Origin: a virus
Reading direction: 5' to 3' (one strand)
Length of the DNA: 62,648 bases
IMG/VR virus record: IMGVR_UViG_3300008988_000001
In this document: piece after piece, positions 1 to 62,648 of the stretch
Layout: each line of letters starts with the position of its first letter
How positions within the stretch are numbered: position 1 is the first letter of the stretch
Notes under the pieces: model-generated
What the model was told of the DNA's origin: nothing
Databases searched by the model: none
What the model saw: only the letters and a program-made list of their open reading frames with translations
Program-made: the position numbers and the translations under genes

Positions 1-99
1 GCGCTTCAAGCTGAACTTTCCGGGATAGAGGCGGCAGAAAAGGAAATCAATCAGCTGCAGGCCCAGCGGGGAAAGCTGGTCTCGAAAGTTGCCCGCTGG
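1..99. repeat. Terminal direct repeat, identical to 62550..62648 (assembly overlap of a circular or terminally redundant genome)
   Basis: Base-by-base comparison of the first 99 nt and the last 99 nt of the window shows identity. Confidence 0.95.
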
Positions 100-594
100 C
101 GCTACATTCAATTGGGGTGCGGAAAGACCGGGCTCCAAAACCTGCGTATCGATGGAGCGGCGCCCAGGATCATTTACAATGCTAACCGGCTTTTGTCTCA
201 GGCCTATGGTGCGAGATATGCCGTCCGGCTGGAAACACAAAATGAGGACGGGAAAGAAGATCTGCAAGTAAAGATCATCATGGAAAACGGGCAAGAGGTT
301 TACCTGGAGGACATTAGCGGCGGTCAACGAGCGTGGAATGTTCAATCGCTTTGGCTGGCAATGTCTCTTTTGAATCAAGAAAAAAGCGGCCGGAAATACA
401 ATTACTTCTGCAGCGACGAAAGCGATGGGGCGCTTGATGTTGAAAACGCGGTCAAATACACGGCCCTTTATCGTCCATTCATGGAAGAGGGCCACCTTGA
501 TCAGCTGATTTTCATTTCTCACAAAGAACAGTGCCGATCAATGGCAGATAATGAACTGAAGTTCGAGCACCGGAAGAATCCGGTTTGGCAATAG
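1..594 (+). CDS. sbcC: SbcC/Rad50-like ABC ATPase, C-terminal part. Continues from 60447..62648 across the circular junction; unique sequence resumes at nt 100.
   Basis: Frame 1 is open from nt 1. It contains the ABC signature SGGQ, Walker B FCSDESDGALD and an ISH H-loop. The frame is continuous with the ORF that is open at the window end. Confidence 0.85.
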   Translation, partial: ALQAELSGIEAAEKEINQLQAQRGKLVSKVARWRYIQLGCGKTGLQNLRIDGAAPRIIYNANRLLSQAYGARYAVRLETQNEDGKEDLQVKIIMENGQEVYLEDISGGQRAWNVQSLWLAMSLLNQEKSGRKYNYFCSDESDGALDVENAVKYTALYRPFMEEGHLDQLIFISHKEQCRSMADNELKFEHRKNPVWQ

Positions 595-755
595 GATACC
601 CAAGGGCTTTAAGCGTGTGCGAATGTTCGCGGAGCACGTTGTCGAGTCTTTCCCTTCCCCGTCAGTCTTGCCGGAAAACGGGGTAGTACCACCAGGAGCG
701 CGGCAAGGGCAAAGCCCTACTTTTATGTACTTTACAAACCCAAAGGAGGAAACAA

Positions 756-1280
756 ATGTGGGACTCGTTTGCAAAGTTAGGCCGTATCAGAAAGGCCCTG
801 GAATATAGAGGCTTAGATCCCGAGAAACTTGATATCGGAGATTTGTTCAGGGAGTTGGCAAAGCGCGTTCCCGATAAGGAATTGAATACTTTTTCATGGT
901 TCTTCACGCATCTGGAACCACCTGGATGCCAGATGTCCCACTGCAAAAGTTACGGCGCATCACCTTCTTTTTGTAATTGTGGGGCTGGTGAAATTCCCGG
1001 TCGATGCAAAATCAATAAAGAGTATTTGCGCAGGAGAAAAGAGAAAGCGGTTAAGGCGGCGGACGAACTTCTGGTGGCATTGAAAGATTATCGCAAAGGC
1101 GAGGATGCTTTGCCGCTCATAAACGCATCGCTCGGCTCATGTCGATTTTACGAAATGGTTCTAAAAATTAACTCAAAATTCGCATTTCTGAAAAAGTGGA
1201 ATTACAGCCTTAAAGAAGACACCTGGAAGGAGATAAAAAAACGAGTCATCGACTATAAAACAAAGAAGGAGGTTTTATGA
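756..1280 (+). CDS. Hypothetical protein, Cys-rich centre
   Basis: 174-aa ORF with an AAAGGAGG RBS just upstream of the ATG. Contains a CQMSHC...CNCG...C cluster. No family recognised. Confidence 0.55.
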   Translation: MWDSFAKLGRIRKALEYRGLDPEKLDIGDLFRELAKRVPDKELNTFSWFFTHLEPPGCQMSHCKSYGASPSFCNCGAGEIPGRCKINKEYLRRRKEKAVKAADELLVALKDYRKGEDALPLINASLGSCRFYEMVLKINSKFAFLKKWNYSLKEDTWKEIKKRVIDYKTKKEVL

Positions 1281-1870
1281 AAATCGAAGAATCAACATTT
1301 AAAGAAATTGGACAATTAGTAACCGATGCTTTACTGACGCACCAAGGACCGATCAACCTTGCCTTTAAAAAGAACGGCGAGGACGATCTTAAGATAGGCC
1401 TAAAGGCATTGATCAAGCCCGGGCCGGGGGACGGTGATTTCAAAATCAAGGTCGACATTGACTACATCATTGAAAAGGCAACCGATTCCTTTACCCGATC
1501 AGTAAGCCAAAGACAGGCCACTCTCAACCTGGACGGTCCAACAAAGCCGTGTCCGCTCTTACCTGAAGGCGACGAGGTTTATACGAACGTCTGCGCGAAA
1601 TGCAAAGAGCGGCAGTCAATCATCCTCGTTGATGGGAAATCTCTTCCTGTCTGGAAAAGCCACAGGGATCCGATAGAGGCACCAAAGGAAGGTTATCAGA
1701 TGGTTCAGGTCATGCCCTGCAAATCATGGGCGGATGATGATTATCAGATATTCTGTGCTGACATGCTGAGAAAAGCGATCATCCACGAAACGGAAATGAA
1801 GAACCGGGCGGAAAAAGAAGAAACCAAACCGGAAGAAAAGAAAAAACACAGAATGAAGAAGGCGGCGTAA
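1277..1870 (+). CDS. Hypothetical protein with a Lys/Glu-rich C-terminus
   Basis: 197-aa ORF. ATGA overlap with the upstream ORF and TAATG overlap with the downstream methyltransferase. Confidence 0.55.
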   Translation: MKIEESTFKEIGQLVTDALLTHQGPINLAFKKNGEDDLKIGLKALIKPGPGDGDFKIKVDIDYIIEKATDSFTRSVSQRQATLNLDGPTKPCPLLPEGDEVYTNVCAKCKERQSIILVDGKSLPVWKSHRDPIEAPKEGYQMVQVMPCKSWADDDYQIFCADMLRKAIIHETEMKNRAEKEETKPEEKKKHRMKKAA

Positions 1871-3570
1871 TGACACAAAAATCATTCCAAGCTGCTGACC
1901 TCTTTTGCGGCGCCGGCGGAACATCATCGGGGATTTATCGGGCATGCAAGCAGCTGGGCGTTAATGTTGATTTGGTTGCTGTGAATCATTGGAATATTGC
2001 AATCCAGACACATGAAGCAAATCACCCGGAAGCACGTCATATTTGCGCGACGCTGGAAAGCATTGATCCGCGCGAAGCCGTACCCGCCGGTTATCTGGAT
2101 ATTCTTGTTGCTTCTCCGGAGTGCACTCATCATTCAGTGGCCAGAGGGGGAAAGCCGGTAAACGATCAGTTACGCGCCTCAGCCTGGCACATTCTCCGAT
2201 GGGTTGAGTTATTAAGAATCGACAACATTCTGATTGAAAACGTTCGAGAGTTTCGTGATTGGGGGCCAACTGATCAAAAAGGCCGGCCGATTAAAAAACG
2301 CAAAGGTGAAATCTATCAGGCATTTTTAACGGCGCTGCGCTCCCTTAATTACAATGTTGAGGATAGGATTTTGAACGCGGCCGATTATGGAGATCCCACG
2401 TCGCGCAATCGGCTCTTTGTTCAGGCACGTCGGGGCCGGAAAAAGATTATTTGGCCGAAAGCCTCGCACACGATGAGCGACACCTCCGCATTATTTGGTG
2501 ATGAATTAAAGCCATACAGAACCGCACGGGAAGTTATTGACTGGGGCCTGCCTGGAGAATCCATCTTCAAAAGAAAAAAGCCTCTTGCCTCTGCGACGAT
2601 GGCGCGGATTGCTGCAGGACTCCGCAAATATGGCGGTAAGAATGCAGAGCCATTTCTGGTTATGATGTATGGCAGCAATGATGCCCGATCAGTGGATAGA
2701 CCTATGCCCACCGTAACGGCGAACGGGAATCATATCGGACTTTGCAAACCTTTTCTGACGCATATCACTCATACCGGCGGGGACCGGGCCCACGATATTG
2801 ACAAGCCGATGCCGACAATTACCTGTGCGCATCGCGGAGAAATGGCACTTGTCGAGCCTTTTATTGTCCCCTTTTTTGGGGAACGTAAAGGACAAAATCC
2901 GCGAACTCATTCTATTGACGATCCAATACCAACGGTTACAGGACATGGGGCAGGTGCACTTATTGAACCGTTTATTGTCAGATACCACGGAAATCATAAA
3001 GGTCATAACGATTCAGAGCGACGGACCCATGATGTTAATCAGCCGTTGCCGACGCTGGATACGTCAAACCGCTATGCGCTGTGTGAACCATTCATCGCCA
3101 TCATGAAGGGCCAGAGCAAAACACGGGATCTTGACAGCCCGCTGCCGACGATCACGACGAACCCGCATCTCTATTTTTGTGAGCCATTTTTAACGATCAT
3201 CAAAGGAAAAAGCACTGCGTCGGATATCGATAAACCCGTCCCGGCAATTACGACAAAGCAATATGTAGCCCTCTGCCAGCCGTTCATTACTAAATATTAT
3301 GGGTGTGGGGAAGGTGCGGCAAGTGTTGATGCTCCCCTGGACACGATCACCACGCGGGACCGTTTCGGACTGGTTGAGCCATGCACGGACGGCGAGGCGG
3401 TTTATGATATCCGATTCAGGATGTTGCAGCCACATGAGCTTTCTGCCGCGATGTCATTCGATAAAAACTATCAATTCGCCGGGAATAAAACAGACAAGGT
3501 AAAGCAAATCGGTAACGCCGTTCCGGTCCGGACGGCAACGGCTTTATGCAAGGCAATGTTAAGCAATTAA
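1870..3570 (+). CDS. DNA (cytosine-5)-methyltransferase with an expanded variable region
   Basis: Motif I FCGAGG, motif IV SPECTHHS (PC), motif VI ENV, motif VIII SRNRLFVQARR, motif X QIGNAVP. Seven PxPT(I/V)T...EPF(I/L) modules lie between motifs VIII and IX. Confidence 0.9.
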   Translation: MTQKSFQAADLFCGAGGTSSGIYRACKQLGVNVDLVAVNHWNIAIQTHEANHPEARHICATLESIDPREAVPAGYLDILVASPECTHHSVARGGKPVNDQLRASAWHILRWVELLRIDNILIENVREFRDWGPTDQKGRPIKKRKGEIYQAFLTALRSLNYNVEDRILNAADYGDPTSRNRLFVQARRGRKKIIWPKASHTMSDTSALFGDELKPYRTAREVIDWGLPGESIFKRKKPLASATMARIAAGLRKYGGKNAEPFLVMMYGSNDARSVDRPMPTVTANGNHIGLCKPFLTHITHTGGDRAHDIDKPMPTITCAHRGEMALVEPFIVPFFGERKGQNPRTHSIDDPIPTVTGHGAGALIEPFIVRYHGNHKGHNDSERRTHDVNQPLPTLDTSNRYALCEPFIAIMKGQSKTRDLDSPLPTITTNPHLYFCEPFLTIIKGKSTASDIDKPVPAITTKQYVALCQPFITKYYGCGEGAASVDAPLDTITTRDRFGLVEPCTDGEAVYDIRFRMLQPHELSAAMSFDKNYQFAGNKTDKVKQIGNAVPVRTATALCKAMLSN

Positions 3571-3580
3571 GGGATGCAAT

Positions 3581-3820
3581 ATGAATAGGCCCACCGTCAA
3601 TCATATCATGTTTATCGGTCCTGATGCTGAATGGCATACACGAACATTTTTGCCTCTATATGACATGGTTTGGGCTGAAGATGCTGAATGTGGTGACTGT
3701 CAACTGGCCTATCGTTGTCACCCGATGGTTCAAGATGAAAAAAACGAGAACGCTTATCACAAACTCTGCACGTTAACGGTAATTAAAGAGAAACTGATCA
3801 AGGCGAAGGAAATATTGTAA
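3581..3820 (+). CDS. Hypothetical small protein
   Basis: 79-aa ORF packed tightly between the methyltransferase and the helicase. Confidence 0.4.
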   Translation: MNRPTVNHIMFIGPDAEWHTRTFLPLYDMVWAEDAECGDCQLAYRCHPMVQDEKNENAYHKLCTLTVIKEKLIKAKEIL

Positions 3821-5464
3821 ATGCTACGGAAACATCAATCTGAAACACAGTCAGTCATGGACCGCATTAAATTGGGCGAACCGATCCGGACGATCTACGA
3901 GCAGGTATGTCCGGGAGGCGGAAAAAGCACCATCCCCATCATGGCCGGCCAACTGATCACCGCAGGCCTGGCCGACAAGCTTCTCTGGATTGCTCCGCGC
4001 CTATCCCTTACCGATCAGGCAGAGCGGGAATTCGTCAACCCGTACTTCCGGTCGATGTTCAACCACAATCTGAAGATCCGGCAGTCAACGAACGAGATTA
4101 ATCCCTGCCGCGGGCTGGACGGCGCATCGACCACGTACAATGCCGCGGGCATGGATGATGGCATATTATTCCGTGAGTTTCAGCAAAGGCGCTACATCCT
4201 GATTTTAGATGAATTTCACCACATTCAGGAAGACAGCCTTTGGCATAAAAAAATAGCCCCGCTTTACAACATGGCCGCTTACAGAATCATGATGACCGGG
4301 ACGCTCGAGCGCGGAGACGGATCCCGGATAGCCTTCACACCTTATCGCGGATCCGGGAAGAACGTCACGCCCTGGATTCAAGACGGACCTGAAACCGCAG
4401 TTATCAGATACACCCGCGCCGATGCCCTGGCAGAAAAGGCGATCATTCCCCTGCAGTTCCATTTATCCGATGGATCAGCAGAATGGGAAGACAACCGCGG
4501 GCGCAAGGTCCGGGTGGCCAGCATGGACAAGATGAACGAGGCCGACGCGAACAAAGCCCTTTATACCGCCCTGAAGACAGAATATGCGGACGATCTTCTT
4601 TCGCACGGTATTGCGCACTGGCAGGAACACCGAAAAAACTACTCGAGCGCAAAGTGCCTTGTCGTAACATCCAACATCAGCGAGGCAAAGAGGCACATAA
4701 AATCACTCGAGCACATAAACGCCCGCGCCGACATTGCCACGTCGGAGGATTCAGACGCAGCGCAAAAGGTCATTAATCGGATGAAAGCCGGTAAACTTGA
4801 CGTCATTGTCACTGTCGCCATGGCATATGAAGGTCTGAACATTCCGGAAGTCAGTCATGTTATCTGCCTGACGCGCATAAGAAGCGTCCCCTGGATTGAG
4901 CAGATGACCGCCCGAGCGAACAGGATTGACCCCGCTTATGGTTACGATGAACAGATAGGCCATATCTTCGCGCCGGCGGACCCACTTTTCAAGGAAGTCA
5001 TGAAAAAAATCGAAGCTGAACAAGCTCCGGTAATGCAAGAAAGATCGTCGCGTTTTCCTTCTTCTCGCGGCGAATCAGAGGACGGCGGCAGCGGATTCCG
5101 TTTGGAACCGGCTCCGGGCGGGATAACGCCGCTGTCCTCTGCCATGACAGGCAAACGGGAAATGGTAATGGGCAAATTGAATAATTGTTCAATTCCCGAA
5201 AAGACAGCCTCAGAACAAGAAGCTGAATTACGCGAGGCGATAGACAGCCACTTGGGACGGTTTGCCTACACGAACCGGTACATGAAACAGAAGCTGAACA
5301 CGGATGTATGCAGGCACTTTGGAAAACCCCGCGGCCAGATGACCATCAAAGAACTTGAGAGCTGTTTGAAGCACGTCCAGCAGACTTACCCGCTGTCATA
5401 CGTCCGCGGGACCGGGCGCCGGGTGCCGACCAAAGCCGTTCCGTTAAATTGTGAATGGAGGTAG
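3821..5464 (+). CDS. Superfamily-2 DExH helicase
   Basis: Walker A GGGKST, motif II LILDEFHH, motif III MTGTLERGD, motif V/VI region AMAYEGLNIP...QMTARANR. Confidence 0.8.
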   Translation: MLRKHQSETQSVMDRIKLGEPIRTIYEQVCPGGGKSTIPIMAGQLITAGLADKLLWIAPRLSLTDQAEREFVNPYFRSMFNHNLKIRQSTNEINPCRGLDGASTTYNAAGMDDGILFREFQQRRYILILDEFHHIQEDSLWHKKIAPLYNMAAYRIMMTGTLERGDGSRIAFTPYRGSGKNVTPWIQDGPETAVIRYTRADALAEKAIIPLQFHLSDGSAEWEDNRGRKVRVASMDKMNEADANKALYTALKTEYADDLLSHGIAHWQEHRKNYSSAKCLVVTSNISEAKRHIKSLEHINARADIATSEDSDAAQKVINRMKAGKLDVIVTVAMAYEGLNIPEVSHVICLTRIRSVPWIEQMTARANRIDPAYGYDEQIGHIFAPADPLFKEVMKKIEAEQAPVMQERSSRFPSSRGESEDGGSGFRLEPAPGGITPLSSAMTGKREMVMGKLNNCSIPEKTASEQEAELREAIDSHLGRFAYTNRYMKQKLNTDVCRHFGKPRGQMTIKELESCLKHVQQTYPLSYVRGTGRRVPTKAVPLNCEWR

Positions 5465-5468
5465 GGTG

Positions 5469-5936
5469 ATGATTAAAATTCAGAAAAGTAAAACAGCAGA
5501 CACAAGATCATGTGATTTTTCACAGGTGACAGAAATGCAGTTGTTGGCGAGCAGTCTCCAGCACATGAACGACGTTAAACTTGGAATGGAGTTTTTGAAA
5601 GATTTAATCACGGAGGCTGACGAAAGACATGACCACGATAAGTTAACCGGCATAAAACAATTTCACGCTGATTTCATCACCGGATTTAAACAAACGGGCT
5701 GGTGGGATAATCACCGAAAGGTAAACCGTCACCACCTTCTTGCGGAGGACGGGGTTCCTGATGACGTAAACCTCGTTGACGTTTTAGATATGATTGTTGA
5801 TTGCGTTATGGCCGGAATGGGCCGGACTGGAACTGTTTACCCTTTGGAAATAAAGCCGGACATTTTAATGAAGTCATTTCAAAACACAGTTGATTTGCTG
5901 AAAAAACAAGTTGTGGTGGAGGGTGAAACCGAGTGA
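5469..5936 (+). CDS. Hypothetical protein, DUF5662-like (HDxxKL and NRHH motifs)
   Basis: GGAGGTAGGG RBS before the ATG at 5469. Motifs ERHDHDKL and WWDNHRKVNRHH recall the DUF5662 pattern. The family assignment is from memory only. Confidence 0.45.
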   Translation: MIKIQKSKTADTRSCDFSQVTEMQLLASSLQHMNDVKLGMEFLKDLITEADERHDHDKLTGIKQFHADFITGFKQTGWWDNHRKVNRHHLLAEDGVPDDVNLVDVLDMIVDCVMAGMGRTGTVYPLEIKPDILMKSFQNTVDLLKKQVVVEGETE

Positions 5937-5984
5937 GAAGTGAAAAAATGTTCCGCCTGAACAACATAGCACGGAGTCGATAAA

Positions 5985-6155
5985 ATGAAAATTGAACTGG
6001 AAAGTGGCGTATGGCTTGCTGATGGCGAAGGAGATCCGGCAAGAACGCTTGACGAGAACAATGCAAAAGAATTTAAAACACTCAAGGAAGCGCGTACGGC
6101 ATTGGAAGAGGCTAGAAAATACAGGCCGTTCAAGAATGCTGTCATTGTAAGGTAA
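5985..6155 (+). CDS. Small hypothetical protein (56 aa), below the ORF-track size cut-off
   Basis: Hand translation gives MKIELESGVWLADGEGDPARTLDENNAKEFKTLKEARTALEEARKYRPFKNAVIVR. It fills an otherwise empty gap. Confidence 0.35.
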   Translation: MKIELESGVWLADGEGDPARTLDENNAKEFKTLKEARTALEEARKYRPFKNAVIVR

Positions 6156-6162
6156 TTATAAA

Positions 6163-6594
6163 ATGCCAATGTTTAAAAACGAAGCAGAATTTAGGGCCTT
6201 CATGGCTGGACGGAAACAGACAATCCCGCCGGGCCTCTCCCATGATGAATGGTTGCCGCTGTATAGAAAGCAGCAGAGCACGAACAAGCACCATAACGTT
6301 ATTTGTGAAGCGGACAGGCTGAAGTTCCCGAGCAAGAAGCACCGGGCGCACTATCTGACGTTGAAGGCCATGCAGCAGAACGGAGAAATAGACTGGTTTC
6401 TGCGCGAAGTTCCTTTTGATCTTATCGGCCATTATGAAAGTGGGCGTATCGTGCGCCATTACGTTGATTTTATGATCCGTCTGCCAGACAAAACATTTCG
6501 GTATCAAGAAGTCAAAGGGCGTGATCTGGCCATGGGGAAGCTGAAAAGGGTTCAGACAGAAGAAATTTATGGAATTAAGATTGAGGTGATTTGA
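6163..6594 (+). CDS. DUF1064-like PD-(D/E)xK nuclease (RecU/resolvase-like)
   Basis: Pattern KFPSKKHRAHY..L...GEI......PF.L......YVDFMI......YQEVKG...GKLKR matches the DUF1064 layout as recalled. Confidence 0.6.
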   Translation: MPMFKNEAEFRAFMAGRKQTIPPGLSHDEWLPLYRKQQSTNKHHNVICEADRLKFPSKKHRAHYLTLKAMQQNGEIDWFLREVPFDLIGHYESGRIVRHYVDFMIRLPDKTFRYQEVKGRDLAMGKLKRVQTEEIYGIKIEVI

Positions 6595-6595
6595 A

Positions 6596-7276
6596 ATGCC
6601 ATTGCAGAAATCAAAAGGTCAAATGTACCCATGGGTAACTCATACCCATTGTCACCTGGGCGGTGAATGTCCGCATAAATGCGTTTACTGCTATGTCGAT
6701 CATTTCCCGTTTGGCCGGCCAAGGAAATATCAAGGTGAACTGCGCCTGATCGAGAAGGAATTTTCTGTAAATTACGGGTCGGGAAAGACGATTTTTATTG
6801 AGAATTGCAATGATCTATTTGCTTTTGCAGTTTACCCAAATATCATTAACGGAGTTCTTGAGCATTGCTGCATGTGGCCAGAAAACGAATACGTGTTCCA
6901 GACAAAAAACCCTGACCGATATCATGGCACGTATCAGCCATTCCCACCCAAAAGCATAAGGGGCTGCACCATCGAAACGAACAGAGATTACCATAACATA
7001 AGCCGTGCGCCTGGCCAGATGGAGCGTTATTATGCAATGAGGAAAATGTCGGGCCGCAAATTCATCACCATTGAACCAATTATAGACTTTGACGTTGACG
7101 TTCTATCTGCATGGATGGACATTATACGCCCCGAATTTGTCAACATCGGAGCGGACAGCAAGGGTCACAATCTTCCAGAGCCGACACCGGATAAGATTCG
7201 CGGCCTGATTTCCAAGCTGAATGAATACGGCATTGAGATTCGAGAAAAGCACAACCTGGAAAGGATATTGAAATGA
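6596..7276 (+). CDS. Phage Gp37/Gp68 (DUF5131)-like protein with a CX3CX2C radical-SAM-type cluster motif
   Basis: CPHKCVYCY motif near the N-terminus. Downstream blocks IFIENCNDLF, FQTKNP, ITIEPI and NIGADSKG resemble the Gp37/Gp68 family order. Confidence 0.55.
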   Translation: MPLQKSKGQMYPWVTHTHCHLGGECPHKCVYCYVDHFPFGRPRKYQGELRLIEKEFSVNYGSGKTIFIENCNDLFAFAVYPNIINGVLEHCCMWPENEYVFQTKNPDRYHGTYQPFPPKSIRGCTIETNRDYHNISRAPGQMERYYAMRKMSGRKFITIEPIIDFDVDVLSAWMDIIRPEFVNIGADSKGHNLPEPTPDKIRGLISKLNEYGIEIREKHNLERILK

Positions 7277-7716
7277 TCAAAAACTACACATCAACAGTAC
7301 CGGTAAGCCGTAGCGTCCAGCACATTGAGGATTGCCTGATCCGACATGGGGCAAAAAACATCATGAAAATGTATGACGATGACAAAAAGCTCGAATCCCT
7401 GTGCTTTATTATCAGCGTGGACGGGAAGGATATGCCCTTTAAGCTCCCTGCCTCGGTGGACAAGGTTGAAAAAGTCCTCCGTGCGACCGTCCGGCGCCCA
7501 ACCGCTCAAACCAATGCTCGGATAGCTGATCAGGCAGAGCGCACAGCCTGGAAACTCCAAAGCGATTGGGTTGATATCCAAATGAGCCTGATCGAATTGA
7601 ACCAGGTTGAGATCCTACAGGTCTTTTTGGCCTATGTTTATTATCCGGCCCAGAAGCAGACGTACTTTGAAAAGATCAAAAACGGCGGGTTCTTGCAACT
7701 GACGGAGAAAACATGA
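7273..7716 (+). CDS. Hypothetical protein
   Basis: 147-aa ORF with an ATGA overlap with the upstream gene. Confidence 0.5.
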   Translation: MIKNYTSTVPVSRSVQHIEDCLIRHGAKNIMKMYDDDKKLESLCFIISVDGKDMPFKLPASVDKVEKVLRATVRRPTAQTNARIADQAERTAWKLQSDWVDIQMSLIELNQVEILQVFLAYVYYPAQKQTYFEKIKNGGFLQLTEKT

Positions 7717-7762
7717 ATAATAAAGAAATGTCGGATGAAGAGTTGAAAGAAGGAGGTATAGA

Positions 7763-7948
7763 ATGCCAAAAATGATTAAATACACACATCCGGAATGGGA
7801 GAGCGCTTTAATACTTCATCCGGAAGAACCGGCAATAGATATTATCAAAGACTTGAATGACGATGATTTTGATATGAGTTTCCTGAACAAGACGGAGATA
7901 GAAATGACTCGACATGATATTGATCATCTTTCGGAATGGGATGGATGA
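7763..7948 (+). CDS. Hypothetical small acidic protein
   Basis: 61-aa ORF with a GAAGGAGG RBS upstream. Confidence 0.4.
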   Translation: MPKMIKYTHPEWESALILHPEEPAIDIIKDLNDDDFDMSFLNKTEIEMTRHDIDHLSEWDG

Positions 7949-8270
7949 AATGACTAACTATGAAAAGTTTTTAGAACAAATTAAAAATGATCCAGAAATT
8001 ATTTGGCTTGCGGCGAAAGAACAAGAGGCAGAAATAATTACTCTCCGCCAGCGGGTGAATGAACTGGAAGCACAACTTCCATTCGGGTATGCGGTAGACT
8101 ACTGGGAGTTGCAAATCGAGAAAGACAAATACAAAAAGCAAGCCGAATCAGCTCAGGCAGCGGTGGAGGCGATGGAAAAACTGTGCGCCATGAGCCCTCA
8201 ATTTTACTCATACAGCCATGTTATAAGAATGGTTATAGATGATTATCAGGCCACGAAGGAGGAGAAATGA
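7941..8270 (+). CDS. Hypothetical coiled-coil protein
   Basis: ORF 7914..8270. The ATG at 7941 overlaps the upstream stop and is the more likely start. Confidence 0.45.
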   Translation: MDEMTNYEKFLEQIKNDPEIIWLAAKEQEAEIITLRQRVNELEAQLPFGYAVDYWELQIEKDKYKKQAESAQAAVEAMEKLCAMSPQFYSYSHVIRMVIDDYQATKEEK

Positions 8271-8668
8271 GCATTGAGCGATGGAGGCCAAAGATTAAAA
8301 AGTCCTTAACGAGTCAAAATTTTGAATTGAGAATGTGGACCGATAAGGCTGGCGAGTATGTTCTTTATACTGATTACGCCACTCTCCGCGCAGAAGTGGA
8401 GCATCTAAGAGGCGGCAAGTTTTCCGACCGTGACTATACAGCAATAAAATCCAAGTGCGAAGACCTTCAGGTAGAAGTGGAGAGGTTGAAGTGCTGTGGG
8501 AATTGCGATTTGTTTGTTGCAATAGATGGTGAACTGGTTTGTCAGAATGCCCCGGTAGTAAATACCTTGGAAGATAAAATAGATTATCTTAAATGCAAAA
8601 ATGCTCATAGGGTTTGTAAGGATTGGCAATCCGACAACCTAACCAGAAAGGAGCGGGAGGGAGAGTAA
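8267..8668 (+). CDS. Hypothetical protein with a Cys cluster (CCGNC...C...C)
   Basis: 133-aa ORF with an ATGA overlap with the upstream gene. Confidence 0.45.
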   Translation: MSIERWRPKIKKSLTSQNFELRMWTDKAGEYVLYTDYATLRAEVEHLRGGKFSDRDYTAIKSKCEDLQVEVERLKCCGNCDLFVAIDGELVCQNAPVVNTLEDKIDYLKCKNAHRVCKDWQSDNLTRKEREGE

Positions 8669-8817
8669 TGAATTCATTAGAGAGATTATTGATGTATTAT
8701 ATCGGAAATATAGTTGTATTTATAACTCTTGGGATTGCTGGTTTTAGTACCATAGAAATTTCATTGGCATGTATTGTTGTTATATTATTTTATATTCTTA
8801 TTGAGGTAACAATATGA
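8668..8817 (+). CDS. Small membrane protein (49 aa)
   Basis: TAATG overlap with the upstream stop and a GGAGGGAG RBS. Two hydrophobic helices (IGNIVVFITLGIAGF, LACIVVILFYILI). Confidence 0.4.
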   Translation: MNSLERLLMYYIGNIVVFITLGIAGFSTIEISLACIVVILFYILIEVTI

Positions 8818-8858
8818 CACTTAAACAACAATTCACATAATGGAGAGGAAAGGATGAA

Positions 8859-9104
8859 GTGATGATACTAGTTATGGCGGTTAATAAAATCCACTTTGAG
8901 CATTGGTGTAGAGAGGTTGGCTTAAATCCAAATAACAATAACTCTGTCAGGTATGTATTTAGCCCAAATCAGCTACGAGGAATAATTGGAAGAGTCGATA
9001 TAGAGATAATAACACTTCCGGGGTGGTATCAACAAAAGGACGAAAGTGTTTTTAGTGAACTCGATGCACTGGTTAAAGAGCATTATAAAAGGAGAACCCG
9101 ATGA
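8859..9104 (+). CDS. Hypothetical protein
   Basis: 81-aa ORF with a GGAGAGGAAAGG RBS. Lies in an AT-rich stretch. Confidence 0.4.
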   Translation: MMILVMAVNKIHFEHWCREVGLNPNNNNSVRYVFSPNQLRGIIGRVDIEIITLPGWYQQKDESVFSELDALVKEHYKRRTR

Positions 9105-9131
9105 CCACCGAAGACAGGAAGAGGGAGAGTA

Positions 9132-9320
9132 ATGACCAAGCAAATATTAATATATAAATGCGAAGAATGTCCACATGCAATTTTTGACCGACAAGATAGT
9201 CCTGAATATTGGGGGAAATGGTATTGTTTTAATGATAACATCAGAGAGCCTATGTTTTTGGAAAATACTGACGTTTCGCACGAAACGCCTAGGTGGTGTC
9301 CGTTAAGTGATTATAGGTAA
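9132..9320 (+). CDS. Small Cys-rich (zinc-ribbon-like) protein
   Basis: 62-aa ORF with a CEEC...C...WCPL pattern and a GGGAGAG RBS. Confidence 0.4.
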   Translation: MTKQILIYKCEECPHAIFDRQDSPEYWGKWYCFNDNIREPMFLENTDVSHETPRWCPLSDYR

Positions 9321-9384
9321 TTAAATGAACTTGACCGCCGCCAAAATCTATGACAGCCATTCCTCACTTGGGGGAGGCATTTGT

Positions 9385-10566
9385 ATGAAAGGTGGAATTT
9401 ATTCATCTGAAAAATGTCCTATATGCGGCGGTAGCTTTAAAGATAATTCAAGAACTGCATTGATCTGTCCTGATCATCCAGGGCAAAGAGCGACACATTT
9501 TATAGTAAAATTTGAAGATGTTTGGAAACGTTTTAAGTCTTATGATATGGCCTCACGGCTCCTTAACGGACTGAGGTTTAAGACTGACGAGGGCACATTC
9601 GACAACAGAGATTATAAAAAAGATAATCCTCTTGGGTTTCAGACTCAAATAGAATCATGGTTAAAAAAGAAGCAGGAAAAAGTTGTACCGAAAAACTTTA
9701 AAAATATCGAAAATTACGCCAGCAAAGCAATTTCATATTACGGCCAGAAGAACATCAAAGAAATAGACTATGCCGAACTTGAGGACTTCATGACCTCATT
9801 GACCGGTCTGTCATCAAAAACAAAATCAAATATCATAAACGCACTTTATAACTTTTGGGGATGGATGGTCAAAAGAAAGGTCATTAACCGTCAGCAGTTC
9901 CCCGATTTTCCCGACCGTTACGATTACGAGCTTGGATATCGGAGGATTGTTTCACGAGAGCAGCAGGCGGCAATTCTGGAAGAAATTAAGCGCCTGACGT
10001 ATCACATCAACCCCAAAATCTGGATAGGCTGTAAATTCCTATCGACGTACATTTCAATCCGCCCTGGGGAGCTCGTGGATCTTCAGGAGGGCAATATCGA
10101 CAAAGATGAAGGATGGCTTGTATTCCCGTTCCCAAAGGAAGATAAATATAAATCAGTGCCGATCACCAATGAGGATCGGGAAATATTGAAGACGTTCCCG
10201 CCGGCAACAAAACCGGATATGCCATTTTTCCGGCATACGAAGTACCATGGCCAGAAAGAAGGCACGCCGTTTGGCCAAAAGGTTTTTTACCGATGGTGGA
10301 AAGAAGCATGTAAGAACTTGGGGATTAATGACGTGGATCTGTACGGTGGGACGAAGCACAGCACGGCCAGGCACTTAGGAAAAACATTCTCTCCCGAGCA
10401 GGTAAAACGAGCCGCCATGATTTCAACAAATAAAGCTTTTGAGCGTTATTTTTCCGTGGAACCGAATGCAATCAGGTCAATTTATGAGCAGGCCCAGGGT
10501 GCAACTGGAATGCAACCGGAAAATAAGCCCCTGGAAAATGGCAAGGTATTAATATTTAAAGAGTAA
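9385..10566 (+). CDS. int: Tyrosine recombinase/integrase with an N-terminal zinc ribbon
   Basis: ISIRPGEL (Arg), KHSTARHLG (HxxR) and FERYFS (Tyr) near the C-terminus. N-terminal CPICGG...CPDH. GGGGGAGG RBS before the ATG at 9385; the ORF is open from 9325. Confidence 0.85.
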   Translation: MKGGIYSSEKCPICGGSFKDNSRTALICPDHPGQRATHFIVKFEDVWKRFKSYDMASRLLNGLRFKTDEGTFDNRDYKKDNPLGFQTQIESWLKKKQEKVVPKNFKNIENYASKAISYYGQKNIKEIDYAELEDFMTSLTGLSSKTKSNIINALYNFWGWMVKRKVINRQQFPDFPDRYDYELGYRRIVSREQQAAILEEIKRLTYHINPKIWIGCKFLSTYISIRPGELVDLQEGNIDKDEGWLVFPFPKEDKYKSVPITNEDREILKTFPPATKPDMPFFRHTKYHGQKEGTPFGQKVFYRWWKEACKNLGINDVDLYGGTKHSTARHLGKTFSPEQVKRAAMISTNKAFERYFSVEPNAIRSIYEQAQGATGMQPENKPLENGKVLIFKE

Positions 10567-10568
10567 GT

Positions 10569-10595
10569 TGGTCGGGGCGGCAGGATTTGAACCTG
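10569..10595 (-). other. attP core candidate: 3' end of a tRNA gene (T-loop, acceptor 3' strand and CCA). No full tRNA is present.
   Basis: The reverse complement reads CAGGTTCAAATCCTGCCGCCCCGACCA, i.e. T-arm GGTTCAAATCC, then acceptor strand, discriminator A and CCA. It lies 3 nt after the int stop. No D or anticodon arm lies beyond it. Confidence 0.55.
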
Positions 10596-10641
10596 AACCA
10601 CCTAAATAAATAGTAATGATTAAACAACCTTACATAACAAT

Positions 10642-10669
10642 AAAGTGCAACTGAAACCAAAGTGCAACT
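10642..10669. repeat. Two direct copies of AAAGTGCAACT, 17 bp apart (possible integrase arm-type sites)
   Basis: Exact 11-mers at 10642..10652 and 10659..10669, beside the attP core candidate. Confidence 0.3.
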
Positions 10670-10919
10670 ACCAGTATGGTTCTTTTTTCAAAAATTCATC
10701 GCTGGAGTTCGTGAACAGATTCTTTACAAGATAGCTCCCGCCGGCGCCAACGAATACAGAGCCTACCGATTTCAGCAACTCCACGTCCGGGACCGTGCCC
10801 AGCATCATGGCCGAAAACAAATAAGTGATCGCGGCTCCGAAAGCAATCCCCAGGCCCCGCCGAATATCTTTCCAATTCAGACTAAGGAAGCAACTTTTAA
10901 TCTGATTCATAGCATTCAA
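10668..10919 (-). CDS. Small two-TM membrane protein at the end of the lysis cassette (holin/antiholin-class candidate)
   Basis: 83-aa ORF with hydrophobic segments GLGIAFGAAITYLFSAMMLG and VGSVFVGAGGSYLV. It is the last gene of the minus-strand array. Confidence 0.45.
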   Translation of the reverse strand: MNAMNQIKSCFLSLNWKDIRRGLGIAFGAAITYLFSAMMLGTVPDVELLKSVGSVFVGAGGSYLVKNLFTNSSDEFLKKEPYW

Positions 10920-11439
10920 CCGTCCTTTCCAGCTTGAGCGTGTAATCGATCAACTCAAGATAGTTTGATACTATTTGTTTGACTGTCCAATGGTGGGATC
11001 GATCAGGACCGGCCTCGCTGGGGACGGGCAAAACTTCTCCGCTGGCTTTTGAACTACTATCTCCGGTTTCACCGCGGCGCAGCCCGTGAGAATTAAAATA
11101 ATAAGTAGCATCACTGATAATTTTTTCATCGTCTTCCTCCAGGATAACTTGGGTTTTAATCTGCTGAACCTCATAACGAATTTCCGCGGTCGTCGTCTGT
11201 ATCTGCTGCTGCGAGGCCTGCGCTTTCTTGGCCGCTGAGAGATTGGCCTTATAATCCTTGATTTGTCCCTGCAGGTCGGCGTTGGCTTTTGTCAGGGAAG
11301 TAATTTCGTTGGTCTTCTGGACGATAATAATTTCCTTGTCTTTGATCGTTCCCCGCTGCCAGAGATACAACCCTCCTACGACGGCAACAATTACCGCCAG
11401 CGCGCAAAGAATGAGATTTTTAGGGTTTAAGAACCACAT
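10897..11439 (-). CDS. Inner-membrane spanin (Rz-like)
   Basis: N-terminal TM ILCALAVIVAVVGGLYLW followed by a coiled-coil region. Lies directly downstream of the endolysin and contains an embedded lipoprotein ORF. Confidence 0.7.
   Translation of the reverse strand: MWFLNPKNLILCALAVIVAVVGGLYLWQRGTIKDKEIIIVQKTNEITSLTKANADLQGQIKDYKANLSAAKKAQASQQQIQTTTAEIRYEVQQIKTQVILEEDDEKIISDATYYFNSHGLRRGETGDSSSKASGEVLPVPSEAGPDRSHHWTVKQIVSNYLELIDYTLKLERTVECYESD
10971..11129 (-). CDS. Outer-membrane lipoprotein spanin (Rz1-like), fully embedded out of frame in the Rz-like gene
   Basis: MKKLSVMLLIILILTGCAAV has a signal peptide plus lipobox LTGC. The mature part is Pro-rich (CPSPARPVLIDP). Confidence 0.75.
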   Translation of the reverse strand: MKKLSVMLLIILILTGCAAVKPEIVVQKPAEKFCPSPARPVLIDPTIGQSNK

Positions 11440-11443
11440 ATTT

Positions 11444-11914
11444 TTATCCTATAATCTCTCCGCCAGCTTTTTGATAAACCAGGCGAAGGCTTTCAAGTTT
11501 GTTTTCATGTTGTCCATATCCGGCTCCAGGTAACGACGCCCATCGGCTTTTGCATTTACGCACGGACACATCGAATCGTCCGGCATCGACGTCCGCCAGC
11601 GCTCCACATTCTCGAATCATCTGTATGGCGATTTTATCCTGGCTGTCATGCCCGAAGTCCGGAAGATTCAGTTGCCTCTTATAGGCATCAAAATACTTGC
11701 CCAATACCTGATAACGGCCGGCTGCAGTCGAATAATCTTTCTTTCCGTTACGGATGAATTCGTCTTTTTTCTCATAAAGTTTAAAACGGGGGTGATCTGA
11801 ATAATCATGGAATAAAGTGCCTCCGACGATGACGTTATATCCGTTATCGCCTAAGCGGATTGTTCCCTCGCTCGTCGCTATCATGTCCAAAAATGCTTTT
11901 CTGTTCTGGTTCAT
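11444..11914 (-). CDS. Endolysin, lambda R-type lytic transglycosylase (GH104-like)
   Basis: NRKAFLDMIATSEGT, GYNVIVGG..F.DYSDHP, AAGRYQ and WASLPGAGYGQHE are collinear with the lambda R sequence as recalled. GGAGGG RBS before the ATG at 11914; the ORF is open to 11953. Confidence 0.9.
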   Translation of the reverse strand: MNQNRKAFLDMIATSEGTIRLGDNGYNVIVGGTLFHDYSDHPRFKLYEKKDEFIRNGKKDYSTAAGRYQVLGKYFDAYKRQLNLPDFGHDSQDKIAIQMIRECGALADVDAGRFDVSVRKCKSRWASLPGAGYGQHENKLESLRLVYQKAGGEIIG

Positions 11915-11915
11915 C

Positions 11916-12158
11916 CTACCCTCCAGCAACAATCTTTTTAATCCATCCGGCAATCCCGATTACCAGGACTGCAATTATCCCACCGATGAATGCAGTCAGA
12001 GTCACCTTCCCGATAATTGACTGGCAGCCTTCAACTCCTGATTTAAGGTTCTTGATGAATTGGTGATGTTGATAATGCTCTTCCCGGTCAATATAAAATG
12101 CTTCCATTTCCTCGCGCATTACTTCCCGCATAGCCTGTTTGATTTCATCTTGTCCCAT
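11916..12158 (-). CDS. Holin candidate (single C-terminal TM)
   Basis: 80-aa ORF immediately upstream of the endolysin. Charged N-terminus, then LTAFIGGIIAVLVIGIAGWI. Confidence 0.45.
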   Translation of the reverse strand: MGQDEIKQAMREVMREEMEAFYIDREEHYQHHQFIKNLKSGVEGCQSIIGKVTLTAFIGGIIAVLVIGIAGWIKKIVAGG

Positions 12159-12175
12159 CGACAGAACCCCCTTTT

Positions 12176-12619
12176 TTAGTTTCCGACCAGCTCCAAAACC
12201 AGCGTTGTTTTGCCGCTGTGGACGTCATTATTCGTGATGTTCACGGAGATATCGCCTGTAATGAGAGCGGGGATAGCGAACGCGCCGGGCCCGGCGGGAA
12301 TCCATGTTTTGCTTGAGGCGTCGATAAGATCAGCGCCCTTTCCGCCCAGGAGGTCAACGCCGTATTCGTCGGTAATCGTGCAATCGGTTGCATCGGTCGG
12401 TGCCGTGTCTGCGTCGGGGATTGCCTTGACTGAATTGAGCTTCAGTCCTCTGATATCGAAATAAAGCCCGTCTGCTGTAACGGCCAATGGATTGAGTACC
12501 GTTGCCGGAAATGATCCATTGGCTGCATCGCCTATGCAGGTTAAAACGAGTTTCGCAATCTGCGGACGGCCTTGCTGCGAGTGTATTCTTGTCAATACGC
12601 CTGTAATTGTTCCAGCCAT
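12176..12619 (-). CDS. Hypothetical virion protein
   Basis: 147-aa ORF with an AAAGGAGAA RBS. Lies between the terminator after the giant gene and the lysis cassette. Confidence 0.5.
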   Translation of the reverse strand: MAGTITGVLTRIHSQQGRPQIAKLVLTCIGDAANGSFPATVLNPLAVTADGLYFDIRGLKLNSVKAIPDADTAPTDATDCTITDEYGVDLLGGKGADLIDASSKTWIPAGPGAFAIPALITGDISVNITNNDVHSGKTTLVLELVGN

Positions 12620-12641
12620 GATTTATTCTCCTTTCGATAAT

Positions 12642-12682
12642 AAAAAAAGCCTAAGCGCCGGTTTCCCGGACAACTTAGGCTT
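12642..12682 (-). terminator. Rho-independent terminator downstream of the giant gene
   Basis: Minus-strand RNA: AGCCUAAG...CCGGGAAACCGG...CUUAGGCU, followed by UUUUUUU. Confidence 0.7.
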
Positions 12683-12753
12683 AAAGTCCCTTCAACTGTG
12701 AAGGCTGTCAGTACCTACTCACGACTGCATGATACAGCGTGTTCTATTTTTTT

Positions 12754-15700
12754 TCAATCTATTAAAATTGCCCGTTCCTTTTTTGAAGGCCGCTGCATTC
12801 TTTTTGCCTGATTCCTGAGGCTCTCCGAGGTTATGAACGTCTCACCCCTTATGCTTTTGACCTTATCGTTAAATTCCCGGACATCAGCCACGATCTTCCT
12901 GTATTCGTCTTTATCGCGGCCGCCAAGTATCCACGCCCGATATTTTTCATAAATGGCGTTTCTCATGTCTGCAAATTTCGCCTGTTCGCGGTGCCCTTCC
13001 CACGTTCTTTCGGACAAAACAGCTTGATTGGTGGACCTGAACCCCACTGCGCGCGCGGCCGTCTCTCCGGTGCCGGGAGCAAACGGCTTCCCTTTTTCAT
13101 CCCAAACCCTACGGCTATTTCGCGTTGAAACACCCTCTTCTCTTTCCCTCATGGCCCGGAGCGGATTTGCAAACCCTGAAGGAAGTAAATGCTCTGCCGC
13201 GCGCCCTGCATTCCCACGGCTAAGATTCTCCCCGGCTTCTTTTATTTCGGTTGCCACGCCGCCGATAGCGCCGGTCAGATCCATGAAGTTCTTCGGTACG
13301 CCCACCCCAATGGAAAGAGAGCCCGATATATCAATGCCGGCGGCTCCGGTAAGACCATGACGCCCGATCTTTTCAGCATCGGCGCCCAGGTGCTTCCTGA
13401 TTTCATCCCAAACCCACTTCTCCGGATCCCGATCTTCACCAAACAGGGCTTTCAGGATTACCCCGGCAAAACCGAAGATGGCATCTTTAAAGGGCAGCGC
13501 AGCGCCGCCGGCCAGGACCAGTGGAGACAAGAAGGCAAACATGGCCCCTTTGATATTGTGCTTCTTCAGGCCCATATCATAAAGCATCTGAAGGTAGTTG
13601 TGGCCGAACTTCTGATAGACGTAAATCATCTGCCCGAGCTTTGCCGCCGGATTTGCGCCCTGTGCCCACATGGGCATAGTGGACTTCCCATAAACACCGT
13701 GGGCCTTGTCAGTGGCATCCTTTGCCCTTTCAGCCGCTTCGACGTGTCCCAGTCCTGAGCGCCGCGCCAGCCGGTAGGCCGCAAGAACCGTCGTCCCACG
13801 ATTCCATCTTTCGGACTTTCCAAAAAGATACATGGAGCCATCCATCATGGATGACCATATTCGGGAATGAGCCTTAGATATCTCGCCCAGGGCCTCCCGC
13901 GTGTACTGTGCATCATCCCAGCCTTTTTTATGGACCTCATTCATAAATGATGCTTCATCCGGGTTGGAGAGTTTTCTTCCAGCCATCAGAGCCGCATAAT
14001 CTTTTCCGGCAATTCCGAGCTCGCGCAGGATCCCGAACATCGAGCCCTTGCCGCCCAGCGCATATTGATGAATCGCCGCCGGCGCTGTTGTAACAATAGC
14101 GGTCATATTTACCGTCAGGGAGCGGAGGTTAAAGCCGAGAAATTTGAATGTTGCAATAGATTTTGCCAGTCCGATAACCCGGTCTATCGGTTCGGCGTTC
14201 CGCAGCTGTTCTTCGATATAGTTCTGAGCGGTCTGAAATGCCTGCGGGTCTTTCACCGGATCGATACCGCCTATTTGCTTGCCTTCAAACTTCTCCCCGA
14301 GCAACTGCTTCATGGCCAGCCGTGCGACTCTCGCCTTTGAAATCCCCCCGGACAGGCTATTGATGTACTGAAGATGGCGTTGCATAGGATCTTCGATAAA
14401 TCCGCGTACAACTCCATTCCCGCGGTGAATCATGGTTGATCGGAATCCCCGGGCCTTGATTGCGTTCGATACTTCACGGAGAACTTCCTCATTGAATTTG
14501 ACTGTCAAATCATTTCTCAATTCACTTTTCTTGCTCAATTTTTCCAGGGCGGAATCAATCAGTTTCGCCGTGGCCACCGCGTTCACATCCTGATAAATGG
14601 TTTCCGGGATCCGCTCGACTTCTCCAACGTTGTAAATCGTCCATCCTTCCCGTTGCAGTTTGTTGGCCAGGCGGTGAGCGCCCAATTCTGAGCCTCTGTG
14701 CTCCCGGTAGTATTCCCGATTTTCTTTCATGGGTCCGTGTTCTTTATAAGCCTGAACCTTCCAGTTCCCGGATTCGCGCAGTCTCGGAGCGTAAAAGCCT
14801 TTCCACTCTTCCATTTGGGCAAGGGCGCCCTTGAGAGTTTGTTTCAGTTCGTTAAGATCGGGCGTCTCGCCCCTGAAATTGGCTTCCTCGATGAGCTCCT
14901 CGATCATGGTCCGTAACTGCTGGGTCTGTAAATCAAGGGCCTTATCGTAGGACTGCCGGTATAATTTCCATACTCTGATAGTATCCTCAGTTGAATTCTT
15001 CCGGATATGATCCTCAAAATCTTTTAATTGCTGATCGAGGGTCCGGGAAGTGTTCCGCTTCCATGACGTATCGCCTTCATCTATGATCTCCTGCAGGCGT
15101 TGATATTCCGGGGATACTTTGCCGGCCATCCGGTCCGCAAGAGACAAACCCTTATTCTTGAGCGCTTTGGCCGCCTCAACAACGGTGTCCTCGGGCGCGT
15201 CAATATCGTCGGCTGCATTTAGGTCATTAAAGGTTTCGTGATAAATCTCGTTACGATCACGTATGAACAGTTTAACGACATTCCTGATCTGCGGGTGACT
15301 AAACCATTCAGGCGACTTTAACATCGCTTCCCACCAGGTCATCTGTTTTGGATGGAGTTTGTTATTGATGGTCTGGATAAGCGCGGCCGTCTCGTCCTTC
15401 AGATACAGATTAAGGACTTTCGGGTCTTTGCTTACGGGCGGGTCTTGCTGGGCGCGGATGGAATACTGCTCACCCCGTTCAAGTTTTGCTTTCAACATTT
15501 TGGCTATTTTGCTTGTTGTCGCCGGATCATCTATTATTTCTTTATTTTCGGCATATCCTTCTTTAAATTGAAGCGTCCGGTCTGTTATGCCTTCCTTTTG
15601 CGCGAACCATTTTATCCACTGAGCCGGAGAGTTATGCGCTCCGTCAAAGTCATAGATAACGCCATCTATCCGCGCTCCGTAATGTTCAGCGTTATTAAGA

Positions 15701-18700
15701 TTGCTTGCCATACGCACCAGTTCACCGCGGCCCGTAGATTCGATAATAGCCCTGGCACACACAAGGCAACCACCATCAAAAGGACCAGCCCATATCGGTT
15801 TATGATTTAAGAGGATATCCCAAAATTTATCGTCCCTATAAACATTTCTAATGGCGTTGCCTATTTCGTCATGTTTGACTGAATATGCTTCGTCAGTCAG
15901 TGCGCTTTTATCTGTTGTTCTATTATAAACAGAACCACTTTTAATGTCTCTCGTAATTCCCTTGACCGTCCTAATTCCGAAAGCGTTCACCAGCTTATCA
16001 ATGAAGTCCTGAATCTTCGCAACGGTCCGGCCCAGTAAGCCCTTCGGTTCTTTGGTTAGTGCATCAGCAATGAAGTTTGCGCGATCTTCGGCGCCGCCGA
16101 TATCCTTTTTGTTGGCGGTTTTAAATTTTCCTTCTTCGGCAAGGTTCTTGATATGGCGCTGTAATAAATTGATTTCATTCTGGTTTAAAACGCCTATGTC
16201 TTCCATGAGATGGACAGACTCATGATGGAGTGCCCAGCGGTCGGCTGCACCGCGCACAAGTTTTATAACACCCGTGCCCAATTCTTTGTTATAGCCATAT
16301 CCGCCAGAGACAACTTCATCCTGTCCGAGATTTTTTCTCCCGTATCCGATGCTTAAATTCATTTCATTGATTGATATGTGATTGACCTCGGCAATGGTTA
16401 CTATCCTTCCATTATTTAAACCAATCATGAACCCGCCGGGTACTTCTCGGACTTCCTGTCCCTTGAAAGCATTCTGAACATCAGCCAGAGTGGGCATGGG
16501 AATGGTTTCGACCTGTTCTGCAGCCGCGTATTTCTCCTTGACAAGATCATAATCAAAGAGTATCTTTTTACCAGAGCCGAGTTTGGAGCCTCTCACTGTG
16601 GGCAATTGGAGCCCACTTGTCACGCTCCAAGCACGGCTTTTCCCTTTATTCATATACCGAAGCAAGCCGTCATTGATCCACTTTACGAATATACCATCAG
16701 AATCCTTCCCGTAGACACTCGCGATATCATTCACGACATTGCGCCCTAACTGCTTCGATAATCTAATCGCAGCGACGATGGTTTTACCGTCCTGCTGAAG
16801 TTCTGTCATAACAACAAGACTATCCGCTTCTGTGGCAGAATCAAATATCATAATGGGATCGTCAATATGCGCCGGTAACTGTTTCAATGTTTCAATTGAA
16901 ATACTATGTTTCCCTGATGCAACCTTTTCCACCGTTCCCTGTGTGATAACCAAGGGGAGTTGTTCGGCTCCAAGCCTTTCGAGGACTTCCGGAGTCCGGC
17001 CAATCGTAATTGGTTCCAAGCGGTTCGTGATTTTCCCGGCCGCAAAGTCGTCAAGTTGTTCGGAAAAAGACGCATTTTCCCGGATGGCATCCCTTTGTTT
17101 GACCGAATACATCTCCACGCCTTTGTCGGTTTCGCGTGTCTGTAATATTCCGATAAAATCATCAAAAGCCTTGTTGATTGCAATCCGTTCTTTCCCCTCT
17201 GGGTATGGCCGGGCCACAAAACCGTCAATCATCGGCAGAAATATTCCGCCGTGGGCATGGTAAACAAGAAAGTCACTCTGTCCGCCCTTCTCGGCTATTT
17301 TATCTTCAACATAGGCCGCAAACGCCCGCGCCGCCATTTCGTGTGGTTCGCTCCAATAATCTCCGGTTCTAGCCTGGTCCATTTTCTTTGCTTCGATGGC
17401 GTAATTGGTAGAGACTTTCTTTGTCTTTTCTGTCTTGTTGTTTGCATCATTCAGCATTTTCAACCTTGCCGAATAAGTATTCATCGCACCTCGAAGTTGG
17501 TCAAGACTCCCTGTTCTTTCAGAGTTAAACCCCTGCCGATTGCGCACGGACTTCATTATCGCGTTAATATTTTCAAGGGTGTCGTTTGTCCAGCGGTGAG
17601 CCGTTAGCCTGCCGTGGGTTGCCCTGCTCATTCCCGCCGGTCTTTGCATGGGCGTGTTTGCGCCTTCTGGATTATTGTACCTGAAACTCGTTTCCAAATC
17701 ACCGCCTTCAATAAGGATATTCGACAACCGGTCAAATTCGGAAAGCTGTTCCGCTGTTGCAGGCTTCCCGTATTTTGCCCATTTTTTATTATACTTTACC
17801 CAATCGGAATGATCCTCTTCGAGGCTCCGGCGGATTCCCTTTAATTCATTGGAAAGGTTCTCTCTGGCAGCTGATAAGAATCTGTCCGCAACTTTCGTAT
17901 CCTCAACGTACTGTTCAGCCTTTTTATACATTCCTTCCATTAATGATTTGTAGGACGCCTGCAGCTCAGGACGCAGCTTAGAGCGGATGCTTTCGCCGTG
18001 GCTTTGGAATGTATGGCTATCGGCTTGGCGTGGATATGTCAGATCACCGCGTTTATTTGCTGTTTTGTTTGACGTCGCCTTTGTGTCAATTCGGGCAAGA
18101 TAATGATCGAAGGAATGAAACCACTCGTGGGCCAGTGATCCCGCGCCCTTCATTTTTGTGAGGTTGATAACCCCATAGTCCGGTTCGTAATGCGCCTTTG
18201 CGCCCGAAAGCCCCTGTCCTCTGGCCCCGAAGGCAATAGCCATATCACCATTAAGCATCAATGCTTTTGGCGATACATTCAAAGCATCGGCAAGGTCAAG
18301 CAATCCATCGTAGGCATGATTCAAAACCTGTTGCCGTTCTTCCTGATTGTTCCAGTTGCCAAATTCGATAGCCCTGGGCGCGAATGTTTCATTGAATATT
18401 TCCGGCGTAGCGTCTGTCGTGCGTCGTTCAGCGCCTGTCCGTTTTGCTATTTCAGGAACAGGAAGTATCTCTTCCCCAAAGGTTGTTTTGATGTTCAGGA
18501 TTTCCTCGGCGTGTTCGGCCATGTGCTTCATGCCGTCCTCGCGGGAGGGGAATTCCTGATTGACGACCTTGAATAATTTCCGTTCGCCAACTTTTTTATA
18601 GATTGCCCACTGGCCTTTATTCTCCCTGCTTTCAAATACCCTATGGGACTGAGCCACGGCAAAAAGAGGGATTGCTTTTTCTGCCTCTTCCTGCGTCGAA

Positions 18701-21700
18701 AATACCTGCCCGGAACTTCTGGTGATCATCCCAGATTTGGCAGCTTTTGCGTTGGCAATCGTCCAGCCTGTACCGTCCAGTTTTTCAAGGGCGATAAACT
18801 GTTTTTTCCATGCAGGTTGGCCGTCGTCCTCTTTGATTATTTTTCCGCCTTTGGTATATCCGCGCTCAGCCGTATCTTTGCGTGCGCCGCCGATCTTTTC
18901 GCCGAAGTCTTCAAGCTTTCCTTCTTCTTTCGCCTGAAGCTCAGGTTCATTGGCTTCCGGTTCCCTGAACATCTCTTCATTCTTCGGCGTAACCTGCTCG
19001 GAAAGCTTCGGGCTTATCTGTGCTTCGGGATTGGTTAAAGAGAAAGTCTCGGCTTCAGATGCGCCGGGGATTTCGGATTGTTTTGATTTTACTTCTTCGG
19101 AAGAAAGTTTTGCGGGCTGTTCAGCTGCGGGTTGTTTTTCTGTTTTTGCCTGTGCGGATACATTGGCAAAGAAATATTCTACTTCTTGGGCATTGGCTTC
19201 AATTTGTTCGGGAGTATACCCTTCGCCCTCAAGCGCTCCAGCAAGCCCGGCTTCAATATCTGCACGACTCTTTTCACTTGTTCCGGCGTTAAATCCGGCT
19301 GCTTCGAGTTCTGTAAGTTGTCCTTCGATCCACTCATTTTCTGCCCTCGCTATGTCACGGTTGATTAAGGTTTCTGCTTTATCAGGAGCGTAAATCTTTC
19401 TGCCCTGGCCGGTCTTCAGAAGCTCAATAACGTGATCCCCGGACTCAATCGGCCACCCGTCTGCCTGTAATATACTCGCTAACTGGTCAGCCGTCAAGCC
19501 GGACTTCGATTTTAAAACACGCCTTGCGTCCACGTCCTGGCGGAGCAATCGGGCGTTGTAATCACCCATGGTTATTTTGAGGCCACCGAGTTCGCTGATT
19601 TTCGTAACAAGGTTCTGTGCGCCGCGGTCTCGCTTGGCTGGCTTCTGGTCAACCTTGACCATCTTCTCTTTGAGCTTCTTATAATAGATGCTCTTTCCTT
19701 CTGGAGCGTTCGGTTTATAAACTACCTCGTACCCTTCCTTCGTGGGAGTATCTTTCAGGGACTTCTGAATACGTCCAATGTCTTTCCGTCCTGCCTTACG
19801 GATGAAGATTTCGGCGGGTTCGGGTGCATTTTCTGCCGGTTTCGTTTCCGCGGACGCGCTTATGGCGTTTGGCGCGGGTTTTTCGGGCTGTTTAACCGCT
19901 GCCCGCTCGTCAAGAGATTTCTGCCTGTCCCGGTCTGTTAATGCTGCCCAATCTTTGGCCTTATATAAATTCCCGATTCTTGCTTCTTCGTCCCTTAACC
20001 ACCGCCACCTGTCGCCCCTTGTCCCTTTTTCAAGGTGTGGATGAATACCAATTTCATCAGACAGCCTTGACCGCTCTTCGCTGAGAACTTGCATTTTATC
20101 CCGCGCGTCCTCGATGTTTCTGGGAACAAAAGACCCCCCGGATTTCGCTTCATCAGCAATACCTGCTGTCGCGGCTTTGGTTTGTGAGAGAGGCGCGGGG
20201 TGTGGTTCATGTATTTTAATTAAATTGTCTATTTGGTCTGCCAGCTTTTTGGCTTCCGTTGCGCTTCTGTCCAGAGCCTCTTTCGCGGTATTATAGTTTG
20301 GTGATGATGGATCAACGGAAGGGGTTGCCTTGGCGGTTTCGCCAGCGCGTTTACGCAGCCTTGCCGCTATTATTTCGGCAACGTCTTTTCTTTCACCGTC
20401 AATAGCGTCCCTAACTGCCGTTACTACGGAATCTTCATCAATATCCAATAACGTAGAAGAGGCGGCAGCCATCGCCTTTTCCAGCGGAGTCCACTGTGCC
20501 GGCTGCTTTCCTTTTACTAATTTATTTTTTTCGTCTGCAAGAGAATCTATTTTGCTATTTAATGTGGCATTTTCGCCTTCCGACGTTGCTCCAGGTTCAA
20601 CGATCTTTTCAGCCTGTGCTTTGGGTGCCTCGGCAGGTAAAGTCCCGGTAGCGGGCAAGGACTGAATTTCCCCGGCTGGTTTTTTATCGAACAGAACTTT
20701 ACCGCTGGGCGCGATTACTCGTTTAACACTTCCCGCCGATGCAAGGTTCCCATCAGCCAGAAGAACATCACCGTTCATGCTGTTGGGTGAAACGATGTTC
20801 ACCTGTTTTTTTGTCCCATCCAGTAATTCAACCTGCAGCCCTGCGAGCCCTTCATGTTTTCCAGTTAATGCGGATTGTAAGTTATCCTCTGCCGGTTTTG
20901 TGAGTTCTGCCAGCCGCTCAGTATCCTTTTTGTATTTTTCTTGAGCATCCTGATATTCGGGCGTCCAATTCATAGCCGCATTCGTATCAAGATAATGTGA
21001 CTGTAAAGCGACGCTCTGCTTCAGATCCCTTATCTCGGTTTCGGTTTGCAACGACTCATTATCGGCTTCCCCCTCTCCTAATTTTTCAGGTACATCTTCA
21101 TCGATGTTCTTTACCGGAATTATTTTCTTAACCCTTTCCATGTCAGCCCTTACCTGGCTCATGGAATCCGGGCGCGGTTCTGTATCATCCTTTACTACCT
21201 GACTTACCTTCTCTTTCAAATTTTCAACGATAACGCCGTTGAGTCCGTCCTTCAGCGCCGGGTATCGCTCTTTGAACCGATCGACGTCTTCCTCTGTGAA
21301 AACACCGTCCTTTTGCGCGCGCTGGATGATCGTGATCGCATCGGCCGGTGAAAAGGTATGGTCACCGACTTTTCCTGTGCGCATCCCGGCGTCGATCATT
21401 CCGGAGAAAGACGCTCCAACTCTGAGGTTTTTAATATACGTGTCTTCTTCCGGCCTTTTGACCGCGCCGGTAATTCCCTGAGCGCCACCGCCGACGACTG
21501 CGCCGGTCATGCCACCAAGGATAAATGAGTTTATGTATTCATCCCATGCTTCAGCGCTGGTGATGGACTTCCCCTCCACGGCTGCCCGCTCAAGAACGCT
21601 TTGCATTGCTTCGGTGGGTGCTTCCATGACAAACTGCTGTCCGGCAACTTTCGCCATCTTTGAGAGCGTTCCGCCTGCAAACTGCGTTGCGTCCTTACCC

Positions 21701-22533
21701 AGCCAGCCAAGCCTTTTCGCCAAATACCATTCAGGCACAATATCAAGAAGGCCTGCGGGAATTGCCCCGGCGAACGCCCTCAGTGGATCGACTTTGCCGT
21801 TTTCCTGCAGCTGATCACCGGCGATAGAACCGGCTTCCATACCGATTGAAGCGCCGGCCGCCCCTGTTATGGCTCCGCCCTTGATTCCTTTTTCAATGAC
21901 CTGCTTGCCGATCATTTCGGCCACGTCCTTTGACGCACCGGCGGCGATAGCTTTTTCTATGGCCCCTTTAGCGGCTGCCTCTACTGCTTTTTTGCCGATA
22001 ACCGCCCCGGCGCCACCGCTGGCCAGAGAAAGAAGCATATTAGGAATATTCGTGGAAACGCCAAAGGCAAGATATTTTGCAAGATCGGACCCGCTTTCAA
22101 TATCAGTAAATGAGGCTACCTGCGGTTTCGGTGATACGGCCTCGACGTCGGCCAGGCCCTCCGCTCCCCATTTCTTTAAAACATCGGATTCGACGGCTTC
22201 CCCTGCCAACGCGCCCAACCCGTAACCCATGCCACGGACTTGATGAACGCCAGCCTTTAATCCTTTGGGGATCTCGCCCAAAATAGAATCGTCTTTCGGA
22301 GCAACTGCAGAAGTCCCGCTGATCAATTTATCCATGAACGAAGGCGGTTGACGGCGCTTTATGTCTTCCTGAACATGCTGGTCGATTCCCGAGTCCTTTT
22401 TCCAGGTGTCATAATCAGGATATTTTTCAGCATATCCGCCGCGTGTAAAAACATCCTTCGCAACGTCATCAAGAGGCGCATCACCGTAGTAGTCTGCATG
22501 TTTTTTCTGATATCCGAGAATGTCGAAAGCCAT
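12754..22533 (-). CDS. Giant (3,259 aa) multidomain virion protein, polyvalent/ejected-protein class. Two HExxH zincin-like modules and a PLxRFG-like C-terminal region.
   Basis: Single uninterrupted ORF. Gly/Ala-rich hydrophobic N-terminal region. HEWFH at 18115..18129 (aa 1469-1473) with EPHEMAARAFAAYVEDK downstream. HESVH at 16210..16224 (aa 2104-2108). C-terminal hydrophobic segments and ANPLRAM at 13150..13164. Confidence 0.9.
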   Translation of the reverse strand: MAFDILGYQKKHADYYGDAPLDDVAKDVFTRGGYAEKYPDYDTWKKDSGIDQHVQEDIKRRQPPSFMDKLISGTSAVAPKDDSILGEIPKGLKAGVHQVRGMGYGLGALAGEAVESDVLKKWGAEGLADVEAVSPKPQVASFTDIESGSDLAKYLAFGVSTNIPNMLLSLASGGAGAVIGKKAVEAAAKGAIEKAIAAGASKDVAEMIGKQVIEKGIKGGAITGAAGASIGMEAGSIAGDQLQENGKVDPLRAFAGAIPAGLLDIVPEWYLAKRLGWLGKDATQFAGGTLSKMAKVAGQQFVMEAPTEAMQSVLERAAVEGKSITSAEAWDEYINSFILGGMTGAVVGGGAQGITGAVKRPEEDTYIKNLRVGASFSGMIDAGMRTGKVGDHTFSPADAITIIQRAQKDGVFTEEDVDRFKERYPALKDGLNGVIVENLKEKVSQVVKDDTEPRPDSMSQVRADMERVKKIIPVKNIDEDVPEKLGEGEADNESLQTETEIRDLKQSVALQSHYLDTNAAMNWTPEYQDAQEKYKKDTERLAELTKPAEDNLQSALTGKHEGLAGLQVELLDGTKKQVNIVSPNSMNGDVLLADGNLASAGSVKRVIAPSGKVLFDKKPAGEIQSLPATGTLPAEAPKAQAEKIVEPGATSEGENATLNSKIDSLADEKNKLVKGKQPAQWTPLEKAMAAASSTLLDIDEDSVVTAVRDAIDGERKDVAEIIAARLRKRAGETAKATPSVDPSSPNYNTAKEALDRSATEAKKLADQIDNLIKIHEPHPAPLSQTKAATAGIADEAKSGGSFVPRNIEDARDKMQVLSEERSRLSDEIGIHPHLEKGTRGDRWRWLRDEEARIGNLYKAKDWAALTDRDRQKSLDERAAVKQPEKPAPNAISASAETKPAENAPEPAEIFIRKAGRKDIGRIQKSLKDTPTKEGYEVVYKPNAPEGKSIYYKKLKEKMVKVDQKPAKRDRGAQNLVTKISELGGLKITMGDYNARLLRQDVDARRVLKSKSGLTADQLASILQADGWPIESGDHVIELLKTGQGRKIYAPDKAETLINRDIARAENEWIEGQLTELEAAGFNAGTSEKSRADIEAGLAGALEGEGYTPEQIEANAQEVEYFFANVSAQAKTEKQPAAEQPAKLSSEEVKSKQSEIPGASEAETFSLTNPEAQISPKLSEQVTPKNEEMFREPEANEPELQAKEEGKLEDFGEKIGGARKDTAERGYTKGGKIIKEDDGQPAWKKQFIALEKLDGTGWTIANAKAAKSGMITRSSGQVFSTQEEAEKAIPLFAVAQSHRVFESRENKGQWAIYKKVGERKLFKVVNQEFPSREDGMKHMAEHAEEILNIKTTFGEEILPVPEIAKRTGAERRTTDATPEIFNETFAPRAIEFGNWNNQEERQQVLNHAYDGLLDLADALNVSPKALMLNGDMAIAFGARGQGLSGAKAHYEPDYGVINLTKMKGAGSLAHEWFHSFDHYLARIDTKATSNKTANKRGDLTYPRQADSHTFQSHGESIRSKLRPELQASYKSLMEGMYKKAEQYVEDTKVADRFLSAARENLSNELKGIRRSLEEDHSDWVKYNKKWAKYGKPATAEQLSEFDRLSNILIEGGDLETSFRYNNPEGANTPMQRPAGMSRATHGRLTAHRWTNDTLENINAIMKSVRNRQGFNSERTGSLDQLRGAMNTYSARLKMLNDANNKTEKTKKVSTNYAIEAKKMDQARTGDYWSEPHEMAARAFAAYVEDKIAEKGGQSDFLVYHAHGGIFLPMIDGFVARPYPEGKERIAINKAFDDFIGILQTRETDKGVEMYSVKQRDAIRENASFSEQLDDFAAGKITNRLEPITIGRTPEVLERLGAEQLPLVITQGTVEKVASGKHSISIETLKQLPAHIDDPIMIFDSATEADSLVVMTELQQDGKTIVAAIRLSKQLGRNVVNDIASVYGKDSDGIFVKWINDGLLRYMNKGKSRAWSVTSGLQLPTVRGSKLGSGKKILFDYDLVKEKYAAAEQVETIPMPTLADVQNAFKGQEVREVPGGFMIGLNNGRIVTIAEVNHISINEMNLSIGYGRKNLGQDEVVSGGYGYNKELGTGVIKLVRGAADRWALHHESVHLMEDIGVLNQNEINLLQRHIKNLAEEGKFKTANKKDIGGAEDRANFIADALTKEPKGLLGRTVAKIQDFIDKLVNAFGIRTVKGITRDIKSGSVYNRTTDKSALTDEAYSVKHDEIGNAIRNVYRDDKFWDILLNHKPIWAGPFDGGCLVCARAIIESTGRGELVRMASNLNNAEHYGARIDGVIYDFDGAHNSPAQWIKWFAQKEGITDRTLQFKEGYAENKEIIDDPATTSKIAKMLKAKLERGEQYSIRAQQDPPVSKDPKVLNLYLKDETAALIQTINNKLHPKQMTWWEAMLKSPEWFSHPQIRNVVKLFIRDRNEIYHETFNDLNAADDIDAPEDTVVEAAKALKNKGLSLADRMAGKVSPEYQRLQEIIDEGDTSWKRNTSRTLDQQLKDFEDHIRKNSTEDTIRVWKLYRQSYDKALDLQTQQLRTMIEELIEEANFRGETPDLNELKQTLKGALAQMEEWKGFYAPRLRESGNWKVQAYKEHGPMKENREYYREHRGSELGAHRLANKLQREGWTIYNVGEVERIPETIYQDVNAVATAKLIDSALEKLSKKSELRNDLTVKFNEEVLREVSNAIKARGFRSTMIHRGNGVVRGFIEDPMQRHLQYINSLSGGISKARVARLAMKQLLGEKFEGKQIGGIDPVKDPQAFQTAQNYIEEQLRNAEPIDRVIGLAKSIATFKFLGFNLRSLTVNMTAIVTTAPAAIHQYALGGKGSMFGILRELGIAGKDYAALMAGRKLSNPDEASFMNEVHKKGWDDAQYTREALGEISKAHSRIWSSMMDGSMYLFGKSERWNRGTTVLAAYRLARRSGLGHVEAAERAKDATDKAHGVYGKSTMPMWAQGANPAAKLGQMIYVYQKFGHNYLQMLYDMGLKKHNIKGAMFAFLSPLVLAGGAALPFKDAIFGFAGVILKALFGEDRDPEKWVWDEIRKHLGADAEKIGRHGLTGAAGIDISGSLSIGVGVPKNFMDLTGAIGGVATEIKEAGENLSRGNAGRAAEHLLPSGFANPLRAMREREEGVSTRNSRRVWDEKGKPFAPGTGETAARAVGFRSTNQAVLSERTWEGHREQAKFADMRNAIYEKYRAWILGGRDKDEYRKIVADVREFNDKVKSIRGETFITSESLRNQAKRMQRPSKKERAILID

Positions 22534-22545
22534 TAAAAACCCCTT

Positions 22546-23481
22546 TTATTGTCCGTATGCGTCCAGCATTGCTTTCCTTTTTTTATTCCTTTGAATTTGG
22601 AACTCACTCTCTGTTTTCAAGACATCGCTTCGGACCGCTCCGGGCAACCTGCTTTTATAACCCACGATATCCTGAAGCTCTTTTTCCTGAGAGGCCGGGG
22701 ACAGCTGGTTTCTTATATCTTTGATTTCTCTCTGCCTCTTGTAATCCTTGATTGCCGCGTCATCCGATGCCCCTGAATCCACCCATAATTTAGGCGGCTG
22801 TTCAGGCCTTATCGTGGATATCGCCGGAGCTTCTATCGCCGGAGGCTGGATAAATGCCTTTCTCGTGGGAGAAGTAGGTGCGGTGACTGCGGGCAGAGCA
22901 GGAGCTGCGGGTGCCGGAGTTCGGATTGGAGAAGTCTCGAAAGAATTGAAATCATCTGGAGCCTTTCCTCTGCTCATCGCAAGCATCATGTCCCTTGCTT
23001 TCTTCTTGTCTTCTGGAGGGGCGAGGTTGTCTTCCAGTATAGCAGACAAGGCCTTCACTCTTTCTGATTGAAATCCTTTGTCTGTTTTGTATATTTCCGA
23101 AGTATAGGACTTATCGGCTTTGTATAATTCCGAATCACGAGTATTATCAGAAGTGTATTGCGATCCGCGCAAGCCCTGATCTGCTGCGTATTTTGTTGCT
23201 TCGCTGGCCAGCCGCTGCCGCGCAAGTGCGCCCGTGTTGATTACTTCCTGCTGTGCAAGATCGCCGGTGTTTTTAAGCGTTTGCACATTTTCCAGCCCGG
23301 TATTGGATAAGCCTTGTTTTTCCATAGCAAACCGATGCTTTCGCAGATCATCGTCAATGGCGTTATTCCGCGCCTGCGTTTGATCGTGCCCGCTGACATA
23401 GTTTGCGTTGTTCTTCTGTTTCATGGATTCCCGGGCGAGACCCAAGACTTCATCGATTAATGCTTGCAGGTTCAGTCCCAT
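22546..23481 (-). CDS. Hypothetical virion protein with a Pro/Ala-rich linker
   Basis: 311-aa ORF directly upstream of the giant gene. Contains a PAPAAPALPAVTAPTSP linker. Confidence 0.6.
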   Translation of the reverse strand: MGLNLQALIDEVLGLARESMKQKNNANYVSGHDQTQARNNAIDDDLRKHRFAMEKQGLSNTGLENVQTLKNTGDLAQQEVINTGALARQRLASEATKYAADQGLRGSQYTSDNTRDSELYKADKSYTSEIYKTDKGFQSERVKALSAILEDNLAPPEDKKKARDMMLAMSRGKAPDDFNSFETSPIRTPAPAAPALPAVTAPTSPTRKAFIQPPAIEAPAISTIRPEQPPKLWVDSGASDDAAIKDYKRQREIKDIRNQLSPASQEKELQDIVGYKSRLPGAVRSDVLKTESEFQIQRNKKRKAMLDAYGQ

Positions 23482-23530
23482 GGTTTTTCTCCTTATCGCT
23501 TATGGTTATAAACATTATAACATAAATTTA

Positions 23531-24868
23531 TTACTTAATCTTGTAAAACGTTGCCGGTATGATGGCCAAATTTGATTTTACCGTTGCAGCGTCCGTCGAT
23601 TTCAAATGAACCTGATCCAGCCATGTAAATGATTTCTCCGCTGCCGTTGCGGTGTCGTTTACTTTCATAATTGCCACCCGGTCCCCGATGGCGTATGCAA
23701 AAAAATCAGATGATTCTATTTTAACTTCACAACCTTGAATCTTTACGGTGTATAGATTGCCTATGCCCCCATCGGTGCGCGCCGCTTCCAGTATGACTGC
23801 GGTAATTATCCCGGAGGTAAGATTATCGGTCTCCATCCAGTTTCCGGCATAAAGGAAAGGGGAAGATTCCTGAAACCACCAGACATGAGGCGGTACAGTC
23901 ACCGGCCGGCAAAGTATGCCGATGAATTCACCGGGTACGGGCAAAGTGCTGTTCTTGTGAATCCAGTACCGCATCCATAGTTTTGGCTTGACGTCTTCCG
24001 GGTACTTCTCCATTTTCGAGGAAAATAGTTCCACGTCCCTGCTGACTGGGCTTTCGCTTTCCTTGGTAAGGCGATTTGTTGTGGCCGTTTCCGGGACGAG
24101 ATAACCACTTTCAATTAAATGTTTTCCAAAGCAATAATTCTGCCCGGCGATTGCGTTGCCGTTACTGTCCTTCATATCGGGAAACATTTCAGGGGTTTCT
24201 TGAAGAGAAGGTTTTTCTTTATCTTCCAGGGTAGGGGCGGCTTTCGGCCAATACAGCACTGCATTATTGTCAACGGCCGTGAATTTATATCCGGACAACA
24301 CTGTTTCCTGCAAAAGAGAAACGACTTCCATCACGCCCAGCTGGCCGATGGGAAATGAAATGTATCCGACGTAATCATTTGGCGTGAAGTCCTTCGGGCC
24401 ATCAGAAGGGTATTGAGCCCCCTTCCCTTGCTTCCAGAATTCAAACGCTATTGTATTTATCCAGTAAATCCCGTTATTGGCATACTGCGTAGGGATGATT
24501 TCACCGAAGCCTTCTTCAATGCCAAGTTGATCCTTCAGGTCCGTCAAAACCTTTAGCGGCTTCAGACCGGTCAATGGAGACAGAAAGCTCAGGTTCGCCG
24601 CGAGGTACGGGGTGTAATCGTAATGCTTAAAATCTTCCCACGCATTATAATATTTCTGCATTAAGTTATCGTGATAGAACAAGTACCACAGATCGTAGGC
24701 AATCGGCACGGAAGAGGCGGTATTGGTGTCGCTGCGCACAAAATCACCCGGCTCCATCGTGGCCACCAAGCCGTCGATTTTATCAACAAAATAAGAAAGG
24801 GCGTTGCCGCTTCCAGCCAAGCCTTTCATGCTCGCCAAAATTCGGGCTATTTGTTCTTTATCCGCCAT
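23531..24868 (-). CDS. Hypothetical virion/tail protein
   Basis: 445-aa ORF in the structural array. Confidence 0.6.
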   Translation of the reverse strand: MADKEQIARILASMKGLAGSGNALSYFVDKIDGLVATMEPGDFVRSDTNTASSVPIAYDLWYLFYHDNLMQKYYNAWEDFKHYDYTPYLAANLSFLSPLTGLKPLKVLTDLKDQLGIEEGFGEIIPTQYANNGIYWINTIAFEFWKQGKGAQYPSDGPKDFTPNDYVGYISFPIGQLGVMEVVSLLQETVLSGYKFTAVDNNAVLYWPKAAPTLEDKEKPSLQETPEMFPDMKDSNGNAIAGQNYCFGKHLIESGYLVPETATTNRLTKESESPVSRDVELFSSKMEKYPEDVKPKLWMRYWIHKNSTLPVPGEFIGILCRPVTVPPHVWWFQESSPFLYAGNWMETDNLTSGIITAVILEAARTDGGIGNLYTVKIQGCEVKIESSDFFAYAIGDRVAIMKVNDTATAAEKSFTWLDQVHLKSTDAATVKSNLAIIPATFYKIK

Positions 24869-26025
24869 TATTTCTTCTTCTCAACTGTATGCGTCAACGT
24901 GGTTTTTATGTTCGCTGTTGCCAATTTCTCTTCGGCTGCTATTGCGGCGGACACCTTCAGCCATACGTTGCTCGCCTTTGCATCCATTACCGATACTTTT
25001 GTAGTATCGAGTGATTCTTGAAGCGTCTTATCAGCATTGGCAAAAGTGACGTCAAGATTTGAAGCGGCCAGTTTGTTTTCGTGATCGAGGTCTTTTTCCT
25101 GCCGGTGCATTACTATGGAATCTTCCCGGCCCGCCTGTTTCACATCCATCAAATCCCGTTTGTTTTCGTAATTGGTTTGCACCTGCTGAGTCAAAGTGGT
25201 GCGAACGTGATCGATTTCCTCTTCCACTTCATTAGTCTTTGCTCCGGCCAGCGTTACCCTGGCGGCAGATACGCCTAACTCTGCCTCGGCAACATCCGTT
25301 TTTGCCTGTTCAATGGTGAGTTCGCTTCCCAATAAATCGATTTTATTCATAGATCGGTCTATCTCGGATATGTCTATTTTTGTCCGGGCGGTTTTCAGGT
25401 CAATATCCACAAGCTCCTGCGCGGCCTGCACGGTGGCGATTTGTATTCTCAATACGGCATTGGCCGTGTCCAGTTTTTGAATATCCACTTTGGACGATTG
25501 AATTGCTTTCTCTGCGATTGCAATATTAACCTCGCTGAGATTCATGCCCTCGATGGCGATATACGCCTGAAGCTCGGTGATCCGGGCGGCCGTCTTTTCG
25601 GTTTCGCTGCTTACCCTCTCCGCAAGAGTTTGAAGCGCTGCTTGATCAGTGGATAATGCGGCTGTTTTTGCATCCCAGATATCATCATCCGCCTCAATGC
25701 CTGCCCGCTTCGTGATCATTTTTTCATCATGAATGAGTTTGTCGATTCCGGCGAGGTATCGTTTTGATACGATATCAGCGACAACCGCCTGTTCCTGCGT
25801 GTTCAATTCCGCTATTTTGGAATTGTAATCAGCAAGAAGATTCGCCAGATCAGCGGCCTCGATTTCGACCAAATACTTATTTTGGTTCAAATACGAATTT
25901 GAATAAAGGCCGTAGATAATTCCACGCTCATTCGTTTGTGTGGCGTTAAATGAGAATGAATGGACGAATGGCGTCCATATCTTATTTTCTCGCGCTTTGG
26001 CTCTTGCGTATGCTTCAGTTGACAT
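24868..26025 (-). CDS. Coiled-coil virion protein
   Basis: 385-aa ORF, predominantly heptad-like A/E/K/L/I/T-rich sequence. Confidence 0.6.
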   Translation of the reverse strand: MSTEAYARAKARENKIWTPFVHSFSFNATQTNERGIIYGLYSNSYLNQNKYLVEIEAADLANLLADYNSKIAELNTQEQAVVADIVSKRYLAGIDKLIHDEKMITKRAGIEADDDIWDAKTAALSTDQAALQTLAERVSSETEKTAARITELQAYIAIEGMNLSEVNIAIAEKAIQSSKVDIQKLDTANAVLRIQIATVQAAQELVDIDLKTARTKIDISEIDRSMNKIDLLGSELTIEQAKTDVAEAELGVSAARVTLAGAKTNEVEEEIDHVRTTLTQQVQTNYENKRDLMDVKQAGREDSIVMHRQEKDLDHENKLAASNLDVTFANADKTLQESLDTTKVSVMDAKASNVWLKVSAAIAAEEKLATANIKTTLTHTVEKKK

Positions 26026-26029
26026 ATGT

Positions 26030-27241
26030 TTATCCTATGAGATGTTTAAGTTCTGCCGTTAACTCAGCCGCCGTCGCCTTGACATCCGCAACTTTCTGCA
26101 TCTCATCAATCTGGTATGCGGTGATTCTACTGGCGGCGCTCTTTTCGCCATTTGCCAACGTGTTCTCGCTGGTTAATTTGGTTGAATTCCGGATCGTCTC
26201 GACGGTGGTCTTGTCATCGATAATCTTCGTCATGGTCGAGCGATCATCTTCGAGTCCTTCTGTAAAGTCCGCTTTGGCGGCATTCTGGAAAGTCTCAGTT
26301 AATTCCTTTTCATGTGAAACAAGTTCTTGCTCATTCACGAATTCGGCATCGGCCAGAGTTCGCTTTTCGCCCATCAGTTCAAGTTTCTTTGTTTCTGTTT
26401 CAATCTCCGCGGTGAGTTCCCGCACCTGATAACCGGCTTTCGCAACGGCCGCCGTCGCCTGGGCTATTTTTTCATCGGCTATCTGTTCTTCAGTCGGGAT
26501 TTGTTCAGCCGTGATCTTTGCCGCGTATTCTTCCGCCTTTGTCGCCAGAGCATTCACAAAGGGCGTTAAAGTCTCTTTCTTGGCCGATACTGCATTTTCC
26601 GCCGCAATTAATTTTGTGTACTCCGCCGCCTTTGATTGTTCGATAATAAGGAGTTCCTGTTCTTTGGTCAGGATCTGCTCGATGATCGGAAGAATCTCAA
26701 GCTTCTTCTGCGCGGTTAAAAGCTTTCCGTTCGCCAGCTGTACCTCATAGGGCGATACATCCCCTTCCAGCCCGGCCAATGTCTTTTTGTAGGCCTCCAT
26801 TGCCAGATCAATAGCGGTCTTGGCCTCCGTTAAAGCAATCGCTCTTCTGGATACTTCGATGGCCAGTAGGTCCAGGGTTGCCTCGGCTGCCGCCTCTCCC
26901 CTCTTTATGCCCTGCAGTTCAGCGTTCCAGGCGGTCATCAGGGTCTGTTTTTCAAGTTCCCAGGCCATGGCCGCCGTCTTATAGGATTGGTCATAATTGA
27001 AACCGGTTTGCTTGAGCTCGCGCTCAATCGTTTCCGCGATGATCTTCATGTTCAACTCGGAAATATTTATTTTGGCGGCGCGTTCAATCCGGTTTTCTGC
27101 GTCGTATGCGAACCCGGGCATCTTAAGGAACCCCCGGCCGGCGACCTCCGACACCAGCTGAGCGTGCTCATCCTGATACTTGGAAATGATCGGGGACTTC
27201 CCTTTTCTGAATTGTGCTTGCTCTCGTAATTGCTCGGTCAT
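26030..27241 (-). CDS. Coiled-coil virion protein
   Basis: 403-aa ORF, helical and charged. Adjacent to the other coiled-coil gene. Confidence 0.6.
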   Translation of the reverse strand: MTEQLREQAQFRKGKSPIISKYQDEHAQLVSEVAGRGFLKMPGFAYDAENRIERAAKINISELNMKIIAETIERELKQTGFNYDQSYKTAAMAWELEKQTLMTAWNAELQGIKRGEAAAEATLDLLAIEVSRRAIALTEAKTAIDLAMEAYKKTLAGLEGDVSPYEVQLANGKLLTAQKKLEILPIIEQILTKEQELLIIEQSKAAEYTKLIAAENAVSAKKETLTPFVNALATKAEEYAAKITAEQIPTEEQIADEKIAQATAAVAKAGYQVRELTAEIETETKKLELMGEKRTLADAEFVNEQELVSHEKELTETFQNAAKADFTEGLEDDRSTMTKIIDDKTTVETIRNSTKLTSENTLANGEKSAASRITAYQIDEMQKVADVKATAAELTAELKHLIG

Positions 27242-27249
27242 AGAATCCT

Positions 27250-28632
27250 CTATTTCGTCAGGATGATCGGAATTAATTTCACCGTGTCCAAGGTGTCAAA
27301 GTCCGCTATGGACAGCTTCCATCTCTTTGATTTGAGTTCATGCGACGCCACAACCTTGCCTTTTGTATCGACGGCGTACGCCTGCCGCGCCCCGTCCTCT
27401 GTCTCAAAGACCATGACCGGGCTTGTGCCGGAAATCCCCAAATAACCCTGCCGGAATCTCTTTTGATTTGGGGCTCCAAAATCAGTTTCGGTCAGAATCA
27501 CGCCCGTATGAATTGCGTTTCCCGCATCCGTCGCGCCGGTCAATTCGTAAATCCCCGTATCGTTGGCGCCGAAGGCCCGGCCCTCAAAAACACAATAGGA
27601 ATTGAAATTAAACCCGGAATACATCGAAGGTTTGAATTTCGGGGTATTCAGGACGTAGCACTCATAAACTTCGCCATCTATTTCGACGGTGACATTCATG
27701 TGCAATGAATCGTAGACCACTGAATAAAGGTGCCCGTGGCTGGTCAGCGTTTCCGTGAAGGTCAAAGGATCTGTGACCGATACGCCAATTCGCTTGATCA
27801 GGCTGGCCGTATCCGCAAGGCCAATGCTTTCCTGTAGGGCCTCGATGAACCTCAGCACAACGCTGGAAACGTCAACCACCGAAAGAGCTTCCTGAATGAG
27901 CAGGCTTAGCGCGGAAGATGGAGCATCATCCAGCGCCAACGAATCACCAACGGACTCGCCCCCGGTCCTCACGGCGTTTGCCAGTTCAGCAAAGCCCAAA
28001 TATTCGAGGACTGTTACCGTCAGGGCCATCGTGGACACGTCCGCGACATCAAACGTGTCGGAAATTGAATCTGAAATGATCTTTCCCATCTGCGCGAGGT
28101 CGTAAAGATTCAGCGTATCAGGGACGATCTCTCGGCCGTTCCAGTTATTCGACTGGGTGTCGATCAGGGCGATCCAATCGGAAATGATCAGGCCCAGGAC
28201 TTCCGAAAGGGAATCCGTGAGGGCAAGACTTTCTTCGTTTGTAACTGCCCAGCCGTGCTTTAATTCATCATAAAGCAGAATTATTTCTTCAACCGTAAAG
28301 GACAATGCCCAGTCCGATAAATCCGTAGCCGCAATACTATCCAGTATGAGCTTTAACCATCCGATTTCATGACTATCTTCCATATCCAAACTATCGTCTA
28401 CGGATTGTGGCCAGAAATACGCAGATATGTCGAAAATACCAAGTCCATCTGAGACACTTTTAGAGATAGCGCACTCAAAGAAATCGCTGATAAATACTTC
28501 TTCATCCAAGCCCGATGGCTGTAGTAATTCGGCAAGAACCGCGCAATTAGTTGATGCAGCTTCAGAAAGTCCATCTATTTGTGTTTTTGTGACTTCTAAA
28601 ATAGCGGTTGCGCTTATTGTGCTGACTTCCAT
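27250..28632 (-). CDS. Hypothetical tail protein with an acidic Asp/Ser/Leu-rich N-terminal half
   Basis: 460-aa ORF in the structural array. Confidence 0.6.
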   Translation of the reverse strand: MEVSTISATAILEVTKTQIDGLSEAASTNCAVLAELLQPSGLDEEVFISDFFECAISKSVSDGLGIFDISAYFWPQSVDDSLDMEDSHEIGWLKLILDSIAATDLSDWALSFTVEEIILLYDELKHGWAVTNEESLALTDSLSEVLGLIISDWIALIDTQSNNWNGREIVPDTLNLYDLAQMGKIISDSISDTFDVADVSTMALTVTVLEYLGFAELANAVRTGGESVGDSLALDDAPSSALSLLIQEALSVVDVSSVVLRFIEALQESIGLADTASLIKRIGVSVTDPLTFTETLTSHGHLYSVVYDSLHMNVTVEIDGEVYECYVLNTPKFKPSMYSGFNFNSYCVFEGRAFGANDTGIYELTGATDAGNAIHTGVILTETDFGAPNQKRFRQGYLGISGTSPVMVFETEDGARQAYAVDTKGKVVASHELKSKRWKLSIADFDTLDTVKLIPIILTK

Positions 28633-28638
28633 TTTGCC

Positions 28639-30153
28639 TCACCCACGTAATGACATATTTTCCATAAGAGCATCAAAAACGTCAGAAACAGTAACATCTT
28701 CGCCCATGGACCTTAACAAGCATCCGTAAAGTTCAATTTCTGCAACACGCAACTGATATGCGTCTTCTCCTGCTTGAAAGGCCCAGTAACCAGCTCCACC
28801 AGGTCTGATTTTAAAATATGTGTCTGCTACCGGTGGATAAAGAATTAACTCAACAGGATCGGGATTTCCTTCATGCGGAATATAGGGTTCTGTAAATGTT
28901 TGTCGTAATGTCCATGTGGAATTGTCTGAAGATGAATAAACCTCAAAAATAGAGTGGTTCCCGTAAACATAGTATGTTTCACCTAAAATATAATTGAGGT
29001 AAATTACTACCCGTTCAACAAGAGAAGGTTCCGCCAGCGCCGCTCCCACAGAAACACTTGGATACGAGTCCGTAACAACGGTGTCTTTTTCTTCATCTAT
29101 CAGACCAGGACTCGTAGTTAACGTTGAAGACAACGGCGTTGCGTCCCCTGATTTTATTAACCCAAGCGATGGCGCAAACTTAAATTGAGGCACCAAAGTG
29201 CCGTATATTTCTACGGCAGCACCTTGAGTGCCGGCTGATGGGCTAGCCGTAGAAGGAAACGCGCCGTAACTCTGATACTCAATACGCGCATTTGCGGCGG
29301 GAATCGTATAAACGTAAAGACTAATGTTTTCCGCCTGCGCTGCAATCCAGTAATAAGTATATTTATCAAGCACGCGAGTTGGAAATTCAGAGTAAAAATC
29401 ATCAGCATAAATACTTCCGCTATCGGCTAATAATGTTCCTGGCTCTCCATTATTATCACTGTAAATCGCTACCCTGACATGCCCAAACTCAATAGACGGC
29501 GTGAAAGGTTGGCCGACTATCCACATAAGTTCCAAGGATGACACTTGTCTCATGCACATATGTCTGGAGTAGTATATTCTTCCAGCAGCGCAACGTGACG
29601 CAGTCCCGGTTCTATTTCCAAAAACATACTCTGAAGTAAGCCCTAATCTTAAAGTAGCAAAGACCCCCGAAGCAATGGCGACTGCTTCGCCTTTTGTATT
29701 GTTGTAAAGTTGAAACTCGTATGTTTTTCCCTGTTCCCCTCCGGAAATATCACAAGCGAACTGCAATTCCGTATAACAATCAGAGCCTAAATCAATTAAT
29801 AATGATAACCCATCCTCGATTTCCTCACCGTTTTGCCACGTCATTCCTAAATAAGGAGGCGTGTAGCATTTTGAGTTTTCAAGAGTTAAGGCAGTCCCGT
29901 TAGTTAGCGTGGATGAATTTGCGTATTTAACCGCCCCAGTCGCTCCTACATCGGCCCATGTACCTCCTGCAAGCCTCCACTGTAGTTTATATGCGCCAGC
30001 AACAGTATCCCTTTCATCGTGACCAATTTGGACGGCGTAAATGAATTTATTTGCCTTATCCCAATCAACAACAAACCCATTGACAGTTGCGGCAGGGCTA
30101 CGATCATCGTTAAGGATTGCTGATGTATATAATTTAGCGTAATAATTAGGCAT
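28639..30153 (-). CDS. Tail fibre/receptor-binding candidate, possibly with a C-terminal galactose-binding-like beta-sandwich
   Basis: 504-aa ORF following paralog B. The C-terminal segment FEVYSSSDNSTW...YFKIRP...RVAEIELYG resembles the F5/8 type C pattern (weak match). Confidence 0.55.
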   Translation of the reverse strand: MPNYYAKLYTSAILNDDRSPAATVNGFVVDWDKANKFIYAVQIGHDERDTVAGAYKLQWRLAGGTWADVGATGAVKYANSSTLTNGTALTLENSKCYTPPYLGMTWQNGEEIEDGLSLLIDLGSDCYTELQFACDISGGEQGKTYEFQLYNNTKGEAVAIASGVFATLRLGLTSEYVFGNRTGTASRCAAGRIYYSRHMCMRQVSSLELMWIVGQPFTPSIEFGHVRVAIYSDNNGEPGTLLADSGSIYADDFYSEFPTRVLDKYTYYWIAAQAENISLYVYTIPAANARIEYQSYGAFPSTASPSAGTQGAAVEIYGTLVPQFKFAPSLGLIKSGDATPLSSTLTTSPGLIDEEKDTVVTDSYPSVSVGAALAEPSLVERVVIYLNYILGETYYVYGNHSIFEVYSSSDNSTWTLRQTFTEPYIPHEGNPDPVELILYPPVADTYFKIRPGGAGYWAFQAGEDAYQLRVAEIELYGCLLRSMGEDVTVSDVFDALMENMSLRG

Positions 30154-30163
30154 GGTCTTATCT

Positions 30164-30733
30164 TTATACGTCCGCCAGCGTAATGCTGCATGAAACCATC
30201 AGGACATCGTTGTCCACAACATCTTTTGCCGTTGCGAATTTACTTGAGGCAAAAAGAACGCCACCGCCGGCCGTATTGCTTTTTACGGTTGGATCAGTGC
30301 CGCCGCCGCACAAAAAAGCCCCATAGATTGTCTTCGTGGCGCTGATGGTGAATGTCGCCTTGCTTGCCGTATTGGTTGTTACTCTGGCCGTGGCCTCGGC
30401 TTCGACAAAGGCTACGCGAGTGGCTTCATCGTACGCAGCGCTTTCTGTGAATCCGGGGACTGCATAGGTATTGGTGATCAGAGGGGTATAATCATTTTCA
30501 AACAACCCCATGTACCACGTGCCGATTGCCGTCGCCCCGTGAAAGACCACGTTGAGCATGTGGTTCAGCCCCTCTGTTGTATTGACGTTCTTTTGTTCCC
30601 ATTGGTCGATCAGTTTTCCTTTTCGCCATTGCTCGAATTCCCACCACGAACCGATGGGGATAATGGATTTAACGGACGGTTTGCTGATCAGCTCAGCCCC
30701 AAACAAGGTATGAAGCGGTAATCTTGATTTCAT
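30164..30733 (-). CDS. Tail-associated protein, paralog B of 32844..33449
   Basis: Shares these blocks with paralog A: TTEG..LN..F, Y.G.F.N..TP, F....A..(I/V)YGAFL, KF.TA..V...DVL.V...IT. Confidence 0.6.
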   Translation of the reverse strand: MKSRLPLHTLFGAELISKPSVKSIIPIGSWWEFEQWRKGKLIDQWEQKNVNTTEGLNHMLNVVFHGATAIGTWYMGLFENDYTPLITNTYAVPGFTESAAYDEATRVAFVEAEATARVTTNTASKATFTISATKTIYGAFLCGGGTDPTVKSNTAGGGVLFASSKFATAKDVVDNDVLMVSCSITLADV

Positions 30734-30749
30734 GTCAATCTCTCCTTAT

Positions 30750-32840
30750 CTATGTAATGCTATTAAGCCTATCCGTGTAGGGCATATAAAAAATCCCCAA
30801 CATTTGGGCTGGTGTCGTTCCGGCCGCTGCCGCTGCCGCTGCCGTTACTTCTATTCCGTCTCTGTAAATTCTCTTAACGTCATCACCGACATCAACATAT
30901 CGCTCGACCCTATATGACTGGATAAGAACATCATCCGTATCGATATTGCTCCATGGATATGCGTAATAGCGATCATCGTAAGGATCTTCATTTGCGTATG
31001 GATTGGTTGTATTATTCCACCAGAATGGCCAGCAACTCATGCCAGCGTGGTCGTTATCCGAAACCTCCGATCCGTATGGATCGTGAAATTTTTGCGTCGC
31101 CAGCGTTCTTGTGGTGGCTGAAATAGGATAGTTTACATTATCGTAACAATCTGATGCGTCCAGCACGTCTTCTCCAATCCAGTAGAAGGGAGAAATAAAA
31201 TCACGATTAATCACCACAGGGAGATACCGAACGTCATAAATGTTCAAAATTCCATTCAAATCTCCTTCCCATGATGCCTCGGGTATCGTGTCGCATTCAG
31301 TAGTCTGCGCATCATCCGCAGCGCGTGCCTTGGTGAGATAATTATATTCAAACTCATAGTATCCAGGCTTTGATGCGACGCCATATGAATGTAGAGCTTT
31401 GGTGTAATTAATAACGCCATCTGTCCATGTTTTGCGGTCATAGGTGCCGGGATTAGTATCCAATGGCGTTAAAATACCATCACGCCCAACAAAACCAGCG
31501 GCGGGCGACGATGAAGAAGAAATAAGTGATAACGTATTATTGCTCAACGTATACCCTATCACGTGGGTTAAGCCGCCATAACTATAGGATATGTAAATAC
31601 TATTATTGTCATTGGAAAAATTGACAGACCATTGATACCTGTATGTGTTCGCATACTGTTTATGCTCATAACTAATAAAGGGCCAGTGGTACCAAGTTGT
31701 GTTTGATATCGCGCCGGTTGAGTCAGGGACCGGATACATGATATTTAATGCGGGATCGAGGATGTAATAATAACACCATGTATTGCTGACGATGGAAGGT
31801 GTCTGCTCCACGGCATTGGTAGCGTTAGCGAGCCACGCAAAAGGAGATATTGAGGCCCACCGGGCGCCTAATTGACGGCGACGGAAATCATACGCCTCGC
31901 CGTTGCTTCTTGTAAGCGACGAATTTAAGATAATTGAATTTGTGTCTGTATCTAAAGCGTAGTCTCCGGCAGTCGTCTGGACAACGAGCCATGCGTGGCC
32001 GTTGGCCAGGCCGTCCCAATGTCCTCCTTCTATGTGAATTGCAGAGGCTGGATATCCCAACGCTAATAACGCATTGGCTTTAGTTAAGGCGAAATCCTCG
32101 CAGTCTCCCGTTTCCCCGGGAGACATAATTCTCCATGTGTCTCCGCCCCCGTCCCCACTATATGTGTGTGCACCGTTCACCTGGGCATTAACTGCATTAA
32201 GGTCTGCGAATAACTCGGCGGTGGCAGTTATTTTTGTGCTGGTGGCCTGTGTAACAAGAGGATCTGTTGGGTTGGCATAGCAATAATTAACCCATCCAAT
32301 ATAGGGATTTGGATTAATATAAAGAGACGTGGCTATAAAATATAAGTCCTGTGCCACACCATCGACGTTATGCGTAAAGCGTTTTGCCTGGAATAAAACA
32401 GGATTGGTGAATGGACTCATAAAAACATCTGATTGAGTAACGGTCTTTATGAGTTCAAAAGTTCCGTCTGTGTACTTGCAATTGGCAATCTTAATAACCG
32501 AACCATCGACGTATGCAATATAATATTCAAGGCCGGTGAGAGGTTCTGTGCACCGTTTCGGCCCTCCCACATGCCCGATTACCTTAATAACCGAATTGTC
32601 GTACCTCTTTAGAACGATAACCACGTCGCCAACCGCGAACCCTGCCGCCGCGCCTTCAATCGCTCCGTTGGCCCTCATGAGAGAGCCAGGCGCGCAATGA
32701 TAGAACAGAAGGGCCGTAAGCATGCCTCCGCCAACGGATACAGAACAGGTATCCGTGGCGGAGTCTATCGTTGCTATCGTCCCCCGGAGAAGTTCAAAGT
32801 TAAGAACCTCCCCGATATTTTTGAAGTCGTGTGTCGGCAT
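30750..32840 (-). CDS. Tail fibre/spike candidate carrying a bacterial transglutaminase-like cysteine protease (BTLCP/C93-like) core
   Basis: 696-aa ORF. Residues about 205-305 read LNAVNAQVNG..Y.GD...D.W....ETGDCEDFALTKANALLALGYP....GHAWLVVQT.AGDYALDTD, an ordered Cys-His-Asp pattern. Confidence 0.75.
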   Translation of the reverse strand: MPTHDFKNIGEVLNFELLRGTIATIDSATDTCSVSVGGGMLTALLFYHCAPGSLMRANGAIEGAAAGFAVGDVVIVLKRYDNSVIKVIGHVGGPKRCTEPLTGLEYYIAYVDGSVIKIANCKYTDGTFELIKTVTQSDVFMSPFTNPVLFQAKRFTHNVDGVAQDLYFIATSLYINPNPYIGWVNYCYANPTDPLVTQATSTKITATAELFADLNAVNAQVNGAHTYSGDGGGDTWRIMSPGETGDCEDFALTKANALLALGYPASAIHIEGGHWDGLANGHAWLVVQTTAGDYALDTDTNSIILNSSLTRSNGEAYDFRRRQLGARWASISPFAWLANATNAVEQTPSIVSNTWCYYYILDPALNIMYPVPDSTGAISNTTWYHWPFISYEHKQYANTYRYQWSVNFSNDNNSIYISYSYGGLTHVIGYTLSNNTLSLISSSSSPAAGFVGRDGILTPLDTNPGTYDRKTWTDGVINYTKALHSYGVASKPGYYEFEYNYLTKARAADDAQTTECDTIPEASWEGDLNGILNIYDVRYLPVVINRDFISPFYWIGEDVLDASDCYDNVNYPISATTRTLATQKFHDPYGSEVSDNDHAGMSCWPFWWNNTTNPYANEDPYDDRYYAYPWSNIDTDDVLIQSYRVERYVDVGDDVKRIYRDGIEVTAAAAAAAGTTPAQMLGIFYMPYTDRLNSIT

Positions 32841-32843
32841 CGG

Positions 32844-33449
32844 CTAACTCGTGGTCGCAGTGATCACATAAGTTACGGCCAGCACGTCGTCCGCGATAAC
32901 CGCCCTTGCAGTTCCGAACTTCTTTGCCGCCGTCAGATATCCGGTTGTCGCCGTCTTTGCCGCCTCAGTTGAAAGAAACGCACCGTAAACCGTAATACTG
33001 GCATTCATGGTGAAGGAAGCGGCTGCTGCTGCATTCGTACATGATGCTGCTGCGGTCGTGGCAATCGTGTAACCCGGCTTGTTTGTGGCCGGGGAATCAT
33101 AATCAGCGTCCTGGCATTCGCCATACGTCCCAGCGGCTCCGAGTTTCGCCGCTGCGGTATCGCCCAGCGCCGGCGTGACATTATTCTTGAAAATCCCGAC
33201 ATAGAAGATTGCCGCTGCGGCCTTGGCCACGTCGCCAAACATGATGTTGAGCAGCCGCGCCATGCCTTCAGTCGTGAAGGTATTGTGCCCGAACTGCGTA
33301 TGAATCAGCTTGCTGTTTCGGTAATGATCGCAGGTCACACCGCCATGGAACGCCAACCCCGATTCGGTTTTGTGTTTCGCCGCATATCTCAGAGCGACGC
33401 TATCCAATAAGGGCATGATCAAATTCGGTACTCTGTGTATTAAATTCAT
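32844..33449 (-). CDS. Tail-associated protein, paralog A of 30164..30733
   Basis: 201-aa ORF with an AAAGGAGAAAG RBS. First gene after a strong terminator. Conserved blocks are listed under paralog B. Confidence 0.6.
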   Translation of the reverse strand: MNLIHRVPNLIMPLLDSVALRYAAKHKTESGLAFHGGVTCDHYRNSKLIHTQFGHNTFTTEGMARLLNIMFGDVAKAAAAIFYVGIFKNNVTPALGDTAAAKLGAAGTYGECQDADYDSPATNKPGYTIATTAAASCTNAAAAASFTMNASITVYGAFLSTEAAKTATTGYLTAAKKFGTARAVIADDVLAVTYVITATTS

Positions 33450-33474
33450 TTTCTTTCTCCTTTGTTGTTAAAAT

Positions 33475-33517
33475 TAAAAAAGCCTGCACCTATCCCTTTC
33501 GAGATAAATGCAGGCTA
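33475..33517 (-). terminator. Rho-independent terminator inside the late gene array
   Basis: Minus-strand RNA: AGCCUGCA-UU-UAUCUC-GAAA-GGGAUA-GG-UGCAGGCU, followed by UUUUUU. Confidence 0.75.
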
Positions 33518-33558
33518 ATAGTCCCGCCCAATGGCGGCTTATTCGTCCCTGTTATAGA

Positions 33559-34887
33559 TTAAATAATCACACCTCCGCGCGTAACTGTGCAAGTTGCTGA
33601 ATCAGAAAACGATGCCCTGCTGCTCATGGAATCTACCGCCTTATTAAACACATCAATTTGCCCATTTTTGAACGCATTGAATGTATCCTGATCAACGAAA
33701 CCCGCGCCGCTCCCTATTTTCCCCGCCTTAAAGCTGGTTAAAAACTGAAACACGCCCTCCATGTTCCGATACAGAGAAGCGCCACTCGCGGGAATACCGG
33801 TTTTTATTTTGTTCTTTGTCAGGTTATAAAGTTTCCCGGCCTGGTTCCCCGCTACAATCCCTTCAGCGGTCATCCAGACAGGAACATCGACAAACCCCTT
33901 TTCCGGGGTGCCTAAAGTGGAGCCAAGGTCCGGCAGATTATTGCAATAGGCCAACGTCCCTTTTATCGATCCGGATCCGGCATCGGACTGAATCATCTTT
34001 GCAGGCTCAGCACCATAAAGAAAGGTGGTCCGGTCTTCCTGCCCGATAAATAATCCTGTCGGCACTTTGGCAATCAGCGTTACAGCTGACGCGAAGCTGA
34101 ATTTATTGGAGGCCAGCTTAAACCAGCCGAACTTGTAGGGCTCGCTGTAATAAACATCCGAACCAACTGAACCCCATATCAACCCAAAGGCGTAGCAGAG
34201 GTTCTCCATAAACGGCGGAGGACTGCATAGAAACGATGGCAAAGGCTCAACGGTCGGAATGTCCACGATCTGGCTTGTGGCGCCTACGCGATAAAAAATA
34301 GATTCATCAGCGTCCGTCATCCAGACAATGGCTCCTGTAGGACGGTTTAATATCTGAATACCGCCCTCTTCTGTGAGTTCGATGTCTGTGATCGGGCCGC
34401 TCCCAGACAGTTCACCGTTCACCGCATTGGTCATTGTGACATGGTAGGTACCGGCAGGGAGATTGCCTGAACCTGCAAGGAGCATCGGGCCGGGAGGTTG
34501 CGGCACGCCCCAGGAGGCCACCGAATTGGCGGTAGGATCAAAGATTCCCTGCCAGTACGGACTTGAAATATAAACTTTGTCTTCAGCTTCGACATAAGAA
34601 AGCGGATGCTTCGGACCGGAGATCGTCCCGACATTGACGGCGGCGCCCTGGACGTTCCGGTACAAAATACCGTTCGCGGCAAACAGCATGCATGTCGTGC
34701 CCGACCAAAGGCTATGCGCGCCCGGCAGAGAAATATATGACGATTTCCCTTTCCGCATGGTGAGATTTCCGGCAAGATCAGTATCGGCATTCAGGGTAAC
34801 GCGAGGCTCCGCTATTCCCGCCTTGGAATAGAACCGGCCAATAACGTTATTTGCACCCGAAAAGCCTTTAATATCAATTTCTGCCAT
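33559..34887 (-). CDS. Hypothetical tail protein
   Basis: 442-aa ORF with an ATGA overlap with the upstream gene. Confidence 0.6.
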   Translation of the reverse strand: MAEIDIKGFSGANNVIGRFYSKAGIAEPRVTLNADTDLAGNLTMRKGKSSYISLPGAHSLWSGTTCMLFAANGILYRNVQGAAVNVGTISGPKHPLSYVEAEDKVYISSPYWQGIFDPTANSVASWGVPQPPGPMLLAGSGNLPAGTYHVTMTNAVNGELSGSGPITDIELTEEGGIQILNRPTGAIVWMTDADESIFYRVGATSQIVDIPTVEPLPSFLCSPPPFMENLCYAFGLIWGSVGSDVYYSEPYKFGWFKLASNKFSFASAVTLIAKVPTGLFIGQEDRTTFLYGAEPAKMIQSDAGSGSIKGTLAYCNNLPDLGSTLGTPEKGFVDVPVWMTAEGIVAGNQAGKLYNLTKNKIKTGIPASGASLYRNMEGVFQFLTSFKAGKIGSGAGFVDQDTFNAFKNGQIDVFNKAVDSMSSRASFSDSATCTVTRGGVII

Positions 34888-35912
34888 TAGTCACATGCCC
34901 CATCGTCTTCATAATCTCCGCCGTAATATTGAGGCGTCGCATCGATCCCGATAAAATCACAAAGGTCAGTCATGGCCTCGAAGAATTTTGCCGTATGGTA
35001 TTTTGTTCCGATTCCCCTATTGTCCTGGCCGTCCTCTATTGATTCTCCAAGAATTTCCTTACAGACATAGTGCTTTATCAGCCTCTTTTGTAAATGCTCG
35101 GGAATACCATCGGGTTCATCTGAGCCCGATACCATGGGTACGGGTTTCCGGTAATAATGAATCCAGAGATTTTCCGCCGTCGCGGGGATCCCCTGATAAT
35201 AAAGTTTCCTGCCCTTCACGGCCACACGATAAACAGAGCCGACTTCTGCCATATTGGGAGAGTTGATCTGTCTCATGAACAGCGCAAAGGCGTAATAATC
35301 ACCGCCTCGGGGTGGAGAAATCTTATTCCCGGCGCTATCCGCCACGATAAACAAATTACGCTGATAATCGTTCGGCAAAGACGCATAGGCCAGTGTCGTC
35401 GTGGCCACTGTTGAGGATTTGTAGAGATCCGGCAAAGGCGGTGATATGGATTGATCCGGCATCCGGATCCCGGCGGCAATGCTCGACACGGCATCATTGA
35501 TCTTTTCTGTCAGTTTTTCGCGCGTAAAAGCGGCATCCTGAATTATGTCATCAATCTCAGCAAGCAGGGAGTCCAGGGTAGGACCGGTCCCCAGTTCCTC
35601 CGTGTCCGCCGGAGTCTCAGCAATCGGAAGAACGCCCTCAAGTTCAGGCTGCGAGTCTAGGCTGCCTACAGCCTTGCAGGTAATCAGGTAATTATGCCCG
35701 CTCGTGCCTCCGCCGTTGACGTATCCGGAAACAACCTTTCCAATGATACTTTGCTTCGTGGCGTCCAAAATGGTGTTCGTAACATCGGCCAATGTCGATG
35801 TATCCACAACGGTGATAGTGGCGGATGAGATTGTTTCTGCAGCCTGTAGAACGGCTGTAAAATCGAAACTGATGGAAAACTTTTCACTTGGTTGTCTTGG
35901 CGAAAAACTCAT
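34887..35912 (-). CDS. Hypothetical virion protein
   Basis: 341-aa ORF, overlap-coupled on both sides. Confidence 0.6.
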   Translation of the reverse strand: MSFSPRQPSEKFSISFDFTAVLQAAETISSATITVVDTSTLADVTNTILDATKQSIIGKVVSGYVNGGGTSGHNYLITCKAVGSLDSQPELEGVLPIAETPADTEELGTGPTLDSLLAEIDDIIQDAAFTREKLTEKINDAVSSIAAGIRMPDQSISPPLPDLYKSSTVATTTLAYASLPNDYQRNLFIVADSAGNKISPPRGGDYYAFALFMRQINSPNMAEVGSVYRVAVKGRKLYYQGIPATAENLWIHYYRKPVPMVSGSDEPDGIPEHLQKRLIKHYVCKEILGESIEDGQDNRGIGTKYHTAKFFEAMTDLCDFIGIDATPQYYGGDYEDDGACD

Positions 35913-36772
35913 GCTGTTATCCTCGTAACTTTTTGTTCACCAGTAATGCGGGTTATTTTCTCCTGAGCGACAATACCGGTGATTTTTGGCGTTGAATAAA
36001 TAGCTTCCACAAACCACGCCCGGCCGCGCACAAAGGAAACACCTGATCCGGATAAAATGAATGCGCCTGGATCGGCTGACAGATGGAGAAGGGCTATTTC
36101 AATATCGGTCCCAGTGAGCGTGAATGTGCCAGAATCAAGAAGCAGTTTTGCAAATCGTTTTAAGCCGACTTCAGAACCCGATAGAGAAACATCACCGAAA
36201 AGCGCCTGAAGCTTTCGACCTCTGAGTAAATCAATCGGGGTGCCTGTTTCTGCCAAAGAACCCGGCAATAGACCGAATTTGCGGGATCTGAGTAATGTGA
36301 TTGGCTGACCGTCAATAGTAAACGAACCTTTTCCCGCCTGCAATGTGTATGTGTAACCATTCCAATAATTCAGGATTACCGCTGTGCCTGAAAGACTGAT
36401 TGCGCCATTATCCACGGCCAGATTTCGAGCGGCCCGAAGGCCTACGGATTGTCCGGATTCGATAACCGCGCCCGGCGCAACTGATAATTTTCGGGTGATT
36501 TTAAAAGCAACGGCCGTTCCTGATGTCGAGGCGCTGCCAGATGCCGCCGCGAGATGATAACCCTTTTTTAATGCGGTTGCTGTGCCTGCTGCCGCAAAGG
36601 AGCCACTGACCGCCGCCATGGTTATTTCACGCGCCGGTATCAAATCAACATCTGTGCCAGTTAAAGAAAAAGCCCCAGCGTTTGCGGAAAGGGCATAGCC
36701 CCCTCCGCCCTCCCACATATCCACGTCAAGGTTGACAAAATCCAGCAGTTCAAAATCGTTAAAGATGTTCAT
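35909..36772 (-). CDS. Repeat-containing tail protein (about 10 tandem G-x-(F/V/I)-x-L-x-G-(T/S)-x-(V/I) units)
   Basis: Units GAFSLTGTDVDL, GSFAAAGTATAL, GSASTSGTAVAF, GAVIESGQSVGL, GAISLSGTAVIL, GSFTIDGQPITL, GSLAETGTPIDL, GDVSLSGSEVGL, GTFTLTGTDIEI and GAFILSGSGVSF recur every 20-30 aa. Confidence 0.6.
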   Translation of the reverse strand: MNIFNDFELLDFVNLDVDMWEGGGGYALSANAGAFSLTGTDVDLIPAREITMAAVSGSFAAAGTATALKKGYHLAAASGSASTSGTAVAFKITRKLSVAPGAVIESGQSVGLRAARNLAVDNGAISLSGTAVILNYWNGYTYTLQAGKGSFTIDGQPITLLRSRKFGLLPGSLAETGTPIDLLRGRKLQALFGDVSLSGSEVGLKRFAKLLLDSGTFTLTGTDIEIALLHLSADPGAFILSGSGVSFVRGRAWFVEAIYSTPKITGIVAQEKITRITGEQKVTRITA

Positions 36773-36781
36773 CCCGCACCT

Positions 36782-37798
36782 TTATTCAAGCTGATTCTGC
36801 GTTGAGACGGGCCGCATATTCATCCGGTCCCGGCGGGCATGAAGATAGCATGCGGGAGCGGCATCATTGTTTTGCTCGGCGCTCCAGCTGCCCCAGGCGG
36901 GTTCCGTCGATCTCCAATTCCGGACGATGAAGTTGTCGATCCACGAATCCTCGCCGGACACTGAGTATCCATTTATTCTATTAACACCGTTGGATGCGTT
37001 ATCGGAATACATATCGGCACCCGATTTGACAGTTGTTCCATTCACTGCAATATCAAATTTACCCGTCGCGAATACAATATTCCGGATTTCCAATACATCC
37101 CACGAAGCAAAGCTGGCGCCCGTATCGATATAAGAAGTGCCGTTATGATACTCAACTTTTTCGCTGGTGCTAATTCGTACGATTGGGCGTTTAGAACCAT
37201 TGCCGTACGATATAGGAATAAAAGCTGCTAAATCTTCCTTGTAGACGCGCATCTGCATAGCAATGTTATCAGAGGCCGCGACCGGAATCGTTGCCTGGGC
37301 GTCGCCAGAGGATGATCCTAGTATTTTTGCGCCCCTGGATCCACCGTATTTTTGTTCCGTCGATATGTGGACATGAGCCACTACCTCGGTCCATGATCCA
37401 CCTATTGTATCGCCATCGGAGCCACGCTCAAAATCATCAAAAACAATAAAGGTGTCCGCGCCGCTGGATACGGCCGGTGCGGCGGTGTTGCCGTAATACA
37501 TACAGAACGTGGTGTCAGTGGTACCGATGGCATCAAACTCGATCCAGATGGTCGCCAGCTGATTCGGGGTGGTGCCGGTGATGGACTCAATCCAGTAATC
37601 CAAAGGGGTGGTTCCATCGGCTTTTGTAAAACGGATATCATTGAAATTTGATAGGCAGAGTCCGCCGCAATCAACTTCTTCGCCGGTCGCTCCGGAGGAT
37701 TCACCAAGCAAGAGTTTCATTTGGTAATTTGTGACCGCCCCGGACGCCCGCGCCAGAGTTATTGTTTTCCTGTACAGCCACCCTTCCAGCCAATTCAT
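36782..37798 (-). CDS. DUF2341 / concanavalin-A-like lectin domain virion protein
   Basis: The N-terminus WLYRKTITL...NYQMKLLL.....DIRFTKADGTTPLDYWIES......ATIWIEF......TFCMYYGN fits the DUF2341 signature as recalled. Confidence 0.65.
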   Translation of the reverse strand: MNWLEGWLYRKTITLARASGAVTNYQMKLLLGESSGATGEEVDCGGLCLSNFNDIRFTKADGTTPLDYWIESITGTTPNQLATIWIEFDAIGTTDTTFCMYYGNTAAPAVSSGADTFIVFDDFERGSDGDTIGGSWTEVVAHVHISTEQKYGGSRGAKILGSSSGDAQATIPVAASDNIAMQMRVYKEDLAAFIPISYGNGSKRPIVRISTSEKVEYHNGTSYIDTGASFASWDVLEIRNIVFATGKFDIAVNGTTVKSGADMYSDNASNGVNRINGYSVSGEDSWIDNFIVRNWRSTEPAWGSWSAEQNNDAAPACYLHARRDRMNMRPVSTQNQLE

Positions 37799-37807
37799 GT
37801 TTGCACC

Positions 37808-38161
37808 TTAATCCGTAATCGAGTGTTTATGGCCATGGATAAATATCACATCCGCCACGCTGGCGAATGCCTTGATCACTTTTGCATTTTGCAGTAGATG
37901 ACCGGCATAGATCGGGACAAAACCTTGTTTGTAAGGGATGGTGACGATATCCTGAGCGCCGGCGTCTCCGACCTCCAGCGTTAGCACGACGTTGCCGGTA
38001 TGGACATTACAGGCCCAGAGCCATACTTCATCGTACGTTCCCGGAGTCTGCCCCGCAACGGCCGTATCAATCGTTGTGCCGGGTGAAGACGTAGCCGCAA
38101 CTTTAATCGGCATGCCGTCGGTGCTTCCGCTCAGTATTCTTTTCACTGCGGATGAACTCAT
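37808..38161 (-). CDS. Hypothetical virion protein
   Basis: 117-aa ORF in the structural array. Confidence 0.5.
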   Translation of the reverse strand: MSSSAVKRILSGSTDGMPIKVAATSSPGTTIDTAVAGQTPGTYDEVWLWACNVHTGNVVLTLEVGDAGAQDIVTIPYKQGFVPIYAGHLLQNAKVIKAFASVADVIFIHGHKHSITD

Positions 38162-38173
38162 TTTTTAGCCCCC

Positions 38174-38602
38174 TTATGTGAGTGTCAACAAGGACGCGGT
38201 GACGTCGATTGTGAATGTTTCACCGTCCGCCAGAGTGATCGAAGATCCATAATCCCAATAACCGATAAGTTTATCATCGGCACTGGTATCGTCGTAAAGG
38301 ATGACATATCGGAAAGGACCAATTCCGCCGGCCTGAGCGGTGATGACAACATCAGTCGTGCAGGCGAGAGTGTAAGTCCCCCCTGATTCTGCGGATGATG
38401 CGATTGTTGCCGCGTGCCCGCCTTCTGTGTATCCATTCGCCGCTAAAGGAGGCGGATGTTTGGTTATGGGATCGAAAACGGTATCTGAGGCTGGTGTCGG
38501 CGCGGTATTGGTCAGCGCAAATTTCAGCGTGTCGCTGCCCAGGTTATAACCGCCGTTAGCCAACTGCGACAAGAATTTGCTGAATTTGACAAAATCTGCC
38601 AT
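38174..38602 (-). CDS. Hypothetical virion protein, possibly a distant relative of paralogs A/B
   Basis: 142-aa ORF with an AAGGAGAAA RBS. LKFALTNTAPTP...GY..GG....F.Y.ILYDD....LIGYWDY....L.DGETF loosely mirrors the A/B block order. Confidence 0.55.
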   Translation of the reverse strand: MADFVKFSKFLSQLANGGYNLGSDTLKFALTNTAPTPASDTVFDPITKHPPPLAANGYTEGGHAATIASSAESGGTYTLACTTDVVITAQAGGIGPFRYVILYDDTSADDKLIGYWDYGSSITLADGETFTIDVTASLLTLT

Positions 38603-38618
38603 GGGATTTCTCCTTATG

Positions 38619-38663
38619 CAAAAAAGCCGGTTTTACGGATAAGCTTCTTCCGCAAAACCGGCC
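38619..38663 (-). terminator. Rho-independent terminator after the capsid-proximal gene trio
   Basis: Minus-strand RNA: GCCGGUUUUGCGGA-loop-UCCGUAAAACCGGC (14 bp), followed by UUUUUU. Confidence 0.75.
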
Positions 38664-38695
38664 TTTGGTAACTTAATAAAGTCCTCTGGTCCCGT

Positions 38696-39058
38696 CTATG
38701 CTTCCAGTGGTGTCTGCTTGATGTACGCGGAATCGTCAAACTCAAGCTCTACAACGGCGACTCCTGCGGCACCATTGGCCACCAGTTTGATAACGTGGTC
38801 CGTTGCTATCGCGGAGTCGGGATCAAACACCAGACCCTTATTCGTGGCATCGGGAACACCCGTTTCAACGACCAGGCCCGCGGTATCTACCGCAGTCAAT
38901 GTGTTGACGGCAGTAGTATCTCTGGACGCGATAATCGTATCGTTCGGCTCAACTGCGTTCGTCTGGTAAACTGCCCTCATGCCCTTCAACGTGCCTCTGC
39001 ACGGTACCGGAATGTACAACGTCCCATCGCTGGGAAGGATAACGAGTAAATTTCTCAT
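38696..39058 (-). CDS. Hypothetical virion protein
   Basis: 120-aa ORF with an AAGGAGATAG RBS. Confidence 0.5.
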   Translation of the reverse strand: MRNLLVILPSDGTLYIPVPCRGTLKGMRAVYQTNAVEPNDTIIASRDTTAVNTLTAVDTAGLVVETGVPDATNKGLVFDPDSAIATDHVIKLVANGAAGVAVVELEFDDSAYIKQTPLEA

Positions 39059-39114
39059 GGTCTATCTCCTTGATATTTGGTTATGGTTTATGGACGACCG
39101 ACACCGGCCTCCAA

Positions 39115-40023
39115 TTACTCAGCCGTCACTGCAAACGGGACACTCGCCGCCACGCCATTCAGACCGGTCAGAATGTTTCCGCTGGCCAATGCGAGATTGA
39201 AGGTATACCCGTCAGTTGTAGTGGCGATATTGATCGCTGTCATCATGCTGTTTCTGACGACTCTGAACAGCAGCGATTCGTCATTGATGGGTTTGGCGGT
39301 GGCGTAAATATCATTATTCTTGATTATTCCGCCGGTCGTTCCGTTCCCCGCTGCAACATGAATGCCTTCAGTCGCGTAGATATCGGAATTCTTGATCACG
39401 ACCTCATGACCGACCGTACCCTCAACGGTAATGCCTTGGGCAAAGATACCGCCGCCGATGTTGTAGTTGATATTCACGCCGTCGATGATGACACAGGCCG
39501 AATCAGTAAGTTCGATGGCTTTTGTAGATCCGCCCACTTTGGGCAGCATCAAACCGCCAAGGAACTGAAGCCCGTGGCAACCGGCGGGAATAACAAACAG
39601 GTCCGTCGCTGCGTCGTCTATGAACCCCATATTGATGAACCGGCAACCAACCTTTGCGGCTGCGATAATGTGATGACCGATGATGCGCGGGAATGGATAA
39701 ATATCAGAGCCGCACCCGATGACGTCGGTTTTTTCGGGCAGGACCGTTATATCTTCATCAATTCCGTCTCCGCACACGTAAATATAGTTCCGGCGCGCCC
39801 ACCAGCGGTTTGTCGCAGACCCGATGCTGGCGTTGCTGGCCGCTACTGCTTCCGCGAATGTCGCAAAGGGATGATCCGGAGAGCCGCCGCCCGTGGCAGC
39901 GACATTCAGATCAACATAATACTTCCCGGCCTTCGGTCCCTGATAGTCGTTGACCATCAAGAAATCGCTGATCGGCCGCGAAGCCTGATTTCCGCCTACT
40001 GTCAAAACTCTTTCTTCACTCAT
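39115..40023 (-). CDS. Right-handed beta-helix (pectate-lyase-fold-like) protein encoded just downstream of the major capsid gene
   Basis: 302-aa ORF with an AAGGAGAA RBS. Repeated short I/V-x-G/N turns (VIIDGVNINYNIGGGIFAQGITVEGTVGHEVVIKNSDIYATEGIHVAAGNGTTGGIIKNNDIYAT). Confidence 0.6.
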   Translation of the reverse strand: MSEERVLTVGGNQASRPISDFLMVNDYQGPKAGKYYVDLNVAATGGGSPDHPFATFAEAVAASNASIGSATNRWWARRNYIYVCGDGIDEDITVLPEKTDVIGCGSDIYPFPRIIGHHIIAAAKVGCRFINMGFIDDAATDLFVIPAGCHGLQFLGGLMLPKVGGSTKAIELTDSACVIIDGVNINYNIGGGIFAQGITVEGTVGHEVVIKNSDIYATEGIHVAAGNGTTGGIIKNNDIYATAKPINDESLLFRVVRNSMMTAINIATTTDGYTFNLALASGNILTGLNGVAASVPFAVTAE

Positions 40024-40088
40024 GATTGTTCTCCTTAATGGCGGGCCTCAAATTGCGCCCGCCTCGTGGTTAAGGGTTGATTTGTTGG

Positions 40089-41066
40089 TTAAACAGGCGG
40101 CGTCAGATTCGTGTGGCGAACGTGCATCTTCCGGCTCTTGCAATACAGGTTACCTCTCCAGCGCGTGTTGGCCGTGATAACGTCCGGCTGGCCCGATTCC
40201 TTCTTGGCAATCCACTCCGGAGTGGTGAAGTTGTAATCCTTGTGACTTCTCAGATCGAGGAAGTTCAGGTTCAGAGCGTCCAGGGTGCCCGCTGCATAAC
40301 CGGAATCAGCGACGATAGGCGCGCCCTTGTGGGTGATATTCTCCCATCCCGCGGCTACCATGTCGGTATTGGTGTAACGTTGCTGCGGATGGAGGGACCG
40401 CTCGTATCCGTCCTTCAGGATGGAGGTCGTGCAAATGAAATTCGGCAGCATTTCGGCGTTGTCGCCCATGTTCGGCTGTCTGAAGATTTCCTGCATGACT
40501 TCAAAGCAGATCGCCTTTGCTTCCGTGAGTACATTGGCTTTCCAGTCTGCCATGGTCGACTGCGCGATTGAACCGTACTCGGTGGCGGCCGTGGTATTGA
40601 ACAGATCACCCAGGCCGTTGATGCTGTTTGCGTCGGCGGCAGCAGCAATCACCTGAGCGGCCATGTTCGTTCGAGCCGACTTGATGATGCTCTGCATGTA
40701 CTGTTTGGTGAGTGCAACAATGGCTTCATCGCCGGTATTTTCGGTGAGGTCGTCCAGGTTCAGGGTATTGGAGCCGTAGGCACCTGCCCACCGGAAACGA
40801 GCCGCATCGATGATGTCTTTTTTGGACTGATTGATGATGGTCGTCGCTCCATACGATCCGGAATTCGATGCCGCGTATTCCAAGGGAATTTTGACCATCT
40901 TGCCGCCGTCCACGAGTTCGTGGGGCTTGACGTTCCAGTTATCCCGGACGATAGCATTGCCCATCAGTTTCCAGAGCAATGCGGAGGCTTTATTTAAAAT
41001 ATCTATCGGCTCGATATTGAGCCAGTATACGTCTGTCGTTGCGTTCAGCTGATTGATTAAACCCAT
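40089..41066 (-). CDS. Major capsid protein (HK97-fold class presumed)
   Basis: 325-aa ORF after the scaffold-like gene, with an AAAGGAGAAATA RBS. Size, position and composition are typical; called by context plus general resemblance. Confidence 0.7.
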   Translation of the reverse strand: MGLINQLNATTDVYWLNIEPIDILNKASALLWKLMGNAIVRDNWNVKPHELVDGGKMVKIPLEYAASNSGSYGATTIINQSKKDIIDAARFRWAGAYGSNTLNLDDLTENTGDEAIVALTKQYMQSIIKSARTNMAAQVIAAAADANSINGLGDLFNTTAATEYGSIAQSTMADWKANVLTEAKAICFEVMQEIFRQPNMGDNAEMLPNFICTTSILKDGYERSLHPQQRYTNTDMVAAGWENITHKGAPIVADSGYAAGTLDALNLNFLDLRSHKDYNFTTPEWIAKKESGQPDVITANTRWRGNLYCKSRKMHVRHTNLTPPV

Positions 41067-41116
41067 GATATTTCTCCTTTATCAATTAAAGGGCAACGAC
41101 ACTTATAAACGCTCAA

Positions 41117-41950
41117 TTATCCTTTGTTTAAGGATCCCATCATGGCGTTATCAAGGTCTTTGCCGGTTAGTTTTGGCGATTTTGTTGCCGCTCCGGGGCT
41201 TTGTCCCTTCGTGACCACCTTCCCCGTCGATTCCTTGCCCTGTTGCAGCGCAAGGGCTTTTTTCATTTCCGCATTTTCGGTTTCGAGAACGGTTGCTTTT
41301 GCAGCAATGTCGTCTCTTTCGATTTCTCTGAAGGCAACGAGAGGGTCAGACATTCCGGTTTTGTCTTTGGCGAGGTATTCTTTAATCCTCGTCTGCATTT
41401 CCGGAGTGTTAAACGTAGGATTGGCGTCATGAAAAGCTTTCGTCTGAGCCTTAACATCCCGCTCAGTCAATTCCTTTTTCATGAGTTCGCCGGCGGCGCT
41501 CAGCGTTTTTTCGTGCTGGGATTGCGCTGATAACTTAGTGGCCTTTTTTACGAGGTCAGCCAAGGTTTCCTGGTAATTCTCTTTCATGGGATCGAGTTTT
41601 TTAATTTGATCCTCCACCGTTGACAATTCTGTGTCGTAATCAGCGGTTTTCTTCGCCGGATCAGCCGGCTGATCTTTCTTGGTAAGTGTATCCTTCAGGG
41701 TGGTCGCCAGAGTTTCAGTCTGCTTGCGCAGTGAACCCAGCTCATTTCCCTGAGCGTCGAACTTACCTTTCAGATCCGTGTGGCCTTTGATTAAATCCGA
41801 TACGGATTTATAGGACGTTCCGGGGATAAACCCGTTTTCGTCCACCTCAACGGCGTTCGGATCGGCATCTCCCACCGCTCCGCGCTGATTCATTAAAGGT
41901 TTCAAAAGTCGCTCGATCAACATCATCACTACGTTTCCTCGTGTCTTCAT
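41117..41950 (-). CDS. Scaffolding protein candidate
   Basis: 277-aa highly charged helical ORF immediately upstream of the capsid gene. Confidence 0.55.
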   Translation of the reverse strand: MKTRGNVVMMLIERLLKPLMNQRGAVGDADPNAVEVDENGFIPGTSYKSVSDLIKGHTDLKGKFDAQGNELGSLRKQTETLATTLKDTLTKKDQPADPAKKTADYDTELSTVEDQIKKLDPMKENYQETLADLVKKATKLSAQSQHEKTLSAAGELMKKELTERDVKAQTKAFHDANPTFNTPEMQTRIKEYLAKDKTGMSDPLVAFREIERDDIAAKATVLETENAEMKKALALQQGKESTGKVVTKGQSPGAATKSPKLTGKDLDNAMMGSLNKG

Positions 41951-42040
41951 TTTCTCTCTCCATTCCTCGGCCAGTGTTTGATTTCAGGTTGTCCGGCGTG
42001 CCGGCCTGATAAGCTGGTTGTCCGATTGCTGGTAAAACAA

Positions 42041-42097
42041 ATAAAAAAGCCCGGACTCCTGGCAGACGTTTTGTCTGTTCTCCAAGAATCCGGGCTG
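42041..42097 (-). terminator. Rho-independent terminator upstream of the scaffold/capsid genes
   Basis: Minus-strand RNA: AGCCCGGAUUCUUGG...CAGAC-AAAA-GUCUG...CCAGGAGUCCGGGCU, followed by UUUUUU. Confidence 0.75.
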
Positions 42098-42136
42098 TAA
42101 AATCCCTATTGGGTTAGGTTTTAAGTCCCCGTTATT

Positions 42137-42325
42137 TTATTTAGGCGAAAAAATATTCTCCTCTGCTACACTTCTTATTTTGGCGGCTGCAATGAATCCT
42201 TGCGTCATCGAAAGTCTTACCGTTATGTCGATATTACCACTGCTTTTCTGAGAATGCAAATTAATTATTTGCTTTCTTAATGCGTCTGTGATTTTTAATA
42301 AAGGTTTTTCGAGTTTTTCGTCCAC
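42137..42325 (-). CDS. Hypothetical small protein
   Basis: 62-aa ORF. Confidence 0.4.
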   Translation of the reverse strand: MDEKLEKPLLKITDALRKQIINLHSQKSSGNIDITVRLSMTQGFIAAAKIRSVAEENIFSPK

Positions 42326-42327
42326 AT

Positions 42328-42603
42328 TTACCCCTTACACGCCAGATGATTGTCTTTCAGGTATCTATTGTACTCTGCCCGTGACTGCAATGGCGGTTCT
42401 CCGCCCTTCTGAAGAACCTTACAGGCATCAGGCAGCCATTTAACGTCATTGACAGAATCGCACTGGATTGCGCCCAGGCTCAAAACCCTCTTGGCCATCC
42501 AACCGCATTTACACCGGACGCGCTTTAATACACGATTTACTTTCACGACCTTCTCTACCACTTTCCCGCATCTGCATTGATACTCGTAAATTGGCATAAA
42601 CAA
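42328..42603 (-). CDS. FmdB-family zinc-ribbon protein
   Basis: N-terminal MPIYEYQCRCG...CKCG signature (CxxC_CxxC_SSSS type). Confidence 0.6.
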   Translation of the reverse strand: MFMPIYEYQCRCGKVVEKVVKVNRVLKRVRCKCGWMAKRVLSLGAIQCDSVNDVKWLPDACKVLQKGGEPPLQSRAEYNRYLKDNHLACKG

Positions 42604-42612
42604 ACTCCTGTG

Positions 42613-42858
42613 TCAGTTTAAGGGCCATGATAAATAGCTTTTCAGCCCTATAGTTACTGCCGCGCAATCAAGAACGCTCATTCCATAATATTGATTACTA
42701 TTTAGCGACAATTCTGTATCCGGATAGAATTTTTCCCACATATAGGCAATTCCCCTCCAGCTCTCATGTTTACACACTCGCCAGGCAATAACTCTAAGCG
42801 CTCGGAGCCACGTCATTTTTATATCCCAACCGTAATCAACATTAGGTGATTTCATCAT
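42613..42858 (-). CDS. Hypothetical small protein
   Basis: 81-aa ORF downstream of the portal gene. Confidence 0.4.
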   Translation of the reverse strand: MMKSPNVDYGWDIKMTWLRALRVIAWRVCKHESWRGIAYMWEKFYPDTELSLNSNQYYGMSVLDCAAVTIGLKSYLSWPLN

Positions 42859-42868
42859 TTACCCCCCC

Positions 42869-44809
42869 CTATTGCGCAGTAGCCGGCCGCGCAGTTTTCT
42901 TTTTGCGTTCGTTTTCCTGGGTCTGAGTGGATGACTCCAACAATAATTGCTTCAACGCGATTGCATTTTCTTCCGGGAGCCCTGCATCGATGAGTATCTG
43001 CAAGGCTTGGTCGAGTTGACTTTCGGCTGTGCGCTCAATCTCTTCCTTCCAATTGGGCCAGTTCAGCGTCTCCAGGAGCCCTCGCTGTCCAATGTATTTT
43101 CCTTCGGCCAGCTTAAACGCCAGCTCCTGCAGCTGTAGGCTTGTCCGCGGGGTTGTACTTCCGGATTCCACAACATAATTATATTTCCTTCCGGCCAGAC
43201 TCACCCCGGAAAAAAGAACCTGTTCGCCGCCGACATTTACGGAATCTTCCCGAGTGCCGAAGTTTTGTAACAGCCCGATCATCCAGCGCGCCCGCTGTTC
43301 AGCCAGGGTGTCGATGGCCGTTGTCTTCGACTGCATGAGCACCTGATTCCTCTCCTGTAGGGCGACAATAGCGCTGGCTGCGATAACTCCCGTGGGCGCT
43401 ACGCCTCTGTCGGCATCTTCAATTTGATACACGCGGTCGAACAGTTTTATAACCAGATCCAGGACGCGAAAGAATGTTTCAGGCAGGTTTGGGATGGTCA
43501 TAAATTCAATACGGGCGTTCGGCGTCGTAGGCATGAGAATCATACGGCCGACCTTCTGCAGCGACGACTCGATCATTTCCCGGGTGATCCCGCAGTGCTG
43601 CTGAATGATCAGGGGCGGCGCCATAACGTTAATCACGTAGGCGATGAGCTTCGAGATGATTTGATTGATTTTATCGATCAGGTCAGCTACCTGTTCGGCT
43701 GCTGCGAAACCCCAAACCGACACTTGATCTTTGTAGGAATTAGCATAATAACACGGCAATTTTCCCCACGGATATGTGTTCCTCGCGTACTCCGTCGATA
43801 GAGCCGGGTTGATATTCGGGTTTGCGCTGTCATCCAGCACAACATAGCCGCATTTAATCGAGGGATCTTTGGTTTTTGAAATGCTGATCTTGCGGATACC
43901 GTCGCGATAGACAGGCTCGCTTTGATCAATCACAGTAACGAGAGGTTCGCCAGTTTTCGCATCAAGAACAGACTCGCCAGTAGCTGGATCAATAACCGGT
44001 TCCGTTATCTGAACTGTTTTTTTTCTGTTGTCCCTTACCCATACTTCGATGATAATTCCCCGCTGAATGGTTTTGTTTGTCGAATTATCGGTTCGCTTGA
44101 CCACCGTCATGGGATCGGAGTAATTACCTATGGTCTGGCCGGTATAGCTCTGAGGCCTGTAATCTTCCCGGGCCGTGCCCATCAGCGTATAAGCGTCATC
44201 GGCCGCAATCTGGTTGACTTTGAAGTCGGATTCGATTTTGGAAACGAAATCAACATAGAGATAGCTGATGTACGGAGCTTCCATGGCGATGTCGTCCCAG
44301 TTCCCCGGCGCCGGCATGAACGCAAAAGGGTCTGTGACCATAATGTCCGGACGGTCAGCATCTTTGTCGAAGTATGGCTTTTCCGGCGTGATGCCGTAAA
44401 TCTCCATATTGCGCGCGGAGAAACGTGTTTTTTGCTGCTGGTTCGTGTCTTTCCACCACTTTTTCAGTGCGATTGTGAGCAGCTGCTCGGTATCATCTCC
44501 AGTGCCGTCCAGGTCAACGACTTCGCCCGTGGGGTTCCGTGCGGTAATGTTGGAGACCGTGCGCTCGACGTTGGCAAAATAGAGATTGACCGGGGACCGT
44601 GTAGCTTTTTGCTGTGTGTTCCCTTTGCGGCCGCCGGATATCTGTTTGTGCTGCTGGCCGCGGTACAGTCCGTAGTTGGCCAGGAAAGATTGAGGCTTGC
44701 CTAACCGCTCTTTTTCCTGCTGAGCAATATCAAAGAGCATGAAGGCAAATTCGGCCACGTCATCGTGTCCCTCGGGCGGGATATTGTTCAAATTCCATTG
44801 AGCATCCAT
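42869..44809 (-). CDS. Portal protein candidate
   Basis: 646-aa ORF with an AAGGAGAA RBS. Lies between the terminase and scaffold/capsid genes. Called by size and position; no motif confirmed. Confidence 0.6.
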   Translation of the reverse strand: MDAQWNLNNIPPEGHDDVAEFAFMLFDIAQQEKERLGKPQSFLANYGLYRGQQHKQISGGRKGNTQQKATRSPVNLYFANVERTVSNITARNPTGEVVDLDGTGDDTEQLLTIALKKWWKDTNQQQKTRFSARNMEIYGITPEKPYFDKDADRPDIMVTDPFAFMPAPGNWDDIAMEAPYISYLYVDFVSKIESDFKVNQIAADDAYTLMGTAREDYRPQSYTGQTIGNYSDPMTVVKRTDNSTNKTIQRGIIIEVWVRDNRKKTVQITEPVIDPATGESVLDAKTGEPLVTVIDQSEPVYRDGIRKISISKTKDPSIKCGYVVLDDSANPNINPALSTEYARNTYPWGKLPCYYANSYKDQVSVWGFAAAEQVADLIDKINQIISKLIAYVINVMAPPLIIQQHCGITREMIESSLQKVGRMILMPTTPNARIEFMTIPNLPETFFRVLDLVIKLFDRVYQIEDADRGVAPTGVIAASAIVALQERNQVLMQSKTTAIDTLAEQRARWMIGLLQNFGTREDSVNVGGEQVLFSGVSLAGRKYNYVVESGSTTPRTSLQLQELAFKLAEGKYIGQRGLLETLNWPNWKEEIERTAESQLDQALQILIDAGLPEENAIALKQLLLESSTQTQENERKKKTARPATAQ

Positions 44810-44831
44810 CGGCGTTCTCCTTTTTTGAGCA

Positions 44832-44878
44832 AAGAAAAAGGGGCAAATACGATGATTACGGCACCGTAATTGCCCCTT
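44832..44878 (-). terminator. Hairpin plus U-run upstream of the portal gene
   Basis: Minus-strand RNA: AGGGGCAA...UUGCCCCU, followed by UUUUCUUUG. Confidence 0.55.
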
Positions 44879-44946
44879 AAATCTTTGCTTTAAAATTCCC
44901 TTTCAGCCTGGCCGGGCGTTCAGGGAACCATCAAATTGTTATTTTA

Positions 44947-45360
44947 CTATCGTCTTCTCTCCCTCTTAAGTAATTTCATTTGAACTTTACTTATCGCGGA
45001 TAACATTTCATAAATCAAAGCTTTGCCGTGATTCAATTCGGACAATGAGGCTGATTCAACTACTACGTCTTTTCGTTCCAGTAGTTCTATGAGAGATTCA
45101 AACCGCGAATTAACACCATCGAGATATTGAATATCGAAGCGATAAATAAATTCCACCGAATGGACATCGCGCAGACACTGCGTTGACCCAAGAGCGACAA
45201 GCTTGCTTTGCAGATAATCTCTGTTCTTTTCGGTAATAGCTGCTGCGACATGAATAGTAAGTTTCTCTTCTCGCGTGACGGTGTGAAAATATACAGGAAT
45301 AGGCACGGTGCCCAACTTGTCTTTTTTGAATTTACTCTTCAGATATTTTATTATCCTCAT
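44947..45360 (-). CDS. Hypothetical protein
   Basis: 137-aa ORF. Confidence 0.5.
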   Translation of the reverse strand: MRIIKYLKSKFKKDKLGTVPIPVYFHTVTREEKLTIHVAAAITEKNRDYLQSKLVALGSTQCLRDVHSVEFIYRFDIQYLDGVNSRFESLIELLERKDVVVESASLSELNHGKALIYEMLSAISKVQMKLLKRERRR

Positions 45361-45542
45361 GCCCCAGCCTCTTTCATAATGTATCGGCCTCGGCCCAGGT
45401 TTTTGGCTGTTTCATAAATTTTCCCATTATGGGTAAGCGTATTAATGTTTGCGGATGTTTCGGCAATCTTGACCTTAATGCGGCCCGGGCCGATCTGCTC
45501 CAGACGTTGAACATTCACTCTTATATTCTGCTGAGGTGACAT
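45357..45542 (-). CDS. Hypothetical small protein
   Basis: The ORF is open to 45620, but a strong AAGGAGAAGGGGGAG RBS precedes the ATG at 45542 (MSPQQNIRV...). Confidence 0.4.
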   Translation of the reverse strand: MSPQQNIRVNVQRLEQIGPGRIKVKIAETSANINTLTHNGKIYETAKNLGRGRYIMKEAGA

Positions 45543-45723
45543 TTGTTTTCTCCCCCTTCTCCTTCTCGGTTGTGTGCTTTGGTTTATATTGCCGCTTGTC
45601 TTCAAAATGTCCGTGGCCATCGCAATAAAAGGAATACACGCCTGGATAGTCTTCGCTGGCGCTTACTTTTCCCCAACACGGCTCGTCTTTATTTTTACCA
45701 AATGCCCAGCAACACTCACCCAT
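45475..45723 (-). CDS. Small Cys/His-rich protein candidate; overlaps the next gene by 68 nt
   Basis: Internal start MGECCWAFGKNKDEPCWGKVS...YCDGHGH within ORF 45475..45945. The start lies 5 nt after the upstream stop. Confidence 0.3.
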   Translation of the reverse strand: MGECCWAFGKNKDEPCWGKVSASEDYPGVYSFYCDGHGHFEDKRQYKPKHTTEKEKGEKTNVTSAEYKSECSTSGADRPGPH

Positions 45724-45727
45724 TAAA

Positions 45728-46162
45728 CTATTTCTCCTTATGGCTTCTCTTGTGACCAGCCAGGGCCAGTGGTGAAGAAAGTTCTTTCCCGCAAATCTCA
45801 CAGATGAATGCAGGCTTGCCGACTTTGGGAGTTTCGACTGCCGGCAGCTCAGGAACCTCTTCCGTTGGAATGCGTATTTTGTCTTCTCCCTGGGCGAATG
45901 AATTAAGTGGTGTTTTGAAGAATTCTCCGATTCTCCGGGGCTCAATAATCACATTGAGCGCACCGGACGGCGCCAGCTGACAGAGGCATTCAGGGCAGGT
46001 CATTTCAGCGCTCAACGTCGTGGATGTCATGAGCCAGTCAATTGCATACGGCAGTAGACATTTGACCATACTCCCGTTAGGCGTTGCGTTTGGATCAAAC
46101 CTATCTGTTGTCTCAAAACTCTTTCTTTTACAGTTTGGGCACTGGACCTTCAGACCTTTCAT
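45728..46162 (-). CDS. Zinc-binding protein with an N-terminal zinc ribbon and a C-terminal classical C2H2 finger pattern
   Basis: CPNC...CPEC near the N-terminus. C-terminal CEICGKELSSPLALAGHKRSH fits C-x2-C-x12-H-x3-H. Confidence 0.55.
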   Translation of the reverse strand: MKGLKVQCPNCKRKSFETTDRFDPNATPNGSMVKCLLPYAIDWLMTSTTLSAEMTCPECLCQLAPSGALNVIIEPRRIGEFFKTPLNSFAQGEDKIRIPTEEVPELPAVETPKVGKPAFICEICGKELSSPLALAGHKRSHKEK

Positions 46163-46347
46163 GGCTTTACCTCCTGTACACTTACGCTCGTTACTGGGAC
46201 ATGATCTCCGTCATGATCAGGTATTTCAATTGTGGCGACATACCGTCTATTACCTGCCTTAATTTCGGTAGCCAGAGGGCAACTGCAGAAAAAGACGGAG
46301 TCTGGTTTCATCCATGGATACACTTCAAAATAGGCCTTAAGAATCAT
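46159..46347 (-). CDS. Hypothetical small protein
   Basis: 62-aa ORF, overlap-coupled. Confidence 0.4.
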   Translation of the reverse strand: MILKAYFEVYPWMKPDSVFFCSCPLATEIKAGNRRYVATIEIPDHDGDHVPVTSVSVQEVKP

Positions 46348-46601
46348 GGATTCCCTCCAAATAATCCGAGGAACCTTTCCGTTTGCTTCCGGACCTCCTC
46401 CGGCGATTGTTCGGCTCCCGGGAAAGCAGGAGCTTCACCGGCTTCCGGAATAGTGAAAAGTTCTCCTTTCGGTGTGCTGATAAATCCTTCACCCGGGCCA
46501 GCCTTCCCCTTGAACATTATCCAGGCCCCGGCCAGGACGCACAAAACGGCCAGCAAAGCCCCTCCGCCGATTAACGCCAATATCTGCCACACACTAACCA
46601 T
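46344..46601 (-). CDS. Small single-TM membrane protein
   Basis: The ATG at 46601 overlaps the upstream stop (ATGGTTAG). TM WQILALIGGGALLAVLCVLAGAWIMF. Confidence 0.45.
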   Translation of the reverse strand: MVSVWQILALIGGGALLAVLCVLAGAWIMFKGKAGPGEGFISTPKGELFTIPEAGEAPAFPGAEQSPEEVRKQTERFLGLFGGNP

Positions 46602-47310
46602 TGATCCCCTCCTCCACGACAAACATATTTTCTCTCGCATGGTCCATCCAGAGACATCTTGACAGTAGTGAATGAACCAGACCTCCAACGGCGAACACAG
46701 CCGGATCATCGCGCCTGAACGCTCTCAGACGGTTCTTTAAAATTTCAGATTGGCCAAAATAAAAACGAATATGCTCAGGGAGAATAACCGCATGCAGCGA
46801 CCTGACGTAATGATCGAAAGATTTTGGCGAGTAGTAATCATCCGGCGGCGCAATAAGAATTGCTGCACGGTCTCCGCCTTGCTCAATGAGTCTTTCGTTC
46901 AACAATGCCAGGGTTGTGATAAATCGATCAGGATCCCCGAGCCACACCTGCAGCAGGTTGGGATGCAGTCCAAATCCATATTGACTGCGCATACTCAATA
47001 TGTGCTGTAGCAGTGATGGAATGTCCTTGGATTCGGCTTCGGCCAATAATTGAAAATCAGCGTCTTGGGGCTTCTTTTTACCTTTGACAATACCGACTAT
47101 ACCGACGTAGCCAGGGCGCCCGTCGTCTTTCTCCGACACTTCAGTGGGCCAGCCGATACAGCCGAACAGATCGTAATACTTTTGATTAAGCTCCGTATGC
47201 TCATACCAGAAGGGACGCTCCACGAATGGCTGACCGGTCACAATGGCTTCGTCCCGGCGGGCCATATTGAGCTCCATGGCGTATTCTGTGACTACTTTTT
47301 TAATCTTCAT
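46594..47310 (-). CDS. Hypothetical protein coupled to terL
   Basis: 238-aa ORF that overlaps the terL stop by 11 nt. No family recognised. Confidence 0.55.
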   Translation of the reverse strand: MKIKKVVTEYAMELNMARRDEAIVTGQPFVERPFWYEHTELNQKYYDLFGCIGWPTEVSEKDDGRPGYVGIVGIVKGKKKPQDADFQLLAEAESKDIPSLLQHILSMRSQYGFGLHPNLLQVWLGDPDRFITTLALLNERLIEQGGDRAAILIAPPDDYYSPKSFDHYVRSLHAVILPEHIRFYFGQSEILKNRLRAFRRDDPAVFAVGGLVHSLLSRCLWMDHARENMFVVEEGING

Positions 47311-48934
47311 TAGGAAATGCCTCGAACATACAATCAGAGAAGAAGCTCCCGGTGCCGGCGAACGTCATGGCCAGCGAATCCAGGTAATTTGAAGATCGCT
47401 TCAGCACCTCCTTCATGTCGTCTTTCTTCATGACCTCGATCTTTCCGGAGTCCGTGCTGTAGGTTGGTACCGCCAATTCTTCCAGTAATTCTTCGATGGG
47501 AGGCAACATGGCTGACAGGTCAGTGCGGAGCCACTCCCGGACAGCCCACAGGAGTTGATCGCGCTTTATTTTGAAATCTCCCATGTCGGTTTTAGACGTC
47601 GGCTTTTCAGCCACCTTGACGCCAAGGGCAACGCATCCGCTCAGCTGCATTTGAGGGGCAACTCCCGAGCCGACGCCCGTCGCGCAGATATTTGCGCTGG
47701 ATATACCCTTATGGGTTTTGTACCAGGTCGTCGCCCTCGAACCTGTCTCAATTGTGTCGACACCTCCCCAGCTGTCAAATCCCGTCAGATATCCGCCATA
47801 ACGGCCACAGGCAACATTCAGGTCGTCTCCCATTTCAGCACAGTCCAGCCCCATGATCCCGGAGGTACCAACTGGAGGAACGTCGCCGTACTGCAAAACA
47901 TACATATCGTAGCGGGTGCGCGCGCGGGAAATCCATTCCTGTGAAATTAATTGATTGGTGCCCTGTGCCGGGTATTGGCCGAGGACCATATAGGAAAACG
48001 CCGGGTTTATTATTTTTCGCTTCCCTGCCGGCAATGGCGGATAATTACCGCCATTCTTGCGCGGCGCCGTAGCCCCAACGAGAAAATCAGGCAGAATAAA
48101 GAGGCTTTCCTTTTCCACCTTTTCGTCCGGATTTAATGGGCGCGTCCATTCATTAATCCGGCGAACCGTCGTGTCTCGAGTAACGGCGCCGGGGATTATA
48201 TCTTGACCAGTAACGACATTGGGGTGCCTGAGCGCCGATAGATGAACGATCTTGGCCGTGCCGTCGCGCTGCATACGGAATACTGCACCGGCGCCGTATC
48301 GGGGATTCAGCATGATCAGCAGCCGGACGTGCCCGCCAGACATACACGATTCAATCCCGGAGTAAACATCATCGGGAATCGCGTCGCCTTCATCGAGGAC
48401 GAACAGCATGTGCTTCTGGTGTTTTCCTGAGAATTTAGCTTCCCGCTCTTTTGGAGTTCCTGAGCTGGGGATTGATACGCCTGTGAGAAAATCTTCAGGG
48501 CCGCGGCGGATATCCAATGACGTAACCGTATGCGAGGAAAACATGGTCGGCTGTTTGGCCACGATGGAACCAATTTCACCCCAAAGAATGTTTTTCAAAT
48601 TAGTGAATGGTGGAGCAGCTGCGGTGAAGACTTTACAATCTTGGTGACATTGATAAAACCACACAGCCACCCGGGCAGCTCCGTGGCTCTTACCTGTAGC
48701 ATTACTCGAGACGGCAACAGTAACAATATTATCTCGGACTGATTCCATCATGGCGATTACATCGTCAGTCAGGGTTTCTCCTAAAATGTCCTTACAGAAT
48801 CCGACCGGATTATCAGCGTACTGCAAATAGGATTGTTTTGATTTCATCACAGAAAGAGCCCCTGGCTTCATCTTTGAGGCCAGCATTGCGGCGAATTCAT
48901 CGGGCGATTTTGTTATAACAGCCTGCGAAATCAC
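47300..48934 (-). CDS. terL: Terminase large subunit
   Basis: Walker A-like SSNATGKS, Walker B MLFVLDEGD, nuclease-domain acidic motif GLDCAEMGDD. Directly follows terS. Confidence 0.85.
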   Translation of the reverse strand: MISQAVITKSPDEFAAMLASKMKPGALSVMKSKQSYLQYADNPVGFCKDILGETLTDDVIAMMESVRDNIVTVAVSSNATGKSHGAARVAVWFYQCHQDCKVFTAAAPPFTNLKNILWGEIGSIVAKQPTMFSSHTVTSLDIRRGPEDFLTGVSIPSSGTPKEREAKFSGKHQKHMLFVLDEGDAIPDDVYSGIESCMSGGHVRLLIMLNPRYGAGAVFRMQRDGTAKIVHLSALRHPNVVTGQDIIPGAVTRDTTVRRINEWTRPLNPDEKVEKESLFILPDFLVGATAPRKNGGNYPPLPAGKRKIINPAFSYMVLGQYPAQGTNQLISQEWISRARTRYDMYVLQYGDVPPVGTSGIMGLDCAEMGDDLNVACGRYGGYLTGFDSWGGVDTIETGSRATTWYKTHKGISSANICATGVGSGVAPQMQLSGCVALGVKVAEKPTSKTDMGDFKIKRDQLLWAVREWLRTDLSAMLPPIEELLEELAVPTYSTDSGKIEVMKKDDMKEVLKRSSNYLDSLAMTFAGTGSFFSDCMFEAFPNED

Positions 48935-49581
48935 TTGTTTTCCTTCATTTCAAGTAGTTTGGCTCTAACGGCAGTCGCGTATTCTGGCGGCAACGCCCCT
49001 AAAATCAATTCCACGGTCTGGTCATCCAGCCCGATTTCTTTGCGATCACGAAACATCCCAAGTTCTTTACCCATATTAATCAGCGGCGTAATTTTATCGT
49101 GGAGTTCAAATTCAAATGTGCTTTCGAGGATTGTATCTTCAGATGGTTTATCTTTGGTGCCCTGGATGGATTTAATAACGCGCCGCTCTTTTACTTTTTT
49201 AATTGCGCGGCTGGCTCCTACTGGAAGGTTATTAATGCCGACAGCCTGGACACAGCCGACCTCGTCAATGGTGATGTGATCTTTCATGTCAGAGAAGCCG
49301 AGTAGCGATAGCTCGCGCATTATTTTCTCTTTGGAAATTATTACTTTATTTTCAATCAGGCTTTCCAGGCGGGCTATTTCTTTTTGAATAATGACTTTAG
49401 ATAACAGACGTGATGCTTGTTCCTGGGCGGTCTTTTTTGAATACCCGGCGCGGATTGCCGCCTGGGTGCCGTTATAATCCCTGACGTATTCCCGACAAAA
49501 TGCACGTTGCTTATCGCTCAATCCATTTTTCATGGCTCCAATAATAACATGGCCTTTTTTTTGAAATTCCCCAAAGGGCAT
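48931..49581 (-). CDS. terS: Terminase small subunit (Terminase_2-like)
   Basis: LSDKQRAFCREYVRDYNGTQAAIRAGYSKKTAQEQASRLL signature. The start could instead be the ATG at 49533. Confidence 0.8.
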   Translation of the reverse strand: MPFGEFQKKGHVIIGAMKNGLSDKQRAFCREYVRDYNGTQAAIRAGYSKKTAQEQASRLLSKVIIQKEIARLESLIENKVIISKEKIMRELSLLGFSDMKDHITIDEVGCVQAVGINNLPVGASRAIKKVKERRVIKSIQGTKDKPSEDTILESTFEFELHDKITPLINMGKELGMFRDRKEIGLDDQTVELILGALPPEYATAVRAKLLEMKENK

Positions 49582-49607
49582 TGAAGGGGCATTAAGTGAC
49601 CATTGAG

Positions 49608-49628
49608 CGACCGCGAAACGACCGCGAA
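49608..49628. repeat. Tandem direct repeat CGACCGCGAA x2 (11-bp period) between the HTH gene and terS
   Basis: Exact 10-mers at 49608..49617 and 49619..49628. Confidence 0.5.
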
Positions 49629-49632
49629 TAGG

Positions 49633-49827
49633 CTATTGACACGCCTTATTTTCGAGCCACCGTTGAAACGCTGCTTCCGACATCCAGTAATCCCGGCCAA
49701 CTTTTTTAGCTGGCAGCGGGTCTGACTTTCGATGGATCAGTTTCGACGTCGCCTTTTTGCGCTTACTAATGCGCTGAGCTATTTCTTCGATGGTCCTGTA
49801 TTCTGTTTTAATTAAAATCTCGCTCAT
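49633..49827 (-). CDS. Excisionase-family (MerR/HTH_17-like) DNA-binding protein
   Basis: TIEEIAQRISKRKKATSKLIHRK..PLPAKKVGRDYWMSEAAFQRWLE fits the Xis/AlpA-type HTH. ATGA overlap with the upstream gene at 49827. Confidence 0.55.
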   Translation of the reverse strand: MSEILIKTEYRTIEEIAQRISKRKKATSKLIHRKSDPLPAKKVGRDYWMSEAAFQRWLENKACQ

Positions 49828-50027
49828 TCCCTCACCCATTTCACCAGCCCGTAAATCGACAAGATCAGGTACACGACAAACATCACGCCTTGTTCCGGTA
49901 GGCCATTGTAAAAATCAATCGCCGCCCAGCTTCCATTGGTGCCGATCCAGAGCACGAAACACCACGGGTTTTTCCGGATGTTCAGCCACACGCCGATGAG
50001 CGATATCGCAGTTAATATCCAGATCAA
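49824..50027 (-). CDS. Small 2-3 TM membrane protein (weak PnuC-repeat resemblance)
   Basis: 67-aa hydrophobic ORF: IWILTAISLIGVWLNIRKNPWCFVLW....VMFVVYLILSIYGLVKW. Confidence 0.4.
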   Translation of the reverse strand: MIWILTAISLIGVWLNIRKNPWCFVLWIGTNGSWAAIDFYNGLPEQGVMFVVYLILSIYGLVKWVRE

Positions 50028-50302
50028 TTTGGTATCACCAAGCTGGTTGTTGCTTTGACATACTTGCTATACAAAAGCTTATCCAGGACGTCGCCAATAT
50101 AAAGCGGCACTTCATATAAATCGATTTTGTCCGGGCAGCCGAGTAATTCAACGGGAATTATCTCTTCTGGATTGGCCGGCATCCTGACCAATACCCGCGG
50201 TGAGATAATACTTATGTGAAGAAAATCTTCTTTTTGATCACACTCCACACTTCCGATAATCACATGGCCGTTTTTTAATGTTACAACCTTGACACCATTC
50301 AT
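50024..50302 (-). CDS. Hypothetical protein
   Basis: 92-aa ORF, overlap-coupled. Confidence 0.45.
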   Translation of the reverse strand: MNGVKVVTLKNGHVIIGSVECDQKEDFLHISIISPRVLVRMPANPEEIIPVELLGCPDKIDLYEVPLYIGDVLDKLLYSKYVKATTSLVIPN

Positions 50303-50466
50303 TGTTTTTCCTCCTTATTTAATTTCTGAAAGTTTTCATCGTAAAATTGCTTATCAAGGGCAAGTTTATTTTCATCCAACTGCGACAACTCTTCCTTGTC
50401 CCATTTAATCCGTTGCTTCAGAAGGGTTATTCGCGATTTAATCTTATCCAGCTCGTCTTTGGTCAT
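50299..50466 (-). CDS. Hypothetical small coiled-coil protein
   Basis: The ATG at 50466 forms an ATGA overlap with the upstream stop. The ORF is open to 50523. Confidence 0.4.
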   Translation of the reverse strand: MTKDELDKIKSRITLLKQRIKWDKEELSQLDENKLALDKQFYDENFQKLNKEEKQ

Positions 50467-51329
50467 TGCATCGGCCTCCCAATATTTGAGAGCATTTCCC
50501 CAAAAGTGTCGGTGTTTTTCCAATAATTACATTTCCGTTCTTCATCCTCAGCATTAAACTTCCCGTCTTCAATCCGGATAACACGATCAAGATAAGCCGG
50601 TATGGCTTTGACGACATCCGGAGCACGGATGAGGGAATCGATGCTTTTTAGTATTGCTTTCGGATGTTTAAATCTGAGATTAGCCTGTACGAAGACGAGG
50701 ATTTCCTGCTGTTGGCGTGGATCAGGATAACGTGTTTTTGTTTTTTCCAGAGTTTCTTTCAGGGAGGACATGAATTCGGCTTTCATCTGCTCGCGTTCAT
50801 CGGGTTCGTCCGGGGTTTGTTCTTCTGGAGGTTCTTCTGTTTTTAAAGAGGCAGGATTTAAATCTTGATTTTCCATACTAACTAAATCAGTAGCTTTTAA
50901 TAAGTTATTAGAAGATGAAATAGAAGATGAAGATGAAAGGCATGGCTCCGGCATATGCTGTGGCATTGCCGTGGCTTGTTCCGTGGTATGTGCCGTGGCA
51001 TCATCTTTTCCCCAACGCTTTTTTGCCTTAACCTTTTGAGTTTCAAGGAAATGTTTTTGTTTCTGCCTGACGTTTTCTAGCTTCAAATTGACTCCACGAT
51101 TGGTTTCGTCATATACGAACTTGGAGGCCATTTCTGGCCAACTTTTGGAAAACTTTTTGATGCTAACAAATGTTATTTGGGCGAGCGTTTTGTGATCTTT
51201 TGGAATGCTTCCATTGACCCATTGATGATTTAGAAGGCGGTTGTAAATACCAAAAGCTTCTGCAGACCACTCGTTTGTGTCCATGTAAATATCCGCAGCG
51301 TACATTTGAAATGCTGGTGCGTTTGCCAT
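50463..51329 (-). CDS. YdaU/DUF1376-family replication-associated protein
   Basis: The N-terminus PAFQMYAADIYMDTNEWSAEAFGIYNRLLNHQWVNGSIPKD matches the DUF1376 signature as recalled. Confidence 0.7.
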   Translation of the reverse strand: MANAPAFQMYAADIYMDTNEWSAEAFGIYNRLLNHQWVNGSIPKDHKTLAQITFVSIKKFSKSWPEMASKFVYDETNRGVNLKLENVRQKQKHFLETQKVKAKKRWGKDDATAHTTEQATAMPQHMPEPCLSSSSSISSSNNLLKATDLVSMENQDLNPASLKTEEPPEEQTPDEPDEREQMKAEFMSSLKETLEKTKTRYPDPRQQQEILVFVQANLRFKHPKAILKSIDSLIRAPDVVKAIPAYLDRVIRIEDGKFNAEDEERKCNYWKNTDTFGEMLSNIGRPMQ

Positions 51330-51375
51330 TTTTAAGCCGCCTGGTATCGTTTAATGACTTCAATTGTCTGGTTGA

Positions 51376-51900
51376 TTACCGTATAACCTCTTCCATCAGT
51401 TCGTGGCGCCGGTCTTCCAGTGTGGCGATGATTCCGGTGTCTGTTTTCCTGTTTTTAGACATGATTTGGGGAGGAATGTTTTTCTGTTGTTTTTCGGAAT
51501 TTGCTGGTATCGGTTTGGCCGATGCCGTCAGTTTTTTTTCTCGCCGGAGAGGTTTTGTGGCTGGGTTTGTAAATCGTTCTTTTGCGGCGGCCAGTGCCGT
51601 TTCATATTCCGGAGTTCCTTTTGTTTTGCCCTTAACTGAGTTATTACATCCACCACAAAGATGATCTGCCTGGATTGCCATAACACGATTACAATTCCGG
51701 CATTCTTTATGTATTGCCATTTCATTATCCTCCGTTTTTACTGGTTTTTCCGTGGTTATAATTTTGGTTATATTTTCGACTGGTTTTAGTAAATCAACCC
51801 TTGATTCACCATTTCTCAGCCATCGGGCCCGACAATCAATACAAACGAAATCCACGCCGTCGTAAAATGTGTTATGAGATTTACAGGATGGGCAGATCAT
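51376..51900 (-). CDS. Zinc-ribbon protein (three CxxC pairs)
   Basis: CPSC...CIDC, CRNC...CGGC. Confidence 0.5.
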   Translation of the reverse strand: MICPSCKSHNTFYDGVDFVCIDCRARWLRNGESRVDLLKPVENITKIITTEKPVKTEDNEMAIHKECRNCNRVMAIQADHLCGGCNNSVKGKTKGTPEYETALAAAKERFTNPATKPLRREKKLTASAKPIPANSEKQQKNIPPQIMSKNRKTDTGIIATLEDRRHELMEEVIR

Positions 51901-52370
51901 CTTCTTTCACCCTGAAGCGCCTGAATGTTTTTAATTACATTCAAAGTATTTATTTCACTGATGGCCAATAAAGCAGGGGATATGCCGTATTTTCCCAACA
52001 TTGCCTTCTCAAACAAAAGATACTCTTTCCATTGCTGCCGGTAATCATCAATATGGCACGTTATTATCTGATTCTTTTTAAGCAGGATCCTATCTGCCCA
52101 TTCTTGCGACCGGACGCCGCTTTCGATTATTTTCTTTTTGAACTGCTCCGGTGCCCGGTGCGCTGAATAGGCGCCACCTGTATGATGAAAAGCGGATAAA
52201 TATAAACATGCGTCAGGATCATACCGGATTGAGAGATTCTTTTTGCTGTACCAGTGATGCGGATCGCAGGCTGTCTCAAAGCATTCCGGATATTCGCAGT
52301 GTCCGTCCGCGCGAATTAAAACGACATCCCGTAGAAGATCCAAAAGGTATTCGTCAGATACTCTTTGCAT
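51897..52370 (-). CDS. HNH/NinG-like Cys-His protein (weak)
   Basis: GHCEYPEC....CDPHHW.......SAFHH pattern. AAGAGG RBS before the ATG at 52370; the ORF is open to 52454. Confidence 0.4.
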   Translation of the reverse strand: MQRVSDEYLLDLLRDVVLIRADGHCEYPECFETACDPHHWYSKKNLSIRYDPDACLYLSAFHHTGGAYSAHRAPEQFKKKIIESGVRSQEWADRILLKKNQIITCHIDDYRQQWKEYLLFEKAMLGKYGISPALLAISEINTLNVIKNIQALQGERR

Positions 52371-52626
52371 GTGCCTCTTTTTCCGCTGCTGCGATTGCTC
52401 CGCTGTCCTGGGGATTGCTATCGTAAAGCTTCTGTAACTCTCCCGGATAGTCATAACTAAGTGGATAGGCGTTCACCTGGCGGACCATTCCCTTAATAAT
52501 TACAGTGTACGCCTCAATCTTTTTCTGTAGCTGCTCGTGAGCGGCGGCTTTCTTCGATGATCGAGTGTCACCGCTGGACGGATGTGCCCATTCACTGACG
52601 TTTGGTTTCTCAAGGATGTTGGTCAT
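52354..52626 (-). CDS. Hypothetical protein
   Basis: 90-aa ORF. Confidence 0.4.
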   Translation of the reverse strand: MTNILEKPNVSEWAHPSSGDTRSSKKAAAHEQLQKKIEAYTVIIKGMVRQVNAYPLSYDYPGELQKLYDSNPQDSGAIAAAEKEAHAKSI

Positions 52627-53057
52627 ACTGCTCTTACCTCTTTAAAAAATCTCTTAATCGCGTTCATTTCAATTCGCGACTTTTCCAGTTCTTCATTCAG
52701 CGCGTCGCGTTCCCGTTCCAGTGTTGTTTTTGTTGGTTTTAATTCTTGCCCGTATCTCATTGCCAACCATTGAAGCGGCACCCAATTGCCGCATAGATCC
52801 ATAAGACAGGGGATTTTTTCAGATGGGAAATGAGCGCTGCCGCTCCATATCCGGGACCATTGCGCGGGATCAATGTTCAATTCCCCGCAAACCTGCTGAT
52901 CTGTCAGTCCGGAAATATCTTTGCACAGCTTCAGCGCAGCTTTGAAATCGGGAATCTTGGCAATGACTTCCATCGAAACGTTTTGCTTTGCATTCATCAG
53001 CATAAGCTCGCCATTTTTCATGTCATTAAAATCCTTTTGTTTTTTAACCGTCAACAT
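52623..53057 (-). CDS. CII-like / phage regulatory HTH protein candidate
   Basis: 144-aa ORF. GLTDQQVCGELNIDPAQWSRIWSG is an HTH-like segment. Second gene of the leftward early arm after a structured gap. Confidence 0.45.
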   Translation of the reverse strand: MLTVKKQKDFNDMKNGELMLMNAKQNVSMEVIAKIPDFKAALKLCKDISGLTDQQVCGELNIDPAQWSRIWSGSAHFPSEKIPCLMDLCGNWVPLQWLAMRYGQELKPTKTTLERERDALNEELEKSRIEMNAIKRFFKEVRAV

Positions 53058-53409
53058 CGCTCAATACGCTTTTCTTGACTTGATTGTCGGTGTTTAGGTA
53101 AAATTTTTTCCACGGTTCAGGTGAATGGAATTTTAAAAGGACGTTACCCATGAGACAGACTCCAAAAAACATATTGAAATTAAATGAAAAAAGTTTAAAA
53201 TCAGGCAGGGTTTGCAGTCTTGGCGGACGGAAAGCGCTTATGCGCGATCCTGCGCCCCCTGCCCTTTTGCGTTTAAAGGAAGAGAGGAAAGTGGCCACGT
53301 ATCGGTTGCGCAAACATTGGGGAATCAAAGTAGGCCCTCCCTGGTGGATAAAGGCGTCCTTGAGGCGAGACTCCAATGCTCATAGTCCGGTAATCCTCTC
53401 TTCCTGTTT

Positions 53410-53646
53410 TCATGCGGCCGCGCCCGTTTTGTTGGTTGGGGACGCGCTGGGATTGGCGTCGTCTGGGTAAAGAAGCTCATCGGTTGTCACCAAACCGCCA
53501 GTTGCATTAGATATCAAACGGGCGTTACCTGGTCGCAACACTTTCTTTTTAGCAGCACGCCATACCGTTGTTGCTGGGATGCTGTGCTTTTCGGCAAACC
53601 CATTTATTGTTTGTTCTGTGTCTTGTAAAAAAGTATCCATTTTCAT
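53410..53646 (-). CDS. Cro/YdaS-like HTH regulator
   Basis: FAEKHSIPATTVWRAAKKK......ISNATGGLVTTDELLYPD fits the YdaS/Cro pattern. Divergent from the CI-like gene. The predicted promoter would give a leaderless or near-leaderless mRNA. Confidence 0.6.
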   Translation of the reverse strand: MKMDTFLQDTEQTINGFAEKHSIPATTVWRAAKKKVLRPGNARLISNATGGLVTTDELLYPDDANPSASPTNKTGAAA

Positions 53647-53654
53647 GAGAAAGG

Positions 53655-53708
53655 ATTATTTCATAAGTGAAGGATGAAATCAAGAAGAATGTTTCGATAC
53701 TGAAACTA
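53655..53708 (-). promoter_or_regulatory. Leftward early promoter with two operator-like sites
   Basis: On the minus strand: -35 TTGATT (53683..53678), 17-nt spacer, -10 AATAAT (53660..53655). Operator copies lie at 53688..53708 and about 53656..53676. The module is homologous to the one at 56623..56676. Confidence 0.5.
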
Positions 53709-54116
53709 TTGCCCGTCGTCCGCAAGGCCATGAACGAAAAAGGATGGACTGAAGACGCTCGCTTAAGTGAAGCGTCTGGCGTTTCCACTGGGGTCGTGAG
53801 CCGATTTTTAAATCGGGGGGAAATTAGCGGGGAAAATCTTTGCGTAATACTAAATTCCCTCGAATTGATTAACAATACACCGACCAATAAAAAAAATATT
53901 ACAAATTGTGCATTGCCGCCGGAAGCAGCGGATATATGTGACATGATAAAAGATATTTATTCGTCCAGCGATGAACAAATGCACGAAGCTTTATACACAA
54001 ATCTCATTGCCTTTAAAAATTCGGCCAAAAAAGATGAAAGAATTGAAAATCTCGAAAAAAGAATTGAGCGGGTTGAAAAAATTGCGTCTCTGAAACTAAA
54101 TACCGATACCGACTAG
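53667..54116 (+). CDS. CI-like XRE-family HTH repressor
   Basis: LLPVVRKAMNEKGWTEDARLSEASGVSTGVVSRFLNRGEISGENLCVILNSL is an XRE-type HTH. A GTG start at 53667 keeps helix 1; the alternative ATG is at 53730. Confidence 0.65.
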   Translation: MKDEIKKNVSILKLLPVVRKAMNEKGWTEDARLSEASGVSTGVVSRFLNRGEISGENLCVILNSLELINNTPTNKKNITNCALPPEAADICDMIKDIYSSSDEQMHEALYTNLIAFKNSAKKDERIENLEKRIERVEKIASLKLNTDTD

Positions 54117-54166
54117 GCCGTATCATCGAGTATCGGGAAGAAGGAAATATTGCATACGGCGTTTTT
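54117..54166 (+). terminator. Possible terminator after the CI-like gene (weak)
   Basis: GCCGTAT...ATACGGC 7-bp stem with a 30-nt loop, followed by GTTTTT. Confidence 0.3.
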
Positions 54167-54248
54167 GGATATGCCGTTTATTGTTGTGTGCCAAGGTGGT
54201 TGTTTTATTCTGAGGTTTTGAAAACACATTTATAAAACGAGAAAACAA

Positions 54249-54755
54249 ATGAATGTTAGCGACGATGAATTTGTTTCTTTGGTGAAAGGTGCAGCCGAGG
54301 AAGGCGAGCTTTTTAAATTTGAAAATAAAGAACTTAAGGACATGCTCAGTATTGCAGCGTCGTATCCCAACGATAAAGAACTATGCAGCGCTATTTCAAT
54401 AATAAAATCAGAGATAGCAAAAAGGAATAAATTTAATTCATTCCGTGTGTTTTTATGGGCAAAAAAGTGGCCTGTAATTGTAATTTTATCTATATTGCTC
54501 TTATTGAATTTTACCATTCGCTATGAAACTGAACAGGTGGGCGGCCGGCTAATCAGATACGATCGTCTTCTGTCGCACGTTGAAATGAAAAGCGTTTTCG
54601 GTAAATCGGACTGGCATAAATTAAGATACGAAAATCTCCAGCAGGCCAAGGCTGTTTTCCAAAAAAGGGACATGGAAGCCGCCGCAGAGAAAGATTTAGA
54701 AGAAATTAAACATAAAATAGATGAACTAAACGATGACATCCGGTGGGCTAAATGA
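54249..54755 (+). CDS. Single-pass membrane protein (lysogeny-island moron)
   Basis: 168-aa ORF with a central TM WPVIVILSILLLLNF and a coiled-coil C-terminus. Confidence 0.5.
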   Translation: MNVSDDEFVSLVKGAAEEGELFKFENKELKDMLSIAASYPNDKELCSAISIIKSEIAKRNKFNSFRVFLWAKKWPVIVILSILLLLNFTIRYETEQVGGRLIRYDRLLSHVEMKSVFGKSDWHKLRYENLQQAKAVFQKRDMEAAAEKDLEEIKHKIDELNDDIRWAK

Positions 54756-55282
54756 AGAAAATATTGCTCGTTATTGTTATTTTATTATTTTCCCTTCCTG
54801 TTTTTGCCGGTGAAATCTACACCTGGACAGATAAAAGCGGGGTTGAAAATATCACAACGACACCCCCGCCGGAATCCGCAAAGATCAAGAACCGGTCAAC
54901 GTTCAAACGTGACCACCCCCAAGCGATAGAATCCTTTCAGAGAAAACAAAGGGCGGCAACCGAAAGAGGGTTTGCCGGTTGGCAAAACAGCCAGAAGCGA
55001 GATTTTTCAAAACAGCGAGCCGAAAGAGACGCACAGGCCTCAAGAGACCAACGCGCCGACCAGGTAAAAAGAGAAACGGCCGCTCGTCTTCAAGCGGTCC
55101 GGGATAGCGGTTTGAGATTGCCGCAAGCGAACGTTGATATCGTAGAAAAAGCGGCAGAGATTAAGGCTGAGCAAATAAGAACGGGAACGGATAGGCCAAT
55201 AACTGCACAGGAAGACACGGATTTTCACATGAGGCAAATGCAATATGAAATTGACACATTAAAAAGTTCAATTAAGCCATGA
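54752..55282 (+). CDS. Secreted DUF4124-domain protein
   Basis: Signal peptide KILLVIVILLFSLPVFAG, then EIYTWTDKSGVENITTTPPPE (DUF4124 signature as recalled). ATGA overlap with the upstream gene. Confidence 0.6.
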   Translation: MKKILLVIVILLFSLPVFAGEIYTWTDKSGVENITTTPPPESAKIKNRSTFKRDHPQAIESFQRKQRAATERGFAGWQNSQKRDFSKQRAERDAQASRDQRADQVKRETAARLQAVRDSGLRLPQANVDIVEKAAEIKAEQIRTGTDRPITAQEDTDFHMRQMQYEIDTLKSSIKP

Positions 55283-55489
55283 GCGAAGACCAACAGAATA
55301 AATTTATCAAATCCCCCACTTATGCCGATATAAAATGTGATGATTTTCGTTTATATTAGAAATGATTTCATTGACAATATGTTAATTTCTCTTGACATTG
55401 TGAGTCTTATTAATTAGCGTAATTAAACAGGCTGATCAATCAGTCTGATAATCTTTACACCAAAGAACCATGGAAGGAGGGCCGGAGCC

Positions 55490-55855
55490 ATGGGGAAACA
55501 CCAAAATAAAAGCGCTATTCCATTAGAAAAGCTTGTTCTTCGTTGTTATGGAAGACAGTTGGCTGATGACAACTGGTATGGCGTCTGCATAAATTTGAAT
55601 CTCGCTGTCGAAGCATCATCGCGAGAAGAACTTGTTGAAGAAATGAGCGCCGTCATCAAGAGTTATCTGGAAACAGTTCTGGACACAAAAGACGTTAAGT
55701 CTATCCCTGAGCTTTTATCCAGGAAAGCTCCCCTGTCTGATCAGATTATGTATTACCTGATCGCTTGTATTTACCACATCAATAATATACCGAAGAATAA
55801 ATTCTTTAAATTTAAAGAGTTTATACCATTCCACTTTGCTCATAACCGTTGCTAA
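55490..55855 (+). CDS. hicB: HicB-like antitoxin candidate
   Basis: GGAAGGAGGG RBS. NWYGVCINLNLAVEASSREELVEEMSAVIKSYLE resembles the HicB N-terminal fold pattern. The next gene, hicA, starts at the following base. Confidence 0.45.
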   Translation: MGKHQNKSAIPLEKLVLRCYGRQLADDNWYGVCINLNLAVEASSREELVEEMSAVIKSYLETVLDTKDVKSIPELLSRKAPLSDQIMYYLIACIYHINNIPKNKFFKFKEFIPFHFAHNRC

Positions 55856-56104
55856 ATGGGAAAACACTACCCCCTCCTTGACCGAGAACAGGTAGAAGCA
55901 ATACTACGCGCACTTAATTTTAATCCGAAACGTCAAGGGGGTACCAGCCACTGTCAGTGGGAAGGATATACAAAAGGACTCCGGCGGATCGTTACAGTTG
56001 ACCACCTGAAAAAAGGACGCAAGGAGAAATACACTCACCGCCTTATGTCGAAAATGATTCAACAATCTGGTATTTCAAAAGACGAATTTTATTCTAATTT
56101 CTAA
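55856..56104 (+). CDS. hicA: HicA-like mRNA interferase toxin
   Basis: LRALNFNPKRQGGTSHCQWEG....RIVTVDH.......L.SKMIQQSGISKDEF fits the HicA/YcfA pattern (G-x-S-H, TVP/TVD-H, QxG). Confidence 0.65.
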   Translation: MGKHYPLLDREQVEAILRALNFNPKRQGGTSHCQWEGYTKGLRRIVTVDHLKKGRKEKYTHRLMSKMIQQSGISKDEFYSNF

Positions 56105-56139
56105 AAATTGATTCCTTAGTTCATCGTATACATTCATCA

Positions 56140-56161
56140 ACCCGCTACGGCGGGTTTTTTA
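56140..56161 (+). terminator. Rho-independent terminator after hicA
   Basis: ACCCGC-TACG-GCGGGT followed by TTTTTT. Confidence 0.7.
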
Positions 56162-56320
56162 TTGCCTGAAAATCAACCTCCCCACTCGAAAGCATGGCAT
56201 TTTTGCACAAATTGTTCTAATTGGCCCACGTATGATTACGACGAGAAGACAACAAAACCCACGTCTGGAGAACTTTGTAATGAATGCCTCTCGAAGCAGA
56301 AAGCGGGAACTTGTAAATAG

Positions 56321-56560
56321 CTAAAGGTTAAAGCAAGAAAAGGTCTTTTGTTCGCCGGCAAAATAAAGAGATTCAATCACATAATTGATTTTTTTTAATG
56401 AGGCGAACGCATCGAAACACGCCAAACATACCACATTGTTCTGAAGCATGGGGGGAATAACTTCCTCCCATGTTTCATTTTGTACATTGAAATTAAATTT
56501 GTCCTTTCTGCCGCAAACTTTACAGGTCTGTTGATGCGGGTCAGTTAAATAATTAATCAT
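56321..56560 (-). CDS. Small zinc-ribbon protein
   Basis: 79-aa ORF with CKVC...CLAC. Divergent from the rightward early promoter. Confidence 0.5.
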   Translation of the reverse strand: MINYLTDPHQQTCKVCGRKDKFNFNVQNETWEEVIPPMLQNNVVCLACFDAFASLKKINYVIESLYFAGEQKTFSCFNL

Positions 56561-56590
56561 TCCAACCTTAGTTACTTTCTATTTTCCCCT

Positions 56591-56618
56591 ATTTTACACC
56601 CTTCCCAGATCCCTGCAA
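56591..56618 (-). promoter_or_regulatory. Possible promoter for 56321..56560, back-to-back with the rightward promoter
   Basis: On the minus strand: TTGCAG, 16-nt spacer, TAAAAT. Confidence 0.25.
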
Positions 56619-56622
56619 GAAA

Positions 56623-56676
56623 AATGTTTCAGTATTGAAATATTCTCTTGACACAATGTTTCAGTTGTGAAATACT
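56623..56676 (+). promoter_or_regulatory. Rightward early promoter with two palindromic operators
   Basis: -35 TTGACA (56648..56653), 17-nt spacer, TGa-AATACT extended -10 (56668..56676). Operators AATGTTTCAGTATTGAAATAT (56623..56643) and AATGTTTCAGTTGTGAAATAC (56655..56675), each TTTCA-N4-TGAAA. Confidence 0.55.
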
Positions 56677-56682
56677 ACGCTC

Positions 56683-57093
56683 GAAACAAAGCAGCAACGA
56701 TCTTTGAAAATTAGGGCCAGTAGATAGTAAGCGGGAAAGGTCAGTCCAGTACAATCGAACGGACAGGGCAAATGGGTACACGGTGTTATCGGATAGAGGT
56801 GAATTCCCCCCAATACAAGCGAACGAATATTTCTACGCAATCGGAGACCGGCAAAGCGTTACGGGAAATGCTCCGGTTGGCCCTGAGACAGCAAAGCAGT
56901 AACCCCGAAGCGGCACGATCAAACCGCTCGGATCGCTTGGCAACCGGCAACGGAAATAAGACCTCGCATCCAATGAGCAAGATCAACAGCTGCGTATTCC
57001 GGTGGAATGGGGCCGGGGTAAATGAGTAGGGAGCCTGCCAGGGCAGCGGACAGGGAAGTGGAAAAAATAACGATCTTTGTGTGGGAGGATTTA
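56683..57093 (+). ncRNA. Long untranslated leader or candidate structured RNA. No convincing ORF; visibly GC-richer than its flanks.
   Basis: About 410 nt separate the predicted transcription start from the next RBS-led ORF. Pairings found by hand: AGGGCCA 56712..56718 with TGGCCCT 56879..56885, and hairpin CCGAAGCGG...CCGCTCGG 56904..56931. Class unknown. Confidence 0.25.
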
Positions 57094-57324
57094 ATGGAAC
57101 CGAGCGAACTTGAGAACAGATTTACCTATCATGCACCAAAGCCGGGACAGCCCGAGATTTATTCCAGTATCAGGGATAAAGCAAAAGAGCTGGCAATCTT
57201 GATTAACTCTGTATGTCCGGAAAGCAGGGAAAAGAGCCTTGCTTTTACCGACCTGGAAAATGCTGTTTTTTGGGCGAATGCTTCTATCGCCAGAGCCGGC
57301 CTCAGATTGCTAGCGTCATGCTGA
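57094..57324 (+). CDS. Small helical phage protein, candidate Acb2-like cyclic-oligonucleotide sponge (family assignment from memory, unverified)
   Basis: GGGAGGA RBS. MEPSELENRFTYHAPKPGQPEIYSSIRDKAKELAILINSVCPESREKSLAFTDLENAVFWANASIARAG carries the widespread F-x-YH-x-P...SREKSLA...WANA.IAR signature. Confidence 0.5.
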   Translation: MEPSELENRFTYHAPKPGQPEIYSSIRDKAKELAILINSVCPESREKSLAFTDLENAVFWANASIARAGLRLLASC

Positions 57325-57367
57325 AAAAAGAAAACGGCCTGTGGGCGGCTTAGCGTTTGGAGGGGTT

Positions 57368-57490
57368 ATGGAAAAGCGCATTGATGCCATCTTTTATTTT
57401 ATCGATACGAAACTGAAACCGGTTATCTGGATCACGATGATATTCGCACTGATCTACTTTATGCCGGCGATTTTGAGGATGCTTCAGTGA
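57368..57490 (+). CDS. Very small membrane protein (40 aa), below the ORF-track cut-off
   Basis: Hand translation gives MEKRIDAIFYFIDTKLKPVIWITMIFALIYFMPAILRMLQ. GGAGGGG RBS; its stop overlaps the next start (GTGA). Confidence 0.35.
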   Translation: MEKRIDAIFYFIDTKLKPVIWITMIFALIYFMPAILRMLQ

Positions 57491-57780
57491 TCCAGCCTAC
57501 CCTTGATGATTGGTTAAAGACATCCCGGTTTGAGGGACCGGCCGACAATGCGCGGGATATGGACCGGCTTTGCGGCCAGATCAGGGATATCCGCGAATTA
57601 ATGAAAGACGGGCATTGGAGGACGCTCGCAGAGATAGAACAAACGACCGGATTCCCTCAAGCCAGTATCTCCGCGCAACTTAGAAATTTAAGAAAGATTC
57701 GTTTCGGCGGGAATATGATCGAGAAGAGGCGCCGGCACGACGGGAACCAGTGGGAATATCAATTACAGACAGTCAATTAA
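57487..57780 (+). CDS. Winged-helix DNA-binding protein candidate
   Basis: WRTLAEIEQTTGFPQASISAQLRNLRK is a wHTH-like segment. Confidence 0.5.
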   Translation: MIQPTLDDWLKTSRFEGPADNARDMDRLCGQIRDIRELMKDGHWRTLAEIEQTTGFPQASISAQLRNLRKIRFGGNMIEKRRRHDGNQWEYQLQTVN

Positions 57781-57790
57781 GGAGGGCACG

Positions 57791-57985
57791 GTGCCGGACA
57801 CATTTCAGGAATCAACGTTCAAGGGAAACGCAGTTTGTAAAATCTACACAGGGGAATTCAAGGGCGAAGCGCAGTTTTTAGTAATGGGATTGAAGAAGGC
57901 GCAGGCTGTCCTTGAGAACATCGACGCGCTCAGAAAATGGGTGGACCGCCAGGAATTCCCACACGGACACAACGATCAGAAATAA
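57791..57985 (+). CDS. Hypothetical small protein
   Basis: 64-aa ORF with a GTG start after an AAGGAGGG RBS. Confidence 0.4.
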   Translation: MPDTFQESTFKGNAVCKIYTGEFKGEAQFLVMGLKKAQAVLENIDALRKWVDRQEFPHGHNDQK

Positions 57986-58010
57986 TTTTTAAACATGGAG
58001 GGCCGGAATA

Positions 58011-59087
58011 ATGACAGCAAAAACAGCAGAGTTAGTTATACCATCGCAATCAACAGACATGGCAGAAGTAAGGGCCGTATTTGATGCGGCAAAAAAAGCA
58101 GGGTGGAACGTTCTGATTCCTGAAACCCTCATCGTGGGACTTGCCGATAATTACGCAATTGCCTTCGCACAGACAACAGTCAGTCTCGATCTTGCCGACC
58201 AGGAAATTTATGCGGATGATGGATCAAAAGACAGCGAAGAAAAGAGATTCCGGCTCCAAAAAACGGCAATCATGAGAATTTCAGGCCCGTACATGGCCGG
58301 CCTGAAATGGTCGGCAAAGGATTCCGGAATTGAAACGTTTATTGACAATTATATCGCGTTCAAGTCGGTCGCTTCAATCATGGCTCCAGACGGACAAGAG
58401 ATTCCTTTTGTCGGGCACGATGATCTGGACTTCATCGTCCTGGAAGAAAAATACAGAGAGTCGTACACGGCAAAAGCCAAAATACTAAAGAAGGATAAGG
58501 AATATAACAATCCCGAGTCGGGGAAGCGGCCAGCCACCGATAAAGAGAAAGAAGAGTACATCAGCTATTGCGTTCGCCGTGACCTTCTGCAGAAGCGAGA
58601 ACATAAATTGGCACTAGTTGAGACGGGCGCGATGGAGCGCGTCGCCAGGGGCGCCATCGGTCTTAAAAACAGCTACAGCAAGAAACAGTTGCGGATGCCA
58701 TTTCTTACGGCTCGCGTCATTCAGAAGCCCGATTACTCAAATCCTTTGATTAAAAACGCGGCTCTTGCCGCCGGAAAAGAAGCATCAAAGAATATATTCG
58801 GCACCGATAAGCCGCCTATCGATATAGGCAAAAACGACAAGAAGCCTGAAGAACCGGATTCGATGCTGATCGACTTTGAAAACTCCGACGACGCGGGGCA
58901 GTGCAAAGCTATTACCGATCTTGCGCGGGCAAAGGGCTATGATCTGGCCGGATACCTGAAAAGGGCACAGGAAACCAACAACAGCGTTAAATCATTGAGC
59001 GACATCCCGAAACCCAACCGCATGGGCCTGTTTACTCATATTCGTTCGCTCGCGGCGAAACAGCCGCTTGACGACGTACCTTATTGA
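58011..59087 (+). CDS. Hypothetical recombination-module protein with an acidic SSB-tip-like C-terminus
   Basis: 358-aa ORF with a GGAGGG RBS, immediately upstream of sbcD/sbcC. The C-terminus ends ...PLDDVPY. Confidence 0.55.
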   Translation: MTAKTAELVIPSQSTDMAEVRAVFDAAKKAGWNVLIPETLIVGLADNYAIAFAQTTVSLDLADQEIYADDGSKDSEEKRFRLQKTAIMRISGPYMAGLKWSAKDSGIETFIDNYIAFKSVASIMAPDGQEIPFVGHDDLDFIVLEEKYRESYTAKAKILKKDKEYNNPESGKRPATDKEKEEYISYCVRRDLLQKREHKLALVETGAMERVARGAIGLKNSYSKKQLRMPFLTARVIQKPDYSNPLIKNAALAAGKEASKNIFGTDKPPIDIGKNDKKPEEPDSMLIDFENSDDAGQCKAITDLARAKGYDLAGYLKRAQETNNSVKSLSDIPKPNRMGLFTHIRSLAAKQPLDDVPY

Positions 59088-59220
59088 TAGAAGCCGCTCG
59101 CGGCCAGTGACGCGGCGGGAAACAATTAACAATCCCACAAAGGAGAAGGTTTTAAAAATAAAATAACACACGTATGATAGCCGGGCACTGGACTGGCACA
59201 AAATAAAGGAGGCCGGAAAA

Positions 59221-60450
59221 ATGAAAGTATTACACACAGCAGATCTTCACATTCGTGAAAAGAACATAGAAGAAATTGAAACATGCCTTGGGTTCATGGT
59301 CCAGACGGCAGAAAAACAGACCGTCGACCTGATTGTGATAGCGGGCGACATCTTTGACAGCCGGGATATTAAGCTCGATTCCATATCTGCAAAGCTGGCA
59401 ATAAAAACCGTATCCGCGCTGGCCAAAATAGCCCCGGTTGCAATAGTGATTGGAACTCCATCACACGATGGAACGGCGGCGACGATTCTCAATGACATAT
59501 TTAAAAGTAACGATGATTTTCTAAAGGTTATCGTTGCCGATCATCCGATGCAAATCTATTTTGACGGTGAATGTATAGGCGCCGTTGACGAATTTCCACA
59601 AGACGCACTGGCAGAGGGGTCATATCCTGACGCGATATTATCACTTATCCCCACGCCCACGAAACAATACTATCAAGGTACCGATCAGGAAATCAGCCAG
59701 GCAATGAACGGGTTGTTTATGGGCTTCGGCGCCCAGGCCGCAGAGTATAACTGCCCTCATGTCCTCGTTGGTCACTGGAACGTTTCGGGATCAAAACTCC
59801 CTAACGGGCATATTCGCACCGGCATGGATATTGAAATTTCCACGGACCAAATGATGTTGGCACAGCCTGATCTTGGATGCTTGGGGCATATTCATATCGC
59901 GCAAAAGCTCGGAGACCGGTTTTTCTTTTCAGGCCCGATCTATTCCACAAAAATTGATGAAGTAGGCCCGAATGGTTTTTACATTCACACGCTGGAAGGG
60001 AAAAGGCTCGTTTCGTCGGAGTTTATTCAGACGCCCTGCATGAAGCTTTTCCGTGCAACCTCAGACTATACGAAAGGACCGCTGCCGGATCTTGGAGAAT
60101 ACCCGGCTTATTTATTCACTTCAGAAATCATAATCAGAGAATGCGCCGGGGCGTCTGTTCGAGTTGATCTTACGGTGTGGCAGGATGAGGCCGCATTAAT
60201 CCCGAAAGATGAAATCAAACAGCTTTACCTCGATGCCGGCGCCCTCGATGTTGACGTTCGCCTCAACGCCGTGCCGCGGGAAACGGTCCGGGCGGCGGCT
60301 GTCCTGGAGGCCGAAACCCTCAAAGATGAATTTTCTGAAATGGCAAAGCTCAGGGGCGAGGAAATTGACCCTGAAATACTGCCCATGGTGGAACAGCTAG
60401 AGAATATACCGGCAGAAGAACTTTTAAAGACGATAGCGGAGGCCGCATGA
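59221..60450 (+). CDS. sbcD: SbcD/Mre11-like nuclease (calcineurin-like phosphoesterase)
   Basis: HTADLH, IAGDIFDS, GTPSHDG, VGHWNVSG and LGHIH phosphoesterase motifs in canonical order. AAGGAGG RBS. Confidence 0.85.
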   Translation: MKVLHTADLHIREKNIEEIETCLGFMVQTAEKQTVDLIVIAGDIFDSRDIKLDSISAKLAIKTVSALAKIAPVAIVIGTPSHDGTAATILNDIFKSNDDFLKVIVADHPMQIYFDGECIGAVDEFPQDALAEGSYPDAILSLIPTPTKQYYQGTDQEISQAMNGLFMGFGAQAAEYNCPHVLVGHWNVSGSKLPNGHIRTGMDIEISTDQMMLAQPDLGCLGHIHIAQKLGDRFFFSGPIYSTKIDEVGPNGFYIHTLEGKRLVSSEFIQTPCMKLFRATSDYTKGPLPDLGEYPAYLFTSEIIIRECAGASVRVDLTVWQDEAALIPKDEIKQLYLDAGALDVDVRLNAVPRETVRAAAVLEAETLKDEFSEMAKLRGEEIDPEILPMVEQLENIPAEELLKTIAEAA

Positions 60451-62648
60451 AAATCAGACTGAAAAACCTTAAAGGAATAAAGGCCGGTCCCGAATTAACG
60501 TGGGATGGGCTCGATGAAATAGAAGTAGACTTCACGGGTAAAACTGGGCTTCTCGCCTTCTCTGGAATAAACGGAGGCGGTAAATCAACCCTGATTGAAA
60601 ACCTTCATCACTATCCGCAGCTGGTCAGCCGGGGCGGAGCATTATGGCAGCATGCCCTTGGCCGGTCGGCTGAAAAGGAATTCATCAGCACGTTCATGGG
60701 CCATGAATACCGGTCCTTAATCAAGATGGATGCCGAACAGGGAAAGCAGGAAGGATATCTCTGGATCGATGGAAAGTCGGTAGTAAACGGTAAAATCACA
60801 TCCTACAAAGAGAAGGTCAACGAAATATTCGGACAGCCGTTTACTTATTTTCGTTCACAGTTCTGCCCTCAGAAATCGAAAAACACACAGGGCATGCAGA
60901 TTGAAAACATGACGGCGGGAGTTTTCCGGGAGCTTCTGCAGCAGTTTCTTAATCTTCAGCGATACGCGATATGGTCGGACACGTCAAAGCAGGCTGGCGA
61001 CATTCTTTCCGCCCAGGTTGCACGGTATGATGCTGATCTGGAAGCCCTGAAAAAAAGAATAGAGGGAGCGCAGGGAACGCAGGAAGAGATTGCCCGGCTA
61101 ACCGCATCGCTTGCCGAGCAGAACGCAAATAAGGCCAGCCTGAGCGAGAAATTGACCGACGCGCAGAAGGAGCGCGAGGGCCTGAAAGAAGTTATCGCCA
61201 GAAATGAAGTGTATCGCGCCCAGGTTGAAACGATGAAAACAGTCCTGCAGGAAATGACCGACAATAGAGATCGGGAAGATATTGCCAACGGAAAGACATT
61301 AAATTCGCTACGGGAGCAATACTTATCTATCATAAAAGAAATAGCAACAGTTGATGCAGTCCTGGCCAATGAAGCGGAAATCATGGCCGCTGCGGATAAA
61401 GAAAAGGAACTGACTACGAAGATTGACGGCCTCGCCGCCGCGCTGGATTTACTCAACGATGAGATAACCGTCACTCAGGGTAAAATTCACGATCTCGAAC
61501 TTGATAAATCTGAGTTAAATAACCGTATCTCCGGTCTGGATAATGATGAAGTTCTGCATAGTCTGGATAATGCCATTGCTCAGAATAACGCCAGCATCAA
61601 CCTGAAAGAAACTGCAATAAGGGATTTGGACGATAATGAAATCGTGCGCGTTCTTTCTGATTTCATCACTGAGAAAAAAGTCATTATCACAGATAAAGAA
61701 ACGGCCATCAAAGATATCGGCAACGACCGCGAACTTATTGATATGGCCAATCAGATTGATAATTATAAAGAGAAAATAAAGGGACTGGATTGCACAGATC
61801 CCCGTTGTCCTTCTGAGCGCAATACCTGTGAATACATTACCGGCGCACTGGCCGCGCGTGAAGCACTCCCTGAAGCTGAAAGAAATCTGCAGGAAAGAAC
61901 TTATGTCCTCGAAAAAAGCAAATCGTCATTACGGACGGAAATTGCAAACTTTAAAGAGGAGGCTGCCAAGGCCGAAACAGAAAAGAATAGCCGTCTTGCG
62001 GTAATCGAGAATGAGAAGACCAGAATACGGAAGGAGATTCAGGGATTTAGAAAGGCGATCACAGAGGCAACTTTTGCCAAAGATGCCCGCCGCAAAGTTA
62101 TTGAGGAGGACAAATCTCGCTTACTTACCCAGGTACAGGAGAAGGACGCAGAAATAAAGTCCGCAAAATCAGCGCTTACCGAAAAAACGGACCTGCGGGA
62201 CACGAAAAGGCAGGAACTTGCAACAAAGCGTTTTGACCTCAATAAATGCAAAGACCTTACCGCTCGGCAATCAGAAATCGCCGTCGCCAAAAGTCAGAGG
62301 GTAGACCGTGAAAAAGCCCTGGAAGAAAACAAAAAGCAGGGAGTGACGGCATCCGCCGAATGGACCACACGGGCAGCGTTTCTTGATGAGCAAAGAACCG
62401 CCCAGCAATTAAAGATCAATGAAATTACGGCGTGCATCAGCGAAACGGCAGCCGAAGAACTCAAGTCAATCGAGCGGAATATGGGCTTTGCTGTGATATC
62501 AATTAAAGAAAAAGACGAAACAATTTCAGAAGTAACCACCAAAATTGCCGCGCTTCAAGCTGAACTTTCCGGGATAGAGGCGGCAGAAAAGGAAATCAAT
62601 CAGCTGCAGGCCCAGCGGGGAAAGCTGGTCTCGAAAGTTGCCCGCTGG
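60447..62648 (+). CDS. sbcC: SbcC/Rad50-like ATPase, N-terminal ATPase lobe plus long coiled coil. Open at the window end, continues at nt 100. Not listed in the ORF track.
   Basis: ATGA overlap with the sbcD stop. Walker A GINGGGKST, then about 600 aa of coiled coil with a central CTDPRCPSERNTC (zinc-hook-like). There is no stop before the window end, and the frame matches 100..594. Confidence 0.85.
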   Translation, partial: MKIRLKNLKGIKAGPELTWDGLDEIEVDFTGKTGLLAFSGINGGGKSTLIENLHHYPQLVSRGGALWQHALGRSAEKEFISTFMGHEYRSLIKMDAEQGKQEGYLWIDGKSVVNGKITSYKEKVNEIFGQPFTYFRSQFCPQKSKNTQGMQIENMTAGVFRELLQQFLNLQRYAIWSDTSKQAGDILSAQVARYDADLEALKKRIEGAQGTQEEIARLTASLAEQNANKASLSEKLTDAQKEREGLKEVIARNEVYRAQVETMKTVLQEMTDNRDREDIANGKTLNSLREQYLSIIKEIATVDAVLANEAEIMAAADKEKELTTKIDGLAAALDLLNDEITVTQGKIHDLELDKSELNNRISGLDNDEVLHSLDNAIAQNNASINLKETAIRDLDDNEIVRVLSDFITEKKVIITDKETAIKDIGNDRELIDMANQIDNYKEKIKGLDCTDPRCPSERNTCEYITGALAAREALPEAERNLQERTYVLEKSKSSLRTEIANFKEEAAKAETEKNSRLAVIENEKTRIRKEIQGFRKAITEATFAKDARRKVIEEDKSRLLTQVQEKDAEIKSAKSALTEKTDLRDTKRQELATKRFDLNKCKDLTARQSEIAVAKSQRVDREKALEENKKQGVTASAEWTTRAAFLDEQRTAQQLKINEITACISETAAEELKSIERNMGFAVISIKEKDETISEVTTKIAALQAELSGIEAAEKEINQLQAQRGKLVSKVARW
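62550..62648. repeat. Terminal direct repeat, identical to 1..99
   Basis: Exact 99-nt identity with the window start. Confidence 0.95.

Follow-up and report, generated by a model that had tools for sequence, protein, structure and literature searches.

Several enzymes of Bacillus temperate phages, namely M.SPRI, M.Phi3TI, M.Rho11sI, M.H2I and M.SPBetaI, are phage-borne orphan C5-cytosine methyltransferases in which one catalytic core carries tandem target-recognition domains (TRDs) between motifs VIII and IX. M.SPRI has three active TRDs plus pseudo-domains. Temperate phages of Bacillus are established users of several TRDs arrayed on one polypeptide as a means of anti-restriction, and current reviews treat multispecific C5-methyltransferases as a peculiarity of these phages (PMC12707154). 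At the level of the single unit, the TRDs of M.HhaI and M.HaeIII use two loops, Loop 1 and Loop 2, arranged around a conserved T-L dipeptide, to read DNA (PMC2790894). The enzyme described here, encoded in a 62,648-nt stretch of viral DNA (hereafter the window; IMG/VR record IMGVR_UViG_3300008988_000001), has the same general plan of a phage-borne orphan with one core and tandem units between motifs VIII and IX.

The window ORF is a complete CDS located at 1870..3570 on the plus strand (566 aa plus stop) and encodes a complete C5-cytosine DNA methyltransferase with the two-domain MTase fold, in agreement with the enzyme class proposed in the first-pass annotation. In profile searches, the 566-aa protein matches PF00145 at 3e-31 (109.5 bits, cut-off 22; Pfam stretch aa 6-192) and TIGR00675 at 102.5 bits (cut-off 100.65), while PADLOC Type II MTase models match ORF 1870-3570 at 3e-40. 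Catalytic motifs I (FCGAGG, aa 12), IV (SPEC, aa 82-85), VI (ENV, aa 123), VIII (SRNRLF, aa 178), IX (RMLQPHE, aa 517) and X (GNAVP, aa 548, within QIGNAVP) are all present and in order; motif IV is a P-E-C variant that is nearly invariant among homologs and provides the catalytic cysteine, Cys85. The N-terminal part of the catalytic domain (aa 1-195; 1870..2454, plus strand) contains motifs I, IV, VI and VIII and is delimited by the Pfam match, the motifs, an AF2 pLDDT above 90 and Foldseek. The constant part of the small domain follows (aa 196-262; 2455..2655, plus strand), conserved among homologs and modelled at pLDDT 66-91, and closes with the first AEPF junction; W195, P196, D224, W225 and R235 are among the residues that are invariant in the homolog alignment. 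The C-terminal part of the catalytic domain (aa 506-566; 3385..3567, plus strand) carries motifs IX and X and is modelled at pLDDT 90-98, and DNMT1/MET1 sequence matches in the PDB cover aa 507-561. Foldseek searches with the AF2 models, whose core exceeds pLDDT 90, matched DNMT1, M.HhaI and M.HaeIII at E values of 1e-12 to 1e-18.

The gene lies in a temperate phage, within its early/replication module, and the circular genome also encodes a terminase, a major head protein and an integrase. PADLOC and neighbour annotation place no restriction enzyme or defence-system context among its neighbours, and the methyltransferase is therefore classed as an orphan. One homolog resides in a prophage, where it adjoins an integrase. 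Immediately upstream lies a 197-aa ORF of unassigned function (1277..1870, plus strand), without a Pfam, PHROG or PADLOC match, whose stop overlaps the methyltransferase ATG by 1 nt. The gene of the closest homolog, P0001, has the same upstream ORF arrangement (55% identity), and the ORF is a possible co-translated partner of uncertain membership.

Seven tandem modules of 32-40 aa, at or below the ~40-50 aa of classical TRDs, sit where a TRD would be placed, between motifs VIII and IX. Every head and tail listed for these modules in the first-pass annotation was recovered. Specifically, seven heads of the form (D/N)xP(M/I/L/V)(P/D)(T/A)(I/V/L)(T/D) start at aa 276, 311, 350, 390, 422, 454 and 487 (nt 2695, 2800, 2917, 3037, 3133, 3229 and 3328), each followed by a (L/F)(C/V/I)(E/K/Q)P(F/C) tail at aa 291, 327, 364, 404, 436, 468 and 501, and an eighth EPF tail, AEPFL (aa 259-263), lies ahead of module 1. 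The mean pairwise local alignment score among modules is 58.7, compared with 17.0 +/- 0.8 for shuffled modules (maximum 20.2; 300 shuffles of the same residues). Across the cassettes, TRF detects no tandem DNA array, and DNA identity from cassette to cassette is 45-61%; the repeat is a protein-level and old one, and the negative TRF result rules out a DNA-level tandem repeat or slippage as its origin.

The skeleton and the seven copies described earlier stand, but the module boundaries were out of phase. Judged by linker covariation, the true cassette unit runs from EPF to EPF (aa 263-505; nt 2656-3384) and is phase-shifted from the D-x-P head start, because the linker ahead of the loop varies together with loop type (62% identity despite a differing upstream neighbour type; n=4067) and the linker following it does not (20% identity against a random baseline of 29.5%). 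Each unit comprises a type-specific pre-segment, a conserved (R/H)S(V/I)DxPxPT(I/V)T core, a type-specific loop and a closing LxEPF. A per-position profile shows low-information segments on both sides of the conserved core, with variable positions at -18 to -9 and +4 to +8 around the conserved P-T-(I/V) in the sequence layout of every cassette. At the sequence level this layout resembles the Loop 1, T-L dipeptide and Loop 2 anatomy of crystallised TRDs (PMC2790894): the pre-segment would be Loop-1-like, P-T-(I/V/L) would be equivalent to the T-L dipeptide, and the type-specific loop would be Loop-2-like. When the terminal cassette together with motifs IX-X was searched against PDB sequences, the cassette had no significant match in a solved TRD, and only motifs IX-X were matched. 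Since there is no significant match to solved or SPR-type TRDs, the case for internal cassettes being homologous to proven TRDs rests on position, the P-T-(I/V/L)-T core and layout.

All seven cassettes lie on the plus strand. Cassette 1 (aa 263-295; 2656..2754) is of type A, with loop TANGNHIGLC, and is almost always the first cassette among relatives. It is followed by cassette 2 (aa 296-331; 2755..2862; type D), with pre-segment THITHTGGDRAH and loop TCAHRGEMALV, cassette 3 (aa 332-368; 2863..2973; type F), with pre-segment VPFFGERKGQNPRTH and loop TGHGAGALI, and cassette 4 (aa 369-408; 2974..3093; type C), with pre-segment VRYHGNHKGHNDSERRTH and loop DTSNRYALC. Cassette 5 (aa 409-440; 3094..3189) is of type E, with pre-segment AIMKGQSKTR and loop TTNPHLYFC, and cassette 6 (aa 441-472; 3190..3285) is of an E-like type, with loop TTKQYVALC; with 44% amino acid and 56% nucleotide identity between the two, a recent duplication of cassette 5 is ruled out as the origin of cassette 6. 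Cassette 7 (aa 473-505; 3286..3384), of terminal type G (TKYYGCGEGAA / PLDTITTRDRFGLVEPC), is constant, abuts motif IX and is also terminal in relatives. Comparison with P0001 reveals that the window enzyme equals this closest homolog plus two cassettes, both joined exactly at EPF: cassette 3, missing in P0001, is a clean indel of 37 aa joined at EPFIV, and cassette 6, likewise missing, is one of 32 aa joined at EPFL. From these alignments, clean gain and loss of cassettes has clearly taken place at the EPF junction over evolutionary time.

Searching with the cassette array alone retrieved 2,597 representatives of 50%-identity clusters. Members occur in phages of Proteobacteria, Actinobacteria, Firmicutes, Cyanobacteria and Myxococcota and in a haloarchaeal virus; cultured phages with a member include Myxococcus Mx4, Roseburia Jekyll, Burkholderia BgManors32 and Halobacterium phiH1. 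No description of the EPF-cassette architecture was found in the literature searched, and these enzymes apparently constitute a very large, undescribed family. Its proteins contain 2-12 cassettes, with a mode of 7-8 among the best matches, and protein length scales with copy number at ~38 aa per cassette added to a ~307-aa core; the seven modules, thought at first to be unusually broad, are thus the common condition. Cassette calling by regular expression is adequate for close homologs, although of the modules that the HMM calls in the top-120 set it misses ~20% (613 against 769). In seven distant phage enzymes it misses almost every cassette (3 against 31), and for distant members the HMM was used.

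Cassettes cluster into discrete types, with tens to about 100 loop types. As the types are defined by similarity clustering, comparing loop identity within a type to core identity is partly circular. A protein carries each type about once: same-type pairs within proteins number 16 where 113.6 +/- 10.3 were expected, a result that holds across clustering thresholds and was repeated in an independent low-redundancy sample, and to which shared ancestry could contribute. Internal types appear in shuffled order (B-C 21:12, C-D 7:23, C-F 9:6, F-H 6:8, F-I 5:5), giving 106 distinct architectures among 120 proteins, while types A and G/J are fixed at the array ends whatever the array length. Type A, with 107 occurrences in 104 proteins, comes before all other types in the array; type C has 56 occurrences in 56 proteins, the version in Roseburia phage Jekyll reading DSSNRYGLV; and type D is also found in Burkholderia, Bradyrhizobium and Microcystis phage enzymes. 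Besides the skeleton, the variable segments are type-specific and conserved across phyla.

The window enzyme is probably an orphan phage-borne multispecific methylase with an array of seven minimal target-recognition cassettes, working like the SPR and phi3T enzymes. We infer that the cassettes contact DNA, that each provides a separate specificity and that the biological role is anti-restriction; no methylome or biochemical data on the window enzyme or its family members were found in the literature searched. One catalytic domain would pair with a single cassette at a time, and each cassette type would direct methylation of a different short sequence. After replication, the phage genome would be methylated at several motifs, and since several target sequences would be methylated, several host restriction systems could be resisted at once. 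Over evolutionary time, recombination at the conserved junction would add, drop and reorder cassettes, and the repertoire of the enzyme would thereby track the restriction repertoire of its hosts. Classical multispecific enzymes contain inactive pseudo-domains, so the seven window cassettes need not all be active. In the phage genome, GGNCC, GGWCC and GATC are depleted and GGCC, CCGG, GCGC, GCNGC and CCWGG are not, a pattern compatible with protection by methylation and too indirect to use. To a broader proposal, we give about even chances: that EPF-cassette enzymes represent a widespread plug-and-play form of methylation specificity, in which tens to ~100 types of mini-TRD (32-40 aa), one target each, are exchanged from phage to phage by recombination at the universal L-x-E-P-F, so that the string of cassettes would be an evolvable anti-restriction barcode mirroring the hosts' restriction systems, with up to 12 specificities per core in bacterial and haloarchaeal phages.

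AF2 modelling of the full-length enzyme (71-sequence alignment) yields a confident core and places most of the array (~aa 266-467) below pLDDT 50, so no fold was obtained for the array; a 2-cassette family member reaches an overall pLDDT of 84.7, with its internal cassette below 50. Foldseek finds only the generic C5-MTase fold with both models, the 2-cassette member scoring a target-normalised TM-score of ~0.7 against M.HhaI. The terminal cassette adopts moderately confident strands packed beside the motif IX strand, and neither the 7-cassette nor the 2-cassette model supports internal cassettes docking on the catalytic domain or touching DNA. The placement of this one cassette, the only one modelled with moderate confidence, fits an enzyme of single, short-motif or relaxed specificity in which only the terminal cassette reads DNA and the internal ones, without defining targets, form a beta-rich scaffold or spacer aiding DNA binding, processivity or oligomerisation; the strongly conserved, strand-like skeleton, the confinement of proven-TRD alignment to the terminal cassette and the existence of phage C5-MTases with relaxed GpC specificity (PMC8256090) point the same way. 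We nevertheless consider this arrangement unlikely. Discrete loop types with recurrence avoided inside a protein, a shuffled internal order, a copy number of 2-12 with clean indels between near-identical enzymes, and type-specific variable segments conserved across phyla are not predicted by a scaffold, and no compact solenoid is predicted by AF2 in the array (internal cassettes pLDDT <50). Taken as comparative evidence, the discrete types, present about once each per protein, their shuffled order, the clean indels and the strong purifying selection speak for modules of independent specificity rather than for a solenoid or linker.

Selection on the array bears on a further reading, in which one or a few cassettes are active and the others are silent spare TRDs kept for recombinational specificity switching. 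Crossovers at the EPF junction clearly occur over evolutionary time, and rho11s- and H2-type enzymes reportedly contain inactive pseudo-domains (attributed to Lange et al. 1991), which we count in its favour. With synonymous sites saturated, dN/dS against P0001 is 0.021 for the array and 0.049 for the catalytic core, and against P0003 it is 0.063 for the array; purifying selection on the array (dN/dS 0.02-0.06) is no weaker than on the catalytic core. Array-wide values this low, below that of the core, are not expected of silent spares, the cassette DNA identity of 45-61% is too low for frequent homologous switching, and no invertase, shufflon or retroelement is seen beside the gene, all of which make a silent reservoir rather improbable. 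A composite reader in which a cassette would read one or two base pairs and the ordered cassettes together one long target, suggested by the superficial resemblance of ~34-aa tandem modules with a conserved skeleton and hypervariable loops to TALE or PUF arrays, is very hard to credit, since a per-base code needs the same-type recurrence that is strongly avoided here (16 against 113.6 expected), the loop types number tens to about 100 rather than ~4, A and G/J stay at the ends regardless of length while internal order varies, and the substrate of C5-MTases is a flipped cytosine in a short site.

If the family is multispecific, then multispecific methylation would be a major anti-restriction device with thousands of members, found in phages of many bacterial phyla and in one archaeal virus or more, and its arrays would be much larger than those known. 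Small, sharply bounded and naturally recombined, the cassettes would offer a ready-made library for assigning specificity to units of ~35 residues, and the EPF junction could serve the engineering of C5-MTases with chosen target combinations. The window enzyme and P0001 form a natural near-identical pair differing essentially by cassettes 3 and 6, which provides a direct test of how a single catalytic domain would use many TRDs in succession.

Compared with monospecific enzymes such as M.HhaI, M.HaeIII and Dcm-like proteins, the window enzyme has the same two-domain fold and motif order; monospecific C5-MTases, however, have one TRD unit against 2-12 cassettes, in a larger, non-repetitive small domain. 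The validated monospecific enzyme M_MAGs_10 contains exactly one match to the module core, D-x-P-x-P-T-I-T-T ... H-P, directly upstream of motif IX, in line with the one or two elements given for such enzymes in the first-pass annotation. M.BssHII / M.(phi)BssHII and M.BceSV, likened here by description and not by sequence, are prophage orphans that methylate several targets; those of M.BceSV are GGCC, GCNGC, CCGG and GGNCC (PMC3526280).

The closest parallel is with the Bacillus-phage enzymes. Their TRDs contain a P-T-(I/L)-T-T-like core followed ~8-10 residues on by hydrophobic-E-aromatic (SPTITTNKGEGLKIAVEY, SPTLTTMGGGHREPKIAVE, EPAFTVNTIDRHGVAIGEY), analogous to the cassettes, and the C-terminal TRD common to all SPR-family multispecific enzymes aligns with the terminal cassette of the window enzyme (hhalign). 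The window module HMM scores at most 3 bits on the TRDs of SPR, rho11s, H2 and phi3T, a non-significant match to the 5-8-residue PT(I/L)TT core only. Whereas SPR, phi3T, rho11s and H2 are 72-81% identical among themselves, the window enzyme is 19% identical to this lineage (hhalign). Together, the low identity and the HMM scores rule out membership of the SPR/phi3T lineage; of the likeness to Bacillus phage enzymes drawn in the first-pass annotation, the tandem PT(I/L)TT-type elements hold and the lineage does not, only the C5-MTase fold being shared. Motif IV likewise differs, reading SPEC-THHS in the window enzyme and SPCQSFS in the Bacillus-phage enzymes. The array of the window family is far more regular than the Bacillus-phage one, with its invariant LxEPF junction and (R/H)S(V/I)DxP head, and whereas the Bacillus-phage multispecific enzymes are confined to Bacillus, the window family extends to 12 cassettes and across many phyla.

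The ORF at 1870..3570 (+) encodes a complete 566-aa C5-cytosine methyltransferase (MTase), which matches the C5-cytosine methylase models PF00145 (3e-31, 109.5 bits) and TIGR00675 and carries the motifs in order: I (FCGAGG, aa 12), IV (SPEC, aa 82), VI (ENV, aa 123), VIII (SRNRLF, aa 178), IX (RMLQPHE, aa 517) and X (GNAVP, aa 548). Pfam and PDB matches are restricted to aa 6-196 and 507-561, leaving about 300 residues at the position of the target-recognition region (TRD), between motifs VIII and IX, without a match to either database. Seven cassettes delimited by an EPF motif occupy this position. All seven heads and seven tails that the first-pass annotation placed within 2689-3384 are present, and the modules align with a mean pairwise local score of 58.7, compared with 17.0 ± 0.8 (maximum 20.2) in 300 shuffles. 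The repeat is old and lies at the protein level; Tandem Repeats Finder detects no tandem array in the DNA of the gene, and the cassettes share only 45-61% DNA identity.

The unit of this repeat runs from EPF to EPF, and the boundaries drawn in the first-pass annotation are out of phase with it. Specifically, the closest homolog, P0001, shows about 94% identity to the window enzyme in the repeat region outside two clean gaps, in frame and 37 and 32 aa long, whose junctions lie exactly on the conserved EPF(I/L) motif, so that the window enzyme carries two additional cassettes, numbers 3 and 6. Moreover, among cassettes of the same loop type, the linker preceding the head retains 62% identity when the upstream neighbour type differs (n=4067), whereas the linker following the tail retains 20% when the downstream neighbour type differs (n=4057), against a random baseline of 29.5%; the former thus tracks loop type and the latter does not, placing the cassette from just past one EPF to the next. 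Each cassette comprises a type-specific pre-segment of 10-18 aa, a conserved (R/H)-S-(V/I)-D-x-P-(L/V)-P-T-(I/V)-T-(T/A) element, a loop, likewise type-specific, with about 5-9 variable positions and a conserved (A/G)-L-(V/C)-E-P-F-(L/I) tail. This TRD-like layout, with two variable segments around a conserved element, resembles that described for the TRDs of M.HhaI and M.HaeIII, where recognition Loop 1 lies on the N-terminal side of a conserved T-L dipeptide and Loop 2 on its C-terminal side (PMC2790894). M_MAGs_10, a validated monospecific enzyme with the target CATCGATG (PMC11954522), contains a single match to the module core, the sequence 'DKPSPTITTQ' shortly before motif IX.

The cassette loops of the window enzyme and 120 homologs (613 cassettes called by a regular expression that overlooks about one-fifth of HMM-called modules) cluster into discrete types, including A, TA(G/N)G(N/Q)H(I/V)GLC; B, ATAGAIALV; C, DTSNR(Y/F)ALC; D, TC(A/G)HRGEMAL; E, TTNPHLYLC; F, T(S/G)HGAGALV; G, TT(K/R)DRFGLV; and J, T(T/S)VDAWGLI. 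Since the types are defined by similarity, comparing same-type loop identity with core identity is partly circular. In the window enzyme the order is A-D-F-C-E-E'-G. A type is present in roughly one copy in each protein that has it (A, 107 copies across 104 proteins; C, 56 across 56; D, 46 across 46), with 16 within-protein same-type pairs observed against 113.6 ± 10.3 expected from 2,000 label permutations. This non-recurrence persists when the clustering threshold is varied over 0.45-0.75 in the 120-homolog set and over 0.45-0.65 in independent, low-redundancy 50%-identity representatives, which contain about 109 loop types at a threshold of 0.55; common descent may contribute to it. Type A nearly always opens the array and E, G or J closes it, while internal types occur in either order (B-C 21:12, B-D 7:27, C-D 7:23, C-F 9:6, F-H 6:8, F-I 5:5), giving 106 distinct architectures among 120 proteins. 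Were the array a structural scaffold carrying one active terminal TRD, it would have to accommodate this non-recurrence, the shuffled order and the gain or loss of whole cassettes, and such an arrangement appears unlikely.

The types persist across very distant hosts: type C appears as DSSNRYGLV in Roseburia phage Jekyll, type D as (A/K/N)RGE(L/Q)A in Burkholderia, Bradyrhizobium and Microcystis phages, and the terminal DRFGLV cassette throughout the distant phage enzymes compared. Purifying selection on the array is at least as strong as on the catalytic core, with dN of 0.035 and 0.062 and dN/dS of 0.021 and 0.049, respectively, relative to P0001 (dS saturated, >1.2); relative to P0003, a further homolog, array dN/dS is 0.063. 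A reservoir of mostly silent pseudo-domains is improbable, since dN/dS is so low and the cassettes resemble one another so little in DNA. A TALE-like composite reader, in which non-recurring types, shuffled order and cassette indels would be hard to accommodate, is highly improbable. Collectively, the cassettes are type-discrete, non-redundant within a protein, shuffled, swapped at a fixed junction and strongly constrained.

Multispecificity appears to be the reading best supported by these sequence patterns. Each cassette would act as a minimal TRD, taking its turn with the one catalytic domain and directing methylation of its own target, and phage DNA would thus resist several restriction systems; on balance, we consider this assignment of separate targets and multi-system resistance fairly likely. 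The first-pass proposal of a multispecific enzyme is therefore partly supported: its modules are real and TRD-like, and their separate specificities stay at that strength.

AlphaFold2 models the catalytic domain with pLDDT >90 and most of the array (about aa 266-467) with pLDDT <50. The model of P0072, a homolog with two cassettes (overall pLDDT 84.7, pTM 0.86), matches M.HhaI along its entire chain (target-normalised TM-score about 0.7). The terminal cassette of P0072 (pLDDT about 72-85) is predicted to place its strands beside the motif IX strand, and its internal cassette falls below 50. Neither model contains a compact solenoid or reveals a route of an internal cassette to DNA.

The cassette array is a family trait rather than a peculiarity of this gene. 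Searching phage genomes with tblastn yields 418 records, 284 of which cover at least 80% of the query, all at ≤40% identity; the hosts include Gordonia, Mycobacterium, Pseudomonas, Streptococcus, Arthrobacter, Vibrio, Burkholderia, Bradyrhizobium, Microcystis, Myxococcus (Mx4), Roseburia (Jekyll), Bacillus (phi105) and Halobacterium (phiH1). Streptococcus thermophilus 5093-group phages are also matched; for their C5-MTase genes, the published annotation gives two ORFs that overlap completely but differ in frame (PMC5601072). At least 7,583 of 8,000 scored protein-database candidates are related at E ≤1e-10, and the closest named relatives of the MTase among the matches listed come from Smithella and Syntrophus metagenome-assembled genomes. 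An HMM trained solely on the seven modules of the window detects 2-11 per protein in the top 120 homologs, whose length (381-953 aa among the 120 matches listed) follows about 38 aa per module plus a core of about 307 aa; the enzymes of Bradyrhizobium, Microcystis, Roseburia, Myxococcus and Burkholderia phages score 5-6 modules with it, and it detects three in phiH1 and two in phi105. One 841-aa homolog, P0070, is a family member split by an intein (PF14528, PF13403, PF14890). When the array alone, excluding the catalytic domain, serves as query against 1.84 billion 50%-identity representatives, 2,597 matches reach E ≤1e-3, 1,515 reach 1e-10 and 303 reach 1e-30, and the best 150 of the 2,597 carry 4-12 cassettes (mode 7-8). 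With relatives carrying 2-12 cassettes, seven is ordinary for the family, contrary to the initial description of an unusually broad device.

The exact 99-bp terminal direct repeat (1-99 and 62550-62648) shows that the genome in the window is circular and complete, at about 62.5 kb. Both terminase subunits (small and large), major head and head-closure proteins and a tyrosine integrase (9325-10566, +; phrog_1, 1e-14) identify a temperate tailed phage, which also encodes an SF2 helicase, a Holliday-junction resolvase, an SbcD-like protein (59221-60450) and an SbcC-like ORF spanning the genome junction (C-terminal fragment 112-594; 946 aa open with the ends joined). The early region contains a weak DUF5131-like match below the Pfam threshold (6596-7276, +), and the structural module a giant 3,259-aa ORF (12754-22533, -) matching only unknown-function PHROGs (phrog_30335, 1.9e-130; phrog_616; phrog_11358). 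A 197-aa Cys-containing ORF (1277-1870, +) overlaps the MTase ATG by 1 nt with its stop and has no Pfam, PHROG or PADLOC match. A coupled ORF also precedes the closest homolog's MTase gene (2218-2811 of L012); the two are only 55% identical, against about 92-94% over the aligned parts of the MTases, and the product might act together with the MTase or regulate it. No restriction endonuclease or defence-system partner adjoins the MTase gene, making the enzyme an orphan. In a 5.2-Mb genome, one homolog sits within a prophage, next to the prophage integrase. Across the whole window, GGNCC (z -5.4), GGWCC (z -3.5) and GATC (z -3.2) occur less often than a second-order Markov model predicts, and GGCC, CCGG, GCGC, GCNGC and CCWGG do not; this pattern may reflect which host restriction sites methylation covers or leaves uncovered.

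Databases annotate EPF-cassette proteins just as 'DNA cytosine methyltransferase', and a search of the literature found no published description of the architecture or of a member's methylome. Compared with the published descriptions found, three features are new: the regular L-x-E-P-F junction, the much larger arrays of up to 12 cassettes and a very wide range of hosts. Multi-target methylation against several restriction systems is an established strategy of Bacillus phages SPR, phi3T, rho11s and H2 (PMC12707154). SPR/phi3T-type enzymes share 19% identity with the query family, aligned through the core by hhalign, and within the variable region the alignment is limited to the terminal cassette EPLDTITTKDRFGLVEP, which pairs with the C-terminal TRD common to those enzymes, EPAFTVNTIDRHGVAIGEYP. 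Additionally, the module HMM scores their TRDs at ≤3 bits, and motif IV reads SPEC-THHS in the window enzyme but SPCQSFS in theirs. The window enzyme probably works as these classical multispecific enzymes do, while standing outside their lineage.

Follow-up and report, generated by a model that had tools for sequence, protein, structure and literature searches.

Giant polyvalent proteins make up 15–22% of the genome in many podophages, including Stx-converting phages. To our knowledge, none of the LPD1, PLxRFG or embedded-zincin modules of these giants has a demonstrated activity, and we know of no LPD1/CLCA_X-type module with proven peptidase activity or self-cleavage. As described by Iyer, Burroughs, Anand, de Souza and Aravind (2017; PMC5512222), polyvalent proteins combine unrelated enzymatic domains in one late-gene polypeptide, with a metallopeptidase (MPTase) as a hub domain and with PBECR/MuF_C and LPD1 domains present; an RNase function was predicted for PBECR/MuF_C and the function of LPD1 was left open. 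The CLCA_X family (Lenart et al. 2013; PMC3650047) is characterised by an HExxH-plus-Asp signature and occurs in phages and plasmids, often within very long proteins. Mass spectrometry has located two such giants in virions: 51 unique peptides of the 4,515-aa gp69 were recovered from CsCl-purified particles of the Burkholderia phage JC1, and gp47 of the Stx phage phi24B, which carries LPD5, LPD1, LPD38 and MuF-C domains, is abundant in virions yet missing from the cryo-EM map, so that its authors propose encapsidation and ejection. The virion RNA polymerase gp50 of phage N4 is likewise a giant, encapsidated protein with an embedded zincin MPTase that is ejected with the DNA.

We analysed a 3,259-aa protein encoded in a window of 62,648 nucleotides (the whole stretch of DNA examined; IMG/VR record IMGVR_UViG_3300008988_000001). 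The source is a metagenome and the host is uncultured. Since the ends of the window overlap exactly over 99 bp, the genome is complete and circularly assembled at ~62.55 kb. The gene is a single uninterrupted ORF in the virion block, immediately ahead of the lysis genes, as the original prediction stated, and its length at 48% GC excludes a chance origin. TerS, TerL, the major capsid protein and an Hc3 head-closure protein are encoded upstream on the same strand, and the giant gene is the last of this block, followed directly by a holin candidate, an endolysin and Rz with an embedded Rz1 (Table 1). It therefore lies among phage late/virion genes, which together with T4SS genes are the settings in which polyvalent proteins are recognised. 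Megablast found no match to the gene in phage records and an exact look-up of the full product returned no record; a public library includes an identical 2,682-aa product corresponding to aa 578–3259. Sub-regions of the protein were queried against a database of 5.8 billion proteins.

Table 1. Features of the giant polyvalent protein gene and the neighbouring lysis cassette; nucleotide positions refer to the window.
Feature	Amino acids	Nucleotides	Strand	Remarks
Giant polyvalent protein gene	1–3259	12754..22533	(-)	3,259 aa + stop; identical 2,682-aa library product
N-terminal domain	1–550	20884..22533	(-)	lineage-constant part
Gly/Ala-rich glycine-zipper core	~100–350	21484–22236	(-)	within N-terminal domain
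Charged, low-complexity linker	551–1204	18922..20883	(-)	KRDE 25–41% per 100 aa
Module 1, LPD1-type, ~600 aa	1205–1810	17104..18921	(-)	starts with DFGEKIGGARKD signature
DFGEKIGGARKD signature		18874–18912	(-)	start of module 1
Zincin (MPTase) core, predicted	1397–1482	18088..18345	(-)	N-terminal helix, three strands, HExxH helix
HEWFHSFD		18106–18129	(-)	zincin core of module 1
Pfam LPD1	1718–1800	17134..17382	(-)	Pfam 4.6e-20
MuF_C / PBECR RNase-like domain	1870–1967	16633..16926	(-)	Pfam PF18819, 3e-28
Module 2, compact, zincin-like (putative)	2000–2220	15874..16536	(-)	HESVHLMED and GGAEDRANF
Cys-His-Asp domain, ~130 aa	2222–2353	15475..15870	(-)	no curated family fits
Helical region upstream of PLxRFG domain	2355–2579	14797..15471	(-)	conserved in close relatives
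C-terminal PLxRFG domain	2580–3255	12769..14796	(-)	NCBIfam NF032893
Hydrophobic hairpin	2994–3031	13441–13554	(-)	within C-terminal domain
Lysis cassette		10897..12158	(-)	context, downstream of giant gene
Holin candidate		11916–12158	(-)	lysis cassette
Endolysin		11444–11953	(-)	PHROG endolysin 2.7e-50
Rz		10897–11439	(-)	PHROG Rz-like spanin
Rz1 lipoprotein		10971–11174	(-)	embedded in Rz; lipobox LILTGC

The original prediction proved largely correct, and all the motifs that it quoted were recovered at or close to their stated positions. The first of the two HExxH motifs originally proposed was found at aa 1469 (HEWFH) with EPHEMAARAF downstream at aa 1729, and the linker motif EDFGEKIGGARKD was located at aa 1208. 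Homologs of the surrounding module 1 (n = 615) include standalone proteins of 600–640 aa, one of which (66% identity) sits among early-type genes, and the module matches PHROG 30335 (1.9e-130). Across 28 sequences with 28–67% identity, H1448, H1469, E1470, H1473, D1476 and E1732 are invariant, as are R1736 and F1738 in the LPD1 segment, and the HExxHxxD and ExxARAF-type motifs are both present in 104 of 120 homologs, 68–267 aa apart. In an AF2 model of the module (616 aa; pLDDT 84.7, pTM 0.80), DSSP assigns an N-terminal helix, a three-stranded sheet and two helices, which is the order of a zincin core, and E1732 sits in a helix spanning residues 1730–1748. NCBIfam CLCA_X (NF041907) matches the module at 5.7e-39; with 134 bits against a subfamily cutoff of 260, we regard module 1 as a CLCA_X relative outside the NF041907 subfamily. 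It has the CLCA_X-like HExxH-plus-Asp active-site signature, also in a very long phage protein, and fits the phage-type MPTase of PMC5512222. The best Foldseek match in the PDB was anthrax lethal factor, which was weak (E = 0.18, probability 0.72), probably because the model holds several domains, and a profile search of the PDB with hmmsearch recovered lethal factor at a non-significant E = 0.22. Pfam LPD1 covers only the Glu-helix half of the module. Taken together, sequence and model suggest that module 1 is a CLCA_X-type zincin split by a helical insert of ~230 aa, in which the LPD1 helix with E1732 presumably carries the third zinc ligand. Whereas PMC5512222 assigned no role to LPD1, here it is always paired with the HExxH core and carries the invariant Glu.

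The adjoining MuF_C/PBECR domain was overlooked in the first reading, scores 98.4 bits against a gathering cutoff of 27.6 and has an invariant H1876 with conserved N1935 and S1939. Along with LPD1 it belongs to the polyvalent domains of Iyer et al., which bears out the earlier classification as a polyvalent protein. The second HExxH motif (HHESVH) is at aa 2103/2104, within module 2, and among 83 homologs conservation is 99% for H2104, 98% for E2105, 100% for H2108, 95% for E2111 and 100% for E2149. The module 2 sequence itself matches no Pfam or NCBIfam family and its profile search of the PDB found nothing significant; 2 of 18 homologs match Pfam Tox-MPTase2 (best E 9.8e-05), and in an hhalign comparison with module 1 the two HExxH motifs coincide (E = 0.004, but probability only 8%). 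On this evidence module 2 is a putative second zincin-like domain. The earlier claim of two zincin-like modules agrees with these results, as the predicted metal ligands are conserved in both, HExxH and the downstream Glu being invariant or nearly so, and module 1 adds zincin topology and the CLCA_X match.

The Cys/His segment noted earlier exists (GGCLVCARAI, aa 2254–2263) but is part of a discrete domain in which C2256, H2284 and D2295 are invariant, in that order, across 30 sequences. A CxxC zinc site or Cys/His metal cluster was rejected, as homologs do not retain the second Cys; the whole 3,259-aa protein has no cysteines other than C2256 and C2259. Many standalone homologs of 130–160 aa exist, matches to Pfam Phage_YunG-like are sub-threshold only, a PDB profile search returned nothing significant and none of the Pfam-modelled domains of PMC5512222 matches. 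From its residue pattern we consider the domain a putative papain-like thiol enzyme. It is fused to ART-PolyVal in one conjugative element, and T4SS genes adjoin proteins with the Cys-His-Asp domain and with LPD1. One library protein (P0146) carries both module 2 and the Cys-His-Asp domain, but ~330 aa apart, and their direct adjacency recurs in none of the 150 library matches listed.

These predicted enzymes are flanked by two end units of different character. At the N-terminus, aa 101–400 contain 27–36% G+A and the region holds five of the six GxxxGxxxG motifs of the whole protein. The original description of this part as Gly/Ala-rich stands, whereas its hydrophobicity is only moderate: Kyte-Doolittle values stay below 1.3 in every 19-residue window, which is not hydrophobic enough for a transmembrane label. 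The domain has no match among Pfam families, and a scan of GTDB species genomes found no relative. Its residues 1–549 are 27% identical to the giant of 'Methanosarcina virus' MetMV (MK170447.1), and residues 79–351 are 59% identical to a separate 966-aa protein on IMG/VR contig L003. The linker that follows has no family matches, and a stretch of 55 residues within it (aa 1081–1135) has a counterpart in the MetMV giant at 40% identity. At the other end, the PLxRFG-like C-terminus of the original prediction is supported by NF032893, which aligns over model positions 2–671 of 681 with 143.2 bits (curated cutoff 100; E 1.1e-41) and places the domain at the C-terminus of this giant phage protein. 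ANPLRAM (aa 3122), however, is not its motif and lies ~540 aa past YAPRLRESG (aa 2581–2589), the aligned counterpart of PLARFG. The literal PLxRFG motif is absent, and in YAPRLRESG the Y, P and two R are invariant within the clade. The hairpin in this domain is the sole strongly hydrophobic stretch of the whole protein, and the membrane activity originally ascribed to this end is putative. Using tblastn, the C-terminal domain was found in 52 phages, including giants of Bcep22/PEp14/Lastavirus-type podophages, and BLAST also matched it to Klebsiella phage SJM3. AF2 predicts an all-alpha structure with moderate confidence (pLDDT 69); Foldseek of this model against the PDB yielded only generic helical bundles and transporters and no fold relative, and we do not treat these matches as evidence.

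Bcep22 gp75, JC1 gp69, the 4,433-aa SJM3 protein and the PEp14 and Parlo giants are PLxRFG kin from podophages of ~60 kb. Their C-terminal NF032893 domains are 23–26% identical to the present one over 450–640 aa, and their genes, too, close the virion block ahead of lysis, an order seen in JC1 and Bcep22. Unlike these giants, the protein lacks DarB-like helicase/methylase cargo, its motif is YAPRLRESG and it carries 933W-type cargo (LPD1 and MuF_C). With the 933W/phi24B gp47-type proteins (LPD5-LPD1-MuF_C-LPD38) it has in common the LPD1 zincin and MuF_C, at 36–40% identity in 194 phage records, as well as matches to PHROG 30335 and 616. It differs in ending in PLxRFG rather than LPD38, in having no detected LPD5 and in the addition of the second zincin and the Cys-His-Asp domain. 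The MetMV genome is syntenic, with neighbouring proteins 50–80% identical and a 3,002-aa giant in the same slot. That giant is homologous over the N-terminal ~550 aa and beyond this only over the short linker segment; its C-terminus is LPD38, and it matches none of LPD1, MuF_C and PLxRFG. Only the N-terminal ~550 aa are thus constant in a single lineage of phages, while the C-terminal unit swaps between LPD38 and PLxRFG. We rejected LPD38 and PLxRFG as distant homologs, since the PLxRFG profile misses LPD38-type C-termini. On contig L003, two adjacent genes encode the N-terminal domain and the PLxRFG unit separately, the gene for the latter specifying a 1,783-aa protein whose C-terminal ~850 residues align with aa 2401–3256. 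Compared with N4 gp50, the protein has no RNA polymerase module and no detectable sequence similarity.

Based on these comparisons, we consider it likely that the giant protein is a polyvalent protein packaged in the capsid and ejected, with zincins that process it after delivery. We infer virion packaging from the relatives described above, and likewise infer ejection, self-processing, targets and membrane activity. The phage would be 933W/Bcep22-like and short-tailed, with a Gram-negative (diderm) bacterium as host; the Gram-negative-type lysis cassette also makes the assignment of the related MetMV to an archaeal host doubtful. In the proposed scheme, exchangeable cargo lies between two end domains. 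The lineage-conserved N-terminal glycine-zipper domain would most likely serve in virion incorporation, in envelope insertion on ejection, or in both, and the C-terminal ~900 aa with the PLxRFG domain probably in delivery or anchoring, although this is a guess. The cargo would comprise four predicted enzymes, namely the CLCA_X-type zincin, the PBECR RNase-like domain, the second zincin and the Cys-His-Asp domain. Once delivered, the polyprotein would most likely be cleaved by its zincins into individual effectors, which may then act early in infection in the host cytoplasm, as suggested by the early-type neighbours of the module 1 homolog, the T4SS neighbours and the presence of only two Cys.

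The zincins could instead be effectors that cleave host proteins of defence or the envelope, with the giant acting as one piece. This is a less probable but serious contender: module 1 also occurs as standalone 600-aa proteins in which there is nothing to process, the Tox-MPTase2 family matched by module 2 homologs is a toxin-type effector domain, and an effector role for zincins is an open alternative in PMC5512222. However, two different zincins among unrelated domains form the pattern that Iyer et al. tie to processing, the separate genes for the N- and C-terminal units in L003 suggest that these units work separately, and effector and self-processing roles are compatible. Less probable again is a structural ejection conduit whose metallopeptidases digest peptidoglycan to cross the periplasm, as a preprint proposes for phi24B gp47. 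We regard this as improbable even though the N-terminal glycine zippers and C-terminal hydrophobic hairpin would fit a conduit and no further ejection proteins are obvious in the genome, because Pfam and NCBIfam revealed neither a lysozyme or transglycosylase nor a known peptidoglycan-peptidase family, close standalone homologs of module 1 have no long hydrophobic leaders and are encoded among early-type cytoplasmic genes, and MuF_C is a predicted RNase fold and no peptidase.

Several C-terminal matches are named "DarB-like antirestriction" in phage records, a label given to homologous giant genes of Bcep22-like phages, yet the similarity to DarB-labelled proteins is limited to the PLxRFG domain. 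Pfam and NCBIfam detect no SNF2 helicase or DNA methyltransferase domain and PADLOC gives no defence-system match; lacking a helicase or methylase domain, the protein was rejected as DarB-like, and we judge an antirestriction role of that kind very unlikely. The least credible reading is that the giant ORF is an artefact, whether a misassembly or a frameshift fusion. The division of the N-terminal and PLxRFG units over two adjacent genes in the distant relative L003 would be in its favour, but the identical library product exists, two relatives with 56–62% identity (P0001 and P0013) read continuously through the module 1 / MuF_C / module 2 / PLxRFG junctions, MetMV has its giant gene in the same slot and the genome closes on itself.

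With at least two unrelated effector-type domains (two zincins, MuF_C/PBECR, Cys-His-Asp and LPD1), and with the domain identities, conserved catalytic-type residues, gene context and modular exchange observed, the giant protein is a real and fairly ordinary member of the known giant polyvalent phage proteins and represents no new kind of system. The example gives a clean domain map, ties LPD1 to a predicted split zincin and flags the unmodelled Cys-His-Asp domain. More tentatively, and with doubt that all parts hold jointly, the Cys-His-Asp domain would be a new papain-like family, LPD1 one half of a split protease and the two ends an ejection device. If so, the Cys-His-Asp domain would represent an undescribed papain-like effector family, widespread in small standalone proteins and also present in polyvalent proteins of phages and conjugative elements. 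LPD1 would not be a domain in its own right but the half of a split, self-processing protease of CLCA_X type that supplies a zinc ligand, and the invariant DFGxKIGGA(R/K)KD leader would be the substrate or the latch of this protease. The ejection device would have the glycine-zipper domain at its N-terminal end and the PLxRFG unit at the other, and the zincins would free the cargo from it. These results sharpen the experiments that can be carried out in the tractable relatives phi24B, JC1 and SJM3.

The giant protein, the 3,259-aa product of a single unbroken ORF, is of a known type: it combines 933W-type cargo (an LPD1 zincin with MuF_C), common to it and 194 phage records, with the PLxRFG C-terminus of Bcep22-type proteins, and it has no DarB-like helicase or methylase. 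All motifs named in the original prediction were found at or near the positions assigned to them. Misassembly of the ORF is unlikely, since its domain junctions are read through in relatives at 56-62% identity and an identical 2,682-aa product in a public library matches part of the protein. The window itself is a complete, circularly closed assembly of ~62.55 kb (62,549 bp), as indicated by an exact 99-bp overlap of its ends (1-99 and 62550-62648). Genes lie in three strand blocks, 1-10566 (+), 10897-53944 (-) and 54249-60450 (+), and GC skew switches sign near 10 kb and again near 54 kb. Early and replication genes presumably occupy the plus-strand blocks. No tRNA genes were found in the window.

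Features of the giant protein (aa) and of the adjoining lysis region (nt).
Feature	Position	Strand	Detail
Giant gene	nt 12754-22533	-	3,259 aa
DFGxKIGGA(R/K)KD signature, DFGEKIGGARKD	aa 1208-1220 (nt 18874-18912)		
NCBIfam CLCA_X	aa 1365-1554		sub-cutoff match; 134 bits, E 5.7e-39
Pfam LPD1	aa 1718-1800		E 4.6e-20
Pfam MuF_C	aa 1870-1967		E 3e-28
Module 2	aa ~2000-2220		HExxH and downstream Glu
Cys-His-Asp domain	aa 2222-2353		discrete, ~130 aa
NCBIfam PLxRFG domain NF032893	aa 2580-3255		143 bits, cutoff 100
147-aa ORF directly after giant gene	nt 12176-12619	-	56% identical to MetMV gene in matching position
Likely holin, 80 aa	nt 11916-12158	-	one hydrophobic segment, C-terminal
Rz1-type ORF inside spanin gene	nt 10971-11174	-	other frame; lipoprotein signal MKKLSVMLLIILILTGC
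Rz-like i-spanin	nt 10897-11439	-	N-terminal transmembrane segment

A database search with aa 1380-2320 recovered 615 homologs. The first HExxH unit (module 1), which fits the phage-type MPTase of Iyer et al. (PMC5512222) and, in the scheme of Lenart et al. (PMC3650047), the CLCA_X family, is conserved from aa ~1205 to ~1810 and is also encoded alone, as proteins of 600-640 aa. Every LPD1-type module opens with the nearly invariant DFGxKIGGA(R/K)KD signature, which may be a latch, cleavage site or binding motif and is followed in the model by a low-confidence linker (pLDDT <50 at model residues 20-36). The AlphaFold2 model of aa 1200-1815 is otherwise confident (pLDDT 84.7, pTM 0.80), with a helix (1397-1418), three strands (1432-1436, 1447-1450, 1455-1459), the HExxH helix (1467-1482), a long helical insert and a helix bearing E1732 (1730-1748). 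Residues H1448, H1469, E1470, H1473, D1476, E1732, R1736 and F1738 are invariant in the alignment. Since HExxHxxD and an ExxARAF-type motif occur together in 104 of 120 homologs, 68-267 residues apart, the best reading of Pfam LPD1 is as one half, the one with the Glu helix, of a zincin interrupted by a variable insert. Anthrax lethal factor was the top match among solved structures (E=0.18) and was also hit by the sequence profile (E=0.22), both suggestive only.

MuF_C, a PBECR domain with a predicted RNase fold (PMC5512222), retains an invariant H1876 and conserved N1935 and S1939. Module 2, the second HExxH unit, drew 414 matches in an exhaustive library search; across 83 homologs conservation is 98-100% at H2104, E2105, H2108 and E2149 and 95% at E2111. 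Profile-profile comparison aligned its strands and HExxH helix with those of module 1 (E=0.004, low probability), and Pfam Tox-MPTase2 and Tox-MPTase3 matched two (best E 9.8e-05) and one of 18 homologs, respectively. We conclude from sequence that module 2 is probably a second, compact zincin.

The Cys-His-Asp domain has many standalone homologs of 130-160 aa and recurrent matches to Pfam Phage_YunG-like, all sub-threshold. C2256, H2284 and D2295 are invariant and C2259 is not conserved; the Cys opens a predicted helix, with the His ~28 residues on and the Asp 11 after it. Papain-like/NlpC-P60-type thiol enzymes show such a pattern, and on these residues the domain may be an enzyme of this kind. 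In a Logan contig (SRR28285655, 3936-9016) a 531-aa protein joins ART-PolyVal to this domain and adjoins a 1,151-aa LPD1 protein and T4SS genes (DotD, TraI, SLT, ATPase, secretin), indicating that conjugative elements use the same modules.

The PLxRFG unit matches giant proteins of 52 phages at 23-26% identity, including those of Klebsiella phage SJM3, Erwinia PEp14, Serratia Parlo and Sinorhizobium PBC5. The stretch that lines up with the eponymous motif is YAPRLRESG (aa 2581-2589) and not ANPLRAM, which the original prediction named. Its model is all-helical, of moderate confidence (pLDDT 69), and found no significant match among PDB folds. The N-terminus is Gly/Ala-rich as predicted (27-36% G+A over aa 101-400, with five of the protein's six GxxxGxxxG motifs) but its hydrophobicity is only moderate; strong hydrophobicity is confined to one stretch of the protein, aa 2994-3031.

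The window is syntenic with 'Methanosarcina virus' MetMV (MK170447.1, 21685-47187), with neighbouring and tail-block proteins 50-80% identical. The corresponding slot in MetMV holds a 3,002-aa gene whose product has in common with the giant protein only the first ~550 aa (27% identical) and a 55-residue match (aa 1081-1135), and ends in LPD38 rather than PLxRFG; LPD38-type C-termini give no match to the PLxRFG profile. In IMG/VR contig IMGVR_UViG_3300009009_000024 the N-terminal glycine-zipper domain (59% identity) is carried by a 966-aa protein with its own HEMFH motif (9911-12811), adjoining a 1,783-aa protein with the PLxRFG unit (12830-18181; 32% identity over 850 aa). Module 2 lies directly beside the Cys-His-Asp domain in no other case among the 150 library matches listed, and one matching protein carries both ~330 aa apart. 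Overall, the N-terminal domain is constant within the lineage and the C-terminal unit portable, while the cargo between them is exchanged freely. The new points are modest: LPD1 read as a half-zincin, the unmodelled Cys-His-Asp domain and the constant N-terminal domain.

Upstream, the same strand encodes both terminase subunits (small and large), a major capsid protein and a head-closure protein of Hc3 type; downstream are the holin candidate, a lysozyme-type endolysin and the Rz-like spanin. A giant gene ending the virion module next to lysis genes is also the layout of Bcep22-like podophages (PMC9144972). Of the ORFs scanned, none was recognised as a gene for a tape measure, tube or sheath. 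The 147-aa ORF lacks a hydrophobic segment, ruling it out as the holin, and may encode another virion protein.

Packaging of the giant protein would follow its relatives JC1 gp69, found in virions by mass spectrometry (51 unique peptides), and phi24B gp47, abundant in virions and invisible in the cryo-EM map. It would then be ejected and act in the cytoplasm, as suggested by the same modules in T4SS-delivered proteins, by a standalone module 1 homolog (66% identical) among early-type genes, and by the near-absence of cysteine. Among its 3,259 residues the only cysteines are C2256 and C2259, both in the Cys-His-Asp domain; such scarcity, for this protein considered alone, is consistent with having to cross an oxidising periplasm unfolded. 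The zincins may self-process the protein, as the argument of Iyer et al. (PMC5512222) and the split-gene relative suggest; alternatively, they may act on host proteins. As no family of cell-wall hydrolases was detected in the giant protein, peptidoglycan degradation, proposed for phi24B, is a less likely role.

An embedded Rz/Rz1 pair is characteristic of phages that infect diderm bacteria and, together with the lysozyme-type endolysin, indicates a Gram-negative host. Metagenome bins labelled Smithellaceae and Syntrophus supplied the giant protein's nearest homologs. The Methanosarcina host of MetMV was assigned only from loose CRISPR matches and from correlations of abundance and of tetranucleotide (k-mer) frequency (PMC7164591). 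The lysis cassette and these homologs suggest that the hosts of the group that includes MetMV and the window's phage are syntrophic bacteria co-varying with methanogens, and the in silico assignment of MetMV to Methanosarcina deserves a second look.

Follow-up and report, generated by a model that had tools for sequence, protein, structure and literature searches.

A gene-free segment between a rightward early promoter and an Acb2-family gene, read as a probable composite leader of a phage early operon

The early promoter and the genes that follow it

The window analysed in this study is the whole 62,648-nucleotide stretch of viral DNA catalogued as IMG/VR record IMGVR_UViG_3300008988_000001. 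As a reading made from the sequence alone had pointed out, about 410 nucleotides (nt) with no credible gene lie in it between a real early promoter and the first gene led by a ribosome-binding site (RBS), which starts at 57094. The features of this region are listed below.

56578-56620, minus strand: conserved block of the divergent control region, with a candidate leftward promoter TTGCAG-16-TAAAAT recognised by eye
56623-56674, plus strand: two 20-nt operator-like repeats, AATGTTTCAGTATTGAAATA at 56623 and AATGTTTCAGTTGTGAAATA at 56655
56648-56676, plus strand: rightward early promoter TTGACA-17-AATACT with a TG extension (10 of 12 matches, the best in 4.6 kb)
56683-56898, plus strand: 5' portion of the putative leader, lineage-specific and about 215 nt long, purine-rich, with no homologue and folding less stably than its shuffles
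56696-56706, plus strand: first copy of AACGATCTTTG, contributing the 3' arm to a weak CAAAG/CTTTG hairpin at the 5' end of the predicted transcript
56713-56719 and 56878-56884: hairpin arms AGGGCCA and TGGCCCT
56904-57053, plus strand: conserved module of the putative leader, homologous to the intergenic spacer 4449-4588 of the related locus L046, starting CCCGAAGCGGCA and ending GGCAGCGGA(A)CAG
56905-56913 and 56924-56931: hairpin arms CCGAAGCGG and CCGCTCGG
56997-57009: hairpin ATTCC-GGT-GGAAT
57069-57079, plus strand: second copy of AACGATCTTTG, 3 nt 5' of the RBS
57083-57089, plus strand: GGGAGGA, RBS of the Acb2 gene
57094-57324, plus strand: 76-aa Acb2/Tad1-family nucleotide-sponge gene with its ATG at 57094 (PF24729, E = 8e-21; phrog_1454, E = 1e-27)
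57368-57490, plus strand: 40-aa hydrophobic protein starting MEK, a membrane protein encoded after Acb2

Transcription from the rightward promoter would start near 56683. Each of the two operator-like repeats has an internal TTTCA..TGAAA dyad (2 matches against 0.01 expected); one is located just 5' of the -35 hexamer and the other across the spacer and the -10 hexamer, and the promoter of the related locus L041 holds a similar operator. On the minus strand, TTGCAG-16-TAAAAT is a candidate promoter for a 79-aa gene at 56321-56560. Relatives of that gene (L005 and L030-L035) were considered and rejected as comparators because they are not syntenic; that gene pair travels alone. The control-region block showed about 79% identity to positions 3401-3512 of L046 (103 aligned pairs) and was also present in L054 and L134. 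Promoters homologous to that at 56648-56676 head the syntenic operon in the same three loci, the promoter block being common to these and the window. Scans of viral and genome collections with operator and promoter DNA patterns gave no match. On the plus strand between the promoter and Acb2, neither a terminator-like nor a second promoter-like site was found.

The gene at 57094 had been put forward as a candidate anti-defence gene, and its Acb2/Tad1 hairpin match to PF24729 bore this out. Homologues of Acb2 from elsewhere align from residue 1 of the start at 57094. The order of the operon is Acb2, the 40-aa membrane protein, a 97-aa winged-helix-like protein, a 64-aa protein, a 358-aa protein, SbcD and an SbcC-like protein. 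No Acb2 match was detected in L046, L053, L134 or L135-L151 and, by these comparisons, the gene is a cassette particular to this lineage and missing from the syntenic relatives. At 24 metagenome loci with Acb2 relatives no similarity was seen upstream, and an ORF directly precedes Acb2 in most of them. The 40-aa protein is likely to be the positional counterpart of the small membrane ORF found directly after the conserved spacer in L046, because of its position, the shared MEK start and a similar RBS; a comparison of the two proteins gave no significant sequence match.

Coding capacity and the 11-bp direct repeat

The sequence-only reading had described the segment as much GC-richer than its flanks, which held for the left flank only (0.516 against 0.365); Acb2 has a GC content of 0.476, and the window overall 0.479. 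That the region encodes an unrecognised protein, such as the product of the 85-aa ORF at 56772-57029 or of a frameshifted gene, is a very improbable explanation. An open frame of 101 codons is present, and the GC content and AT skew resemble those of the neighbouring plus-strand genes. Against this, the 85-aa ORF has no usable RBS, as had been observed earlier, and its codon usage scored 0.00 bits per codon compared with 0.27 ± 0.11 for real genes. Searches of Pfam and PHROGs with all stop-free fragments of the six frames returned nothing significant (best E = 0.16), and HMMER found a single weak match (E = 2.8e-4) for the 101-codon frame among 1.84 billion representative proteins. In the public gene calls for three contigs that are identical here, the sole entry is a 100-aa, N-terminally extended Acb2 ORF at 57022-57324. 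A scan for frameshifted pseudogenes using codon and 3-periodic Markov models stayed at noise level throughout. A protein-coding pattern in homologues, which the sequence-only reading had named as a refutation, was not seen either: many short gaps break the L046 alignment into 21 blocks, and no conserved translation was detected. Reassignment of a stop codon was considered and rejected, as all three stops end genes here and every frame contains several kinds of stop.

The exact 11-mer AACGATCTTTG was confirmed at both 56696-56706 and 57069-57079 and occurs nowhere else in the window. The segment had been proposed on this basis to be an inserted element with a target-site duplication, that is, a non-autonomous mobile element of about 362 nt which entered a compact leader and duplicated an 11-bp target. 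In its favour are the flanking of the segment by a repeat absent from the rest of the window, and the compact leaders of relatives (about 30-40 nt). The window, on the other hand, contains 34 pairs of exact 11-mers lying 50-500 nt apart (about 20 distinct repeats), against 9.7 ± 3.6 in first-order Markov shuffles, and since some 20 comparable distinct repeats are present, the 11-bp repeat is at chance level. ACGATC, a motif related to AACGATCTTTG, was enriched in the related leaders (5 observed, 0.4 expected). The segment resembles small insertion elements (miniature inverted-repeat elements and the like) in being about 360 nt long and bounded by an exact 11-bp direct repeat, but differs from them in having a repeat of chance frequency, no terminal inverted repeats at its borders (the ends AAAATTAGGGCC... 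and ...GGAAGTGGAAAAAAT are not complementary), no other copies, and an interior that holds a block ancestral to the operon (56904-57053).

The search for copies covered the window, about 150 related loci, and the INPHARED phage and PLSDB plasmid collections, and no second copy was found. Blastn of the 771-nt region 56560-57330 against phages gave matches inside the Acb2 gene only, and blastn of the segment against plasmids gave no match. Nor was a copy present in 80 viral loci with homologues of the 97-aa protein or in 17 with homologues of the 358-aa protein. The empty site of the insertion model would be a single AACGATCTTTG directly joined to GTGTGGGAGGA; the search for it in relatives, suggested with the original proposal, was performed, and the leaders of relatives, as read, contain no AACGATCTTTG and no such site. 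The compact arrangement of promoter, leader and RBS predicted for the uninterrupted state was found in L046 and L134, with leaders of about 30-40 nt, but their first genes differ and the 11-mer is not visible. The insertion model was therefore already disfavoured by the chance-level repeat, the missing inverted ends and copies, and the partly ancestral interior, and we regard it as extremely improbable.

The conserved module and the variable slot

In L046, an intergenic spacer of 180 nt separates the first gene from the small membrane-protein gene. The window module at 56904-57053 aligned to this spacer with a local score of 62, whereas dinucleotide shuffles scored 32 ± 5 with a maximum of 48, and the module ranked first of 624 window segments, the next best scoring 42. 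The alignment comprises 103 matches, 28 mismatches and 28 gapped bases, giving 79% identity over aligned pairs; it rests on just two distinct sequences, that of the window and that of L046, since L046-L049 are identical in the module. Fourfold-degenerate sites of orthologous genes of the window and L046 are 0.24-0.44 identical, which is saturated, and since the module is still recognisable at this divergence, the comparison shows it to be under selection. Three motif scans of about 2.9 million viral contigs gave chance matches only, as checked with nhmmer.

The related leaders are all purine-rich (A about 0.3, G about 0.29, T 0.14-0.19). AAGCG is enriched in them in a strand-specific manner, at 8.2 per kb compared with 1.0 per kb for the window, its complement CGCTT reaching 1.9 per kb; the broader motif [ACG]AGCG also reaches high density (at least 5 per 250 nt) in coding parts of the window. 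The strand-asymmetric, purine-rich composition of the module suggests that it acts in cis on RNA, and it could instead act as DNA. The remaining 5' part of the segment gave a different result: compared with every related leader or first gene, these 215 nt or so ranked 40th to 751st of 834 window segments, and from this absence of evidence for a homologue they appear to be lineage-specific filler.

Homologues of the 97-aa, 358-aa and SbcD proteins were identified in L046-L049, L053, L134, L135 and L142, and of the 64-aa protein in L046-L049 and L135 as well. By the 97-aa protein (74% identity), the closest relative is P0019, carried by the contig ENA ERZ1426834, which has 556 gene-free bases at the right place, 5' of its operon. 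One contig of this phage group is binned with a Syntrophaceae genome. The first gene after the promoter encodes a 301-aa repeat protein in L046 and an 84-aa protein in L134, and in the window the slot is taken by the orphan 215 nt and Acb2. Comparison of these loci thus shows, immediately behind the early promoter, a variable slot that in this phage group forms a hot spot of accessory-gene swapping. Noncoding DNA of about 105-350 nt lies ahead of the small membrane ORF in L046, L053, L054, L134 and L142, and at this position RNA-processing elements are found in L134 (a type I hammerhead) and L142 (a tRNA-Met). Three relatives have a covarying two-hairpin block just 5' of the RBS. The similarity of the window to the leader family of L053, L134 and L142 was not significant, and a profile of the leader block of that family did not detect the window, L046, L041 or L054.

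An alternative is that the segment in its entirety, conserved block included, has no function and is debris, either a recombination scar or decayed first genes carried along in the transcript. Consistent with this are the different genes in the post-promoter slot of each relative, the orphan nature of the 5' 215 nt, the lack of a folding signal, and two open frames, one on each strand (101 and 107 codons), which hint at former coding sequence. Against it, no translated similarity to genes of the relatives or to protein families was found, and the persistence of the 150-nt block at 79% identity over aligned pairs, where fourfold sites are saturated, is unexpected for neutral DNA. We therefore consider debris a rather unlikely account of the segment as a whole.

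RNA folding and the putative leader

The sequence-only reading had also offered a riboswitch, an antiterminator or a stand-alone RNA, and had advised an Rfam search. Rfam 15 gave no match anywhere in the window at the gathering score, and no covariance-model match inside the segment even at E ≤ 10 over 56400-57400; ARAGORN found no tRNA or tmRNA in the window. The folding energy of the whole segment compared with dinucleotide shuffles was z = +1.05 on the plus strand and z = +1.54 on the minus strand, and all 120-nt windows inside the segment gave z of at least -1.2 on the plus strand, mostly positive. The pairing arms that had been picked out were all present, some of them one base away from the positions first given. 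For the conserved module, RNAalifold returned a weak consensus of -11.6 kcal/mol over 200 columns from the two distinct sequences; double changes were counted in 6 of 26 pairs, a count which is circular, as the structure was derived from the same two sequences. The predicted pairing probability of the Acb2 RBS in the leader was 0.72, with a partner that is not conserved in L046; masking of the RBS by an upstream tract is predicted in each phage, with differing partners. As for an expression platform of a riboswitch or attenuator, no intrinsic terminator was found in the segment and no conserved RBS masking between the window and L046.

A hammerhead in the segment was looked for and rejected, there being no Rfam match and no CUGANGA...GAAA core; CTGAGAC and GGAAAT are both present, but their order is wrong and position 8 is an A. 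A decayed hammerhead at 56856-56903, suggested by a shared CGTTACG...GTAAC, was also dropped because the hammerhead region of L134 scores at background against the window.

We consider it unlikely that the segment, in whole or in part, constitutes a new structured cis-regulatory RNA (a riboswitch or a put/nut-like antiterminator) or a stand-alone early phage RNA, possibly serving anti-defence together with Acb2. Several observations speak for such an RNA, namely the constraint on the 150-nt module, the strand asymmetry of composition and of the AAGCG motif, and mini-hairpins of the form nnCG-AAG-CGnn with varied flanking pairs, seen by eye in the window, L046, L053 and L134. The predicted transcript begins with CGCTCGAAACAA (56680-56691), which has a loose, by-eye likeness to boxA. 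In the leader of L041, which has a related promoter, a hairpin formed by GGGCCTGG and CCAGGCCC, with a short run of T after it, was recognised by eye, which hints at regulated termination in that lineage. These are set against the lack of an Rfam match and z values at or above zero almost everywhere, the lack of a terminator-like site within the segment of the window, the orphan 5' 215 nt, and a module which three motif scans did not find in about 2.9 million viral contigs and whose two distinct sequences allow no valid covariation test.

The explanation we favour, with slightly better than even confidence, is that the segment serves the rightward early operon as a transcribed 5' untranslated leader, composite of two parts and located at a cassette-exchange hot spot. 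It follows a promoter with no terminator or second promoter before the first RBS-led gene, and it has a noncoding equivalent in the relatives; that it is transcribed throughout, works as RNA and has the role proposed here is our inference. In the leader so understood, 56904-57053 would be an ancestral noncoding module acting in cis on RNA, with a fixed place about 35-40 nt before the next RBS, and most likely it would set how the mRNA downstream of it is processed, how stable that mRNA is or how its translation starts. The 5' part of about 215 nt is probably a remnant of gene-cassette turnover in the variable slot after the promoter, and the Acb2 gene, itself such a cassette, would have come to lie between the module and the gene for the small membrane protein.

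Among known systems, the leader between pL and N of phage lambda is about 220 nt long and carries nutL and an RNase III site. Leaders of this type and the putative leader of the window have in common an operator-controlled early promoter, a few hundred untranslated bases between it and the first early gene, and a leader that lies in cis to the operon and is partly conserved among relatives. The leader of the window differs in being about twice as long and mostly not conserved; where lambda has boxA and boxB it shows just the loose resemblance of CGCTCGAAACAA to boxA, and no processing site was identified in it. No N-like gene was recognised among the neighbouring genes scanned.

Accessory-gene cassettes (morons) and anti-defence genes insert into conserved phage operons. 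The arrangement described here is similar in that a conserved promoter and downstream operon frame a slot of changing content, which in the window holds an Acb2-family sponge gene (Acb2: PMC10312549). It departs from the usual case in that the Acb2 cassette is without its own promoter or terminator, and in that the present finding is about the noncoding DNA surrounding the cassette rather than the gene itself. For hammerheads flanking variable genes of prophages, a role has been proposed in which they cleave long phage transcripts to give mRNAs of gene length (Perreault et al. 2011, PMC3088659; Rfam RF00163). Such hammerheads are likewise noncoding elements adjoining variable accessory genes in a long phage transcript, and the hammerhead that the syntenic relative L134 carries at the equivalent place is a canonical one; the window differs in having neither the core nor the Rfam match.

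A more far-reaching proposal, which we consider unlikely, is that the 150-nt block and the purine-rich, AAGCG-rich related leaders form a new class of cis-acting phage leader RNA. Such an RNA would mark the landing pad at which anti-defence and other cassettes are exchanged and, whichever cassette occupies it, would process the early mRNA downstream or insulate it from that cassette.

As far as this window is concerned, the outcome is chiefly a clean-up. As no hidden mobile element, riboswitch or RNA gene was found ahead of the Acb2-family gene, the promoter at 56648-56676 can be annotated as the driver of Acb2 and the recombination operon via a long leader. For the phage group, the genes swapped in the slot include an Acb2/Tad1-family sponge, and small RNA elements (a hammerhead and a tRNA) also occur there. 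If it is true that the 150-nt block controls the processing or translation of the mRNA, it would serve as a useful marker in the search for anti-defence cassettes.

Early control region and first gene

The window covers the whole or a large part of a phage genome, and the following features set the scene for the segment at 56683-57093.

Features of the window
Also encoded: small and large terminase subunits and a primosomal protein
Near 53.4-54.1 kb: repressor-like/regulator gene pair
Rightward block: SbcD-like and further recombination genes
56623-56674, + strand: two 20-nt operator-like repeats, overlapping the promoter
56648-56676, + strand: promoter TTGACA-17-AATACT with TG extension, the top sigma-70-type candidate within 4.6 kb

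This promoter upholds the sequence-only reading, which had placed an early promoter ahead of the segment. A scan of the plus strand from the promoter to the Acb2 gene found no terminator-like or second promoter-like site. Past the promoter, the first convincing start codon is the ATG at 57094, which is preceded by GGGAGGA and opens a 76-aa protein with the Acb2/Tad1 hairpin domain (PF24729, E = 8e-21; phrog_1454, E = 1e-27), giving substance to the suggestion of an anti-defence gene downstream. Acb2 is a phage sponge that soaks up cyclic-nucleotide immune signals (PMC10312549). Homologues on other contigs begin to align at residue 1 from ATG 57094, and the upstream ATG 57022 is not matched. 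Metagenome relatives of Acb2 (40-73% identity) lie in unrelated contexts with unrelated upstream DNA, most with an ORF directly 5'.

Further observations were made around this region. The divergent control region (56578-56620 and 56623-56674) holds TTGCAG-16-TAAAAT as a candidate leftward promoter, along with operator-like dyads; it has a weaker look-alike near 53657-53706, beside the repressor-like/regulator gene pair. To its left, convergent small Cys-rich genes of 52 aa (+) and 79 aa (-) at 56162-56560 recur as a unit, and travel independently of the phage early operon, because the pair also adjoins prmA in a bacterial chromosome (L031) and is found near an integrase (L030). The genes at 55490-56104, for a 121-aa protein (phrog_12841) and then an 82-aa, weakly HicA toxin-like protein, may form a toxin-antitoxin pair, and a strong terminator-like hairpin lies downstream of them at 56139-56156. 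Within the structural gene block, 12754-22533 (-) is one 3259-aa ORF.

Coding potential, composition and folding of the segment

The segment had been read as noncoding, and this was borne out. Searches of Pfam and PHROGs with stop-free fragments of six frames gave nothing significant (best E = 0.16), codon and periodic-Markov scores were at noise level, and where public contigs match this region exactly, their gene calls have as their sole entry there a 100-aa, N-terminally extended Acb2 ORF. The 101-codon frame drew a single weak match (E = 2.8e-4) from 1.84 billion representative proteins; all three stop codons serve as stops in the window phage. At the nucleotide level, matches of the 771-nt region 56560-57330 to the phage collection were confined to the Acb2 gene, and the segment showed no similarity in the plasmid collection, elsewhere in the window or, by blastn and tblastx, to any fetched locus. 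A cis-regulatory RNA was one of the possibilities raised earlier; no Rfam family reached its gathering score anywhere in the window, and within the segment there was no hit even at E <= 10. No tRNA or tmRNA was found in the window.

Every sequence feature reported for the segment was found, including the hairpin arms, two of which lie one base from where they had been placed. The GC-richness of the segment (0.516) stood against the left flank (0.365) but not against the Acb2 gene (0.476) or the window (0.479). Its minimum free energy was not lower than that of dinucleotide shuffles on either strand (z = +1.05 and +1.54). In 120-nt windows on the plus strand, the only significant values (z = -2.6 and -3.2) both lay over the palindromic operators, and those within the segment ranged from -1.2 to +2.3. 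The 11-mer AACGATCTTTG occurs in the window only at its two sites; by itself it carries no weight, since direct repeats 11 nt or longer, with copies 50-500 nt apart, number about 20 distinct ones in the window, and shuffles yield about 10 such 11-mer pairs.

Syntenic relatives and the conserved block

Truly syntenic loci were reached through homologues of the 97-aa protein encoded further along the operon. Homologues of the 97-aa, 358-aa and SbcD proteins are all present in L046-L049, L053 (the same contig as L143), L134 (contig DJVN01000195.1, binned with a Syntrophaceae bacterium), L135 and L142, and that of the 64-aa protein additionally in L046-L049 and L135. The divergent promoter block is common to the window, L046, L054 and L134, and is thus kept in at least four phage lineages; L046 has about 79% identity over 103 aligned pairs.

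Arrangement after the promoter in related loci
L046: ~40-nt leader, AAGGAG, 301-aa repeat protein, 180-nt spacer, 48-aa membrane ORF
L134: ~30-nt leader, 84-aa gene, ~335 nt noncoding, 40-aa membrane ORF
L053: ~245-nt leader
L142: ~350-nt leader
L054: ~105-nt leader

Because these arrangements differ, the site directly 3' of the promoter is a variable slot, while a purine-rich noncoding stretch 5' of the small membrane ORF is, from the same arrangements, a regular feature of the operon. The window's 40-aa ORF at 57368 and the 48-aa ORF of L046 both start MEK and have similar GGAGGGG-type ribosome-binding sites, from which we infer that they correspond; their sequence match is not significant.

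Aligned locally, the segment and the L046 spacer scored 62, against 32 +/- 5 (maximum 48) for dinucleotide shuffles (n=500). In an empirical null, in which the spacer was aligned to all 624 overlapping 400-nt segments of the window on both strands, the segment ranked first (runner-up 42; mean 26, standard deviation 5). The alignment joins window 56904-57053 to L046 4449-4588, with CCCGAAGCGGCA shared at its start and GGCAGCGGA(A)CAG at its end. Split into 21 pieces by many short gaps, it counts 103 matches against 28 mismatches, plus 28 gapped bases. This block is under constraint, since it is still alignable while fourfold-degenerate sites in four orthologous genes of the window phage and L046 are saturated (24-44% identical). 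No conserved translation was detected in it, and for the ~215 nt at 56683-56898, no leader or first gene in the relatives is significantly similar.

The segment had also been proposed to be an inserted element with an 11-bp target-site duplication. This model fails on four counts. Repeats of this kind are expected by chance, the piece that they bound lacks inverted ends, no further copy turned up in the window, the fetched loci or the phage and plasmid collections, and an ancestral module lies within the piece.

RNA elements and interpretation

Several relatives carry RNA elements at this place. Locus L134 has at 7124-7172 (-) a canonical type I hammerhead ribozyme (RF00163, 35.4 bits, gathering 34, E = 4e-7) with every core position present, beginning 3 nt past the stop codon of its variable first gene (84 aa), with the small membrane ORF ~285 nt downstream. 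For prophage hammerheads beside variable genes, a proposed role is to cleave long phage transcripts into gene-sized mRNAs (PMC3088659). In L142, a tRNA-Met(CAT) at 3150-3223, inside the ~350-nt leader, occupies the same position as this hammerhead and as the window's orphan sequence. A block of ~85 nt with two hairpins (L053 3672-3762, L134 6925-6835 (-), L142 3222-3314) lies directly 5' of the small membrane ORF and abuts its ribosome-binding site. It consists of CGTAAC-CAGC-GTTACG, a conserved single strand GAAAC..GTGCTGA..AACAGAATAACTG, and GCCCTGC-GCTG-GCAGGGC abutting GGAGG; with compensatory changes in both hairpins and no match in Rfam, it is a candidate new leader motif. Hammerhead, tRNA and two-hairpin block were all undetectable in the window; its segment parallels them in position only.

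Other observations were also made. The int-alpA RNA (RF02996) scored above gathering in four related phage loci, L036 (1559-1628), L043 (428-495, -), L046 (809-872, -) and L139 (1148-1216, -), and was not found in the window. A promoter with the same operator precedes a ~285-nt leader in L041, where, by eye, a GGGCCTGG/CCAGGCCC hairpin and a short T run (4238-4275) stand directly 5' of a 38-aa ORF, which suggests regulated termination in that lineage.

That the conserved block may be a novel structured or stand-alone RNA finds no positive support beyond its conservation. The block is identical in L046-L049, leaving two distinct sequences, for which the RNAalifold consensus was weak (-11.6 kcal/mol over 200 columns). 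Its 6 of 26 pairs with double changes are uninformative, as these very sequences also yielded the structure. The ribosome-binding site is predicted to be largely paired (0.72 in the window, 0.53 in L046), with different partners, and three motif scans of viral contigs for the block gave chance matches only. All related leaders have strand-asymmetric composition (A ~0.3, G ~0.29, T 0.14-0.19) and are enriched, strand-specifically, in AAGCG and CGAAGCG. AAGCG was counted 11 times where 1.7 were expected, and its density of 8.2 per kb compares with 1.0 per kb in the window and just 1.9 per kb for its complement, although five or more [ACG]AGCG per 250 nt are also seen in coding parts of the window. 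Composition and enrichment both favour action at the RNA level.

The most economical reading, to which we give slightly better than even odds, is that the segment is a composite transcribed 5' leader, long and partly conserved, at an accessory-gene hot spot. Such a leader would include an ancestral constrained noncoding module (56904-57053), its first part would be orphan sequence left over from cassette turnover, and the Acb2 gene would be a cassette set down after the module and ahead of the small membrane ORF. The segment is real and noncoding, and mostly ordinary; we would class it as a new, partly conserved long leader of a phage early operon, and the main remaining novelty is the constrained 150-nt block.
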